A stretch of DNA of 57,657 nucleotides, the filler included, from Circinaria calcarea (Eukaryota): NCBI GenBank assembly GCA_051942165.1. It is 7 parts of 7 records of this genome, joined end to end, with 100 filler letters (N's around TTAATTAATTAA, not from the genome) between each part and the next. Parts side by side here need not be neighbours in the genome. Positions count along the whole stretch, not along the records: positions 8,270 to 16,424 come from JAVECS010001161.1; 6 more parts are not named here. One strand, written 5' to 3'. The position numbers were made by a program, and so were the translations under genes. Positions 1 through 57,657 of this stretch are shown here, one piece after another. Positions within the stretch are counted from its first letter, which is position 1. The number at the start of each line of letters is the position of its first letter. The notes under the pieces were generated by a model. It was not told the origin of the DNA. It saw only the letters and a program-made list of their open reading frames with translations, and did no database searches.

Positions 1-439
1 TATTGACAAGTTCGCCAAGGTAGATTCGAATCTGGTCTTGCACATCCTCGTCGAATTGCTGGAAGAGGGATTGCCCACCATAAGCAGAGGATTGTTCGAA
101 TAATAGCATTCGTAGGGTCCTTGTCTTGTGATTCTCATCCATGATTTTGTCATGCAAATGCTTGCAGTCCTATACATGAGACGTAAAATCACCAGACTGA
201 TCAAGTACTTCGTCGGATGCCAAATTATGAGATTGAGATAGACACTTTTCATTTGATATAGGTGTATAAAATCATTGCAACTAAACACATAATAACCATG
301 CATCGTAAAGAAATATAATTCGACTAACATCGTCGAATGCCTTAATATCCGAAACCAGTTCCGCAGTCCTCTCACTTAACTTCAAGAGTTGATCAAATAT
401 TGCGATGGTTAAGCCGGCGATGGCCAGTGGATCGAACAT
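1..439 (-). CDS. 5' part of a gene with a HeLo/HeLo-like (HET-S/fungal STAND N-terminal type) helical domain; truncated by the window start
   Basis: ATG at 439; exon 1 is 439-329 (MFDPLAIAGLTIAIFDQLLKLSERTAELVSDIKAFDD). A phase-0 GT..AG intron at 328-170 joins it in frame to exon 2 (DCKHLHDKIMDENHKTRTLRMLLFEQSSAYGGQSLFQQFDEDVQDQIRIYLGELVN). The MxDP-hydrophobic-helix start followed by amphipathic helices is typical of HeLo-like N-termini; the family call is by pattern only. Confidence 0.6.
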
Positions 440-775
440 TGCAATGCGGTCGTCTTGTGGTCTCAAGCACGCATTGTCTATTGCTCATATTATCTCTTCA
501 AGTTATACTGTATATAAGCAATACTAATTTCATATTCAGTCTGTTTCCCTAGACAGGTGCGAGGGGCCGTTCAGCCTCGCGTTCAGCCTGTAATAACCAC
601 TGCCCAATCACCATGTTCTAAAGAATGGGCTTGGAGGCTCGCTCCTCAACAAGATCTCTAGAGCCTTTCATGGAGCGAGTCTCCCGGGTATGAACCTGTT
701 CTCAATTCTCTTAATAAGGAGGGTTGAAAGGATACCTGCCTAGCTACTATTAAGAAGGTAGAGGGGGAGTTTACC

Positions 776-3700
776 ATGGACTCAGCTGAAGAGTGGAGCC
801 TTGTGGTAGGTTCCTGTTCCTTCCCACTTGATGATTTGTCTACCAGTATAATATCTGACCGGTGTATTCGTCCGTGAAGCATAGCAACCGACCTATAACC
901 CTTGTATCCAGTGTCGGGGGCTTCTCACAACCAGCTGTCGAGGGTATCCGAACTCTACACGACCTTCTCCGATTAATCCGACCTCTCAAATTGCAACGAT
1001 ATGAAGGCGCTCAACTACAGCAAGCATGCTTTTTAGGAGAGGGTGTGTCATATAATGTATATCAGTCTACCGACACAAAATCTGGATCATTGGTTGCTGT
1101 CAAAAAAGTCAAACTACCTGCCGCACCTGCAAACCTGGTAGCCTTTCGAAGTCGCATTGCCTGCATACTAAAGGATATCAAGGTTATGAGCCACCTACCT
1201 CTAGCACAGCACTCTAATATACTTAATATTCTAGGATACGGGTGGGAGTCAGGCGGAGAGGGGCCACTGCCATTCATTGTGACGGAGTGCGCTACTTTAG
1301 GCACTCTTCGAGAGCACCTCACCAAGTCTACGACTAACGCGAGGAGAAGACGCGAGCTGTGCCACCAAGTGGCCTCTGGACTGCATGAATTGCATCTGTC
1401 TGGTGTTGCCCATGGCGACTTGAAACTTGAAAATGTGCTTGTTGCCCTAGCTGCAGCAGACCAAGTTGGGCCGCGAAGAGTGCCCGTAGTTGCAAAGCTA
1501 GTATGTCTTCCAATCGCCTTAACCTGAGACTATTGCTACGTTTATCCGCCATTTTACAATACTAAGTCTTCCAACTCAGTCGGATTTTGGCCATTCTCTG
1601 CGCTTTGCATCGGGCACAAATCAGTCTCAGCAGACATACCATGGAACATTATGGTAAGTAGGCAGATCCTGTTTCTAGGAATTATATAATAAATTCCGAT
1701 TCAGGTACAACCCGCCAGAGGTAGTCCAACATGACACCACGGTTGCAGATGTACACCCACGTAAATGTGATGCGTGGGCCTTAGGTTTGTTATGCTGGGA
1801 AGTCCACAAGTGTGGAGCTCGCTACTACGATGATGAATACATGCGAGAACTTCTTTCAAAGACCGAACCACAGTCTACCTCAACCAGCACCAATAGCGAC
1901 GGCCATCGTAATTTGGACCGGGAATCTGCCGAAGTACTGAGTAAGAAGCTCTTCAACATTGGTAGCCTGATTGCAAAGGAGGCTCATTGCTGGGTGGATC
2001 GAGTCCTAATTAAAGATCCGGAATGGCCACATTTCGACAGAATTTTGCTTAAAGGGGTTTTTAGAAACACTTTAGAGGTAGATCCAGCCTCAAGATTGGA
2101 TAACGTTGCACGTCTTCCCCTAGTACACGGAAAAAGGTACGTGGAGCAAAAGCATTCGAAATGCTATCTAAGAGCATACTAAAAAGCTAATCATATGGTA
2201 CTTTGTAGCGAGCTACGTGAAAGGTCCTTACTAACGGCACAACGTGCAGGAGAGGCTGAGTGGACTTTCATGGCAAGTCCCGAACTCTGTCCCGAAACTA
2301 TAATCGCTGACAGGTCAAGCTCTTTCTTGAGGACAACATTTCTCAGATTCCTATGAGGGTTAAAGTCGAAATGCTTGAAGACTTCCAAAGACTAGCTTCT
2401 CTTCCTCAAGGTTCTTTAGAGGTGTCTGCAAGGGCGGCACTGCATGTCGTATTTGCACATGCAGCATCCTTTGCTAATACAGCGCTTTTCACGGAATCCG
2501 TTGGTTTCTGGATCCAGAAAAGTGCAGAGGGTGGTCTACAGATCGCTATCCTTATGAAAGAGCTTCTGGAAATAAAACTTGAAGAAAAGAACCCGCCTAT
2601 CCAACACGAAGGGCCCGATGGTTATAACATAGCTATATGTCTGACAATCAAGGCGCTCGCAAGATCAGAGTTTCCTACCCTGATAGGTATTGGCCCTTAT
2701 TCAACGTTTGCCGCTCTTCTCAACGCAGTACAATCAACTGGCGACCAAAGCCTAGTTGCTCACTATGCCGTGATCTGTCAGCTTACCAAGGTTCTACCTG
2801 CGGAATACGTCAATATCCGGAGTTCAAAGACTGGGGAAACCGCTCTATCACTGGCTTGCAGGCTAGGCGATCACGAGGCTGCAGAGCATCTTCTCGATCT
2901 TGGTGCTGAAGCCTCTACGTGTACTCCAGATGGGTGTAGTGCATTACACTGGCTTTTTGTTTTCGACAAAACACGTATGAGAGAAATGGCCGTCCGGTTA
3001 CAATATCTTGATGCTATGAACCAAATTGCAAAAAGACCTCAGCTGCTGGATGCCCAGCTTCCCATAGATATTTATGGTACTCCACTTGAATTTGCTGTAG
3101 CTGCAGCATCTATGTCTGCTGTTGAGATTCTTATTCCTTTTTCTTTAATGAACATTAACACTCAATTTACTTCTGGACTGTTGGTACCATCAGCTCTAAA
3201 AGGAGCCTTCTCTCGGGCGACAAGCCTTTACTTATACGAAATTTTTGCAAAATTGCGAGAAGCTTATAATCCACATGCTTCGGCTTTTATTAACTTGGGA
3301 GATCTCGCTAAATCATCTCTTGTTATCAAAAAACTCATTCATGGTCATCGGTTAAGCGTAGCACTCGATATAATGTTGGAACGGCTGCTATCTAATCTCG
3401 AAGGTCAACCTGCTTTGGTGGACAAGACTGGTCGTGCGTTGAAGATGCGGATCATCTTAGGATTTCAATTAGCAATCCAAGCAGGAGATATGTCTCTTGC
3501 ACAGAAACTTGTCAAATCGGTTTTTACTACGGAGAACGATCTACCCCTGGAACCAAAGACTGCCACCACTCCAAAGCCAGATAAGTGCTTGACCAATGAA
3601 TTCAAAACTACAATAGCATCTTTTCAGTCCCGTCAAGTCATAGCCAACGATACATCGTCTATCCGGACAAGTACGATGTCCTCCCGGGGTGAAAGAAAGA

Positions 3701-5751
3701 ATGCAACCTGCCTTAGCCTCGGATCGGCAGTATGCCTCTCGTGTGCGGAGGTCGCTTGCAGCTCTATTTACGATCTGGAGACGTCCTTTGAGATACTTAG
3801 ACTTTCGGCTTATTATGGTCCCAAGTTCGATTATATGGACACATGGCTTGTATCTGCAATAACGGCCGTGCAACAACACCGAGAAGATATCTTTCGCTGG
3901 CTCCTACAAAATCCGAATGATCTGGATGCGCGAACTATTGAAGGTGCTACAATTATACACACTATGCTAAAGTACAACTTCACAAACCTGGTTTCTCTAG
4001 ACATAATCTTATCTAAAGGAGCTAACCCAGACCTCGTTGACGAGTTTAACAATACACCTGTCCATGTGACCCTACAACTAGGGATGGCTCAAGAGCTTAA
4101 CACGCTTCTTGATTATAACGCGAGCATCTTCTTAGAAGATCGGGATGGTAATAGGCCGCTCCATGCCGCTATTATATGTGGAAGAGAAGATGCCCTATCA
4201 CGACTACTGCAGCATCCTTTGAGAAAAATCGTAGTAGACGAGAAAGACAGTGAAGGCAGGTCTCCTCTTGCGCTTGCCGCACTAATGGGTCTTCCAAAAG
4301 TATTTGAGCAGCTCGTGGAGTCCGGAGCTAATCCGGGCGTGCTGGACCAGGCTGGTAGAGCGCCTATTCACTTAGCGGCATCGGGTTCCACTTCAGGGCA
4401 TCAGCTCGTGCTCGCCATTATACTCGCCCTTTTGCTGTCTATGGAGCAAGACGTAAATATCCTGGATGACGGAGGGAACACTGCGCTTCATGTTTCTATA
4501 ACTTCTCAAGCTCTGCTCGCGAACCCGACGTTTGATGTCTGCGAACAATTACTAGCGGCAGGTGCAGATGCGCAAATTAGAAACAACGAGGGCGATCTGC
4601 CGATTTTCCTGGCATTGCGTTTGCTGAACTTAAAGCTCTTTTCCCGATTGCTACCAATTCTATTACGCAATGGAGCGGACATCAATGCCCGAGGCTCTCT
4701 ATCGCTATCGGCATTACATTTCGCTGCGCTTAATGGGGAAGCAGATCTTGTTCTGGAGCTAATCAAACATGGAGCGTTGCCTAATTTGTCTGGAAACGTT
4801 GACCACGGTACACCTCTACATTGCTGTGCAGAAGTCTCTCCAGCCACGGTCGAAGACGAACGCATTAGGCGGACTACATTTGAACCGAAGATGTTCTCTA
4901 CAGTCATGAGAAAGGAAACTGCAGCACGATATCTGCTTGATGCAGGCGCTGACATTTTTGCAAAATTCTCAAGCTCCGAGGGACGTATACTCGAGGCGAC
5001 GCCCCTTGATATAGCATTGAAGGTAGGAATCGCTACGGTTGCTATCACACTGATTGAGGAACACTATACAAGATTAGGTGACATACTGGGTGCTTTACAT
5101 TTTGAGGTGTTGCAGCGCGCCTTCGATTACGCCGTAAGGCATCAGCAGTTTAAAATTGTTCACCGGTTCTTGCTCTCCAAGATACCTGTCGACAAGTCCT
5201 CACTGTGTAACTTCGGTCATGGGATGAAGATTCTGGCCCACGCTGTATATTACGACAAATCCGAGATCCTGCAATGCTACAAGGAAACGCAGTCTAGAAT
5301 GATATTTTTAGACAGAGTGCCGCAAAATACGAACATTCCGTCGTTGTGGGCTATTATTGGAAAATCCGGTTCAAAGGTACTCGAAGCCGAGGTGTATCTT
5401 CAATTATATTCAAGGATAGTAAGAGACAGTACAGGAAATCGCAACCCAAAAATCATCACCATTGGTCTAGATCTGGAACGAATTGTTTCAGATACTTACC
5501 GTCCTAGTAGCTGGAGTGAAGAGTCATGGGCAAAAGACTTATCATCGTATTATTCCAGAGATGGATACCCGAATATTTCCTTAGCCATGGCACTTTACCT
5601 ATGGAACATTTCTGATTGGAATGATGGTGAAGCTCTGGTGAAGCGGAGATATCTCGATGCAGCTCTGGAATGGCTTCCTGATCTAGGAGAGAACATAGCC
5701 TCAAGTATATCGAATTGGTTGGAATCGGGACTTCTGTCTCACCGGGGTTAG
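776..5751 (+). CDS. Ser/Thr protein kinase fused to a long ankyrin-repeat array (multi-exon)
   Basis: Kinase motifs across spliced exons: GEGVSYNV, VAVK, HGDLKLEN, SDFG (after the intron ending 1579), GT..YNPPE and DAWALG. ORF 2353-5751 has many ankyrin repeats (GETALSLA, GNRPLHAA, GRSPLALA, GRAPIHLA, GNTALHVS, SALHFAA, GTPLHCC). Probable ATG at 776 with a short first exon. Confidence 0.88.
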
Positions 5752-6710
5752 CCTCTACGGACTTGACAGCACGTGGTTTACCCTACCCTTATTCCCGAAT
5801 GAATCAAGGCCGCCCTTCCTATTCGCCAGCTACGTCGTATTCGGATCGGTCACACCCGAAGCGATTCTGAACCCATCCCACCCAATCATCCCCAAACTCA
5901 ACTGGCCTTCTATCCAATCAGCCTAACAGATCGACTGGCCTGCCTCCATGAAGCTCATTCTACACTACAGATCAACCAGGATCAGCGGCATGAAGCAAAA
6001 GAGTGAACCAGGGACTTTTGTCATATCTTTCCCGAAAGCAAGGCACTTTTTTCCATTCAGGAGGCATGTTCGAACAGTGCTTGGTCTCGCCCGTAAGACT
6101 CCCGTGTACTTTACTACGGTTTGAGCACAATCACCCCTTGCGGACGGACATGTTCTCGTACCGGTATACATTCAATGTCCAAGGGGTCTTCTATGTCTCG
6201 TCACCCATTTGAGGAGCTAGTAACCCGTCGAGAGTGCAAGGCGTGCTTGAAGACTTGTCTTGTGTGCGAACGTGGGCTGTTGAAGTGGAGACGAATCGAG
6301 TAGGATTATCCCCCCGCACGCCGTGCCCATAGCCTTGAGTTCTCAAATTGAAATGTCAACAACTTCAAGCTTTTCTCATTTTTCCGATGATATGACTTGT
6401 TCTATGATGGGGAGGTCCTCCAGGGGTTATACAATTTATGTTTTGTGTTTGGACAGATTTAATTCCCAAGTCTCGAGCACACCGCCCCAGAATTCGTTGG
6501 GAGTTGTGCTTTTTAGAGCTGTTGTACATACATTATCCGCACCTCTATGACGACGTATGTACGTGCAACACGATGGAAAACAACGATACCGAGCTCTACC
6601 TAGTCGCAGCTTGACTTCCTCCTCCGAACCACTACCTCACCTCTATTCTGCTCTTACCTCTCACGAGCATGAGACTGAATATGCCCCCCTTAACCATCCA
6701 TCCACCCCCC

Positions 6711-7621
6711 TCAATGCATTCCCTCATGCGGCGTAGCAGTCTCATGATGTCCCGCATCGCCCCTATACCCCACCAGCTTCATCCGGCCCAGTATCTCTCC
6801 TACGGTGAAGAATCCCAATACTTCGGCGGCGATGACTCCTGCGGATGCTAATTGGGCGCGGTTGACGTTTCGTAGGCGGCTGAGGATATGCTCGGGGTTC
6901 AAGGTGCTGGTTTCTGCTACTTGCCGGGTGAGGGAGGTAGGATGGCGGATGACATTGAGGGCGGGTTGGAGGTAGGATTGGAAGGCTTGAAGGTTGCTGG
7001 GAGAGGAGATGGAGAGGTTAGTGGCGAGGATTTTTGGGGAGGGGAAGGGAATTGAGGGAGACGTACGGAGGTGACATTTTCTGGGATTGGAAGACCATTC
7101 TGGACAGTTCGAGGAATACCTTGGAGTAGTAGATTGTTGGGGGAATCAATGCTGCAGAGAAAATATCAGTCAATGGATCAGGGTTGCAACGGCGCTTTCA
7201 GTTGCTTGTCCCAGTTTTCCCAATGATACGAAACCGTCTTCTAGATTCATTTGCAGATGGTGCCCAAAGTCGTCTTTCAGACCAATCAAGTGCCATGATA
7301 CACGAGACATCCCCAATCGCCTTCCCGGTAGTCTGACTTACATTGGACAAACCCAATCATTCTTCCTGCCCTGCCACCTATTCTACCCAAAGTATTGCTC
7401 ACTCCCTGCGCAGCTCCACTCAATGCCGGTCCAGCGGACGATGTCACCCTTGACAACCCCTCTGATGCCTTTGACGTGACAGTCGCTGCCGAGTCCTTAG
7501 CCTTGGAAGCTGTATTCGAAGCAGCTTCGGTAGCTTTCGAGCTCGTTGAAGCATGACGAAGGGCGGACCGTCGCGCGATCAGATGCGTGTGTCGTAGCAT
7601 TGTACGAACCGGTGCAGACAT
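6711..7621 (-). CDS. ATP20: Mitochondrial ATP synthase subunit g
   Basis: Arg/Ser/Ala-rich presequence (MSAPVRTMLRHTHLIARRSALRHAS) and the subunit-g C-terminal signature AAEVLGFFTVGEILGRMKLVGY; two introns. Confidence 0.9.
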
Positions 7622-8169
7622 GAATCCACAGTCCTCCGCTGTAGTTCTAGATGAGGAGAGCAAGGGGTATACAAATTGGCCGAAGGTTGCTATCGTCGCT
7701 TGTGAGCAGCTTTCAAGGCGTTGCTGGAGGAAGTCGAAGAAAAGCTTTCGTCCCCATGATTGGCTGGATCTGTTTTCGGAGGTCCGGAGCTTTCATGCCG
7801 CGGCATCTCTTTGTAATGGAAGGAGAACTTGGTTACATGCGCCAGACATCCTTAGCGATGAGATAGATACCGATGCTCCATTTCTTCATACGAAAAGGCA
7901 CAACTGTCTGACAGAAAAGCATGGCGCGCCAAAGAAGAGGCTCAAATGTCTCAAACAGCTCTTCCGTGCCCGAACACGATCAGGTCAGTTGTATCGTGTC
8001 CAGGCAGCTCAGCCTGAGTCTGACGACGGGGGTCGTGTGATAGGAGCTTGGGAGCATGTACGATTACCTTGCCAAAATCATACTACTTGGACCAAGCGGT
8101 ACCGGCAAGTTCGTCGATGCAAGAAGCTCTGTTCGGTATCAAGACTGACCTTGGCCAAGGTCATGTCTC

Positions 8170-8269
8170 NNNNNNNNNNNNNNNNNNNNNNNNNNNNNNN
8201 NNNNNNNNNNNNNTTAATTAATTAANNNNNNNNNNNNNNNNNNNNNNNNNNNNNNNNNNNNNNNNNNNN
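8170..8269. other. Artificial contig-joining spacer (N44-TTAATTAATTAA-N44)
   Basis: The identical 100-bp spacer, with stops in all six frames, occurs six times. Confidence 0.98.
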
Positions 8270-8369
8270 TTTTTAAAACGATTTTATTCCCTTTCCATAC
8301 TGAAAACGGATCGGGCTCACTCCCATCTTGGGGAACATATAATATATATATTATATATTCATGGCTCTT

Positions 8370-8740
8370 GGACGAATATAGGCTGCTATCCTTGGTGCCC
8401 GACTGGAGAAGGTCCGAGGGTATCATTTTGGCAGAGCCGATCTGCCCACACCGCGCCCACGGTAATTCGACCGTAAAGCTCGAGATTATGGAGGAAGATG
8501 ATCTCGTGCTTCGAGCCTATAATGTGAAGATCGATACAATCGGGGTGTGCTCCCGGCTGTTGTTTTCTAGAGATTTTTACGGCAAGAAGACGCCGGATTA
8601 ACCGTTCATAACGATAGAACAGCTCTGGCATAAGGTTTATAAGAAAGAATAGTTTAATCTGGACGACAGGTATCTGAACGGTTAGACAGCATTTTTCGCG
8701 TTTATACAAACGTTCAGCAACGGCTGCGTGTAGGCCGCAG
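8370..8740 (+). pseudogene. Degenerate (RIP-like) fragment of a HET-domain heterokaryon-incompatibility-type gene
   Basis: Translates LLSLVPDWR...VLRAYNVKIDTI...TIEQLWH...FFAFIQTFSNGCV with in-frame TAA/TAG stops. It resembles the LPSWVPDW and LxVxGxxIDxI motifs found C-terminal to HET domains. Confidence 0.5.
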
Positions 8741-9134
8741 AACACGAGTGCAGACTATATCACGAGGTTTTAGATCTTATATGGCGCTGCGGAAGATAGC
8801 TAGGTATATCGTGGAAGTCTTGGGGGCATCCGATGATATATTAGAAGGGGTCCAGATAGCGGCAGGGGTTACAGAGCGCGAAAGTGATTACGAGGGGTGG
8901 AGTTGATAAGCAATGTAAGGGCTCTACCCGAGAACCCCTAGGAACCCTACGGGTGAACTATATACCGAGGTCACGAGGTATTGGCTTAGCGAGAAAGGTT
9001 TTCCTCGCGAAGCGTTACACCAGAATTCTTTAGTAATAATTTATACGCTATGCGAACCAATTGAGCACATTATCACACAATTTATCGACCCCTATCTGTA
9101 AGATCACTATACCATTCCTAAAGGATCCTTACAG

Positions 9135-9434
9135 CTTACTTAGTTTCTCCGCTAAGGTTCGCTGGCGGGCGAGATTAAAGGCTATCGAAGGTATATATTT
9201 TATTCGGATAGGGCGTTTAAGAGAATCCTGTTGTACCAAAAACTTAACAAGGGCTTTATTTTCCTATGGGTAAAGATAGTATTGGCTTTAGGCCTTCTCT
9301 TCCTTAGACCGTCGACCGCGTGCACGATGCTGGAGAATAGTGCGAGGGATATCGCCATAATCTGCTAGAGCACGGAATGATTTAGGTAGGCCAGGAGGGA
9401 CGCCTTGTGCTAGTACCTAACTGGCTTTATCCAT
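9135..9434 (-). mobile_element. Remnant of a pogo/Fot1-like DDE transposase (N-terminal HTH region), mutated and truncated
   Basis: The minus strand from ATG 9434 reads MDKAS*VLAQGVPPGLPKSFRALADYGDIPRTILQHRARGRRSKEEKA*SQYYLYP*ENKALVKFLVQQDSLKRPIRIKYIPSIAFNLARQR. This matches the fungal pogo-type N-terminus; the stops are CAG/TGG-to-TAG type. Confidence 0.75.
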
Positions 9435-9767
9435 GTTAGCTTCCGGTGATGGTGGGTGATGGTGATGGGAAGAGAAAGAGTGAGAGGCAACTGCTGGCAA
9501 CTCCGGGCAAGGCAAGGCAGTACTAGGCAACAATAAACGCGCAGCACAATGACACCGGGCGCGTCTGGCCATGGAAGGGCCTTCTGCGGTGCGCCACAGC
9601 CATTGTTAGAAGCTAGTTCTAAACTAGTATAGCGTATAATATAATATGATCAAACTCTACGTTAATCGCCGCCCTTCCTCTGCACGGCGAAACACCCGGA
9701 ATACGTGTTCCTCAAGTCGAGTAGCCTTCAACGCTTAAAACTATACTCTTTCATATCGGGAATGTTA

Positions 9768-10140
9768 TAGCATTACTCCGAAACTCGAAGATATAGAAAT
9801 ATCCGTCATTGAGCAGGGGGCCATCGCTGAAGCGGCAATTAATGGCGTGGACAAAACAATCGATAACATGACTAGAAAACCTCTCTATAACGAGAACTAC
9901 CGTAGGGTCAGAGGAGAAGTAGCTATAGAACAACAATACATCAACTATATTTTTATACACTTATAAGAAAGAGACTTCTAAGATCTAAACTATGAATCTG
10001 GCTCGCAACGCTAGGTGGCTCGCAATATAGGGACATATATTAGAGATAGTTTCAGAGGCCGGAGTGCTAAGGGGGGGAAGTCCTATCGAGGATGAACATA
10101 GCTCCAAGCTTTGTGTAAGGGTACTAGGATAGGCTAGACT
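9768..10140 (+). pseudogene. TpA-rich degenerate coding relic of unknown family
   Basis: Protein-like frame (YSITPKLEDIEISVIEQGAIAEAAINGVDKTIDNMTRKPLYNENYRRVRGEV...) broken by TAA/TAG stops. Confidence 0.3.
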
Positions 10141-10282
10141 TATATAAGGGATAGAGTCACTCCATAGTGCACGAATACATCAACAATATAATATGGGTCT
10201 ATTGTTGCTGTTGACTACTGTTTAGTAAATGGCTATAAGTATGCTATTCTAAAGAGCCGAATAGCCTGCCTATGTACTCTAG

Positions 10283-10362
10283 TGCTCACCTCTGCTCATA
10301 CCCTAACACTCATGAGCACTTATTTGCTCACCTCTGCTCATACCCTAAGCACTCATGAGCAC
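10283..10362. repeat. Two-copy tandem repeat with a 42-bp period
   Basis: TGCTCACCTCTGCTCATACCCTAA(G)CACTCATGAGCAC at 10283-10319 and 10325-10362. Confidence 0.9.
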
Positions 10363-10831
10363 GGTACAAGGGTTAGTCCGTTCCGGCACCATCCCTTCCT
10401 GGTCTAGCCCATGTGTTAGCGCTAGCGCCATAACACTTTGAAGACAGTCTGCTTTGAAAAAAATATATTCCCGAGTTTTTAAACGGTGGAGGAAGCGGGA
10501 TTAACAGGCTCTCAATATACCGGGATGTTTTAGCGCGCCTTAGCTTGCATTAGCGGACTTACGTGATCGCGTATTATATGTATCATATCTGACGGTATCA
10601 TAATTTCAGATAAGGATTCCAGACTGATTGTGGCGCAGCACGGAAGGCTCTAGAAGTTTCTAGGCAATCAACTGGGTCCAAAGCTGAGACTTTCGTAGGA
10701 GAAGAACATGAATGTCTTCGCTCGCTTTCTCTCAATAGGTGCTGGAAATTCAAATTCTTATATCGAAGCTCTGACGTTCGGCTATCACTTTGCACGAGAA
10801 TTAAATTTTCGATTAATTATTTCCCTTTCAT

Positions 10832-12406
10832 CTATACCGTTTTTTTTAAGACAGCATTTTTCTCTATAGACTTTCGCTTTAGCATCCGACCCTGCCACCG
10901 CTGCCAAAATACCTAAGTAAGGAAAACAATTAATGTTAATAGAATAGTCGTTACCCAATAGCACCAGAAGCGGCCTTTGATAACTGATTGGGGCTTGGGC
11001 ACGTCCCAATCAAAGAATGGAGTTGTAAATAATGCCTGTCAATATCGTGGTTAGACTTCTTAAGGTTTCTCCATCGTATACTAGACGCTTACCGCTGTAA
11101 AAGTTCCAGGGAGAAGAGCCATGGTCAAAACCGCAATGGTTTTCATAGCAGCAGCATCCTGCCGTGAATTTTCGGCGATTCGTGTCGACTCGTATGTAAG
11201 TGCGATAGCAATCTGGTTGCTCTTTTGTTGAGAAAAATTGTAGATCTAAGCTCAGTATTAGTCTCTTACGAGAAACAGAAGCTCTCTTGATCGACTCACA
11301 ACAGCCAATTGTATTTGTATGCGCTTCTGTTCAAATGCTGCCTGGAGCAAAAGATTCTGGTTGCTGTTCCTGGTCATTTCTAGATATTGCCGAATCGTAT
11401 CATAGCTCTTGTCAAGCAATAACTTCATGTCTGGCGTGGCACTTCGGGCAGTTGCTTCAGTATACGTCAAGCATTTGTCCAGCAACATCTGTCTTGCTTC
11501 TGTTCTCATCTCCATCATGCTCAGATTTCTCGCAGTGCCATTGAGAGCTGGTATGATCGTTTCAAAGTCGGCCCGAAACGGATCTTCGCGCGGCTTGGAT
11601 GAGTACGTATGTTGACCGAGACAATGCTGAGTATAATCAAGCCTTTGCCCCTGGTGCTGCATCCTCGTCATTGTCATGATCAATAGCAAATGCATGAGCA
11701 TTACAGGCACGAATAATGGCTGCGGCGCAAGGCAACTATTACTTCGAAGTAGAGTAAGAAGGCCTTCAAAGTCGAAGACCTCACTTTGTGCTAAGATAAT
11801 AGCATAGGTCATCGCTGTATTCCTGTGATATATCAAAAGGATTGTGTAAAATCCAGCGGTGCCGATGCCCACTTTAAACAAATAGGCTAGACTCTGTCAG
11901 TTCATCGGTATTTGATGATAGGAACTTTACATGCCATCTGATGAGATTGCGTCTTTTCCTCCAAAGCTACACTGAACTGGTAAATGAGCAACGTGCGGTA
12001 TGCTATGAGTAAGGATATCGATAATATGTTGTGGAGCGGACAGTTTTTGACAAATCTGTTTAAATGTAGTTTGCGACCAAGGCATAACTACCGTCTTGTC
12101 TACTGTTGAGGTTTTGGATGTGGAAAGTAGCAGCCGAAGACGACCCTTCAGAATGTCTTGTTGGGCAACTTGTGTATGTTGGCCATCCGGACTACCGGGG
12201 ACGGGGAGACCTGAGAAGAGCCATTCCTCAACTTGGTCTGGGTAAAGAAAACCCTCTCTTATCGTACCCGTGCCATTTGGATCAGGCGAAATCTCAATAT
12301 ATGAGCATTCCGCCGGTTCAAACCCTAGACTGTAGTCTATCGAATGGTCGTATAGAGATGGGGAGCTATTCTCCTTGGTATGTATATTACTGAGAATAGG
12401 AGCCAT
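10832..12406 (-). CDS. Fungal CorA-like protein (helical domain plus C-terminal two TM helices); premature TAG at the end of the second TM helix, possibly decaying
   Basis: Four exons. The C-terminus reads ...STRIAENSRQDAAAMKTIAVLTMALLPGTFTA/ALFTTPFFDWD...FWCYWVTTILLTLIVFLT*VFWQRW. MKTIAVLTM..LPGTF is the fungal CorA-like signature; the canonical GMN is replaced by TTP. TAG at 10915-10913 sits where W is expected. Confidence 0.78.
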
Positions 12407-12473
12407 CAGCTTGATTTACAAACTAAAAAGTTTTTGATAATAGCTCAGTGTTTGCACAAAGATAATCTAATTA

Positions 12474-12695
12474 CAGTCTCATGCAATAAGTCTGCACCCC
12501 CCTGCCGGCAGCTAACTACTAGTTTATAGAAGCTGGTCTGGAGGTAGAGGATAATTATATACCGCTTTGAACTAAAATCTTATGTTTTCTCTACCGTCCT
12601 ATGCTCCAATCACGGCTTGGGAGAGTTGGACAAAAGCAGCAAGTACGCTAACAGAAAGCTAGCAAGGGGGGGTGCAGACTTATTGCATGAGACTG
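12474..12695. mobile_element. 222-bp Tc1/mariner-type MITE (mimp/impala-like)
   Basis: Perfect 29-bp TIRs (CAGTCTCATGCAATAAGTCTGCACCCCCC) flanked by TA on both sides (12472-73 and 12696-97); no ORF. Confidence 0.93.
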
Positions 12696-12956
12696 TAGGT
12701 TGCTTTCTTATTTAACAGTCCTGGAGGAGTCAAAGCGAAGTGGGAATCCATGTTATCTCTGAGTCAACCGAGACGACCTCGGCCAGATAAGAGTAGTGTA
12801 AGCCTGAGACTTGCAGAACACTCTCTTCATTCGCTAAAAATATGCAGGCAAATTACATAGCCTCGCTAAATAGTCCCTGCAGTTCAGCCTGATTCTTCGC
12901 CGAACCACTTACCACGTGTTACAGTATGAGTGGCCGACCGGTCAGAACCTCGGGTG

Positions 12957-13235
12957 ATGCTGCGCCCCGTACCCTCTATCCAGTGACGCTTCTTTCTCCT
13001 AGATCAGGCTGTGGCTACTTTTGCTCGAGCCATCCACCAGCAACCCTTCGTTATCATCGCGATTGCGGATCAGGATTTCGAGTGTTCCTGTCAACGGAAC
13101 TATATTTGTAGCCGCAGATATTGTTCGAGCGACCCAAGTGGATTGTGTGGAGAAACAGGGGTAATACAGGATGCAATAGGCTGTATAGGCTATGGTAACT
13201 ACCAGTCTATGTGTGTGGACTTCACTGTAGAATAA
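12957..13235 (+). pseudogene. Possible small Cys-rich protein remnant
   Basis: ATG 12957 is in frame with ORF 13011-13235 (7 Cys) but interrupted by TGA at 12984. The N-terminus is weakly signal-peptide-like (RFFLLDQAVATFARA). Confidence 0.25.
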
Positions 13236-13716
13236 CATAGCAGAAAACTCTGCTATGTATATTCTGCGGGGGTTAGTTCACCCGCTCCGCCCATTGGTTT
13301 CCACATAGTGTAAACCCCTATTCTTGACAGATTGAGGTATCGCTAATTGGATGTGCCCGATACGCCTCACTTGGAGCTGCATGTCGGCTTACTTATAGCC
13401 TTATCATAGCCGCCGCCCCAGCGCTCAGCCTCTGTATAGCCACGCCATATCGCTTAGCTTTAACTCACGGGCTAATTTGAGGTATAGCTTACCACCTCTC
13501 TACTAGGGGCGGTTGAGGCTAAAAACCCAGAGCCTGGTCCGCATGTTCATGCATCTCACCATGTTCAGGCCTTCATGGAAATTGGCTTCCGTCTGCTTGA
13601 AGCTTATTGATCGCTATCTGGGAGAATTTCTTTATCTCGTCGATTCAACTTCTATATCGAGTCTTGAAATCTCCCCTCTGTCTGTTGCAGACTAGTTCTC
13701 ACCGCCAGCATCACAA

Positions 13717-15243
13717 ATGCTGAACTCCTTGCAGTCTCGACCCCATTCTCAACTAGCTTTGGTTATGAGTTCAGCGCTCAAATCCATTTCGCGCGACGAA
13801 ACAGTCCGCACCCGCTGCGATGATGTCCTCGATAATTATGCAAAGTCTGAGACACAAGAGCTATACAAGAAGCTAGTGAAGCTCACCATGGAAGAATGCG
13901 AGGAATTACTAAAGAATATCAATGGGAAGGACAACAAGAAGAAGGGCGTTAAGGGAGTGGTACAAGGCAGAACGAAGGAGCATGAGTCTTTGGAGGAAAA
14001 GCTAAATATATTGAAAAATTTGAAAGAGAAGCCCAAATACATGAATACCGAGGAGTATGATTGGTTGGAGGAAAAGCTGACACGTTTGGAAAACAACAAT
14101 AAGGACCCCAAGGAGGATGAAATCTTAAAGAAAGAGCTAAAGCATTTGAAAGAGGACCCCACCAAGAATCCCGAGGACTATGACTGGTTGGAGAAAAGGC
14201 TGACAGATCTGGAGAACAACTTCAACAAGGGCCCCGACCCCAAGGAGTATGAATTTTGGCAGAAAAAGCTGACAGAGCTGGAAAAGGATCCCAACGAGGC
14301 CCCCAATTTCAGAGAATGGGTTTCTAATGATGAAAACAACATCTACGAACATCCTGAGATGGGGGACCTTGCTGGGGTTCGTATTGGGCTGTACCTTCCC
14401 GGCGACGTTCCCAGGGTCGCGCAAAAAATTGAGGAGCACTTCGACAGGAAATGGCTCTTTGGTACGGTCACGGGTGGGCGAGATACTATCAAGGGCAGAA
14501 ATATAAGCATTAAGAAACATATGAATGGGCAATGGTACTCCCGAGGTCCTGACGGGACTGATAAGCACTGGGAGCATTACGGATACAAGTCGTGGCAAGT
14601 GGTGGTCGAATGGAAGGAGCCTCTGGCTGAGCGTTTCCAATTACTCAGAAGAGAAATAAATAAAGTGGGTCTCAACTCGCTCAGAGTAGAGATCCAGGTC
14701 GGAACGGTAGTAACGCAAGCCTGGGCTGAGGTGCAACACAACATCATCTACAAAGACCCCGACAATATCGATACCACGCCGACCATAGAGCGAATAATCG
14801 ATGCCGTTAATGATATGGTAATCACGACCGATATTATGCTCAAGGAATTAGAAAAAGGCGTGGAGGATGCAAAGAAAGAAGCGGAGGAGGCAGGAAATAA
14901 ACGATTCAATGACGGCTATGACTTTTTGCATTGGTTCAAGATTACATACTTGAACCGAATGCGGGAAGAGGAGCGTAAGCTTTGGGCTTCAAATACGAAT
15001 ACGGCTCACATATTAATCAATCTGTATTCTCGACGAGCTTGTCCTAGCTTTTTTAAGTACCCAATTGAGAGGCACGGGCTTCTACGGACGAAGCTGCCCA
15101 AAGCAAACAGGTATGACATCTCTGTCCTTCTCCTAGAAGATATGGGCAATATTTCCTCCGTGCCGCTTAAGTACAAGAAATTTCTATCCGGCAGGCGTAT
15201 GAGGAACACTGCGGAACTGAACTACCGGGATTCTACTGGGTAG
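13717..15243 (+). CDS. RelA/SpoT-family nucleotidyltransferase (small alarmone synthetase-like) with an internal repeat insert
   Basis: Intronless 508-aa ORF with synthetase motifs in the expected order: RTKEHESLEEK (RxKxxxSxxxK), DLAGVRI, GYKSWQ, EIQVGT, AWAEVQHNIIYK. Confidence 0.88.
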   Translation: MLNSLQSRPHSQLALVMSSALKSISRDETVRTRCDDVLDNYAKSETQELYKKLVKLTMEECEELLKNINGKDNKKKGVKGVVQGRTKEHESLEEKLNILKNLKEKPKYMNTEEYDWLEEKLTRLENNNKDPKEDEILKKELKHLKEDPTKNPEDYDWLEKRLTDLENNFNKGPDPKEYEFWQKKLTELEKDPNEAPNFREWVSNDENNIYEHPEMGDLAGVRIGLYLPGDVPRVAQKIEEHFDRKWLFGTVTGGRDTIKGRNISIKKHMNGQWYSRGPDGTDKHWEHYGYKSWQVVVEWKEPLAERFQLLRREINKVGLNSLRVEIQVGTVVTQAWAEVQHNIIYKDPDNIDTTPTIERIIDAVNDMVITTDIMLKELEKGVEDAKKEAEEAGNKRFNDGYDFLHWFKITYLNRMREEERKLWASNTNTAHILINLYSRRACPSFFKYPIERHGLLRTKLPKANRYDISVLLLEDMGNISSVPLKYKKFLSGRRMRNTAELNYRDSTG

Positions 15244-15907
15244 GCATGAGTGTGATGGATGTCTTGAGTGGTCTACGGAGCTTATCGCACGTCACTGAGG
15301 GAGCAGCTCTCTAGCATCACGGGGAACTCAGAATCGCTTGCGGAGAGGGTATTGGCTAGAATTTGTTCGAGGTGGTATTCGCTTGAAGGATCGATGGCGG
15401 TGGGATTGAGGATGGAGCGCAGGCTTCGCATACTGTGCGCCGATGGCAGCTTATTGCACGTGTTCAAGATGTTTCTCGTGATTTAGATAGTGACAGTTAT
15501 TTAGCAGATCGGATATATCGCCGAATAGCTGCCAGTGGCATCTAGGCACGTCGACATTGGCTAGACGTTTCTGTCTAGCCGTCTCTCCACGTCAACCTCT
15601 CGCTTCTGCACGCAACGAGAAGAGAGGTCATGGCCACAGACATATTAGCCACAGCTTGGCTTTCTCTGCTTATATGTGTTAAATTACACTATCATTATGT
15701 ATGGGATGAGCCAGTAATGTAACAAGGATCATATCGCTTTTAAATTAAATAGTATTAATCAGCATGGCGACGTTGCATAAATCAATCTCACGCCGCACCC
15801 CTACGACTGACGATCGCTTCTTAGTATAATAGGGACGTTTAAAAAGTCGGATATTACCATTTTTTGGTATTGGGAATTATAAGAATTCGATAATAGAGCG
15901 ATAGTAA

Positions 15908-16419
15908 GGGCCTGTTTGGCAACCCCCGATTGTTGGAATCGATTGTCACAATCGATTTTGCCAGAATCGATTCTGAAAATCGATTTTGCGTAATTGCGAA
16001 AGGGTGTTTGGGAAGTGCGATTCTGGGCCGATTATGGAAGCTATGATTCCCCGCTTGCAAGGATCAAAATTATAGGCTAATCACTAGTAAATTTTATCAT
16101 TTCATATTGGGAAAATCATGAACTCATTCTTGCAGGTGTGTATGATTCGCAGCAGTCATCAATTCAATTAGATATGCTTCACCGGTCAAAATAGAAGTAT
16201 TATGAGGATTCGCAACATAATTATTTGATATGTAGTAAGCTAGAATAATAATTACTGCCTGTACAGCATAAAATTCATCGATATCATCCATTTTTTGTCG
16301 TGTTTTTTAGCGCAAAATCGATTTTCATAATCGCAAGAAGTAGGTCCGGACCTATTTATGCCAAGGCACTAAATTTGTATGTATTCGCAAAAATCAAAAT
16401 CGCTGTTTACCAAACGCTC
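15908..16419. mobile_element. Possible PIF/Harbinger (Tourist-like) non-autonomous element remnant
   Basis: TAA followed by GGGCCTGTTTGG at 15908, a second GGGTGTTTGG at 16001, and inverted CCAAACGCTC at 16410-16419. The AT-rich interior has repeated AATCGATT/GATTCGCA motifs. TIR pairing is imperfect. Confidence 0.4.
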
Positions 16420-16424
16420 ACTTG

Positions 16425-16524
16425 NNNNNNNNNNNNNNNNNNNNNNNNNNNNNNNNNNNNNNNNNNNNTTAATTAATTAANNNNNNNNNNNNNNNNNNNN
16501 NNNNNNNNNNNNNNNNNNNNNNNN
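16425..16524. other. Artificial contig-joining spacer
   Basis: N44-TTAATTAATTAA-N44. Confidence 0.98.
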
Positions 16525-17908
16525 ACACAAGGCACGCCGCCCACCCACTCCCCTCCCTTCTCCCGGACTTCTTCCCCTGTGACCTGTACCTCGCCCCCTA
16601 CTCCCAACCCGCCTTCCGTCCTCACCCCGTCAATACTGACTTCGACTCCCCTCCCCCTATTCTCCTCACTCAGCCGCAGCGTAAGTGGTACATGCGCCGG
16701 TAGCACCAGCGGCCGGAAACTCAACGACCGAGGACAGATGGGCGTCAGCAGCAGGGATGAGACGAGCGGGTGCACGATACTGCCGCCGCTGGAAAGCGAA
16801 TAGGCAGTTGAGCCCGTGGGCGTGGAGATGATGAGGCCGTCGGCGACGGCACGGGTGAGGGGTTTGGAGGCGATGGAGATGGAGAGGTGTGTTAGGTGTG
16901 GGTTGGCGCCGCGGTGGATAATGACTTCGTTGAGGGCGTGGGTGATTGGTGGGGATGGGGGTGAGGATGGGCCAAGGGGGTTTTGCGTGGGGGAGGACGG
17001 GATGACGGAGACTTTGAGTCTGTTGCGTAGGAGGATGCGAGCGGTGCGGTGGATGCCGAGGGATTTCCCACGGATGGAGGACCAGCCTATTTTTTCCGCC
17101 ATTGGGGTTGAGAAGGCGGGTTCGGCGTTCTCGTCAAACGAAGCAGTTGACGGTGGGGGGTATTCGCCGAGGATGGGACCTCGATCGCCGAGACTGGCAC
17201 CGGACATGTACACTTCCCTGAAGGCGCGCTTATGCTCGGCGAATTTCCATTCGCCAAGGAAACCGAGGGTGCCCATTGCGAAGGAGAGGATTGGCGGGAC
17301 GGAGGGTGTGGTAGAGAAAAGGGAGGAGGCATGGAGGATTGTGCCGTCACCGCCGAAGGTGGTGACGAGGTCGGTTTTTTGGTGGAGGGGGTTTGGAGAT
17401 GGGAAGATTGGGGAGGGTGAAGAGGGGAGGGTGTAGATTGGGAAGGGGAGGTGGCTCTCGATGGTTGAGGCGGTGGAGGGTTCGAGGATGAGGGAGATGA
17501 AGGGGTAGGTGGTGTGGACGTGTCTGTAGAAGAGGTGGTTAGAGGTTGCAAGTCTAGATCAATCATCTGGGCTATTCAGGAAGTAAGTCGAAGGGGCTCA
17601 AGTAAGGAGACTTGCTTTGCGAATTCGATCAAGGCATCGGTCGCTGCTGGGGAACAGTCTTTCTTGACCAATAAGATATTTCGAGGCGGAGACGGCCATC
17701 GCAAAGAAAGGAGGTCATTGCTCTTGGTCTCTGCGAGTGTAAGTATATCTGAGAGTATCCCAAAGGCTGGAGTTGCATGTATACCTCTATAAGTAGGGTA
17801 TATCCGGCTCGGAAGCTCTGTGATATCCTTCACGAGTGACCTTCGACATGTCGAAGAGAAGTCTCGATGCCATTGTAGAACCCGGAGACGCCTTGGGAGT
17901 ATTTTCAT
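16525..17908 (-). CDS. POS5: Mitochondrial NADH kinase (3' end truncated by contig break)
   Basis: Presequence-like start, WPSPPRNILLVKK, TFGGDGTILHA, GTLGFL, ALNEV and ADGLIISTPTGSTAYSLSSGG. Confidence 0.9.
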
Positions 17909-18276
17909 ATCGATAGTAACAGAATGGTCATATTCTTTAAGGGTTTCCTAAGATATCACATCCTGAAGCCCGTGCTCTTCAGCCTTACAGGGCACCGTCA
18001 TCCTAAGGGTTCAATACCTATGCTTAACTCTCATGTGAGGACTTGACTCGTATACCTTACGATTTCCTAACCATGCATGTCGCCACATGGTTCGCTTTCA
18101 GCTTGTGATACTGCTGACATGATATCTGTATGAATTATATACCTTATCCACAAGAGCTCCATAGCCACGTGTGCTAGTCTCGGCATTAAGCAAGCAGATG
18201 ACTACTCTACGGGACAAACAAAGAATACGAAAATAGCGATTCTGGTTTCAGCACAACCCTAATACCTAACATAATA

Positions 18277-19642
18277 ATGTCTTCGGGAAACAGCAAGGAG
18301 GAATCAGTGCCCATGGTTTCTAAATCCCTATCGGATTTGGGAGCCGGTGCCAAAGGGGCAGCCTTTGAACCACATCCTGTAGGACGGGTCCGACATGGAG
18401 CATTCGTACAGGTTGTTCGACTATTGCTGTTTGTCACATGGGTCAACTGTTGTATTTGCACCATTGGTCTTACTCAATACATCGGCGCTCCCTTGTACCT
18501 CATAAATCAGGATTATTTCTACTCGTACATGGCCTTGACCAAGCAATCCTTCGGTCTCTTAATCACCACCTTCACACAGTGGTTCAGCCCCACGGTGGTG
18601 CGAGTCAGCGGTGATAAGAGTGTGAGAGGTCAACTCCGGCAGACCAAGGAAGGCCTCCTCGAGACAGACTTCCCGGAAAGACTCATCATGATTACGAACC
18701 ACCAGCTCTATTCGGACTGGTTATACTTGTGGTGGATAGCGTACACAAGTAAGATGCACGGACACGTTTATATTATACTCAAGGAATCGCTAAAGTATAT
18801 CCCCGTTGTCGGGCCGGGCATGATGTTCTATGGCTTTGTCTTCATGGCAAGGAACTGGGCAAAAGACAAGTCACGCCTTCAACACCGCCTCCAAAAGCTA
18901 AAAGGCCGGCACAGTGGACCACTATCTGGCGAGCAGGAGTTGGACCCTATGTGGCTTATGATATTTCCCGAAGGGACCAACCTATCTGCCAATACGAGGA
19001 AGAAGAGTGTCAAATGGGCCATACAACAGGGCATCCCCGATCTGAAACACCAACTATTGCCCCGAAGCACAGGTCTGCGTTTTTGCTTACAGCAGCTTGA
19101 AGGGACCGTTGACTGGATATATGACTGTACCACAGCCTATGAGGGTATCCCGTAAGTCTTTCCTACTAACGAAATTGGGGTGATGGCTAACGACCGTTCG
19201 AAGTCGAGATGGCTACGGCCAAGACTACTTCACTCTGTGGTCGACATACTTTCAGGGACGGCCTCCCAAATCCGTGAACATGTATTGGCGACGATTCGCT
19301 ATATCTTCTATTCCTGTCAGCGACTCGAAAGCCTTTGAAAAGTGGGTTTATGAGAGGTGGTTGGAGAAGGAGGAGCTTCTGGAACAGTATATGCAAAACG
19401 GTCGATTCCCCGCCGACGACGGATCCGAATCCGAAAGCGAAACTGCAGCTAACGGCACTGCTCCGGTGAAAGCTGCCAAAGGCGCTGGCTTCATTGAGAC
19501 CGAAGTGCGCTTAGCACACTGGTATGAAATCGGCCAAATTTTCGTAGTACTAGCCACTTCTGCCTTGATCATCCACAACATCTTGAACACTTGGTGGCTT
19601 CTCACACATGGCGTGTTCCTCAGGCAAGGCTTAGGATGGTAA
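18277..19642 (+). CDS. Lysophospholipid acyltransferase (PlsC family, Cst26/Psi1-like)
   Basis: NHQLYSDW (HX4D), LKESLKYIP, IFPEGT and LLPRSTG; one intron at about 19151-19203; C-terminal TM segment. Confidence 0.88.
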
Positions 19643-20180
19643 TCATGTCCGGGGTTGAAACGGTTGCATGGCACTGGCGTTTATGGGATTATGATTGGGC
19701 ACCTTAAATGGTTGGAAACTATTTTGGAGGAGTGTTGTTTTGGACTTTGAGACTGAGAACCGTTTGTCTAAAGTTTCTATAAGCAGATTATTGTAGAGAC
19801 AGGACTATATTGATTGTTTTTGTTGTCTAATTGTGGGAATTTCTCACCCATCTCATGTTCCCAGCAAGAGTCGCGTTGTCCTCTCTTCGGCTATCCATGA
19901 ACATGGGCCAACGTACGGAAGAGGCATAATGTATCCGCAGCCGGCGAATAGACGGGCCGGGCGCGTTCATACCTTCGAACGCCAAAAGACTCACTGGGTC
20001 TATCTCACCTTATATGTTGTTCTGGCGTCCATGTCACCTTTAGTTTCTCACCTGCTCTAAGAATGTCTAGAGCACATCAAATGACTTGGTACAAGTGATG
20101 TTGGCGAGGATCTAGAGTTTGAGGCCAGCCTTGTGTTGCATTCCCTATCCTCATTGAAGGGGGTGCATTACACTGACAAC

Positions 20181-23100
20181 ATGGCACCACTCACGAATGG
20201 TCGTGCAAACGGATACACTAGCTCTATCAATAGGCGCTTCTCTGATATCCCTTCAGCTATCGACATTCCAGTCTCGGGTCTCGACATCGATGAGGCGGTG
20301 GAGGTTAACCTTGAAGAGCTACTAGACGACCCTACCGAGCTATGTACATTACTCGAGAACGAGAATGCGGCCAAAAATGTCTGGATGGTCATAGCTCTGG
20401 CTTATGCGAAGCAGCGCAAGATCGATCACGCGATTGAGATACTGAACAAGGGCTTAGCGTCCTTGTCAAGAGGTGGACCTAAGGAGAAGCTCGGCTTGCT
20501 TAGCTGTCTGTGTTGGTTATATCTTTGGAAGAGTAGGGAGGCGCCAAGGGTAGTACCGGACGGGCAATTGGTTTCGGAGGCCCGGACAAAAGATTACTAC
20601 CTTCAAGCAGCAACGGGATCTTTGAACGAAGCGTCGCGAGTCAACCCTTCTTTTCCTCCTCTTTTTCTAGCTCGCGGCATACTTTCTCTCCTCCGCGCCT
20701 CACTACAGCCCCCGTCGAAACCACTTGCGCCTGGAGCAGTCGAACACTCGGAGAGGGTGGAGACTCTACGACAAGCGCTGAAATGCTTCGAAGATGCGTG
20801 GCGAGTTTCACACGGGAAGAACATGATGGCAGTTCTTGGAAAGGCACGTGCCTTGTACTCGTTGGGCAGATACCCGGATGCGCTGGATTGTTACCAGGAG
20901 GTTCTAATGAAGATGCCGGATCTCCAAGAGCCCGATCCCCGCATTGGTATAGGCTGTTGCCTGTGGCAGTTATCGTACCGTGAAGAGGCTCGAGATGCTT
21001 GGGAGAGAGCCGCTGAAATTGTATGCGTTTGGTTGGACTCATCCCAATTACCAGCTAATCAGGCTTGTTAGAATCCCGATTCAAAGATCGCGAACATCCT
21101 CCTTGGTCTGTACTATCTCAACGAAAGCTCCAAGTATGCTACAACCGATCCAGCATTTGCGCCGACATACAAGAAAGCCATGACCGTCTATACCCAGAGA
21201 GCCTTTAAGCTTGACAAGGAACTTCCTCTTACATGTGCGACTTTTGGGAGCTATTTTCTTCCGAGGAAAGCCTGGTCTACCGTTGAAAGCCTTGCACGTA
21301 AAGCAATTGAGCTAACGGATGTCAATGCCATTGCAAGTGATGGGTGGTATCTACTTGCCCGCAAAGAGCACTATCAAGAGCCTATCAACTTGGCCAAAGC
21401 CGGTGATTTCTATAACAGAGCCGATAATGCCCGAGGCGGTGGCGATAGGGGGTATCTGCCCGCCAGATTTGGTAGCGCTCAGATCCAGATTCTCAACGGC
21501 GATATCGATGGTGCCAAATTCAAACTTGAAAAAATGATCCAGCACTCAAAGAGTCTAGAGGCCATGACGCTTCTCGGTACACTGTACGCGCAAGAAGTCT
21601 TCACCAACCAAGCTACCGGTAGCAAGGAAGATAAGTCAACCGAACTGAAGAAGGCAACAGCGCTGTTGGAGGCCGTGCGGTTAGCTTGGAAAGATCCAAA
21701 GAGAAACGTAACACCCGATTCGTCGTTACTCATATGTCTTGCAAGACTTTACGAGACTGAGCAACCAGAGAAGTCTCTACAGTGCTTGTTGCAGGTACAG
21801 CAAATAGCCATGGATGCGATACTCGAAGAAGCCAATCTGGATGAGACCGAAGAGGAGGAAGTGCGGAATACAAAGTTGAAAGAACAATTGCCACCGCAGC
21901 TACTTAACAATATCGGGTGTTTTCAGTATCAATCAGATAAGTTTGACCAAGCCAGGATGACCTTTCAGACAGCTTTGACATCCTGTGTGAGAATGGGAGA
22001 GAAGATTGAGGCCATTGCGAATGATGCCTTGGTGACCACTACTAGCTATAATCTAGCAAGAACCTACGAAGCAGCAGGTTTACTGGATGAAGCTAGACAG
22101 GTCTATGAAGGAATTCTGATACGCCACGCCGATTACACCGATGCTAGAACCCGAGTCGCTTACATTGATTTACGGCAGAATCCGACTGGGGACGGTCCCA
22201 AGGCCATGGCAGCCTTATTTGAGATGGATTCATCGAATCTTGAAGTACGAGCTCTTTTTGGCTGGTACCTAAGCAAGGCCAAAAAAAAAGCTGCAAACAT
22301 CGCCGAAGATCAAGAGCAGCGTCATTACAAGCACACCCTTCAGAATCACGATAAGCACGATCGATATGCTTTGACGGGTATGGGTAATCTCTATCTTGTA
22401 ACTACACGGGAAATGCGACGAGACACTGAACAGGACAAAGACAAGAGAAGGAAAACGTATGAAAAGGCTGTTGAGTTCTTTGACAAAGCATTACAGCTCG
22501 ATCCGAAAAATGCGTATGCTGCTCAAGGTATCGGGATTGCCCTCGCGGAAGATAAAAAGGACTTTGGTACGGCGGTTCAAGTTTTCTCCAAGGTACGCGA
22601 TACCTTGCGTGACGCAAGTGTATACGTCAATCTAGGCCATGTTTACGGAGAGCTCAAGCAATACCCGAAAGCTATAGAGAACGTAAGTGGTTTGAAGGGG
22701 CAGCGTACGTACCACATTCTCTACTGATTTGACTTTTAGTACGAAGCCGCTCTTGCCAAAGATCGAGCTAGTGATCCCCAAATCCTGGCCTGTCTTGGTC
22801 GTGCTTGGCTTCTCAAAGGGAAGCAAGAGAGGAATGCCTTATCGATGAAGAATGCTCTGGAATATTCAATTCGTGCTCTTGAGATTGCACCTGAACAAAT
22901 CCACTTTGCCTTCAACATTGCCTTTGTTCAGATACAACTCGCACAACTTATCTATTCACTCCCAGAAACTCAACGTAATCTTAGGGAAGTCCAAGATGCT
23001 GCTGAAGGTTTGGACAATGCCATTGAATCCTTCACGGCCATTGCACATGCCAAAAACCCACCTTACCCTAAGCATGATATCGAACAACGAGCGAATATGG

Positions 23101-24020
23101 GGAGAAACACCATGCGTCGCCAACTTGAACGAGCTATACAGCAACAGAAGGAGTACGAGGACGCCAATGCTGCGAAGCTCCAGGAGGCACGTGAAATCCG
23201 TGAGGCAGAGATGAAGAAGCGAGAGGAGGAGAGAATGCGGGCCGAGGAGATTGTGCAGGAGAAGAAGAGGAAATTAGCAGAGGAGAGAAACAAAATGCTG
23301 GAGATTAGTAGGGAATTGGCGGAGAAGAGAGCGGAAGAGGAAAGGAGGAAGGAAGAGGCAGAGTACACCGATGACGAGGAGACCGGTCAAAGGGTAAAGC
23401 GAAAGAAGAAAAAGGCCGGTGGCAAGAGAAAGAAGAAGGGTGAGGACGATGATGGGGATGGGTCTGGAATGGATGGCCCTGGAAGAAAGAGCAGAGGTAG
23501 GAGCACAACAGAAGGGAGCGTTGCCCGTACTAGTGACGAGGAACGTGCGCCGAAGAAGAAGAGAAAGCTAGCGAGGAAGAACGCCAGTAAGGCAGAGGGC
23601 AAGATCAAGAGTAGTGAGCTCGTGGAAGACAGCGACGACGATGAAGAGATTGTTGTCGGTGGAACTCAAGCGGGGAATCTTTCTGGAGTCGATGTCGGCA
23701 ATGACGCTGCAGATAATCCAGACTCGGACATCAAAATGGCCGATGGAGATGACGAGGACGAGGATGCAGTCCAGAGACCTCGGAAGAAGAAGATATCCAG
23801 ACGCATCGATGATGATGAGGACGATGAGGGTGATGAGGACGACGTAGATGCCGCCAGTCCCAAAGTCGACGTTGAAGAGGAAGGGGATGGAGATGGAGAT
23901 GAGGATGGGGATGGAGAAACGGCAAACGAGACTGGTAACGTCTTTGCTGATCCGGTTTCTCCGCCCGTGGTTGATGAAACAGTCGCCGCGGCGGGAGATG
24001 GGGATACCGCTGAATACTAA
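20181..24020 (+). CDS. CTR9: Paf1 complex TPR subunit Ctr9
   Basis: N-terminus (SAIDIP...EAVEV.LEEL.DDPTELCTLLENE), many TPRs, ALQLDPKNAYAAQG, and a Lys/Glu coiled coil with an acidic tail; two introns. Confidence 0.93.
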
Positions 24021-24678
24021 TGAAAGGTCCGTTTTGTCTGCATTTGACGGGTAATCTTCTTTCCCCAAGGGGTTTGGCAATGCATGCATAGCTGAAGGCG
24101 TCTACCGGAGCCGAAAATCCATGTTCCTATATCGAGTGTGGCTGTCTACCTCGCATTAGGGCGTGGTGAGTCCATTTCCGGGGGGGGGCTCTGGCAAAAG
24201 ACATGATTAAGCTTCGTTCTACTGGAATGTGTACAATAGAACTATGTAGGATATTCCAATGCCCGAGGGAGCTTCCTCGATCAAATCAAATCAATCTTCC
24301 AATGTTCAATTAGCTTCAGCCAGCGCGGAAGAAATTTGTGCGATGGAATAGGGCTCCCATTCAGGGTATCTATAATTGTAAAAATTTCCCACGCAACTCA
24401 GCTAGTTAGCTTTCCCCTCCTACTCCTCAATACTCATGTTCATTGTTTACAATTCATCTAAATCTCACCTTTTAGATCTAAAATCATCCCTAATCTATAC
24501 ATCTCAAAAAGAGCCCACTACCAGTTTTCTCCCCAAAAAAAAAAATTCCTATTGCTTTTTTTCTTTCGGAAATAGCTCCCCCTTTTTTCCCTCCTGGAAC
24601 TTCTCTTCTCATCTCGGGGTAAACTTTGTAAACTTGAATTTTTGGGGTTGGGAATCCTCTATCCTCTATCCTCTATCC

Positions 24679-24778
24679 NNNNNNNNNNNNNNNNNNNNNN
24701 NNNNNNNNNNNNNNNNNNNNNNTTAATTAATTAANNNNNNNNNNNNNNNNNNNNNNNNNNNNNNNNNNNNNNNNNNNN
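24679..24778. other. Artificial contig-joining spacer
   Basis: N44-TTAATTAATTAA-N44. Confidence 0.98.
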
Positions 24779-25044
24779 TCCCCCTCCTCCTCCCCGCTAC
24801 CCTCACCGCTTCCATAAAAAGGTTCTGTCCGTCTGTGATAAATAAACCACGTACCTACCGTACCTTAGTCAAAGAACACCAGTATCATATCACTGACCAA
24901 GAAAAACATCCCCACATCGTGCATTTCTGCAGCAAACAGACTCCTTCCTGAGCCCCACTTTTTCAAAACTAGATAGACCCAATTCATTTGTTAATTATAG
25001 GACTATTTTTCTAAGATTACTCGGACACCCACCAAAAAAAAGCC

Positions 25045-25650
25045 ATGGCGACCACGATCCAGCAAAACCTGATTGAAAAGAACCAAGCCTACGCCTCCAC
25101 CTTCTCGCACGGCGACCTCCAGCTCGCGCCCACCAAGAAATATGCAGTCGGCAAGTTTAACCCCCAAATATATCTATTCTAATATACATAGCCCTAGCTC
25201 TAGCAGACACCCCGTGCGCTAACGGTTGATATGAACAACATCACAGTAACCTGCATGGACGCGTGCATCGATCCATGTTCCGCCTTTGGGATATCCCTCG
25301 GCGACGCCCACGTCATCCGCAACGCCGGCGGATCCGCCCGAGACGGCCTGCGCTCCCTCGTGATATCCGAACAACTCCTCGGCACAAATGAGATTGTGGT
25401 GATCAAGCACACCGGGTGCGGGATGTTGACATTCCAGAACGAAGACGCACACGCTATAGTGGAGAAGAATCTAGGAGCAGAAGGCAAGAAAGAGCTCGCG
25501 GGTTTGGATTTCCAACCGTTTCCGGACTTGGAGAAGGCGGTCGAGGATGATGTGGCATTCTTGAAGGCAAGCAAGGTTATTCCGGATAGCGTCAGGATTA
25601 GTGGTTGGATATATGAGGTTGAGACTGGGAAGGTGAAGTCGACTGTTTGA
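25045..25650 (+). CDS. Small beta-class carbonic anhydrase (clade D / cab-type)
   Basis: TCMDACIDP, GDAHVIRNAGG, HTGCGM and GWIYEVETGK; ATG at 25045 with a GC-AG intron at 25151-25246. Confidence 0.9.
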
Positions 25651-25769
25651 CTGTGTAATCGATGACCAGGCACGCATTGGCTCTGCGAGCAAAACCATAT
25701 CAAATAAATTATTGACACCTGGTGCATTGTGTAATCCGATGATACCCGCCACGCAATGATCTCACCCAA

Positions 25770-27322
25770 TCATACCGCAAGCCCGAGGGCTTCCTTCTCT
25801 TTTGCCTCTTGACTGCAATTCGGACATTCTCCATGGCCACATTTGAATCCGCCTTCGCATTTGTCTTCTCCCTTCTGTGGCCACAGTATCTGTTTCTTGA
25901 TGATGGCTCGAATCATCATTCCAACCACTAGCAGATAAACTACGATTAGAACACAACAGAAGACACAGCCAATGATCTTGATCACAAGAGAATCAAAGGC
26001 GTTTCCGATGGCAAATGTCGATGTAGCCAAGGCGGTATTCGGGAATACGAATGAGAACCAGGTCATGGCAAACTGCGGTCCTCCATGTCCAAAACAAGAC
26101 ACGTGAGCACCGACGGAGACAATGAAAAACCAAATTGCGAGACTAGACCATGTTAGCCCATGAAGAACGGAGCAAATGTGTAGACTTACCCCCACAACCA
26201 TAATGCCGCCCAGTCAGCCACAACCCTGATTATCATTCCAGCAAGCGGACCATTACCCATAAAACTGGCAGGTAAAGCCCTTCCAGCGTTGGCTGCTATG
26301 TTAACCATTGCGGCAGCTGTAAATGCGGCAGGTCCAACAGAGACAAACATCGCTGGCCTTATGTTTGCAGGAGGTAGTTTTTGTGTCATCAACCTGTATA
26401 TAAATGCCGAGTATATCGTCAAGGCTACGAGAAATCCAATTCCTTGGAACGTGAAGCCACCCACGACAATTGGCAGGGCCCTTGTAGGATCAAGGACAGC
26501 AACAAGGGCCCCGGCGTGCGGTCCAAGGATCAATAAAGGGTAGGCAGGAAATATCCAAACCGGAGTCATTTGGGCGATTGTGAAAGTCTGAGTGGACCAC
26601 CTATATCATGTTAGTGACAAGGGGGTTGTCTTCGGAGCTCCTCACGTACATCAGAAGATAGATACCACTCGAGGTCACAACAGCATTTGTTGCGTTTAAC
26701 CAGAATAGGAAAGTTGCGACGGAGCTAAGCCACGGGCCAGTATTGCCTAAGCCGTACTGCGTGATGTTGATGAATATAAAGCCAAGAGACACAACGGCAG
26801 CTGGGATGAACAAAGATTCCGTCGGGTGAAGGAAGGAGTTTCTGAAAGTTGAGGGAAAGAGATAGAAGCGTGTAGATATCAATAAAGTGAGGACCAGGAA
26901 AAGGACCATGTTGAAAATAAAGACGGCGGTGCCGATTGATTGCAGAGCAGGAAAGCGAAGGGGCACTGTGATCGCTCATGTTAGATTGGGAAAGATGGTC
27001 CAGACGCCATATCAAACGCACCTTGACGAAGCATGTTTGCAATGCCTCCTGTTGCCATTGTGAGTGTAAAGTACGTCCATGTAAGGTGCCTTATTCTCTG
27101 CTTGAAGGACAGCCTCCCCAGTTTCTCGGTAAGGCTTTTATGGGTTCGGTTCTGGCTAGAGGAGTGGGCATTTCGGATGGCTGATGCGAGCAGGCGTGAG
27201 TGGTGGTAATACTCGTAAGATACCCTTTCAAAGTGCTCATAGTCCTCGATAGTCGGAGTGCGGTAGCCCTCTTGGCCGGGAGATAGCAAATGCCGCGGGA
27301 TGGACTCGGATGCAAAAGGCAT
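25770..27322 (-). CDS. SLAC1/TDT-family C4-dicarboxylate (malate) transporter, Mae1-like
   Basis: RIRHLTWTYFTLTMATGGIA, HPTESLF, MTPVWIFPAYP, RPAMFVSVGP and FAMTWFSFVFPN; three introns. Confidence 0.9.
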
Positions 27323-28824
27323 ATTGCCAGAATGAATGTACTAAAAGGCTCTCTCTACCAGAGAGGAGATAGCGAGGGTTGCTTGCTGGTCACGAAAAGG
27401 GTCAAGGTGGTGGCCACTTAGTAATACTCGGTATATACGTGACGCATAGATGCTGCAGAAAGCAGATCAAGAAAAAGTAAAGAATGCATGGTGGTGGAGA
27501 TGGGATGGTAGAATTATAGGGTGGTAGATTTGTGTACAAAAAAGACGTCTAGAGAGAAAATGGATCCCGTATCAGCAAGCTCAGCCGAAAGCCGGAAGAC
27601 TGGGGCCGGTAGAACGGAGAAACCCGTTGTAAGACAGTAAGATTGGTATGCTTCAATGGCCTGTAATGGTTGTCGAGGAGATTTAATTCGTGAGATGACA
27701 CTGCTGCTGAGGTGCGTAGATTTTCTCCATGTCCCAATATGGACTATCATGTAAGCCAGGGGTCTTTGGCGGGGCTAGAATTGCGTCCTCCTCCTCTGTA
27801 ACCCTAATAATACAGTTGCATCCATCAGTTCTAACACCTGGCCCCCTCTTTGAAAGTAACTTGATCCTGGACTTTTAATGGCCACCCGTGTTCTGTGTAA
27901 ATGCGCAGCACTTGGCATCACTTCCGCCTTCAACGCGCCGCTCCGACTTCATCCAAGAGTCCAAATGCGACAGAGCTTATTCTCACGGCTGAGGTCCATC
28001 TTTGTATCTATTCGTTCCCGTCAGGTACCAGCGAGGTGGATCCATGCGCCAAATGTAACAGTGGACCAAAGGCTGGGTTTGAGATGGCCTTGCCACACTG
28101 ATACCCACGGGGACCCGGGATAGTGGGAAGGCAGCTGGCTTGATGGATTGGAAAGTCGGTATTTCAGTTCTGTATGGAGTCTGCCTGCTCTACGGTAGCA
28201 TTTCCTCTATGCACGCCGTCATCATAAGAAGGTCAAAGATAACCTGAATTCAGGGGTCGTTGCGCTTGTGCAGATTAAGCTACTACCCGCCCTCACTAAA
28301 TTCGGGAGGCTTTCGGGAGGCGATCCGAACTGTACCTATTTCGATTGCGACGTTGCACTAGGCCTTCCCGTTTCAACGGATGGTAATGGGATTGCTGTGA
28401 CTGTGACGGTCATTGCAAATGGCATGTGCTCCGACGGGCTATGCAGAATTTCAGCTTTTCCCGTGATAGGTTCTAACCCCGGCCCCTGATCTATACCAAG
28501 CCGGGGGGAAGATGGATACCGGCGTAACCCAAAGACATTGCTTACCGCACATGGTCGGTATATCAAGCGGAGCGAATCACTTTCCCCGCACGACTTGCAA
28601 ATGTGGTAAGAAAGCCGTTGCATCTATTAGGGTCCACGATGATGCCTCGTGTCTGACCCGTCATCATCGACCAAATCCAGACAGTAAATAAGCACCGACG
28701 CAAGCACCGACGCCTACCGATGCCGCATTGCGCAATAGTAGAGATACGACCTCGTGGCTCTGAGACCAGAGAACTAGCATTCATGGGATGAGCGTACCCG
28801 TTACGGATACACCGGCTACTACGC

Positions 28825-31082
28825 TCAGATCTTCCGCTTCAGCAGCCCTTTGAAGAAGTCGAAACTGTTGCTGTCGCTTTGCAGTTGTACCATTCGTCCT
28901 GTTCCTCTGTCCTCCCACCCTAACTCCTCAGCTACAAGTAAGCCCCAGTCGCGTGTAATGCCTCTGATCCTCGCTTTGATGCCTCCTTCTGTTTCGAGCG
29001 TTACAATCTGATCGGTGTGTAGCCAATGACTGTAGTACATCTCTTCAAAGTACTTGTCAAACCCCGTTGTCTTGAAACGTGCATACAGGGATGAGAATGA
29101 GGCGAGAATTCGGGCGAGGAGCTTTTCGAGGGTGAATGCTGGCAAATAATCCGGGAGAAGAGCGGTGAGAGACGTTGTGGGTAGAGGATTAATGGTATTG
29201 AGCCCGATGCCAACAACGGAGAAGAACTCGGTGTTCTGGTAATGTGAGTTCACGAGAATGCCCCCAATCTTGACGTACGCTTTCGCGGAAGTGGGTTGGC
29301 TAGGATCGAGTGCATCTGAAACAAAAAGGGGATTAGTAGACGTGCCACGTTGGACTCGGTGTGAAAAAGATGGAAACGCACATATATCGTTAGGCCACTT
29401 GAGCTTGACGGGTAAGGTTTGGTATCCCTTATCATATGACTTGACGCCCTCTACAATGGCCAACGCGGCAAGATATTGAAGGAAAACCACCGGGGCATTG
29501 GGCGAGCGGGACAAGTCGTGACGGACCAAAACCGAGAAGAGTAAAGAACCTGCCGGCGATACCCAGACGTTGGATCCTCGACCCCGACCAGCAACCTGAT
29601 TGGTTGCGGTTGCGGTGAAGCCGGTGGGCAGACGGCGAAGTAGCCGTGTATTTCTACGGTCAATTAGTAATCCAAAGCGTATGATGAATCAGGATACGCA
29701 CTTCTCAAGCATGGTGTTGGTACTCGTTACCACCTCGCCATATAAAAGATGATTGCCGAATTCCGGACTAGAATCTCTCGTGATGGATTGATAGTGTACC
29801 AAGTTTGCAAAAAAAGCATGGTGATTGAAGTATGGTGTCTCTTTATTAGAAGGATGCTCTTCGTTGTGGACGATCATGCGCTTCACGATTTTGTTATAGT
29901 CTAGGAAACTGTCTTCCCCTACGTGAGTTCGCTCGATTTTATCGTCTGATGGATCCGGCAGAGCATTGCCCAGAGATCCAAGTGACCAAGAGGACGGCTT
30001 CTCCAGGTGAAATGTGTCGTTTTCATCTTCTATATACTCTTCTTCGTCAACGGTGGTGATGATCTCCCTCAATGACGCAATGAGATTGGAAGTATCCGAA
30101 GGCTGCAACGAAGTCAAGTGAAGCCGGGAAAGCGATGGTACTGCATCTTGATCCTCATTTACATGCAGGCCGAGTTTAGTCAAGCAAGCTTTCAAGAAGT
30201 CTATCCTAGGTTTGTCATCCTCCGTTAAAGCGGTTATAACCTTTGGAAAGTCGTTTCCCTCGGCTTTAGGGTTTAGATTAGTCGCTGCAAATCTAAGGCG
30301 GATCAGCACATTTGAAACTTCGGATCGAAAGAGACAATAGCTGACTCGGGATGTGGGCTAGTCAAGATCGCCGCACCTTCGCCAACTTTACAGTAGACGA
30401 TTGCAGCAAGTCCCTCTCCTGCGTCAACGCTTGTCTTCTCCGTGAAACTGGCAAGTATTTCAACACCTTTGTCCTTGAATTTAGGAGCGTCAACAAAGAC
30501 ACCGCCACCATTATAGTAAGAGCGGAAGATACCGGGCACGGAACCTTCGGCGAGAACAGTCTTGTTAACCTTCAACTCCACCGCCCTTGCTCCTTTTTCA
30601 CTATGATAGACAAATCCCGGAAAGGCACATCCTCGGCAGGTCCCGGGGTAGAAGCCAAGTTCTCGATCACCGACAACTTCCATCTTCTTGTCACCCACCT
30701 CGAACTCGCATCTACTGCTAGCGTAGTAGCCTCCCGCACAAAAACCAACATACGCGCCTCCTCGTTCCACAAATTGACTGATTCTCCGGTTACCCTCACC
30801 ATTCAATGTTCGACAATAACCCAAATCAGCCCCACCGGGCATCACGAGCAGTGCACATGATGCTGTCCATGGTTCTTTGATGATAGCATCTCCCTGAACA
30901 GGGATGACCGCGTAATTGGAAGAAAGTAGGCGGCGAAGGGTGTAAACACAATGACGGACTGACTCAACTGTACTTCCATTACCTGATAATTATATTAAGC
31001 GAGCCGTATGATCATCAATTGCATAAAGCTTAGTATTGAATTTACCTGAGTACACGAGAACGTTCATGCGCTTTGATGCCAT
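28825..31082 (-). CDS. BPL1: Biotin-protein ligase (holocarboxylase synthetase)
   Basis: MNVLVYSG, MPGGADL, GFCAGGYY, EVVTSTNT, QVAGRGRGSNVW, KWPND, KIGGIL and NSFDFFKGL. Confidence 0.93.
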
Positions 31083-31180
31083 GATAAAATGCACTTGGAA
31101 TCTTCTCCCTCGGGCCTGAACCGAGGACACCTACAAGCCTTCGACAGATTTAATCGAATGAGCAATCGAACAAACCAAAG

Positions 31181-31638
31181 ATGAGCAAGTACACAGAGGA
31201 GAAGATACAAGAAAAGGCAGAAGATGATAACGAGCCGGATGAGTGGTAGGTGACCTTGGCTGATGCAGTACTCGAGATGTTCACATATTTGTCCAGGGAC
31301 AAGAGGATCTTTAGTACAGGGTGCGCTGGTATGTCAATCTATATGTATACCAAAGCGCGGTATACGGGGGTAACGAGGCAGTCACAGTTGAGCAAACGAA
31401 AATGAACGACTGCTACTTTGAGAAGAAAGATTGGAGGATATGTAGGCAAGAAGTAGGTGCTGTCGCCGGCCATTTTCCCACCACACTACCATTCTCTAAC
31501 CGAGCCCCGCCAAACCGTGAGCGCAATCCCAGCCTCTTCGATCTATTGCTGACGGTGTGATGTGCTCAGATGGAGGCCTTTCGAGAATGCTGGAAAAGAC
31601 AAGGCAATGACTGGAGAACAGAGACGAAAGATGCCTGA
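31181..31638 (+). CDS. COA4: Twin CX9C cytochrome c oxidase assembly factor (four small exons)
   Basis: Spliced product MSKYTEEKIQEKAEDDNEPDEW/DKRIFSTGCA/VEQTKMNDCYFEKKDWRICRQE/MEAFRECWKRQGNDWRTETKDA; CX9C-CX9C with the EPDEWD..I..TGC signature. Confidence 0.85.
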
Positions 31639-31905
31639 GGTCATGTAGGATATTCAACTACGGCGTCGCTCTGTACATATCACGAGAAAGCTCTTAATTC
31701 ATATCCACGTATGATGATAATTACATAGAATGATCTTGTCCTATTCGGTAGATAGATACTCCTCCGCTTGGGAAGAAATCACCCTCCCAGTCAGTCTTTG
31801 AGCCTGTCCTTCAGCCTTGCAGGGCCGGGTCTAGATACGCGGTTTACGCGAGATGCCTCAAACTTCCGAACCGATTTTGCAGTACAAAGTCATCTTTAAT
31901 TGGAC

Positions 31906-32930
31906 ATGGCTACCCTGACCTTTCAGCGGGCCACATGGCAACTCCAAATCTCTCGGACCACCCGCTCATTCTGCGTCTCCTTCACGGCCGCTCTGCCACA
32001 TCGGACCAAGCGACGCCAGCTCCACTCCCAATCCACCGACCCTATCCGCCCAAGTCGCCATGATTTCCCCCAACCTCGAGTCTCTAGACACAACCAAAGT
32101 CGCACTGCGTTCACGTCTACGAAAGTTTATCAGGCGCAACAGGCACAACAAACACAGCAGGTTTCTCCCTCACAGGTAAGGCCTCGCCCTCCTTACGCCG
32201 CCACTTCCAAACTCCCCCAGCCAACGACAGGCGCCTCACTGCCCTCCCAGAACACTCCCCCTCCTACGCCTAATACCAATCTCCCGGACCTTACCAGCGG
32301 CCTCAGTGACCAGCCCATAATTCTTGATGAAGGAACCCGCCAAGTGGATTGGGCACGCTCGTTCCACGGCCTTTCCACCGAAGCTTTCTCCAAAGAAGCC
32401 GCCGAGATACTGTTGCAACCGATTTCGAATGAGGACATTGAGGTCAAGCCGGATGGGGTCCTGTATCTACCAGAGATCAAATACAGGAGGATACTGAACA
32501 AGGCGTTTGGACCGGGGGGTTGGGGCCTAGCACCCCGAAGCGAAACTATCGTTACAGCGAAAGCAGTGACAAGAGAGTATGCACTCGTAGTCCTAGGCCG
32601 GTAAGTCCTAATAATCTATCCCTTCACCCTCACCCAACACCACAACCCTCACTAAGCAACCCCCGTCACAACCACCAGACTCGTCTCCGTCTCCCGCGGT
32701 GAACAAGACTACTTCTCCCCAGACGGCATTCCCACCGCTACCGAAGGCTGCAAGTCCAACGCCCTGATGCGCTGCTGCAAGGACCTGGGCATCGCCAGTG
32801 AATTGTGGGACCCGCGCTTCGTGCGCCGCTTCATGGCCAAGGAGGCTCGTGAGGCGTTTGTGGAGCATGCGGTCACGAAGAAGCGGAAGAAGGTCTGGTT
32901 GAGGAAGGACGATGAAGTGAGGTATCCGTT
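31906..32930 (+). CDS. MGM101: Mitochondrial genome maintenance protein (Rad52-like); last codons cut by contig end
   Basis: [41 protein letters not shown] and [24 protein letters not shown]. Confidence 0.95.
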
Positions 32931-33030
32931 NNNNNNNNNNNNNNNNNNNNNNNNNNNNNNNNNNNNNNNNNNNNTTAATTAATTAANNNNNNNNNNNNNN
33001 NNNNNNNNNNNNNNNNNNNNNNNNNNNNNN
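32931..33030. other. Artificial contig-joining spacer
   Basis: N44-TTAATTAATTAA-N44. Confidence 0.98.
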
Positions 33031-33037
33031 CCTCAGA

Positions 33038-33186
33038 CTACCTACCCTACCTGCCTACCCTACCTACCTTACCTAACTCTACCTTACCTTACCTCCCCTA
33101 CCCTACCTACCTTACCTTACGCCTACCCTACCTAACCATCCATCCCATCCATCCATCAATTCCATCCATCCATCAATTCCATCCAT
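33038..33186. repeat. Compound simple repeat (CCTAC/CTTAC then CCAT units)
   Basis: Directly visible low-complexity array at the contig start. Confidence 0.85.
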
Positions 33187-33608
33187 TGTAAATTCGTAAA
33201 AAAAGGGGAATCGTAAATAAAGAGGGAAAAAAAAGAGGAAAAGAGGATCGTCATGGGACTGACTGATTGATTACTATAAGTCAATCCAATCAGTTCAATC
33301 AATCTCCCGTCCCGTCTCGTCTACTTGGAAATACCCAAAGTTTCGAGAATGAGATTTTCACCAATGCAGTGGAGACGTTGTATAAATACAATGTGTAAAT
33401 ACAAGAAAAAGTTACCCCTGGGTTGTCCCCTTTCTGATGCTTTCAAATGAACAGAAGACTTGGATCGGTATCCGGTCGCTCGCCTTTTATCCCCCCCCCA
33501 AATCCCCTCGCGATGCTATCATAATTCCCACTTTCTTCCCTTGTTTAAAGATACACTTGCCCGGAAACCCTTATTGTGCCCATACCGGAAATAAATGTCC
33601 CGTCCCAA

Positions 33609-34919
33609 TCATATCCCTTTCCCGCAATTGGGGGCCCCAAACTGACTTCCGAAATTCATGCTCCTTTTGATCTTCAACATTGGTTCCGGCTCGAGCTGAT
33701 CAAAATCATTAATCTGATCAACCACGGGATTTTCATTTGGCCGATTGGTGTCCTCGGTGTTGCCATCGTTGGGTGTAGGCGAGAGAGTTTCCGACTTTGC
33801 CACATCGAGGAGTTTGGAGTCGAGCTCGGAGAGGAAAGGATTGTCTTCTGCACCGTTGTTCTGTAATGTAAGAGGCGGTTTCAATTCGGCATCTTCTTCG
33901 ATATTGTCCATGATGCGTGGAAAGTACGAATCTGAACGTTCATTTGGAGGTCTGGCAAAAGACGGACAAGGCTCCAAGGGTGGTCGTTCCTTTTCCGGTG
34001 GGTCAGCTGTAGGTGGATCGCTTCCAAGGTGAATGCTGTCGCTGTCCGAATGACTGGTTCGACGCGCCAAAGGGGTGTGACCTGCATGCTTGGTATATGG
34101 ATCTTCGGGTTTTTCAGGTTGAGATGGAGGTAGCTTAATGTGATTCAGGAACGGTCGGTCTGCTGAAGGCGAGCACAGGGGAGACGGAGTTTGCGGAGTT
34201 ATGATAGTCTCGACAATGGCAGGAGGAAGACTACTGGGTTTGAACATGATCCCATCGAGATTTTTGTCAATCTTGACTCCATCAATGCTGGCTTTATGCC
34301 TGAGTTTGTGTTGTTTTCCACTGGTTTTGCCTAGTTTGTATATGCCATCATCCTCTGCAATGCTCGACATCCGTCGTCCCGGTAGCTTTGTGACCGCACT
34401 TGATGGTTCTGAGAATGTCCGACTAGGCCGAGCATCGGCTCTTCCCCCAGCACCCCTCCAATACTCATCGCCAGTGCTAGCACTCGTCGCTCTGGGTGGT
34501 CCCTGGCTCGGGAAGAACGCCCCGCTCACGATATCGGACGTCTCGCTAGGCGATGATGCTTCCCTTCCGAGACGGATCCGATACTGGCGGACAGAAGCCT
34601 CCAACTCTGCAACCCGTCCGTGTAATTCTTGCCTTTCGAGATGCCACAATGCCCTCTCCTCGTCATGAACCTGACGCTGATGATCCACCAAGGCACGATA
34701 CTGCTCCACGTATTGATTCGAGGCAACATGAGACGGAAAGGGAGCCCTCGCTGGTGAAGATATGGAAGAGATGGGCATTTGGCTGGCAGACTTCACGGAT
34801 TGCTGGAGGGGAAGCTGCCCAGAGATTCGGGATGGATGGTGGGCCGGTGGAATGTTTTCGGCTCTGGGGGCAAATGAAACCGGAGGCATTCGAGGTGGAG
34901 ATGTCCATGGCATGTCCAT
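33609..34919 (-). CDS. Hypothetical Pro/Ser-rich protein with a short coiled coil
   Basis: 436-aa ORF with a coiled coil (QRQVHDEERALWHLERQEL) and C-terminal LKIKRSMNFG. An upstream exon is possible. Confidence 0.7.
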   Translation of the reverse strand: MDMPWTSPPRMPPVSFAPRAENIPPAHHPSRISGQLPLQQSVKSASQMPISSISSPARAPFPSHVASNQYVEQYRALVDHQRQVHDEERALWHLERQELHGRVAELEASVRQYRIRLGREASSPSETSDIVSGAFFPSQGPPRATSASTGDEYWRGAGGRADARPSRTFSEPSSAVTKLPGRRMSSIAEDDGIYKLGKTSGKQHKLRHKASIDGVKIDKNLDGIMFKPSSLPPAIVETIITPQTPSPLCSPSADRPFLNHIKLPPSQPEKPEDPYTKHAGHTPLARRTSHSDSDSIHLGSDPPTADPPEKERPPLEPCPSFARPPNERSDSYFPRIMDNIEEDAELKPPLTLQNNGAEDNPFLSELDSKLLDVAKSETLSPTPNDGNTEDTNRPNENPVVDQINDFDQLEPEPMLKIKRSMNFGSQFGAPNCGKGI

Positions 34920-35871
34920 TGGTCCGTGATGTCAAGTACTACACTTTTGGTCAATGAAGAAACGGTCGGCGGGAAAGGAGGCACGCGACCAGGCTTACAT
35001 ACGCCTCGACAATAGTCCTTCAACCAGAGTTGGTTACGAGAATACACGCAGATTGTTCTAACTAATGAGCTCTGGAGACAGTAGTTGTCTCATCATCACC
35101 ACGATACACGTGGCAGGCGGTCAAACCATCAATCTATGAAGATAAATCCCCAAATGGTAATTCAGGCCCCTTCGTCGCGATTCCTTTCCTGCCTACCATA
35201 CCTGAAGTGCCTCGGTATAAATTCGGCAGTGACGTATGGCCCATGGGTCAGAGCTCCAACCGGCATTTCTCAACGCCGATCATCACCGGACTTTACTGGT
35301 ACAGCATCTCTCGTCGTTGACTCGGACCCTTGTTCTTCGGGTTTAAATCTTACCTGAAGGAGTCAAGCATGGAATTGGGTTCGGAAGCAAACGGCTCCCG
35401 GTCTACACGGCCGAGGATTCTTTTGCTCGCCCCAGTCTTGAATGAGAGCATCTCGGTAGCTATTCAATTGATTACATGAATTGTTGTAGTCTAATTTTCT
35501 CGTCACGAAGAGAGAGAAACTTATCTTTCTTCTCTGCCAACACTACAGTACTCCCCATCTACCACAGTCGGAGGATATCTCGGAGTCGCTTTTTCCTTGT
35601 GAACTAGCATACCGAGGCAGTAGTGTTGGTAATCGAGGGGGCATAGTGATATTCAACTTTGACTCTCCTTGCTTATCCACGCCGGGCAATGTCGTTCCGT
35701 GGAATCTTTTTGAAATTGTCACCCTTCCCCTGATTTCATGACTTCCTTGCACCAGAGCTAGCAAGAAGGTGCTCCGCACGGCTTTGGAGATGGGGCCCGT
35801 CCTGTGACATTTTGACATGTCCATGATCAAGATAGTCGTAGTGCTTGACTCTCAGATCCATCCATCATCCA

Positions 35872-36848
35872 TCATTCACTATTTTCCTCTTTCCTCTTTT
35901 CCACCTCTCTCTCCACCTCCTCAATGCTCAACGGACACCTCCTCTTCGCCCATATCCTACTCTCCTCCCGTACCCAGCCTTCCACACTCCCCATCCCCAC
36001 CACCAAGAACCCCAACTCTTCCCTCTCAACATCAAAAACCATCCACCATTCCCCGCCGCCCAACTTCACCCTCACCTCCCGCGCAGCTAGATAAATCGCC
36101 GCGACCGCGAGGGCGGTAGGCTGATGGGTAAGATATAGCAATTGTGGAGAAAAAAGCGCGCTGTTGAGGTGCGCGAGCGTACGTTTGGCGAGCGCGCGTG
36201 ACGTTGTAGTGGAAGGATTGGGGAGAGCTGACAAGGTTTGTAGGTAGGTCAGGGCGAGTGCATGAGGAAGAGAGACGTGGGTTGTGAAGGAGATGGTACG
36301 GAGGAGGAGGGACTCCGTGTGTTGAAGGGTGGTGCGAGCAGCTGTATAGTCCCCTTCGGAGAGGTAGTAGGATTCCGGATCTAGCTTGACAGGAGGATTG
36401 TTCGAAGAATGGGGCTCTCTGAGGGGCGAGGAAGGAGAGAGTAGGTAGGCGTAGACGGTCAGGATGGAGCGAGGCGATTGTGGAAGGAAGGAGATCTTTG
36501 CGGTCATGTATAGCGAGGCGGCCGAGATATCCTAAGTGAGGTGAAATAAGCGCGGAACCTTCCAATGCTTGGGACAACCAGAAGTTACGATACCTTGGCA
36601 GCATGCAGCCGAAAGCTACCACCTTCAGGTCCCACGTAAAACCTTGTAAACGTTACAATTGCTTGTGCAATGATTTCTTGTGGTAGTCGCAGCAGAATGC
36701 CAGCGGCTTGCGTGAGCTTTGCTCCCGCATAGCGAATCGAGCTCTCCAAATCGGCAGAAATCCCGTCGAGCTGCGAGCTCGAGTTGCTTAATTGCTCAAT
36801 TGTAGCTAAAGGGTTTGAGAGAGTGGATAGTTGCACTTCAGGAGTCAT
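35872..36848 (-). CDS. Cyclin-L-like cyclin-fold protein
   Basis: LSNPLATIEQL..SSSQLDG, LTQAAGILLRLPQEIIAQAIVTFTRF, ESLLLRTISF..HV and LAVAAIYLAAR; one intron at about 36592-36533. Confidence 0.85.
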
Positions 36849-37287
36849 TGCCGGGAGCGAAATTGGTGACTGGTTGCAGGTACCATAAGGTATGTAATAC
36901 GGACATGTCTTGAAGCGAGAGCAATTAAGGGCTATATGGAAGTATGTGCCCTTGAATACAATTGTTTGATAATAGCGGTACGAGCAACGGTTGATCTCAA
37001 TGATAGCATGGCTGAATTGTCTGTCAATATTAAAGTTATACACAAAGAGTCCACAGTTGCTTTACTATTATCATTAATCCATAATGGAAAGCCAATTTGT
37101 AACTGATGGATAATTCTTGTGGACTTTAGCACTTAGTATATAAGGAAGTAAAGATTTAGCCATCGTAGCCAGCAAGCACAACTCCACCTCCCATCTCGTC
37201 GCACGCAGACTCCAAATGTTATGGTAGATCTTGAATGAACCTCTCCACCGCTCGTCCTTCACACGGCCCCTCCTAGTGAGAACCCTA

Positions 37288-37575
37288 TCACCAGACCTCG
37301 AATTGGGTTCTTATATCATCTACCGTCAAAACGAACTTGTGCCGTTTCAGAAGCCTCTCGCCATGTGTGTGTGAAAGCTCTTTTTGTATGGTTTCATAGT
37401 CGTAGTCATATTTCATATCCTCGTTTAGATTTTTCAGACTTCTATCAAAGACTACCTTCATCTGTGGTATAATACATGAAGGGACGCGCCGTAACCCTTT
37501 GGAGTCTGAACTTGAGGAATGGGATCGACAGCAGGGGGTGGAGGAACAACCAGACTTGGAGAAGCACGACCCCAT
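37288..37575 (-). CDS. Small hypothetical protein with an N-myristoylation/palmitoylation-type N-terminus
   Basis: 95-aa ORF starting MGSCFSKSGCSSTPCC, with good ACCATGG start context. Confidence 0.45.
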   Translation of the reverse strand: MGSCFSKSGCSSTPCCRSHSSSSDSKGLRRVPSCIIPQMKVVFDRSLKNLNEDMKYDYDYETIQKELSHTHGERLLKRHKFVLTVDDIRTQFEVW

Positions 37576-39605
37576 GGTATGGGTGGTGAGATGCGGATTA
37601 AGGGTCCACTCGAGTTCAATAGATCGCTGGCACCCACTGATTCAACCAGGGAGATATTAACCGTCGTGGGTAAGCAAGTTGTTGTGATGGACCGGCCGTG
37701 ATAATAGTGGACTAGGCAAGTTTTCGGTGAGTAGAAAGTACTAAATGACCCAGTGTTAGTAATAACAGAGTTGCACTGACCAGGTTCTGCCTCTGTGAGA
37801 TAACCAATCTAGGGTACGGGCCAGCCGCGACTTTGAAGGTGTACAGAGTACGATGGTGATACCGGCAGCAGGAGGTTGGATTGACTGGAGGAAGGTAGAG
37901 GACATCATGGCAGGTAATAGGATCACTTCTCGCGTGCACAGAGGTGAAGGATAGTCAAAGGAGTCAGCCCTTGAAGCTTTATTCACTGGAGGTATAATTA
38001 AAAATGTTGCATGTCGAGGATCACACGGCTATGAAGAAACCGAGTGCGAATGAGCGGATGAAATTTGCTAGGGTTCCTGTGAGGATTCAATGCCAAAGGA
38101 ACGGATAGAGAATAGAAGGACTCGGCCCCAAATCAGGGTATGGCATTATAGGAGATATGGATAAACTGTAGAGAAGCCACTGGGACACAAAGGCTACTCT
38201 TTACACTAAGTTCATGACCGAGAACAGCAGAAAGCCAGAAAGCAGGCACCAGGCCTCCCATATCGACCTTAGACCTTACCCGGAACCTGTCCCCGAAATT
38301 TGATCCGATCACGATCTGTTCTCGGCTATTGCGGATAAAATATTCGATGGCGGCCTCTTGGCTTTCAGACGGTGCATAGGTAGAAGTTTGGTTGAATCGT
38401 TGCGCGATATTGAACTTCTAGCAGAAAGGCACATCGGCACGTCTCGCCTTGAAGAGTGAATCGGCTTGACCAGGTCTACTGCACCGGAAGATGTAAGCTA
38501 TCTATCCGACCACTGCACATCCCTCCTGACCTCATCCGCGTCGGGATGCTTTGACTGCAAAGGGTGAAGGTTCAAGTCGGCGAGGCAGGGAAAAAAGCCT
38601 AATGCTTATTTGTTGCGTTTGGACACGTAGGTCCTCCCTTGAGGTCCTCTGTTGAGGTCCCTTCCTTTGGTCCTCCACATTAGCAGGTGGATCCCATTCC
38701 CAGAACGATGCTCGTCCTATCTGGAAGCAATGACTCATTCTTCGGAGAGAATCAAGTCGGCCGCCCGAACAGAGCAGTAGCCGTACGACACGGTATCACT
38801 GTTCTAATCTGCCGTTCAGACGGCAGACAGCAATGCATCCGGCCATACTCCGTACTGTAACACAGCTGCGGTCCCACGTGGGTCAAGGTTCATGGTTCAT
38901 GCAACAATATGGTTGTTCGGCGCGGGGATCCTCGTTGCACCAAATGTATGGAGTAGTAACGACTGCATCATCGGGACGGTGACCTTTGGGTGAAGCAGTT
39001 GTCGTCAGGGGGGGGAATATGGGGCAGAAGCGGAAATCTTACCCGGATCGAGAGCGACCGGGGTGCGGGCACGCTAAGCCGAGAACAGTCAACGGGAGCT
39101 GGTTACTTACCTCTCTCGGCTTCGAGTTGGGGAGCCAATTGCTCGACTGCAATTCGTTCGCCCCGGCAGCTTCTGGAGAATGTCGCCTCAACCTCTCGGG
39201 CCCACTTGGACGACGACGACGACGGAGGATCTCGTTCGATTAGCCGCCGAATCGTCGGTTGTTGATGGTCTTCAAGTGCGGAGTCGTAGTGGTCGCAGGA
39301 TCCGCTCGAAGGCGTTAGGGCTAAGGAAGTCAGGTCCCCCGACTGTTAGATATGCCTCTCATCCCTTCCAGCTCTCCGACGTTACGCAGAGACCTCAACG
39401 CTGCCACCCTTCCAGCCCGCCATTCTCGTCTTTCTTCTCCATCTTTCCTAGCACCGCCATCTAGCAGATTGAGCGTCAGTCTGACGGAGCTCGGTTGAAT
39501 TCACTGCTGGTGGCGAATTGCTGTTTTGGGGGGAATCATTCCTTATCTTCTGATAGAACATCTTTTAACCATTTACAGCTGCATATTGCTTTGCTCCGCT
39601 CCAAC

Positions 39606-41178
39606 ATGGCATCCGTTAAAGAATGCTTCCTGTACGCAGTCATCTGCACTCTTCTCTCTCTCGTGTTCCTCCTACTCCTTACCCGACAGCAACGCGAGAC
39701 GCTCTTTGGTTATTTGTCCGTGTCAGCCCGGGGTCGCCGTATTTCGACATCCAAGACACCACCGCGGTCGGTGTCACCGGAAAGCAAAGTTCCCAACAAT
39801 GGCTCTCCTCAGGTCGACTTTAGGGATACCTTTCCTCCATCTCACCGGGAAGCCCTAGCTAGAGCAGCCGAATCTCTATCTGCAGAGCAAAGGAAGAAAC
39901 TAATCGGACGAGCAGTCGACGCAGGAGAGTTCAAGAAAGGCATCATACCACTCGCTGCAGACTACCGAGATTGCGGAGCATCAACCTACACTCCAACCAA
40001 GATATCGATCGAAGAAGTCAAAGCACTTGGCGACTTTCCGGATTATGCCGCGCTTAGTGGTGTACCTCTGCCAAAAGCCTACAAGGAGTTTCGAATCGAA
40101 ACAGCCCTTCCGAGGCCATATCGGCCCTTCCGATGGGCTTATCATCAAACCATGTGTATGCTTGCCCTCCAGTCAGATCATGTGACTATCAGAATACTGA
40201 CAAAATGTGCGCAGCTCTCACCAAACTGGAGCCAGACTGGTGGCTCGAACTCGAAAAGACCTATGTTTCTCGTGTCGCAGAACGCAGAGGACTGTTTGAA
40301 AAGCATGGGAAAATGGTCCTCGACTATCTTCCAGGTAGCGAACTCGCCTGCAAAGAACTCATGGAAATGGCCTTGCAATTCATCTGCGCCCGCTACCCTC
40401 ACTACTTTACCCTGAGTCACAGTTCAGAGCAAGGTCACGTCCTACACAATCGCATTCTCAAAACCCACACCGTCATCAAGAGCATGCACCCTCTCCATGT
40501 TCTTCTCCACAACGTTCCTGAAGATTTCGCAGTCATGCTTCGCAACCCGGACGACGGTTTCTACTACCTTCGCGCTGGCGTTCTCTGTTCCGCTCTCGGT
40601 TGGAACGTCTCCACGAAACTTGGTCTCCAGCTCAAAGAGATTCATGCTCCCATTCCAGACTACAAGGAGAAGATGGAATTCTCCATGGATCGGTATCTAT
40701 TCCCACACTCTCCTTGTGCGTCTGCCCTACTTATTAACCAACCCGTTTTCCTTGATCTTCGGTCAAAACGCTATTTCTCTAGACTGTCCACCAATCTCCA
40801 TGATGATAACCCCTTTCCGACACCTTCCTTCCCCTACTGCCACTCTTTCCCTACTCCTGCTCCTTCTTTACTCCTACACGTCTTTCTACTTCCACTAATT
40901 ATCAAAACAACCCCTACTAACCTCTCTAGTTACTTTTCCCGCCTCGACACCTCTCGCCCCATTCAACGCGGTTCCTGGGGTTTAGAAACCGACACCCCTC
41001 TCTTCATGCCCCCTGGCCACCCTCACGAAGCCCTCCGCTCCTCCCAATCCCCCTCGCTAACCCTCTCCCGCATCCACCTCCGCGTCGACTGGCAAACCCT
41101 CCGCCGCCTTCCGCTCTCTGGCGCCATCATCTTCAACTTCAAAGCCCTCTTCACGCCCGTGACGGAATTCCGCGACGA
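39606..41178 (+). CDS. DUF3445 / HRQ-family protein (heme-dependent oxidative N-demethylase alpha-like); 3' truncated
   Basis: PRPYRPFRW, KLEPDWWLELE, ARYPHYF, VPEDFA, EIHAPIPDY, RGSWG and LRVDWQTLRRLP; N-terminal TM segment. Confidence 0.82.
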
Positions 41179-41278
41179 NNNNNNNNNNNNNNNNNNNNNN
41201 NNNNNNNNNNNNNNNNNNNNNNTTAATTAATTAANNNNNNNNNNNNNNNNNNNNNNNNNNNNNNNNNNNNNNNNNNNN
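41179..41278. other. Artificial contig-joining spacer
   Basis: N44-TTAATTAATTAA-N44. Confidence 0.98.
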
Positions 41279-42465
41279 CTTTTCTTTCGCCCCCCTGATT
41301 TCGCCCCCTCCTTTCGCTACCCACTGGTTTTACCGAGTTGGTTTTAACGTTTTTGAGTGGTCCAGGGGGTCCAAGAGAACAGACATAATTCCCCCCCCCC
41401 TTTTTTTTCTTTTTTAAAAAAAATTCCCGTTTTACGGGTTTAAAGCGCAGAAGGCGAAAAAGTGGCAAGTTGGAAATTGAGGGGATTGGGAGTGTGAGTG
41501 GGATACATGTGATGCATACATTACGGTGCATGGAATGGGCGTGGCATGGGTAAGTTTCTCGGCTGGGGAAGAGAAAGGGGGGGGCGGGAGGAGGTTTCAA
41601 GAACCATTTTCTCGCTTTGGGAAAAAATGGGTGAATCTAGGATATGTCTAGACATTACAAAGATCTTTTATTTTTGGAGTGAGGGACCAATATTTTTCAT
41701 TCAAAGAGAAGAGCGAGAGGGTGGGGAGAAGGGGGGTATCTAATTGATATTCAGACCAAGTAACACAAGTTACATCTAGACCCGTCTGTGCAAGTCAGGC
41801 ATGCTGAGACAAACAAAGAACATAACCCATCGGATAAAGGGAAGATTGAAGGTATCCTGCTTATCCCGCCCGCCATAACCCCACTCCGAGACGACGAAAC
41901 ACTGTGGAAGATCCTCAGTAGAGGTTCTGTATCCCACATGTCTGATTTCAGGTACGGTAAGGAGACAACCAAAGAGGTTCTGTTTCCCCGGCTTCTGGCT
42001 TCAGGTACGGTACGGTATGTATGTGCAAGCAAGACTGTACAATCCAAGTCCTGGGTACGGTTGTGGCCAGGGACATCCAAGTAAGCGTATGTACCCAACA
42101 AAGGAGACCTCCACCACAGCAGAGTCAAGAATCAGAGACTAATCTATGTTTAGGCCCGTGATCAAAGTCCGGACGCCAAGTAAGCCGCCCCCTTTGCCGT
42201 TTCTGAACAGTCATGGTAATCCGGTATTTTTAAGAAGCAGAGTGATAGCGTTATCCAGAAGAACTCCAGAGAAGAGGGTGTCCGATAACAAACCAAGGTA
42301 ATCGAGTAATTTAGCTGCGTAATCAACTGAGAAAGGGAGGTGTTGAAAGAAGATGTACGACAGTACTAACAACCTTGGGAATGTGAGTAAATAGGGTGAG
42401 CAGAATAGCTTGCTGCAGAGAAACTCAGGCCATTGGGAAGAAGTACCGGAGTTCATACCAGCACC

Positions 42466-45400
42466 TCATACAGTCAGTTTTCCTGTTACGGCCCTCTCCC
42501 TGACCTGCCCAAGTGTTTCCATGAAACCCTTGTGCCTCTCCCAACTTACATTCCAATGCTCTCGGACCCTAAAGTCTTCTTCCACACCTCGCATGTATTT
42601 AGCATACCCCTCCTCTCCAATAGCACCTATCCAGTCATTCCCCAACTTATTCTCTGCCTCCTCCTGCCTCGTGGTAAAGTGCGCCAACATCTTCTTATTG
42701 AAGACATTCCATTCAACCATGTAAGCGCGCATGTAAGCAATGTAGTATTCGAATGATGACTGAGTAAGTTTCCCAGGAACAAGTGGAGCTTTCGGAGGAT
42801 TGGGAAGAACGAGCTGCTGAGGAGTAAGGGGTCTAGCCGGGCGGTTTGAACGGCGGGATTCGAATGGAAGCGTGGTGTTCAGGTCATCCAGATCTTTAAG
42901 ACCAGATTTGTTGGGCGCGATAGGAGCAACATTTTTGAGATTACCGAGATTGAGCTCTGCATCTACCTTGGAATGTTTCTCGGAACCTGGCTGTTTTGAC
43001 GAACTTGTAGGCTGAGGCACATATACGGTATCGATATTGACCGCTGAATACTGTCTTTGTTCTTCTTGCGATTTTTGATCCGATGGGGGTGTAAAAGTTG
43101 GATCAATGTCCATCGCGCTGCCACTGCTACTGCTCTGGCTAAGCTCGCTCTCAATGACGCTATCAGCTCCATTTGAGGGGGCATCGTCACCGGCATCATC
43201 AACCTCATTGGATATAGAAGCTGGCTTCGGCCCAGCTGTTCGCTTTTGGGTGGTCGAACCGGTCCTTGGGGTCTTCGGACGTCTCGGGTCTCTAGTCCGT
43301 GGCGAAGGTGCAGATTGCTGAGGGGGCGGAAACGCCCAATTCGGCTCTTTGAAATGCTGCTGCCACTCTTCTGCTGCAAACTTGGCTTGACCTGGTGATG
43401 GGGATCTGATAGGTATAGTAGGCGGGGGAGGCATCTTTGCAGTTTCGCCCTGGCCCTCTTGGGTAGTTGATGAAGTCGACATAGGATGTCCTCTGGGTGG
43501 TCCCTGCATAGGTGTTCGCCCTTTAGGCGGTGAAGCCCTCCCACCAAACCTATAGCCGCTTGTCGAACCCACATGTTCGTCAGTAGTACTCGTAAAAGTT
43601 CCAGGCCAACCCGAAGGTGAAAAGTTGGTGTTGATATTCTCCACACTGGGGCTTTTAAGCGGTGAAGCAGACGAAGCGTCATTGTTGATTTTATAATTGA
43701 AGCTATTGAAAGTATTGAAGTTAGCTTTACGCATCATGTTCAGCAGATGATGTTGGTTCCAAGAAGATTGGGGTTGTGTAGTATTTTGCGCCTCAACATG
43801 CTTGCTTGGCTTTATACTGGACGGTATAGCCCAGTATGGCCATGAGGAAGTCCTTGGCCGTTTAGGGTTTTGGGGGGAATCAATTTTGACCCAATCAAAA
43901 GAAAGAGGAACGTAAGGAAAAGAGGTATGCTCTGGTGATTCATACATTGGGCGGGTTTCCTTGGTGTCGCCAGAAGTGGGAGGATCAAAATCTCTTTGAT
44001 TGTTCCCGCCTTCCTTTGACCCAAACTTCTCTTGCCAACTCTTCGACTTTTCCAATGGACGCCCCGGTCCTTCACCGTTCTGAGGTGACGAAGTTTGCAG
44101 TGGCGATGCAGGATGATGGGCACGTTCAGCACCTCTTTTCATTCTATGCTGTAAAAAGCCTTCTGGGGTATCGGAGCTTGGACTTCGATTGCGAGAACTT
44201 GGTTGACTGGTGGCGTATGGCTTTGGAAGCCCATTAGTCCCGCTCTTTTCACGGAAGTCACGCGCCGAGCTGTACTTGGATTGCGAGTACTTCTCTTCAA
44301 GGTCGACATCCTCAGGTCTCACGTGTTGATAGCTTGGCCGCCGGTGGGCTTGGGTAGGGAGAGCCGCGGGCCGAAGATGGTCTGCACTAGCCCTTCGAGC
44401 ATAACGTTTTCTATTACCACCTTCGTCCGATGAAGATGATTCGCCACCTGATGAAGAAGATGGCGAGTACGACCGTTGAGGATGAGGACTCCTCATCTGT
44501 GGGCTCGCGCTTCGATGCCTACTGTTGGTACCTGGTGAAAGGGGACTCGCCACATTTGGTGGGAACCCACCAGAAGACTTGGCAGAAGTCTCGGGAGAAC
44601 GAGTGCTTGCAGCTCTGCCGATACTGCTGCTGGAAAAGTATGTTTTCTCTCCGCCTGATGTTGCGTACGGCGTACTGATACGATCGCTGTTCCCGAAAGG
44701 GTCTCCATATTCGGACGGCGGGCGGAATGACCTCGGAAAGTTAGGTGTCGGTGGTGCTGGCTTTTGAGAAGTCGGGGTTGATCTCGGAGGTGGAGGCGGG
44801 AACTGCGTCTCAGCCCTTGGAACTTGAGGTCGTGCTGCTCCTCGAGAAACGTTGTAGTACGCCGAGGTGTTTCTCGCAGCAGGCTCATCTCCTCCTGGCG
44901 TGGAAGGTGTAAAGCCATTTTTTCTGGGAACATGGGTAGTATTAGATCGTGACAGGCCGGGGGAAGCAGCATTTGGACCCTGAGGCTGCTCCCACCCCGG
45001 TCGCATTCGGGGATTGAAAGCTTTCGGGGTCTCGTTTGTGCTTTCATGACTAGGCTGGAATGAGGATGGCTTTGCAGGTTGGGCATCTCTCGGGGGTGGT
45101 GGCACCTTTCGCCCTTGTGTCTGCGGACCCGGGGCATGTGTCATCTTTTCCCAGGTATTGTAGTAGGCATTCTTTCTCGTTTGGGTATCATCATTGGTGG
45201 TAGACCATGAGGTTCGATCGCCTCCCATGTACTGAGAATATCTGGCTGCACCCGGAGATCTGGGAAAGCTGGATTTGGTGGGGTTTGGAGCGGGCGTTCT
45301 GCGTGGTGGTGGAGGGAAATTAGAGGTGCCGGGAGTTCGCGGTGGCACATCTGGCCGGACTGGGGAGTAGTATAGGTTGCTGTACGGAGACAAGCCTGCT

Positions 45401-45689
45401 TTGATCCGTTCTGCATCATACTTGGCTCGTTGTTGCGGATCGGCGAGGATTTCGTGGGCGCATTGGATGGCCTGGAACTTCGAGTTGAACTCGGCCTCTT
45501 TTCCAGGATTGCGATCTGGATGGTACTTGAGGGCTGAACGGGCGCATCATTAGCAGGGACGCCTATCGCCTGTGGTGGAAAAGGATGTATACCCAGTTTT
45601 TTAAACTGCTTTTTGACTTCATGAGGATCTGCTCCTTGCTGAAGCTCTAGGTCTGCATAATAGTCTCGTGTAGCGTCTGCTTTCACCAT
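42466..45689 (-). CDS. J-domain (DnaJ) protein with a long disordered region
   Basis: MVKADATRDYYADL..EVKKQFKKL/ALKYHPDRNPG..FQAIQCAHEIL (HPD motif), joined by an intron to the 975-aa ORF; a second in-frame intron is likely near 43950-43700. Confidence 0.88.
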
Positions 45690-46532
45690 TTTGACCTCAA
45701 CGACTGGAGGACCAGGTTGGATCGACTAAGAAATCTTCCTATGTTGTAACAACGCCGTGTGGCTCAGGTAAGCAAGTGCCGGAATGAAACTGGACCGCTT
45801 GAGTCCGACGAAAATCAAGCAGCAAGACAGAGAAAGCTGCGCGAACCGTCTGGTGATGGATAGCGTGCTGTATCCCGCTAGAGCAATCAATTCTATTCAC
45901 TAGGAACTATCGACACTCATCTCGTGGCCACTAACGACATTCTCGTAGGATATCGATGTCTCGGTTTCGGTGAGTAGGTGAAAGTCGGAGCCCCATCCGC
46001 ATTGGCGGAACTTTTCAAGGAAGACTATCTCCGAGGACTGCCAGCGTGTGTCGTGGTACCTGCGTCTAAAGGAAATGAATCGATCTGGCGGGGTTGGTGG
46101 TGTGGCCGTCTCGTGTGCTGGGGTCTCGGTAGCTTTGTTGATACGAGAGGGTGAAGGAAAAGTGAACGCCAACGGGGGGGGGATGAAAGCACCCGAGACG
46201 CAATGACGAAAGGGAAGTTGAGGAGTGGCGGTGATTTGTAGGCGACAGCGGGCATTCGAGGCAGCGAGTCAGTGAAGGCAAAGAGGCTCCATGCTCATGC
46301 TTGCGTGAGGTGTCACTCGATTCTACCACACCGGCAGACGCGCCTTGTTAGTGTCATCCGACGGGGCCGGAGGGGGGTTTTCCCGAGGAACACGTGCCCC
46401 TCGCCCGAGTACAAGTACATCTCGTGCTCGGAGATAAGCTCCGAGGCATTCGTAACTTGTGGCTCTCTCTACCGAGAGTGTATCAACTCATGTGTCGCTT
46501 GAACGTTTGCCTAATCTTGGGCGGTGGTCTAT

Positions 46533-47970
46533 CTATGCTACAACATTATTGGCCGCAGTTTCTTTGGCGCTCTCTTCTTTCCCCCCATCGACTTCTCTCT
46601 TTCCTTGGAATAACTCGTCGAGCACATGGCCAATTTCCGCGAGGAACCTATCTATTTCCTTTTCCGTCCCCACCGTAATCCTCAGGCATCCTTCACATCC
46701 CGCTTCCTTGCCCCGAAACCGGACCACAACTCCCTTCGTCTCCGCCAGACCTTCGTACACTGCCAAGGCCGTTTCGTTGCTGGGCCTGCCTCCTTGACCG
46801 CACGGCTTGTCCAGGATTTCTACCAGCAAAAAGTTCGAGTCGGTCCCGCCACGAAATCGGCCAATTCCAGCAATGTTCGGCAGTTCCTTTAGTAATCTCT
46901 TTCTTTGCTCGAGGATCTTGGCTCTGTTACTTTCCATGACCGCTAGACTATCGGGTTGCAGTGCCGTACAGGCCAAAGTGCTCGTAGGGCTGGATATATT
47001 GTAGGGTGCTTTGAGATTGTTGAGTAGATTGGCGATTTCGGGAGATGTGAAGGCAGCTCCCAGTCGAATGCCTGCGAGCCCAAAAGCCTTGCTCAAGGTT
47101 TGCATGACGACCAAGTTCGGCCACTCCGTCACCCATTCCGCTAAACTGGCGCCTTCAGCGGCAAAGTCGATATATGCTTCATCCAAGACAACCACTCCAT
47201 TCCAGGTAGGATGTTCCAGTATTTTCTGAACGTCAGCTTTGGCGATCAAGTTGGCTGTTGGATTCCCTGGAGAGCAAATGTAGACAAGCTTGATGGATGG
47301 GTCGGAGGAGAGCGCTTGATTGATTTCCTCCGGCTGTAAGGCGAATGCCCTAGTAGTGTCCAATGGAATCTTGACAATCTCAACTTCATTGACCTGTGCG
47401 CTCACAGCATACATTCCATACGTAGGTGGGCAGGTAACAATTTTGTCTCGACCCGGAACACAGAAACATCGAAGAAGCGCATCGATGGCTTCATCAGAGC
47501 CGACGCCAACGAAAAGATTCTCTGGCCTTAGTGACTTGGAGGTATGCGTATGGGTATTCCTTAGATTACACAACAGTTGCTTGAGCTCTATTTGATGCCT
47601 ATCCCGAACTTATCAGGACCATCACCTTGGTAGGAACTTGGAAACATACGGGTCTGGATATCTATTGAGGCCTGACAGGTCCAAATTTGGCTTATCGGGA
47701 TTACCGTGACCATTAGCGATGCCATTGGCTTTTGTAATGCTCAAAGTTCCATCTTCATTCAAGGCGAGACCAGGTCCGTATGCATTTTCATTAGCATCCA
47801 GAAGGATGTTTGTGCCGTCATCTTTATAGTCACTGCACTATCAGTTAATGCGCTTGGTCTCTGAAGAGTTTCGTTACGACCCACTCTCGCGCGCATCGAT
47901 ATGGTTGCAAAGCTAAGATGTTGGACCGCGCACAGGTCAATAGATTGAATGGGGATTTCCCTTTGACCAT
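46533..47970 (-). CDS. HIS5: Histidinol-phosphate aminotransferase
   Basis: LQPYRCAR, LLDANEN, NRYPDP, GVGSDEAID, CSPGNPT, DEAYIDF and TLSKAFGLAGIRLG (PLP lysine). Confidence 0.95.
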
Positions 47971-48208
47971 TGCGCAAAATTGCGTAAATTGCCTTATGAT
48001 ATATTCAAGTTTGGGGAAGAAGGGAGAATAAGTACTGGAGAGTCAAGAGTCACCGCCGTTGAGCAGGGGGTTCGCTTATCGATTAGGTACGGAGTAACGA
48101 TTAGGGCAAGCCTAGGTCCCGGCCCCGGTTAAAAGTCTCGCGATTGATATTTCGAGTGGTCCTCAAGTACAAAAGGTTTTCTTATCCTACCTTGTATTGA
48201 AATCCATC

Positions 48209-49420
48209 ATGCCACGGATTGTAGAGCTCTCTGAAGACCACCATGCCAACACCGCAAATGCCTCTTCCATCCCAACCCCCGCCCTTCCCCCGCAAATGGC
48301 ATCCGCACAATCCACCACAGTCGAAGAGGTAGCCGCCGACCTTAAGCGTTCTCCATTCTTCATGACCTCGCTCGAAGATGACGAAGCTTCGGATAACGTC
48401 GAGCTGGCGGCTATGCAAGCTCTCCAATACGAAGGTACTCGCGCCGAAATAGCCCAAGGTTTCAGGGAGAACGGGAACGAAATGGCTCGGGCCAAGAAGT
48501 GGACTGATGGAAAGGAGTTTTATACAAAGGCATTAACGGCGCTGAAGGTTCCGAGGAAGGAAGACGAAGCAGACGAGACGGAGAGGGAGAAGGAGATAGA
48601 GGAGGCATGTTATGTCAATAGAGCGTTGTGTAATTTAGAACTAAGTAGGTCCATTTCTATCACACAGACAGAATCGCAAGACCCCCTGAATTAACATTCC
48701 CACCCACCAGAAAACTACCGCTGCTGCACCCTCGACTGCAAAACCGCTCTCGCCCTCTCCCCCACCAACATAAAAGCCCACTACCGCCTCTCCCTCGCCC
48801 TCTCCTCCCTCCAAAAACTCCCTGCCGCCCTCTCAGCCTGCCAGCTCGGCCTCTCCCACTCCCCACAAAACCCGTCCCTCCTCACTCTCCTTCAAAAAAT
48901 CCAAACCACGCAAGCGGCCCAAACTGCCCTCGAACAAAAACGTTTTGAGCGCGAGACTCGCGCAAAAAAGGAAGCGGAAATGCTCGACAAAGCCCTGAAG
49001 TTGCGAATGATACGCACCCGCACCACGACTCAACCCCCCGAAATGGAAGACGCAGCCATCCGCCTCATCCCCGATCCCCTCTCCCCGTCCAGCACCCTGA
49101 CATTTCCCACCATCCTTCTCTACCCCCTACACCTGCAATCCGACTTCATAAAGTCCTTTGGCGAAGAACAGACCCTCCTCGGACACCTGGAATACCTCCT
49201 CCCGCTACCCTGGGATACCAATCGGGAACACACGCTCGAAGGCACGGAAGCGTACATGGAAACCGTCACGGGGGGTCTGATCAAATGCGGTAAGAAAGTC
49301 CCGCTGCTGAAGATTCTGAGCGGTGGGAAAGTAGAAGTGGTAGATGGTATCGTCAGGATCAACATCGTATCGAAGACGAGAGCGGGGGAGTGGATCGAAG
49401 CGGTCAAGAAGCGGAAGGGC
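48209..49420 (+). CDS. CNS1: Hsp70/Hsp90 TPR co-chaperone (Cns1/TTC4); stop codon cut by contig end
   Basis: SPFFMT, ALQYEGT..EIAQGFRENGN, NRALCNLEL and FPTILLYP...SDFIKSF. Confidence 0.88.
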
Positions 49421-49520
49421 NNNNNNNNNNNNNNNNNNNNNNNNNNNNNNNNNNNNNNNNNNNNTTAATTAATTAANNNNNNNNNNNNNNNNNNNNNNNN
49501 NNNNNNNNNNNNNNNNNNNN
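49421..49520. other. Artificial contig-joining spacer
   Basis: N44-TTAATTAATTAA-N44. Confidence 0.98.
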
Positions 49521-50233
49521 GGTATAAATACCCGACTGTTATGCAAAGCACAGGGGATATCGATCTACACAGTGGATCCCGGACTTCCACTACCATATCC
49601 CAACTAGGAGTAGTGCGGAACTCTCCCTTGCATGCCATGAATCTCTGATGCATACCCTATATTAAAACCAAAACTCCACACCTCCACACCGCATTCCTTT
49701 CACCTCGAAATTGGTTGACTTAAAATTGAGTTGTCGCCGCCTTTCATTCTTGACCTGACTCGTACGTGCTGCTTGCAAAAGGGGTTGCGAACGCCATGGC
49801 GATCCTCATCTTATTCGATCATCCTTGGAGAGGGGCGTAAGCTGCACGCCATGTCTGCTCTTTTGCATCTCCGCTGATAGGCCTTGCTGCGCCTCCCTCC
49901 CCCTCTCCGCCATGTTTAAGTTCTGTATTGAGACGGCTGAGAAGTCACCTCCTTGCCTTCGCTTTCTCTCTCTTCTGAGGTAGTCATTCCTTTAAACCTC
50001 GTTCCCAGTAGCGATTCAGCTTGCAAAGTACTTTTGACCTTTCTCCACCACTCGTTTTAAACCTCTGTGCTATAGCTATACGGGAGGCTTTGATAGACAA
50101 CTCCTTTGTGTCAAGTATTATTCGTCCTGAAATTTGTTCAATTTTCGTTGAGTACATTGTTTGATTACCTCCGGACTGCCTTTATTTTCCCTAGGTTTTC
50201 GGCTTGAGTACCCGCCAGCTGAAGGTACTCAGT

Positions 50234-53200
50234 ATGATACGGATACCGCTGCGAATGCAGTGGCAATGGCTATGGGTGCTATCATTACTGACATTCTCAA
50301 TGGCGCGACACATCAAGATCTCATTCGGCCCATCGTCATCACCATTCACGCGCTACATCTAGGGTTCATGAGTCAATCCCACAGCTAATATGCACTCCTG
50401 ATCTGGGAATTCTTTCTTCTCAAGCGGATTTCTCGGCCAAAACTCGGCTTGTCAGCACTTGTCCTGCCGGAGAGTTTCCACTCCTTGCTACCCGCAGTTT
50501 TCGAGATGACGATTACTCATGTTCGGAAAGCAAGCCCTGCTCGAATGGCGCTTGCTGCTCGAAGGCCTCTGGATACTGTGGATACGGATCGGACTCCTGT
50601 GGTACAAGTGGCCAGTCTCCAAACGATAAATGCTGGAGCAATTGCGGCGCACATGCGGAATGCGGAAGAGACGCCGAAGTTGTTGGCACAAAATGCCCGC
50701 TCAATGTCTGCTGCAGCCGATTCGGGTTTTGCGGTATGACATCTGATTTTTGTTCGAAAACGAATGACCCCCAAACGAGCTGTCAGAGCAATTGTGATCA
50801 ACCAAAATCAGGAGCTTCTGGAGGTGACGTTCAGAGCCGAATTATTGGATACTATGAAGCCTGGAATTCTGACAAAAGATGTATTGGCATGGGATTTCAA
50901 GATATTCCCGTTAACAGTATCACTCACCTTTACTTTTCGTTTGGCTACATTTCCCCAGGATCTTTCCAGATCGCGCCAATGGACGGCCTCAGTCCAGGTT
51001 TATTCTCAGACCTTACGGCGCTGAAGAAATCGAACAGTGCACTTAAAACGATCGTTGCGCTGGGAGGATGGACTTTCAACGACAATGGTACTAGCACGCA
51101 ACCTGTTTTCAGCGACATAGTATCATCTTCGTCAAATCGGTCAAAGTTTATCAGCAATCTTCTAGCTTTTCTTCGAAATTATGGATTCGATGGTGTGGAC
51201 TTCGACTGGGAGTACCCTGGAGCACCAGACCGCGGCGGCAATAAGGACGATGGGAAGAACTTCACTCAGCTCCTTAAAGAACTCAAAGACGCGATCGCGG
51301 GTGGCCCGATCAAGTATATCGTATCTTTCACCGCTCCAACTTCCTACTGGTATCTCCGGCACTTTGACATCAAGGGCAGCGTCGAACAAGTTGACTGGGT
51401 CAACGTCATGAGCTATGATCTTCATGGCGTATGGGATGCAAACAATCCAATCGGTTCTCAAGTTCTTGCTCACACTAACCTAACTGAAATCAAGGAGGCG
51501 CTGGACCTATTTTGGAGGAACGATGTACCTGCTGACAAGATTGTTATGGGACTTGGATTCTATGGGCGATCCTTCCAATTGGTCGACCCATCTTGCTCGA
51601 CGCCTGGCTGTGGATTCAAGGGTGGTGCCGCACCTGGTGATTGCACTGATAGTTCTGGAACATTATCATACAAGGAAATCGTGGACATTATCCGCAAATA
51701 TAAGCTGACGCCGTTCTACGATAAAACCAACGCAGTCAAATATATTACTTGGAAGGTGAGTTTGGATCTTTTTGGCACAGTAGAGGAAGGGTAACAGGAC
51801 GGAAAAATGTTAAATTGTTGGCTAACCCTTGATCAGTCTGACCAATGGGTGTCTTTCGACGATAAAGAGACTATTCAACAGAAAATCACGTTTGCCAATG
51901 ATCAAGGTCTGGGTGGACTTTTGATATGGGCGCTGGATCTTGATACTCCAGACCTTGATGCACTCCAAGCCGTTATATACCCCAAAACTCTCGGCTCGCG
52001 AGGCAAGGCGGCTAGCTCTGTCAACAACTGGCAAGATGCAAATGGAGGCGATTGCCATACGACTGATTGCGGTGTCACTGACTGCACACCTGGCGAGACT
52101 CGCATCACTATCCAACCGTGCGAGGAACCAGACTTCTTCACTGGCGAAGCTCTTTCAACTGCTCTGTGCTGCCCACTATCTTCCGCCCCTGACCCTAAGA
52201 AATGCCAATGGCGAGGTACTGGATTTGATTGTAAGTTTTCGCATTATTACTTAATTGAAGCCGCTGTCAAATCTAATTAATCTCCGCACGTGCAGGCAAC
52301 GGCCAGTGCCATCCTAATGAAGTGGCTTTGGAGTCTTCGGTTTGGGGTACGTATTGCTTTAAAACCAGTTCAGCGCAGGTTCGACTAATTATTATTTTAG
52401 GCGATCAGCCCCTGTATTGTTCTGACGGGCACAAATTCTATTGTTGTGAAGTTCCGGAACAAAAACAGCCTAAGTGTCATTGGACCGGTAAGTTGTTAAT
52501 TGTCTGTTACAAATTCAAAAGAATTGCAACCCAAAGTTATATCATTTTGTCCACGAGAATGTCTTATTACACGCATATAGCAAAGTGTTTGATTTGGATA
52601 ATATCGGCGAGATTCATCCTATTTTCTTAATACCAATATCTCTAATTTGATTTCACAATCATGCTTAGGCTCTTTACTAATATTTTCGCAGACTGTGGAG
52701 AGACATGTGATCTCACTAAGGAAAATAAGATGACGTGGGCATTTCAAGATTGTTTTTTAGAACCCAAGGAGCTCTGCTGCGACAAGAGCGAAGCGTGGAC
52801 GAATTGTGCATGGCATGGAAAGCCTGGAAGCTGCTTTGACAACCACTGTGACACAGGCAAGTTGCTTATAACTCAACGTGATGGTGCAATCATTAACTAG
52901 TGTCCAGGTCATCAGGTGTCGTTGGCAATAAGCTATGACGGCGAAGGAGAAGACTGCGGTTGGAGACTTGAACGACAAAGATCATTCTGTTGCGATCCTC
53001 CTACAGGCGAATCACCTTTCTTACCTGTCCCCCTGGAGTATTTGTTCCCTCACCCACCCGTCAACGATGGTGCTAGTACCGATTTCAAGTTGGAAGTAGA
53101 CCCAACTTATGGAGGCAAATTAGACAAGCCTTTTAGTGACAACCCTAACAACGCCCAGTTTGGGTTTGTTGTTATGACCTCCCCGGAAGAACTTCAAGTC

Positions 53201-56200
53201 TCACTGGATAAGCGGGACGGATCTCACTGTGAGGTTTTCGATTGTTTGGACGCGGTCAGCGAAGAAGAGCAGACCGTCCGAATGACGTGCGCCGATTATT
53301 CCGAGAGCAGTACTTGTGATAAGATTCATCTTGGCTATGGCGTTCCTGGTACCATTCTCGAAATGCCCGAGGGTGTATGTAAAGTACCTCAGTGTTGTCA
53401 TCGATTTGCTAATGAATGCAGTGTGGTCCTGGCCGATACGCAGTTGCCAAATCTTTGGAGATATCTGCTGATCAAGGTCTTCCCGATCATCTATTTAAGC
53501 GGGGACTTGGTGACTCAACAGTATACGATCTAACTTTCGACTACGATTTCCGACGGGTCCCTCGAGAGCTTGGAGATACACAAGTTCGCATCGACTATAG
53601 TAATGAGCCGGGCTACTGGGACAAGGTCGTTGATGAGCCTGCAATGCAGAGAAAGAGAAGCTTGGCAGATCACGGAGGCAATCATCGCAGGTGGTTGGAA
53701 GAGGCCTGGCGCGAGGATATGCACAGTGACAGCCTGAGCCGGGAAGAGCTTCACAGAAGATGGTTCGGTTCAGATGCCCTCGCGTGGCTTAAAGGCTTGA
53801 TCAACGGAGTAAGCGGGGGACCCGTGATTGCCAACTCGTTTACTGAGGATTTTACCGTCATCTTGATGAACGAACAATGGTCGTGCAATATCAAAGGTGT
53901 GGATGTTGATGCACGGCTGAAGGTTCAGGCTAATACGCATGTCGAAATGGATACTAATTTTGGGTTCACGCTCATTACAACATTAGCATTTCCTCCGGAT
54001 CTCAGTAAATCATACCTGTACTTCCGCAATAAAGGTGAAGTCACATCCAAATTCAACATAGATGCAATTGCTACAGCAATGTTTACCAGCGGTGACGTCG
54101 AGCTCCTGGCAGCTGACAAGTTCGGTGTAGGATTTACTGTTCCAGGTAAGTTGATCAATTATTAATAAAGTCTCGCTAACGAATTAATCCAAGGGATACT
54201 TACAATTGGACCTAACTTCAAGTTGGTCGGTGCAATCGAGGGAGGGATTACGGCAAGAGCGAACTTCGAGGCTCGTGTTAAGCTGGCGAAATGGGATGTG
54301 AAGCAAACCTTTCCGGACGTAAACCCCGACTGGGACCCGGCGGCTACGGCAAATCCAGATAGGGATGGGACCGACAAGATTGGTGAACCTCAATTCGATG
54401 CTTCGGTGTCAGCTGAGGGTTACATTAAAGCTTCTATCAAGCCGTATGTGTCCTTCAAACTTGATTTCTGGATATTTATTTCGGCGTTACTCATACCTAA
54501 ACAGGATAATAAATTTTGGAATCGACTTTAAACCTACATTTCTAGATGTGGCGAGCTGCACGGTAAGCTTAGTCGGCGATGGCCATGTTACTCTCTACGC
54601 GGAAGGCTCCAGTGGGACCGGCGAAACATCATTCTGTTATGGTGCTACTGCTGGAGCAGATCTTTATGCCTCAGTTCAGGCCCCTGAAGTATTTGGCTGG
54701 AAATTGTCTAAACCTAGGTTCGATATTGGATCGTCGCCGGCGATAGATATCGTTCCGAAGAAGTGTCCAATTGGCAGTCGTGACTTGTCTGAGATCTCTT
54801 CAACGCCGTATGAAATCAGCAATCCCAACTCGTCCAGCCTAGAACCGTGGAAAGAATCTTTCAATGATTATAGATTAGCCAGGAGAGCCCAGGTATATGG
54901 CCCTCCAGATATCTTCAAATTAAAGAAGCTCGGCTGTCCGGGAGGAACTACCTCCGGCGATTTCCCCTGCCCGCTCTGCAACAATGGTCTTGGAGACTCA
55001 GCTTTCCGTCTTATGGCTCGAGCTGACGGGGGTAGCTGTCCCTTTATAGCTGGTCGCACAGACGAATCAACTTGCTCAGGCTTAAGCGCCAGAGATGTGT
55101 ATTCTGACAGTTTCGAGGGCAACAGATCATATGGTGAAGTGTCGGAATCACATGGCTCTCTTGTGAAAAGAACGGCGAAAACTGCACAATGGCGCGAAAA
55201 CGGTGTCGACTATACACTCGATTTTGGTCCGTATCCTGAATGTGGCAAGGCACGAGACTTGGGAACGGTCACTAAATGGTATGGCTTCGATGAGTATGGA
55301 ACAACAACTCCAGCCTGCCCTACAGACCTTCAAAAGTTCGCGGTAAACCAAGTCAACCCGTCGAACTATCAAAGTAAGACAAGCCTGGTCCTAGATGGCT
55401 TCTATTACTTATTATAATACAGCCGATCACATATTCGAAGCCCAGACCGTACTCCAATTTCTTGATTTCCTTCGTGGGAATATACAATACTCGCAAATTA
55501 ATATTCCAATACCCAACGGTTATACCGCTGCAGATTCAGATTGGGTCTCTAGGGTGCTAATAGATCTCTTCGCCGGAGGGTTCCACCCAGTAAATAATCA
55601 AAACCTGTTTCACGTGATTACAGACGCTCTCGGCAGCGTTGACAAACCTGGACGTATGGCTCTAGTTTATAAGGGAGTCAACAGGAAGAAAGCAGACTTC
55701 TTTGCTTTTGACACACCAGAATACTACGACACCAAAGGTATCAGAAATACGAAGATATTGCAGCGAGATGTAAGTTTCCTTCTCCCTTAGCTAGCCATAT
55801 ATTCGTCGAATCTCTGCAGTATTGTGCAGGTGGTATATCAGGCTTGGGAAATGGACGACTTAACTGACACTCCACCTTTCTCATACCCAGACCGCCGGAG
55901 TCTTTCAATATCTCACCCAACCCAATATCCAAACCAAATGGCAAGAAACCTCCAAAGCAATCGAAAATGTTTTAATTACCTTTGACAGCACATATGCCTG
56001 GAACGACCTTGGCCAACTCCAGCGTCCAGCTAGGCCTAATGCTGGTCTTCGCGACCTGTATTGCTATTGGATAGATACCTACCTGAGACGCATCGAAAAC
56101 AATGCAGCCGCTTGGGCGACCAATGCTAAAAATACCCTAGAGAACACAGCACAAGGTACAGGACAGGAGGGCAAGAATTGGATTGCCACTGCACTGACCA

Positions 56201-56328
56201 GTGGTGCCGTCACGCCCGGAAGAATGCGGTTCAACGCTGTTGGAATCCCGCCTGCTCCCGGTAGTCAGTGGACCCGTAGTTCCTACGATATGTGGGACGC
56301 TGCAAATGGGAATGCTGGGCCATTCTAA
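50234..56328 (+). CDS. Large subgroup-C (killer-toxin-alpha-like) GH18 chitinase: signal peptide, hevein/CBM18 modules, GH18, Cys-rich repeats and a long C-terminal extension; apparent frameshift near 50310
   Basis: Hevein motifs CSNGACC..GYCG and CPLNVCCSRFGFCG; IGYYEAW, ALGGW, FDGVDFDWEYP, MSYDLHG and WALDLD. About ten introns; the last exon ends NAGPF* at 56328. Confidence 0.9.
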
Positions 56329-56638
56329 ACTGACGTTCATCTACGTTTTTACCAATGGAACTAGCTTGTCGCTTTGTTCATGGTATGAGCCGAGTTGGGA
56401 GTTGGAAGGCTAAGAATCTAGGAACCGATTTCTATATAATATATGATATATAGATATATATCCCGAACCATTGGAACGTGAGATATTACATTTAGACTCG
56501 AAAAGGGGGCATGGCCGCTTTTAATAGGGGGGGCGCCAGCGAGGGAGCTGAAGGTATAACCTAAGGGCTCGGTTATATTAGCCGTCCGAGTAACCTTTGA
56601 TTCGATCCGTGATTCGGAAAAGGAAATAGTTAAAATGA

Positions 56639-57657
56639 TTATATTAAGGTTGGCCGCTTCCGAGCCAAGACCCTCGGTCTCACGGAGCCTAGCTAATTCC
56701 TGCCCATCCTCGCCCGTAAGTAAGAGTATGGAGCAAAAGTCATTGGCCACCACTCATTTTTTCTAAGTCCGCTCAGCGTAGGGTAAATTAATAATACCAG
56801 TAAACTACTACCTACCTTGCCAAAACAACCGGGACACTCGCGATTCTAGTACTGCACACCGATGTAAAATATAAGCACCCTACGTATTCCGTAATTTACC
56901 GGTATTATTAAATTACCCTGCGCTGAGCGGACTTGGAAAATTTAAGGGGTGGCCAATGACTTTTGCTCCATACTCCTACAAGCATGTCTCCAAAGCCTCA
57001 CATAGCCCGCCTCCCTCCTTGCTTCCTCAAAGTTTTCTCCAGAAACTGAGGCTCCCATTAATTAGCCTCACCTAACCCGTTCAATGCCTCCCCTCCTTCT
57101 CCGTCGTCAGGGGTGTAGGTCTGTAATTCCAAGCTGCGACCTCTCCACCGCAAATCCAACCTCTTCGAGTAACTTCGCCATGAGCTTTTCCGACGGGAAA
57201 GAACCACGGAGACGCCTCTCGCGCTTATTCGATAGTCAGACGTTGGTGGACCGCGGCGGTAAGAAGCGAGGTATGCACTTGGGCAACATTACCCGCTCCC
57301 CCCATCCCAGATACGAATGCTCCACCGGTTTGGAGGGACTCGTAGGCGACTTTGAGAATGGACATGCGGGTACTGAGGTCGCGATGGATCCAGTGCAAGG
57401 CAGCGTTTGAGAAGACATTGATATAGCGGTCTCCCTTCATTCCTGGGGAATCAAGGAGGAAGTGGCAGTCATGGACTTTTCAGGTAAGATTGGGTGATGA
57501 GCTGTACGATTTCTGTGCGGTGGAGACGAGGTTGGTGGATTCGTCCAGGCCAGAAACAACGGTACAGTGGTCCTTGATCTTGGCGGTCAAAACGCCATCT
57601 CCGCATCCGAGCTCTAGGATGGTGTCTTCTGGTTGGGGGGTCTAGCCATGATAGGAT
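56639..57657 (-). pseudogene. Class I SAM-dependent methyltransferase (Tam-like) pseudogene, interrupted by a MITE; 5' end outside the window
   Basis: ILELGCGDG, VFSNAALHWI and GNVAQVH; in-frame stops at 57482-57480 (TGA where W is expected) and 57227-57225, plus frameshifts. The C-terminal ..EDG..GSVRPRVLARK resumes beyond the MITE. Confidence 0.82.
56723..56976. mobile_element. 254-bp foldback MITE (Tc1/mariner-type, TA target)
   Basis: Imperfect terminal inverted repeats of about 85 bp starting GAGTATGGAGCAAAAGTCATTGGCCACC, flanked by TA at 56721-22 and 56977-78. Confidence 0.9.

Follow-up and report, generated by a model that had tools for sequence, protein, structure and literature searches.

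The question raised by this locus is whether a fungal kinase could be what sets off a membrane-attacking executioner protein. In fungi, NLRs are known to fire HeLo/HELL executioners through amyloid templating, while in animals the kinase RIPK3 fires the related protein MLKL. At the start of the window (by which we mean the whole stretch of DNA that was analysed, 57,657 nucleotides with filler included) from Circinaria calcarea, a lichen-type fungus, two genes are divergently arranged, and their start codons are separated by 336 bp. The first-pass annotation placed the two ATGs at 439 and 776, which our gene models confirmed, and it read the pair as a candidate cell-death/immune module with RIPK/MLKL-like logic. 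The remainder of the window contains housekeeping genes and no immune cluster, which we count against such a reading.

The features of the left gene and of the region between both genes are as follows.

329..439, minus strand: left gene exon 1, with the start codon (reverse complement of 437-439) and a 37-aa hydrophobic N-terminal helix, from translation and homology
170..328, minus strand: left gene intron 1, 159 nt, GTTAGT...TAG, phase 0
1..169, minus strand: exon 2 of the left gene, of which 56 codons are visible, running past the window edge
440..775: intergenic region between both start codons, 336 bp, presumably a bidirectional promoter common to both genes
569-577 and 581-589, within the intergenic region: tandem GTTCAGCCT repeat

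A candidate element, the 8-mer CAGCCTCG, is common to the intergenic regions of the window and of the loci L003 and L005, which are described below.

Sequence comparison supports the left gene as a member of the HeLo family

The visible product of the left gene is 93 residues long (37 + 56 aa), and its first 37 residues are hydrophobic with a helical character, a feature of HeLo domains. Both exons are colinear with P0018, a 562-aa Tricladium protein: exon 1 is 73% identical to residues 1-37 (E 7e-17) and exon 2 is 56% identical to residues 38-91 (E 1e-18). The exon junction is located at the same place in this annotated homologue and in the introns of L003 and L005, and identity to L003 amounts to 68% for exon 1 (647-537) and 52% for exon 2 (448-287).

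When the two exons of the window were each searched alone, Pfam returned no match; this fragment corresponds to roughly the first 90 residues and lies upstream of the best-matching part of the HeLo profile (positions 69-175). The L003 exon 2, orthologous to exon 2 of the window, does match HeLo (E 7.7e-07, 29.6 bits vs a cut-off of 23.2). The gathering score of this family (PF14479) is passed by P0017, P0018, P0020, P0021 and P0024; P0019, P0022 and P0023 are slightly below the cut-off and P0025 gives no match. The AlphaFold model of P0018, which is of low confidence, has helices at 4-35, 39-61, 78-106 and 163-201. Membership of the left gene in the HeLo family is thus supported by its relatives, and it is on those relatives (L003 exon 2, P0018 and others), rather than on the window's own 93 residues, that the earlier description of it as HeLo-like is shown. 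It had also been noted that the C-terminus lies outside the window, and indeed exon 2 reaches the edge at position 1.

DUF7580 is likely a pseudokinase domain in relatives of the left gene

A search for a C-terminal kinase or pseudokinase had been suggested, and in the full-length relatives P0018, P0020 and L005 such a domain is present in the form of DUF7580. Pfam assigns HeLo followed by DUF7580 to P0018 and P0020 (DUF7580 E 4.8e-14 and 5.4e-14), and the left gene of L005 has the same two domains. All relatives reaching far enough run into a DUF7580-type region; this holds for P0018, P0020 and L005 up to their end, and for P0019 and P0021-P0025 up to the point where their sequences stop.

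Several observations connect DUF7580 with kinases. In P0018 it gives a sub-threshold match to PK_Tyr_Ser-Thr (E 0.011), residues 282-404 of P0020 match the L014 kinase (E 1.8e-4), and in Atlas clusters DUF7580 is mixed with PK_Tyr_Ser-Thr (13-22% of members), one cluster being 73% DUF7580 and 47% HeLo. The phmmer search against PDB gave weak matches to the plant Pto-like kinase 5xd6_A (E 0.052) and to IRAK4 (E ~0.07-0.1), and in these weak alignments (E 0.05-0.1) HES of DUF7580 sits at HRD and GFE at DFG. Foldseek with the P0018 model, which is poor (mean pLDDT 57.6, pTM 0.39), placed kinases and pseudokinases in its best rows, with RIPK1 9mzx_A at E 0.061 and prob 0.99, AtMLKL3 at rank 33 and the MLKL pseudokinase at rank 47; the top kinase rows have E>=0.06 and no row reaches E 0.001. 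With the same model, VIA gave Z 7.8 for the MLKL N-terminal domain 6ux8_A (rmsd 3.7, 120 aligned), Z 7.4 for MLKL 4btf_A and Z 9.3 for Rx CC 4m70_A, all below the chance level for helical bundles of about 13. Furthermore, hhalign of the two families resulted in a probability of 0.13%, which counts against the reading as an MLKL-like module.

Several weak lines, none of them strong alone, therefore agree that DUF7580 of these relatives is likely a kinase fold devoid of catalytic residues, i.e., a pseudokinase. Because the left gene of the window is colinear with P0018, which combines HeLo with the kinase-like DUF7580, it is probably MLKL-like, beyond being merely HeLo-like, and by the same homology it would carry a pseudokinase of its own.

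The right gene encodes an apparently active non-RD kinase with ankyrin repeats

The right gene was modelled as follows, and its spliced product is 1546 aa long.

776-5751, plus strand: right gene, protein kinase and ankyrin repeats
776..805, plus strand: exon 1, 10 codons including the start codon; the intron after it is 806-879
880..1500, plus strand: exon 2, encoding a conserved N-terminal motif, the N-lobe of the kinase and its catalytic loop (Pfam Pkinase, E 9.7e-16)
1093-1104, plus strand: VAVK, in exon 2
1411-1434, plus strand: HGDLKLEN (HGD, non-RD), in exon 2
1580..1653, plus strand: exon 3, DFG (1583-1591) and activation segment, matching P0001
1705..2136, plus strand: exon 4, PPE (1712-1720) and kinase C-lobe
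2209..2272, plus strand: proposed exon 5; the GC-AG intron after it, 2273-2331, is likewise proposed
2332..5751, plus strand: last exon, with a linker, ankyrin repeats (~2833-4797), a C-terminal region devoid of known domains and the stop codon

Exon 2 is 100% identical to P0001, and homologues of this gene have a short N-terminal extension ahead of a conserved TLVSS motif. The model with exon 5 and the GC-AG intron appears to be the only one which avoids stops while keeping residues conserved in P0002. Pfam on 1706-2134 gave PK_Tyr_Ser-Thr (E 0.0045) and Pkinase (E 0.033), and on 2314-5748 it gave Ank_2 (E 3.3e-42, six stretches), with Ank, Ank_3, Ank_4 and Ank_5 matching as well. In an alignment of relatives (A1) the K, HGD and N residues are invariant in all seven. 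With GEGVSY the glycine loop departs from the usual form, and Asp apparently serves as the helix-C acid. With all catalytic motifs in place, the protein is apparently an active, non-RD serine/threonine kinase.

The first-pass description of a kinase with VAVK, HGDLK, DFG and PPE motifs joined to ankyrins and lacking a NACHT/NB-ARC P-loop was thus borne out by Pfam and the motif scan. NACHT or NB-ARC was found in none of the right-gene exons at E<=1, nor does the 1546-aa model contain a Walker A motif (G....GK[ST]), which speaks against a fungal NLR/STAND receptor. Two further points found no support. A RIPK/MLKL-like logic had been inferred for the pair; when PDB was searched with the kinase, both by sequence and by profile, the best matches were CDK4, Aurora A, TYK2, ULK1/2, LIMK1, PAK and WNK, and RIPK is absent from the best 60 matches listed in either search, which speaks against membership in the RIP kinase family. 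The ankyrin array had been proposed as a sensor. Tandem Repeats Finder (minimum score 30) detected no DNA array in 2314-5751, and as the ankyrin units show no repeat-to-repeat DNA identity, we do not regard the gene as a hypervariable repeat sensor of the NLR type. Since such identity is typical of hypervariable fungal NLR repeats, a sensory role of the ankyrin region is a guess.

The pair recurs in two of ten distinct kinase-family loci

Repeated linkage of the two genes in other genomes had been proposed earlier as a check. In the metagenome scan, ten distinct loci of the kinase family had sufficient sequence upstream (at least ~1.1 kb) to be counted. The head-to-head pair is present in two of them:

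L003: left gene 647 to 2; kinase 1138-1722
L005: left gene 6826 to 4997; kinase-ankyrin gene 7219 to ~10640

The remaining eight (L001, L004, L007, L008, L009, L011/L012, L013 and L014) have no such neighbour, and the linkage is thus present in two distant loci and absent from most of the kinase relatives counted. The pairing is accordingly seen three times, with the window included, and in the kinase tree each of these loci falls on a branch of its own. The kinases of these loci are only 35-38% identical, and the left gene of L005 is 32% identical to P0018. Mapped onto the kinase tree, the pair label takes three state changes, a number that is equally reached when labels are shuffled. Comparison of window positions 5752-25000 with all 80 loci by tblastx revealed no flanking gene in common; where flanks can be compared, the pair is conserved and the wider neighbourhood differs.

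A kinase-ankyrin protein may control a HeLo-pseudokinase executioner

The reading that we consider most likely, with a probability of roughly 0.4, takes the locus as a module of two divergently transcribed genes, in which the kinase-ankyrin protein controls a HeLo-pseudokinase executioner. In this scenario, the HeLo helical bundle of the left protein, with its hydrophobic first helix, would be the membrane-attacking part, and by homology the protein would continue into a brace-like helical stretch and then the DUF7580 pseudokinase. The ankyrin region of the right protein would take an input or hold a partner, and its kinase domain would engage the left protein at the pseudokinase and phosphorylate it there. 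The HeLo domain would thereby be released, oligomerise and permeabilise the membrane, leading to regulated cell death or defence. Such logic would be that of RIPK3-to-MLKL, with neither an NLR nor an amyloid motif. Domain content, pairing and recurrence are shown by the sequences; the pseudokinase in the window's own left gene, the direction in which control runs and cell death as the result are what we infer. What was proposed in the first place is thus retained as regards the HeLo family, the pseudokinase in relatives, the kinase motifs and the recurrence, and is weakened by the missing RIPK likeness, the lack of repeat identity and the eight unpaired loci.

Three other explanations need to be weighed. 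Only 93 residues of the left protein are visible, and HeLo is also found N-terminally in fungal NLRs and HET-S-type proteins, as passages of PMC9815663 and PMC12881547 describe, so it might be argued that this gene is not MLKL-like at all and continues as an NLR (HeLo-NACHT/NB-ARC), ends as a HET-S-like protein with HeLo and an amyloid motif, or is truncated. We find this improbable, as the fragment shares 56-73% identity and its intron position with the HeLo and DUF7580 family, and the DUF7580-type region follows in every relative long enough to reach it. The two genes might also be mere neighbours with a common promoter region, kept by co-regulation or slow rearrangement and devoid of any direct biochemical link. 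Neighbouring genes in divergent orientation are generally slower to separate than others, the known instances number just three, they are unclustered on the kinase tree and eight of the ten distinct kinase relatives are unpaired. On the other hand, the pair recurs between loci as diverged as those described above, the comparable flanks have no genes in common, and chance adjacency for a family of few genes per genome would be expected at about one locus in 1,000 to 10,000, according to a rough estimate. We consider mere neighbourhood of this kind rather unlikely.

The partnership may be real and yet of the opposite sign or of another purpose: the kinase-ankyrin protein could be a guard or brake keeping the HeLo-pseudokinase off, or the pseudokinase could serve the kinase as an allosteric partner or membrane anchor, with no cell death involved. 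Any partnership of a kinase with a pseudokinase would account for the conserved pairing and the kinase/pseudokinase content, the data do not say in which direction control runs, and the ankyrin repeats resemble an ordinary, non-diversifying scaffold. However, the HeLo domains tested so far are membrane-permeabilising death domains which need their N-terminal helix, according to the relevant passages of PMC12881547, and the left gene keeps such a helix. We regard this possibility as unlikely, though less so than mere neighbourhood.

Returning to control of the executioner by the kinase, the locus suggests a kinase-controlled cell-death switch that would be new to fungi. A fuller proposition can be put forward tentatively, as one that may well prove wrong: filamentous fungi might have a necroptosis-like pathway, driven by a kinase and needing neither an NLR nor amyloid templating, in which a head-to-head-encoded non-RD kinase-ankyrin protein phosphorylates the pseudokinase of a HeLo-type MLKL homologue and frees its pore-forming bundle. 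The pair is a concrete candidate for the upstream kinase of a fungal MLKL-like protein, and it bears on the question whether the logic of kinase-triggered necroptosis predates animals. If the proposition is true, either the kinase-to-MLKL switch long predates the animals or it evolved twice. DUF7580 can also be given a likely identity, namely that of the pseudokinase in MLKL-like proteins of fungi.

Comparison with known systems

A close parallel is RIPK3-MLKL of animal necroptosis, where the executioner likewise consists of an N-terminal helical-bundle membrane domain and a C-terminal pseudokinase (seen here via relatives). The DFG position of MLKL also reads GFE, as in the aligned DUF7580, and the left protein would similarly be paired with a kinase, here of non-RD type and catalytically competent as judged by its motifs. 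In contrast to RIPK3, the kinase is not RIPK-like by sequence and apparently has ankyrin repeats instead of a RHIM, and the fungal genes are adjacent and divergent, which the animal pair is not known to be. RIPK4 and ANKK1 have an N-terminal kinase and C-terminal ankyrin repeats, the domain order of the right gene. Nevertheless, the right kinase has no specific closeness to RIP kinases, and the fungal family differs by its conserved N-terminal motif and long non-ankyrin tail.

The combination of a helical bundle with a kinase or pseudokinase is shared with fungal HELL/HeLo-(pseudo)kinase proteins and with the plant MLKLs (AtMLKL1-3, Pm13). One sentence of a 2025 review mentions that a kinase/pseudokinase domain "reminiscent of MLKL" accompanies some HELL domains in the same protein (PMC12881547), and since that passage notes such proteins, the executioner architecture can be taken as accepted in the field. 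For none of these proteins did the portions of the literature covered by our search name an upstream kinase or a conserved gene neighbour, and a HeLo-pseudokinase/kinase-ankyrin gene pairing was not described in the literature searched.

NWD2/HET-S and PNT1/HELLP of fungi resemble the present locus in being pairs of adjacent genes, each with one HeLo/HELL membrane executioner whose N-terminal helix is key, as described in parts of PMC9815663 and PMC12881547. Their other partner, however, is an NLR (NACHT or NB-ARC) acting by amyloid templating via a C-terminal prion-forming motif, whereas here the partner is a kinase-ankyrin protein with no nucleotide-binding domain and the executioner's relatives have a pseudokinase at their C-terminus instead of an amyloid motif.

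Two divergent genes in the first 5.8 kb

Two divergent, intron-bearing genes of fungal type occupy the window's first 5.8 kb. Their start codons, at 439 on the minus strand and 776 on the plus strand, lie 336 bp apart, which confirms the head-to-head layout described in the first-pass annotation. The left gene was delimited by translation and homology, with P0018 (a 562-aa database protein) as reference, and the right gene by a reading-frame model:

439-329, minus strand: left gene, exon 1
328-170, minus strand: left gene, intron, with the junction positioned as in P0018
169-1, minus strand: left gene, exon 2, 56 codons, incomplete at the window edge
569-577 and 581-589: tandem direct repeat GTTCAGCCT in the shared intergenic region
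776-805, plus strand: right gene, exon 1
880-1500, plus strand: right gene, exon 2
1580-1653, plus strand: right gene, exon 3
1705-2136, plus strand: right gene, exon 4
2209-2272, plus strand: right gene, proposed exon 5
2332-5751, plus strand: right gene, exon 6

The left gene probably encodes an MLKL-like protein

Pfam gave no match for the window's own 93 left-gene residues, and the HeLo assignment was therefore made through homology to relatives that pass the threshold. An alignment of the kinase N-terminus (A1), used to scan metagenomes, yielded 80 kept loci, and a tblastn comparison of the left exons with these matched one, L003, which is 68% identical in exon 1 (647-537, minus strand) and 52% identical in exon 2 (448-287). 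This match lies upstream of the L003 kinase match (1138-1722) and is divergent from it. The longer exon 2 of L003 matches the HeLo profile (PF14479) in Pfam, with an E-value of 7.7e-07 and 29.6 bits versus a cut-off of 23.2, and its use as a query retrieved nine proteins. P0018, named from Tricladium varicosporioides, is a complete family member; the window's left exon 1 matches its residues 1-37 at 73% identity and left exon 2 its residues 38-91 at 56%, and the exon junction coincides. The HeLo-like character first ascribed to the left gene is thus seen directly, above the Pfam threshold, in its close relatives, and extends to the window's gene by homology. In P0018 and a further relative, P0020, a (pseudo)kinase check behind the HeLo profile gave the Pfam order HeLo and then DUF7580.

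Several lines of evidence, each of them weak, agree in suggesting that DUF7580 is a kinase-like domain devoid of catalytic residues. In P0018, Pfam gives PK_Tyr_Ser-Thr at E 0.011 and Kdo kinase at E 0.072, both sub-threshold. With phmmer the domain aligned with 5xd6_A, a Pto-like kinase from a plant (E 0.052), and with IRAK4 (E about 0.07-0.1); in these alignments HES stands at the HRD position and GFE at the DFG position. GFE likewise replaces DFG in MLKL. Residues 282-404 of P0020 match the kinase of locus L014 (tblastn, E 1.8e-4), and Atlas clusters mix DUF7580 and PK_Tyr_Ser-Thr annotations, one cluster being 73% DUF7580 and 47% HeLo. The AlphaFold model of P0018 is poor overall (mean pLDDT 57.6); its confident part, at about residues 240-350, has the order strand-strand-strand-helix-strand-strand of a kinase N-lobe. 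Foldseek gave no match in the PDB at E<=0.001; its rows consist almost entirely of kinases and pseudokinases, among them RIPK1, a maize pseudokinase, TNNI3K, BRI1 and RIPK2, with AtMLKL3 ranked 33rd and the MLKL pseudokinase 47th. A profile-profile comparison of the HeLo-DUF7580 and kinase-ankyrin families was not significant (probability 0.13%), with HES aligned on HGD.

For the N-terminal bundle, a wide VIA comparison gave generic helical-bundle matches only, over residues 2-218: Z was 9.3 for an Rx coiled-coil, 7.8 for the MLKL N-terminal domain and 7.4 for MLKL, all below the chance level for helical bundles. It scarcely covered the pseudokinase part, where the model is poor. From the family architecture we infer that the left gene of the window carries a pseudokinase and is probably MLKL-like.

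In P0018, residues 108-169, which lie between helix 78-106 and helix 163-201, form an insert that is rich in serine, poorly conserved and modelled with low confidence. Such an insert splits the HeLo helices in all family members and may serve as a regulatory or phosphorylated loop.

The right gene encodes a non-RD kinase fused to ankyrin repeats

In Pfam searches, exon 880-1500 matched a protein kinase domain (E 9.7e-16) and 1706-2134 the kinase C-lobe (E 0.0045 and 0.033), while 2314-5748 matched ankyrin repeats, with Ank_2 at E 3.3e-42 in six stretches. No NACHT/NB-ARC-type match was found at E<=1. The six-exon model gives 1546 residues, with no internal stop before the one at 5751. The right-gene product is 100% identical to P0001, a partial hypothetical protein that NCBI assigns to a Circinaria calcarea metagenome-assembled genome, so the window stems from a lichen-forming ascomycete or a very near relative of one. 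The NCBI model of P0001 omits 2078-2313 and thereby loses a stretch conserved in homologues, which is retained, in frame, when introns are placed at 2137-2208 (72 nt) and 2273-2331. Judging from the frame and from residues conserved in the relative P0002, the latter would be an intron of the GC-AG type; it is 59 nt long, with a GCAAGT donor and CTGAC 20 nt ahead of the acceptor.

VAVK, HGDLKLEN, DFG and PPE are all present in the 1546-residue model, and a Walker A motif is absent from it. Intact kinase motifs and an ankyrin array, with no NACHT/NB-ARC P-loop, had been read from the DNA before, and both Pfam and the motif search of the model bear this out. When six relatives are aligned with it, the lysine, HGD and asparagine are invariant. 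The protein is a non-RD kinase and looks catalytically competent. Its best PDB sequence matches, at 30-47 bits, are CDK4, Aurora A, TYK2, ULK1/2, LIMK1 and PAK. RIP kinases are absent from the best 60 matches listed in each of two PDB searches, and by sequence the protein is particularly close to no solved kinase. The same kinase-ankyrin architecture, at about 50% kinase identity, occurs in proteins named from Geoglossum, Candelaria, Xylariaceae and Fusarium, and P0003 (417 aa, named from Trichoglossum), equally close, is a kinase-only protein.

We also considered whether the right gene may be an NLR-like sensor with diversifying repeats. Diversifying fungal NLRs carry near-identical repeats, whereas the ankyrin array contains no tandem DNA repeat even at a minimum score lowered to 30. 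With NACHT/NB-ARC, Walker A and tandem repeats all absent, this candidate was ruled out.

The gene pair recurs at diverged loci

Members of the HeLo-DUF7580 family were found by tblastn with P0018, P0020 and P0023 (a further relative, N7532_003467 of Penicillium argentinense) in two of the 80 loci, L003 and L005; the sole further weak match was the L014 kinase itself, and the use of L005's own products as queries added no locus. The L005 gene is complete (6826-4997, minus strand), shares 32% identity with P0018 (E 2e-72) and has its intron after exon 1, at the position seen in relatives. A kinase-ankyrin gene begins about 0.3-0.4 kb away on the opposite strand, with VAVK, HGDLKLDN and DFG motifs and Ank_2 at E 4.1e-50.

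Clear kinase-family members number 14 loci (L001-L014). At least about 1.1 kb lies upstream of the kinase match in 11 of them, which were counted as 10 distinct loci because the kinase rows of L011 and L012 are identical; L002, L006 and L010 are too short upstream and were left out. Two of the 10 distinct loci (L003 and L005) carry the head-to-head pair looked for in homologues. The other eight lack it: the pair is not present at L001, with an FAA hydrolase and DJ-1 upstream, nor at L011/L012, with HNH_2 upstream; L004 and L007 have no recognised upstream feature, and a HeLo relative is absent upstream in L013 and in the shorter L008, L009 and L014. The kinase-ankyrin genes of L011 (9706-13125) and L012 (9998-13417) come from different metagenome records, and the HNH_2 endonuclease-like frame of L011 (5732-6829) lies about 3-4 kb upstream of the kinase-ankyrin gene.

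A maximum-likelihood tree computed from the N-terminal region of the kinases places the window, L003 and L005 in three separate well-supported groups, and unpaired members are interleaved with paired loci. Pairing requires three state changes on this tree, no fewer than with shuffled labels. By our own rough estimate, which takes a few-gene family among some 10,000 genes, an immediate divergent neighbour of this kind would be met by chance at 1 locus in 1,000 to 10,000, and three instances in 11 distinct loci, with the window counted, is far above this expectation. As there are only three instances, the pairing may reflect retention by descent. When window positions 5752-25000 were compared with all loci by tblastx, no flanking gene proved to be shared. 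The intergenic regions of the three paired loci share a single 8-mer, CAGCCTCG, which lies inside the 569-589 repeat and may be a chance occurrence, and no longer motif.

The region 6714-56325 of the window has ordinary housekeeping content, namely genes for ATP synthase subunit g, NAD kinase, an acyltransferase, a TPR protein, a SLAC1-type transporter and biotin-protein ligase, then Mgm101, a HODM-like protein, a DnaJ protein, an aminotransferase and Cns1/TTC4, and also a GH18 chitinase with a chitin-binding module. This remainder of the window is neither an immune nor a secondary-metabolite cluster. Together with the tblastx result, these surroundings indicate that the pair is shared and the wider neighbourhood is not, in the comparable flanks (the right side of the window). 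An open frame of 515 codons at 13696-15240 (plus strand) scores 29.3 bits (E 1.1e-06; cut-off 27) against the RelA_SpoT nucleotidyltransferase region, a domain also found N-terminally in some fungal NLRs.

A possible mechanism and its alternatives

At three diverged loci, an MLKL-like family (HeLo plus pseudokinase) lies head-to-head with an intact-looking non-RD kinase-ankyrin gene. We hypothesize that the right kinase would engage and phosphorylate the pseudokinase of the left protein, and that phosphorylation would free the HeLo bundle and lead to membrane permeabilisation. This proposal is modelled on RIPK3-MLKL and on the known killing role of HeLo N-terminal helices, which is established (PMC12881547). 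We put the probability of a functional link in this activating form at about 40-45%, and consider some direct partnership between both proteins to be fairly likely.

Such a partnership might also take the form of control of the opposite sign, or operate without cell death. Alternatively, the two genes may be merely co-regulated neighbours. It is also conceivable that the left gene of this species ends in a different C-terminus from that of its relatives. The RIPK/MLKL-like logic without an NLR, suggested at the outset, is supported in part and can be stated more sharply, with a probably MLKL-like left gene and a recurring pair; the activating link between the two is a hypothesis, and by sequence the kinase is not RIP-like.

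Comparison with known systems

The executioner architecture, a HeLo/HELL domain joined to a kinase or pseudokinase domain, is already known (PMC12881547). No kinase gene was described as a conserved neighbour of a fungal HeLo-pseudokinase gene in the titles and abstract openings covered by our literature search, and the term 'DUF7580' was absent from a full-text search. In fungal two-gene clusters of a HeLo/HELL executioner and its activator, as presented in PMC9815663 and PMC12881547, the activator is an NLR that acts by amyloid templating. The partner in the window is a kinase, and the pair is not an NLR system. The parts list resembles that of RIPK3-MLKL; by its sequence the right kinase falls outside the RIP kinases.

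Follow-up and report, generated by a model that had tools for sequence, protein, structure and literature searches.

Introduction

CBASS, Pycsar and Thoeris are bacterial defence systems that use nucleotide messengers and TIR effectors. A comparable division of labour into writer, effector and eraser is described, in part of PMC10600005, for the type III CRISPR system of Cas10, SAM-AMP, CorA and NrN. Fungal RelA/SpoT synthetases were catalogued in 2011 (PMC3153485); sections of that paper note these divRel small alarmone synthetases (SAS) as being without a cognate hydrolase, leave their role and the degradation of their product as questions (there being no RSH hydrolase) and raise Nudix as a possibility. 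Two further sources, again as excerpted, place the same Pfam domain in ascomycete RelA_SpoT-NACHT NLRs (PMC4986451, PMC12258605). For HET proteins, a section of PMC10197012 treats their activation outside NLRs, and whether HET is an enzyme, as open questions, and remote homology between HET and TIR is stated in sections of PMC4986451 and PMC10197012. HET-based recognition of a linked partner is reported, in part of PMC10890737, for HET-6 with UN-24 and for Bh with the PII-like Bp.

Here we report that a fungal SAS gene very probably belongs to a compact SAS-HET-Nudix cluster, and that the CorA-like gene beside it is very probably a bystander.

Results

The locus and its SAS gene

The DNA analysed (the window) is a stretch of 57,657 nucleotides from Circinaria calcarea, made of seven contigs joined by N linkers. 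The SAS gene and the CorA-like gene share a contig of their own (8155 bp, window 8270-16424), and most of the other contigs carry housekeeping genes. Features of the SAS contig are as follows, where L019 is the closest related metagenome locus.

8317..8907, plus strand: 3' part of a het-6-like HET gene, in the reverse of its usual orientation and disrupted by stops and a frameshift
8914..9134, no strand: 220-bp dispersed repeat, about 40 scored copies at 88-93%, truncating the 3' end of the HET relic
10832..12406, minus strand: fungal CorA-like two-helix membrane gene (exons 12406-11935, 11886-11300, 11245-11093 and 11035-10832)
10913..10915, minus strand: premature in-frame TAG in the second membrane helix of the CorA-like protein; last 27 residues lost
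12472..12697, no strand: MITE-like element bounded by perfect 31-bp terminal inverted repeats, lying between the SAS and CorA-like genes
13035..13098, minus strand: scraps of the HET 5' coding region, shrunk by deletions, at the usual head-to-head place
13096..13764, no strand: shared HET/SAS intergenic region, collinear with L019 2414-2458, 2462-2569 and 2767 onward at 72-80%
13765..15243, plus strand: intronless SAS (small alarmone synthetase-like) gene, PF04607, 492 aa, open and apparently complete
15905..16424, no strand: MITE-like dispersed repeat with inverted ends at the contig end; self-matches, and 86-88% matches on contigs C4536 and C5202

An earlier note on this DNA had described an intronless RelA/SpoT-family ORF diverging from a CorA-like gene across about 1.3 kb, and both points were borne out. 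The frame is open from 13696 to 15243 (plus strand, ATG at 13765), its product scores 29.3 bits against PF04607 (cut-off 27) and contains both GYKSWQ and EIQVGT, and the two genes stand head to head with 1358 bp between their ATGs. The note had also called the contig rich in HET relics. A relic is present, but it is the SAS gene's own former partner rather than background.

We found 110 fungal homologues of this SAS (279-889 aa). The family profile matched RelP/RelQ at E 8e-11 and the structural model of one homologue resembled RelQ (5dec; E 2.5e-8, TM 0.73 by target); RelQ and RelP were the best fold matches, and toxSAS were absent among the matches listed. PF04607 was the only domain found in the window protein, which therefore has a SYNTH domain without an HD hydrolase domain. 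Like RelP/RelQ and the toxSAS FaRel2, CapRel and Tas1 (PMC11782079, from which we assigned the residue roles), the SAS combines this fold with the ATP/Mg-site set R-x-K, S, K, D-x-x-G-x-R and E-x-Q, together with the acceptor Tyr (R69, K71, S75, K79, D201, G204, R206, Y274, E309 and Q311). The ATP-side and catalytic residues are retained in 101-110 of the 110 homologues. Unlike RelP/RelQ and toxSAS, it has GYKSWQ in place of GY.S.H and EIQVGT in place of EIQIRT, with no SAH or antitoxin gene; the Syn3 His is replaced by Gln in 109 of 110 homologues and the Syn4 Arg by Gly in 106 of 110. Ile stands at the position of FaRel2 R77. One phosphate-binding Arg is likewise not kept, and because of this loss and the Syn3 and Syn4 replacements the SAS may not make a free nucleotide.

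A charged repeat insert precedes the catalytic Asp of the window SAS, which is off consensus at Gly350 (108 of 109 others) and, given this departure, may itself be damaged. RIP damage was looked for in the SAS core and was not found (16/30 versus 6/19, 19/33 and 22/49). Ankyrin repeats are carried by 28 of the 110 homologues, and two alleles differ in the ankyrin region by the length of two repeats. NACHT and NB-ARC were absent from the window protein and from all 110 homologues of 279-889 aa; unlike the RelA_SpoT-NACHT NLRs, these SAS stand alone or are fused straight to ANK or WD40. A degenerate SAS motif matched 0 viral contigs. Searching GTDB genomes with the SAS profile yielded 31 candidate stretches, none of which was confirmed as a relative; we claim no donor. 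The name 'FunRel' was not found in PMC7229694.

A HET gene and a Nudix gene accompany SAS in related fungi

Of 12 related metagenome loci we kept 11, L030 being a bacterial false match (36 aa, E 5e-4). Two of these, L020 and L029, have 266 and 910 bp upstream of the SAS gene and were treated as uninformative for HET. In all nine informative loci, which represent six lineages with SAS cores 44-55% identical, a het-6-like HET gene occupies the head-to-head slot of SAS, with 504-1237 bp between the ATGs in the seven loci measured. L019, at 77% DNA identity to the window, has an intact HET gene in this slot. Intact homologues of the HET partner have PF06985 followed by PF26639 (Het-6_barrel), the window copy being broken. 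A PF00293 Nudix gene lies 28-72 bp from the HET stop in six of the eight loci with sequence there and is 59-76% identical between lineages; this link comes from four lineages and one scan. Nudix was absent over 2.4 kb in L022, and an exact look-up of five of the Nudix proteins gave no match. The order of the cluster is Nudix -> <- HET (het-6-like) <- -> SAS.

The pairing of SAS with HET also occurs in named genomes from three ascomycete classes. Of 24 locus-tagged SAS homologues, 11 have a HET match on the next tag and one more has it two steps away, while 11 have no partner among the HET matches listed (the best 120 of 495); the listed tags for SAS and for HET are widely separated in Akanthomyces muscarius and Monosporascus sp. 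GIB2. A HET protein was found on a contig of the same size for 41 of 97 SAS proteins (contigs of at least 4.2 kb; best 120 of 495 HET matches), against a mean of 0.17 and a maximum of 2 in a shifted control; the remaining 56 had no same-size HET contig among the matches listed. Within those matches pairing was confined to one HET clade (44/85, versus 0/35 in its sister clade; p 3e-9).

SAS and HET evolve together: over 42 pairs their distances correlate (rho 0.41, Mantel p 5e-4), and their trees share 10 splits, one of which joins three fungal orders. For the trees one same-size match of 2184 bp was dropped as too short for both genes, and one pair known from locus tags only was added. Tree congruence alone is no proof of function, because kin share neighbours. 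The mean distance was 54% for SAS and 33% for HET.

The HET protein showed no nucleotide-binding domain. The top structural matches of the HET model were TIR domains, and these were weak (best Z 4.1, rmsd 3.1, 89 aligned) in a comparison that barely covered the C-terminal part; Foldseek gave none at E 0.001 or better.

The window holds a broken copy of the cluster

The inverted 3' part of the HET gene (8317..8907) matched the HET protein of L019 by tblastn at 66% (E 5e-63) and the L019 DNA at 79% over 547 bp. Of 42 window-specific changes in this relic, 38 were C>T or G>A, a RIP-like pattern of damage. The scraps at 13035..13098 gave 62% over 21 aa (tblastn, E 0.02) and two collinear DNA matches to L019 of 32 and 22 bp (E 0.01 each), which are weak singly but collinear with the stronger adjacent ones. 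The intergenic region that follows is split by an insertion of 200 bp at about 13142-13341, and 13172-13289 was also matched on another contig of the same genome. The Nudix gene, expected beyond the 8914..9134 repeat, is absent: there was no match in the window, and the best match in the genome was 34%.

The HET gene has thus been split into two halves, one of them inverted, the Nudix gene has been lost, and the CorA-like gene lies between the two HET halves. Both here and in L021 the SAS frame has stayed open despite the loss of HET and Nudix, a pattern that a writer acting ahead of the costly component would be expected to show. In the passages of PMC3153485, PMC4986451 and PMC12258605 that we drew on, fixed HET or Nudix neighbours of fungal SAS are not mentioned. 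The three-gene SAS-HET-Nudix module looks to be undescribed and the window copy looks like its wreck.

The CorA-like gene is very probably not the partner of this SAS

The CorA-like gene has four exons and three introns, two of which are confirmed by 18- and 19-residue gaps against a Bacidia gigantensis protein; the first (GC-AG, 11934-11887) is predicted from sequence. A Pfam search of the protein gave no match, and the label is based on ESM Atlas feature matches at 0.93 (PF01544 on 31% of one cluster, PF26616 on 100% of another) and on the two-helix tail. A search with the read-through protein gave two matches only. The late stop described in the earlier note is real, being the single in-frame TAG at 10915-10913, where the Bacidia protein (71% identical) has Trp. 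TTP does stand in place of the GMN filter, as it also does in Bacidia, and lack of GMN is a family trait: all nine relatives with a pattern-matched tail lack it, the tripeptides at the site being AMP, AIP, SVP, SMP, TTP and TDD. An MRS2 gene that keeps GMN lies downstream in L021 and L023; being a housekeeping member of the CorA family, it was left out of the partner count.

The note had proposed that the two genes could form a synthetase and effector module, with enrichment of CorA-like neighbours beside such synthetases as a test. The idea of a module is supported, with a different effector. Two HMMs run over the 105 kb of the 11 related loci recovered the positive controls and showed a CorA-like neighbour at 0 of the 11. 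The outcome named in advance as counting against the pair is thus what we observed, and HET instead takes the head-to-head slot throughout the informative loci. It is accordingly very improbable that the adjacent CorA-like pore responds to a messenger made by this SAS, whether as an old pair or through a recent effector swap after the death of HET. The head-to-head arrangement speaks for it, as does the low uniform chance of a CorA-family gene so near (at least 18 contigs with one in 31.5 Mb), and the genome's other SAS also faces a CorA-like gene. However, the closest relative has an intact HET in the very slot, and the window CorA-like gene, which is flanked on both sides by the HET wreck and interrupted by a stop, is no close relative of the one that faces the other SAS. 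Its relatives at 71-91% identity are on contigs that match no SAS hit, and none of the SAS-bearing contigs is the same size as the 15 contigs with the closest CorA-like relatives. As an old pair, SAS and the CorA-like gene are largely refuted.

Discussion

We propose, with a probability of about one half, that SAS, HET and Nudix form a module of writer, TIR-like reader and eraser that signals via a nucleotide. The genes for a synthase, an effector and a hydrolase are linked and conserved. In this model the SAS, which in many cases is joined to variable ankyrin or WD40 repeats, would be switched on by a non-self cue and would move pyrophosphate from ATP to an acceptor; the acceptor may not be GDP or GTP, since Gln and Gly are fixed at two acceptor-side positions throughout the clade. 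The product would then activate the TIR-related HET protein, which would kill the cell compartment, and Nudix would remove or trim the product and so set the threshold. The window very probably holds a disabled, rearranged copy of the Nudix/HET/SAS cluster, with the CorA-like gene as a resident bystander.

The same genes could be read as a guard or allorecognition system, in which HET recognises the SAS protein or a non-self allele of it and catalysis is incidental or the SAS a decoy. The HET plus Het-6_barrel architecture, the documented linkage of HET genes to nucleotide-related partners (part of PMC10890737), the faster divergence of SAS than of HET and the altered acceptor residues all point this way, but the donor-site and catalytic residues are almost invariant and direct recognition needs no dedicated Nudix beside the pair, which leaves recognition somewhat unlikely. 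Those same acceptor residues bear on a toxin-antitoxin system, with SAS as a toxin (tRNA-CCA pyrophosphorylation or (pp)pApp), Nudix as its antidote and HET as a parallel second effector. Bacterial toxSAS act so, those that target tRNA show a smaller basic patch where the acceptor binds (PMC11782079), and this clade has lost basic acceptor-side residues. We nevertheless consider it distinctly unlikely, since toxSAS are missing from the fold matches listed, which RelQ and RelP lead, and the SAS frames of the window and L021 are open without Nudix or HET, although the latter weighs only against a constitutive toxin.

Co-travel as mobile-element cargo without a functional link would account for the patchy distribution, the differing flanks, the one clade that mixes orders and the many repeats at the window locus. 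It is hard to reconcile with an order and orientation kept while SAS cores diverged to about 45% identity and flanks differ, and transposase was absent from the ORFs scanned; cargo is therefore highly improbable. The module of writer, reader and eraser thus remains our preferred reading.

That module resembles bacterial messenger defence in that linked genes encode a nucleotide-making enzyme, a death effector and a hydrolase, and differs in being eukaryotic, with a RelA/SpoT writer, a HET effector and no CRISPR or cyclase parts. It resembles Neurospora het-6/un-24 and Podospora het-B (Bh/Bp) in the tight linkage of a HET gene, here with Het-6_barrel, to a nucleotide-related partner, but that partner is a synthetase rather than a ribonucleotide reductase or PII-like sensor, and a Nudix gene is attached. 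The compact cluster makes the 2011 questions about SAS, and those about HET, testable with three genes. Should it signal via a nucleotide, it would be the equivalent in fungi of the messenger-based immunity of bacteria. The value of the window copy, wreck though it is, is that it led to the cluster and shows that SAS can persist after its partners are lost.

The genome's only other SAS is distant (27% identical), has canonical acceptor motifs and faces, head to head, a broken CorA-like gene from a different subfamily, so the idea of a SAS/CorA-like pair may hold for another SAS clade. We tentatively suggest, and think it rather less probable than the module itself, a wider second-messenger death pathway of filamentous fungi with a repeat-gated RelA/SpoT enzyme, a nucleotide messenger other than classical (p)ppGpp, a Nudix eraser and a modular effector. 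SAS of the GYKSWQ/EIQVGT clade would act through a TIR-like HET protein, and those of the canonical-motif clade through a CorA-like pore. Such a modular effector slot would parallel the alternation of TIR and membrane effectors in bacterial CBASS and type III CRISPR.

The synthetase gene and its predicted product

Seven contigs of the fungal assembly make up the window, and the SAS and CorA-like genes share one of them, 8155 bp long (window 8270-16424). The assembly comprises 31.5 Mb in 5512 contigs; artificial linkers at window 8170-8269 and five similar sites (44 N, TTAATTAATTAA, 44 N) make neighbourhood across them meaningless. The start of the RelA/SpoT-type small alarmone synthetase (SAS) gene was set by homologue comparison:

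13765-15243, plus strand: SAS (frame 13696-15243, ATG 13765, 492 aa)

The RelA/SpoT-family frame proposed in the earlier note is confirmed by a PF04607 score of 29.3 bits (cut-off 27), and RelP/RelQ were matched by the family profile and also by the structure model of one homologue. Apart from the R77 equivalent, the window SAS keeps the residues that bind ATP and Mg in FaRel2 (PMC11782079), as do 101-110 of 110 homologues. All 110 have the acceptor Tyr; in 109 the His of GY.S.H is replaced by Gln, and in 106 the Arg of EIQIRT by Gly. As a reduced basic patch at the acceptor site is tied to loss of alarmone synthesis (PMC11782079), the product of this clade need not be (p)ppGpp. At 4 of 81 conserved columns, against a median of 3, the window SAS departs from consensus; Gly350 is one of these. 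Ankyrin repeats, without NACHT, occur on 28 of the 110 homologues. A charged insert at 14000-14300 is internally repeated in ~41-codon units (72-74% DNA identity), and its length differs among close homologues.

The CorA-like gene and its proposed pairing with SAS

The neighbouring gene, proposed with SAS to form a messenger-synthase and pore-effector module, is:

12406-10832, minus strand: CorA-like gene, four exons in one frame

In an alignment to Bacidia gigantensis KY384_001666 (71% identical), two of its introns appear as exact gaps and are thereby confirmed; the first intron, of GC-AG type, is predicted. A Pfam search of the protein gave no match; the CorA-like label reflects resemblance to fungal CorA-like ESM Atlas clusters and two hydrophobic helices at the protein end. 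Like the window protein, the Bacidia protein has TTP in place of GMN; it has Trp at the position of the window's TAG, the late stop. GMN is absent from 9/9 scored relatives, and its loss is therefore a family trait. The original description thus stands as to both genes, the stop and TTP, and needs correcting as to the contig (the locus has its own, of 8155 bp), the CorA-like introns and the family-wide loss of GMN.

A metagenome scan for related SAS loci gave 12 loci, 11 of them real. Two HMMs, of 93 relatives of the window CorA-like protein and of two-helix tails, recovered the positive controls (the window's gene and a second own-genome gene) and gave no match in these 11 loci (105 kb, E up to 1). 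As only four of the loci extend >5 kb past SAS in either direction, more weight falls on the occupation of the head-to-head slot by another gene, a het-6-like HET-domain gene (HET), pointing away from SAS in all nine loci with enough upstream DNA. No equal sizes in bp were found between 15 contigs with the closest CorA-like relatives (three of which belong to a cluster with a 91% identical representative) and 109 SAS-bearing contigs. Besides the window's own, no SAS match exceeded 63% identity (8000 candidates of 279-889 aa scored). The SAS-CorA-like pairing is unsupported at the window locus.

The genome's only other PF04607 gene lies on contig C1284 (locus L003):

2680-4215, minus strand: second SAS, PF04607
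4767-6274, plus strand: CorA-like gene above the PF01544 cut-off, with stops and frameshifts

This SAS is 26-30% identical to the window SAS clade, has canonical acceptor motifs (GYYEADH and EIQVRT), and stands head to head with the CorA-like gene ~0.6 kb away. CorA-family genes occur on at least 18 contigs of the 31.5 Mb assembly, so this adjacency is improbable under uniform chance; the pairing, unsupported at the window locus, has one instance of adjacency here. Between 250 and 6274 an ankyrin frame lies beyond an in-frame stop from this SAS, and after it comes an NLR-like relic that carries WD40 repeats.

A conserved SAS-HET-Nudix cluster

Pfam HET was found in 7/8 first exons tested (E 1e-21 to 1e-25), the eighth being a deletion allele; the HET of L027 was assigned by tblastn and has a frameshift. 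The SAS cores of the nine HET-bearing loci represent six lineages, 44-55% identical, and the HET-SAS ATG gap is 504-1237 bp (7 measured). Searching with a profile of the partner's C-terminal part yielded 495 proteins, usually PF06985 plus PF26639 Het-6_barrel. With the best 120 of the 495 listed, 11 of 24 sequentially tagged SAS homologues have a HET match on the next locus tag (Gaeumannomyces, Lasiodiplodia, Ciborinia, Colletotrichum, two Fusarium, Nemania, two Monosporascus, Pestalotiopsis, Xylaria), genera belonging to the Sordariomycetes, Leotiomycetes and Dothideomycetes. One more has HET two steps off, one has it on an equal-sized contig, and 11 have no partner among the matches listed. 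For 41 of 97 SAS proteins (contigs >=4.2 kb) the contig is exactly as long as one with a listed HET (control with shifted sizes, mean 0.17); this is an undercount, since three 'unpaired' SAS proteins have 99-100% identity to the SAS of loci that do bear HET.

The 120 listed HET proteins form two clades, paired in 44/85 versus 0/35 cases. The unpaired sister clade of 35 het-6-like proteins includes Trichoderma, Annulohypoxylon, Exophiala and Bacidia, among others. SAS and HET distances are correlated over 42 pairs (rho 0.41; Mantel p 5e-4), and the trees have 10 supported splits in common. This agreement owes partly to shared ancestry. One common split is the ankyrin-fused group of Gaeumannomyces, Monosporascus, Podospora and Cladorrhinum, and such a cross-order group suggests that the pair may move or persist as a unit.

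The third gene encodes a PF00293 Nudix hydrolase (E 1e-12 to 2e-15 in L023-L028), tail to tail with HET and 28-72 bp from its stop. It lies beside HET in 6/8 of the metagenome loci with sequence there (4/5 lineages; 59-76% identity between lineages); L022 lacks it. L021 is an allele of L023 in which two deletions, for which misassembly is an alternative source, remove Nudix and most of HET and leave the SAS-ANK-WD40 frame open. In these alleles (L021 9998-12229, L023 9496-11928) SAS runs straight into ankyrin and HET-E-like WD40 repeats without NACHT; 3/267 SAS positions differ, against 67 columns of gaps in the ankyrin region, with differing repeat number and scattered WD40 positions. At L021 3434-7082, within a few kb of the cluster allele with the deletions, is a sesB-like/NACHT/ankyrin NLR.

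Remains of the cluster in the window

Comparison with the closest relative, L019, revealed HET remnants among repeats on the window contig:

8317-8907, plus strand: HET 3' part, 66% protein and 79% DNA identity to L019
8914-9134: 220-bp repeat truncating the HET relic end (88-93% identity, at least 40 genome copies, 392 candidates)
12472-12697, 13142-13341, 15905-16424: MITE-like elements
13035-13141: HET 5' scraps and shared intergenic region, in the normal place

The 3' relic has several stops, and of its 42 changes specific to the window 38 are C>T or G>A (2 reverse), compared with 4/14, 10/28 and 33/73 in reference rows (Fisher p 5e-5). By this pattern the damage is RIP-like; no such excess was found in the window SAS core. 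No intact orthologue of HET (next best 33%) or Nudix (best 34%) was found in the fragmented assembly. The contig holds the wreck of a SAS-HET-Nudix cluster. In the simplest history, an inversion, one of whose breaks fell within HET, would have flipped the adjoining CorA-like gene to between the HET halves.

Possible function of the cluster

The existence of a conserved cluster is well supported. We favour, at a probability of about 0.5, a signalling role in which SAS would write a nucleotide messenger, HET would read it and Nudix would erase it, because of the near-invariant catalytic residues, the sensor-like repeats on SAS, the dedicated hydrolase, and SAS outlasting HET and Nudix. In bacteria, alarmones are among the substrates of Nudix enzymes (PMC3153485; see also PMC7584652). 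The HET domain is regarded as a distant relative of TIR whose activity is unproven (PMC10197012), and our fold search with HET gave weak agreement (best Z 4.1).

Direct guarding, with HET recognising the SAS protein itself, is a less likely second choice, given the conserved catalytic residues and the hydrolase. That SAS is a toxin and Nudix its antidote is unlikely with SAS outlasting Nudix. A SAS product acting on a CorA-like pore has the C1284 adjacency on its side and 0/11 related loci against it, which leaves it very improbable; plain hitchhiking of the three genes is just as improbable, given that gene order and orientation are kept across diverged lineages. Returning to the writer-reader-eraser reading, all cluster parts come from known families and the logic is already known from bacteria. 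Both SAS genes and RelA_SpoT NLRs have been described from fungi (PMC3153485, PMC4986451 and PMC12258605); we found no description of the SAS-HET-Nudix cluster in the openly accessible literature searched.

Other genes in the window

On the first contig (859-5751), fragments of a protein kinase precede an ankyrin-repeat frame of 1146 aa; together they are possibly one kinase-ankyrin immune-type gene. At 50292-55790 a chitin-binding GH18 chitinase gene is followed by several frames without Pfam matches.
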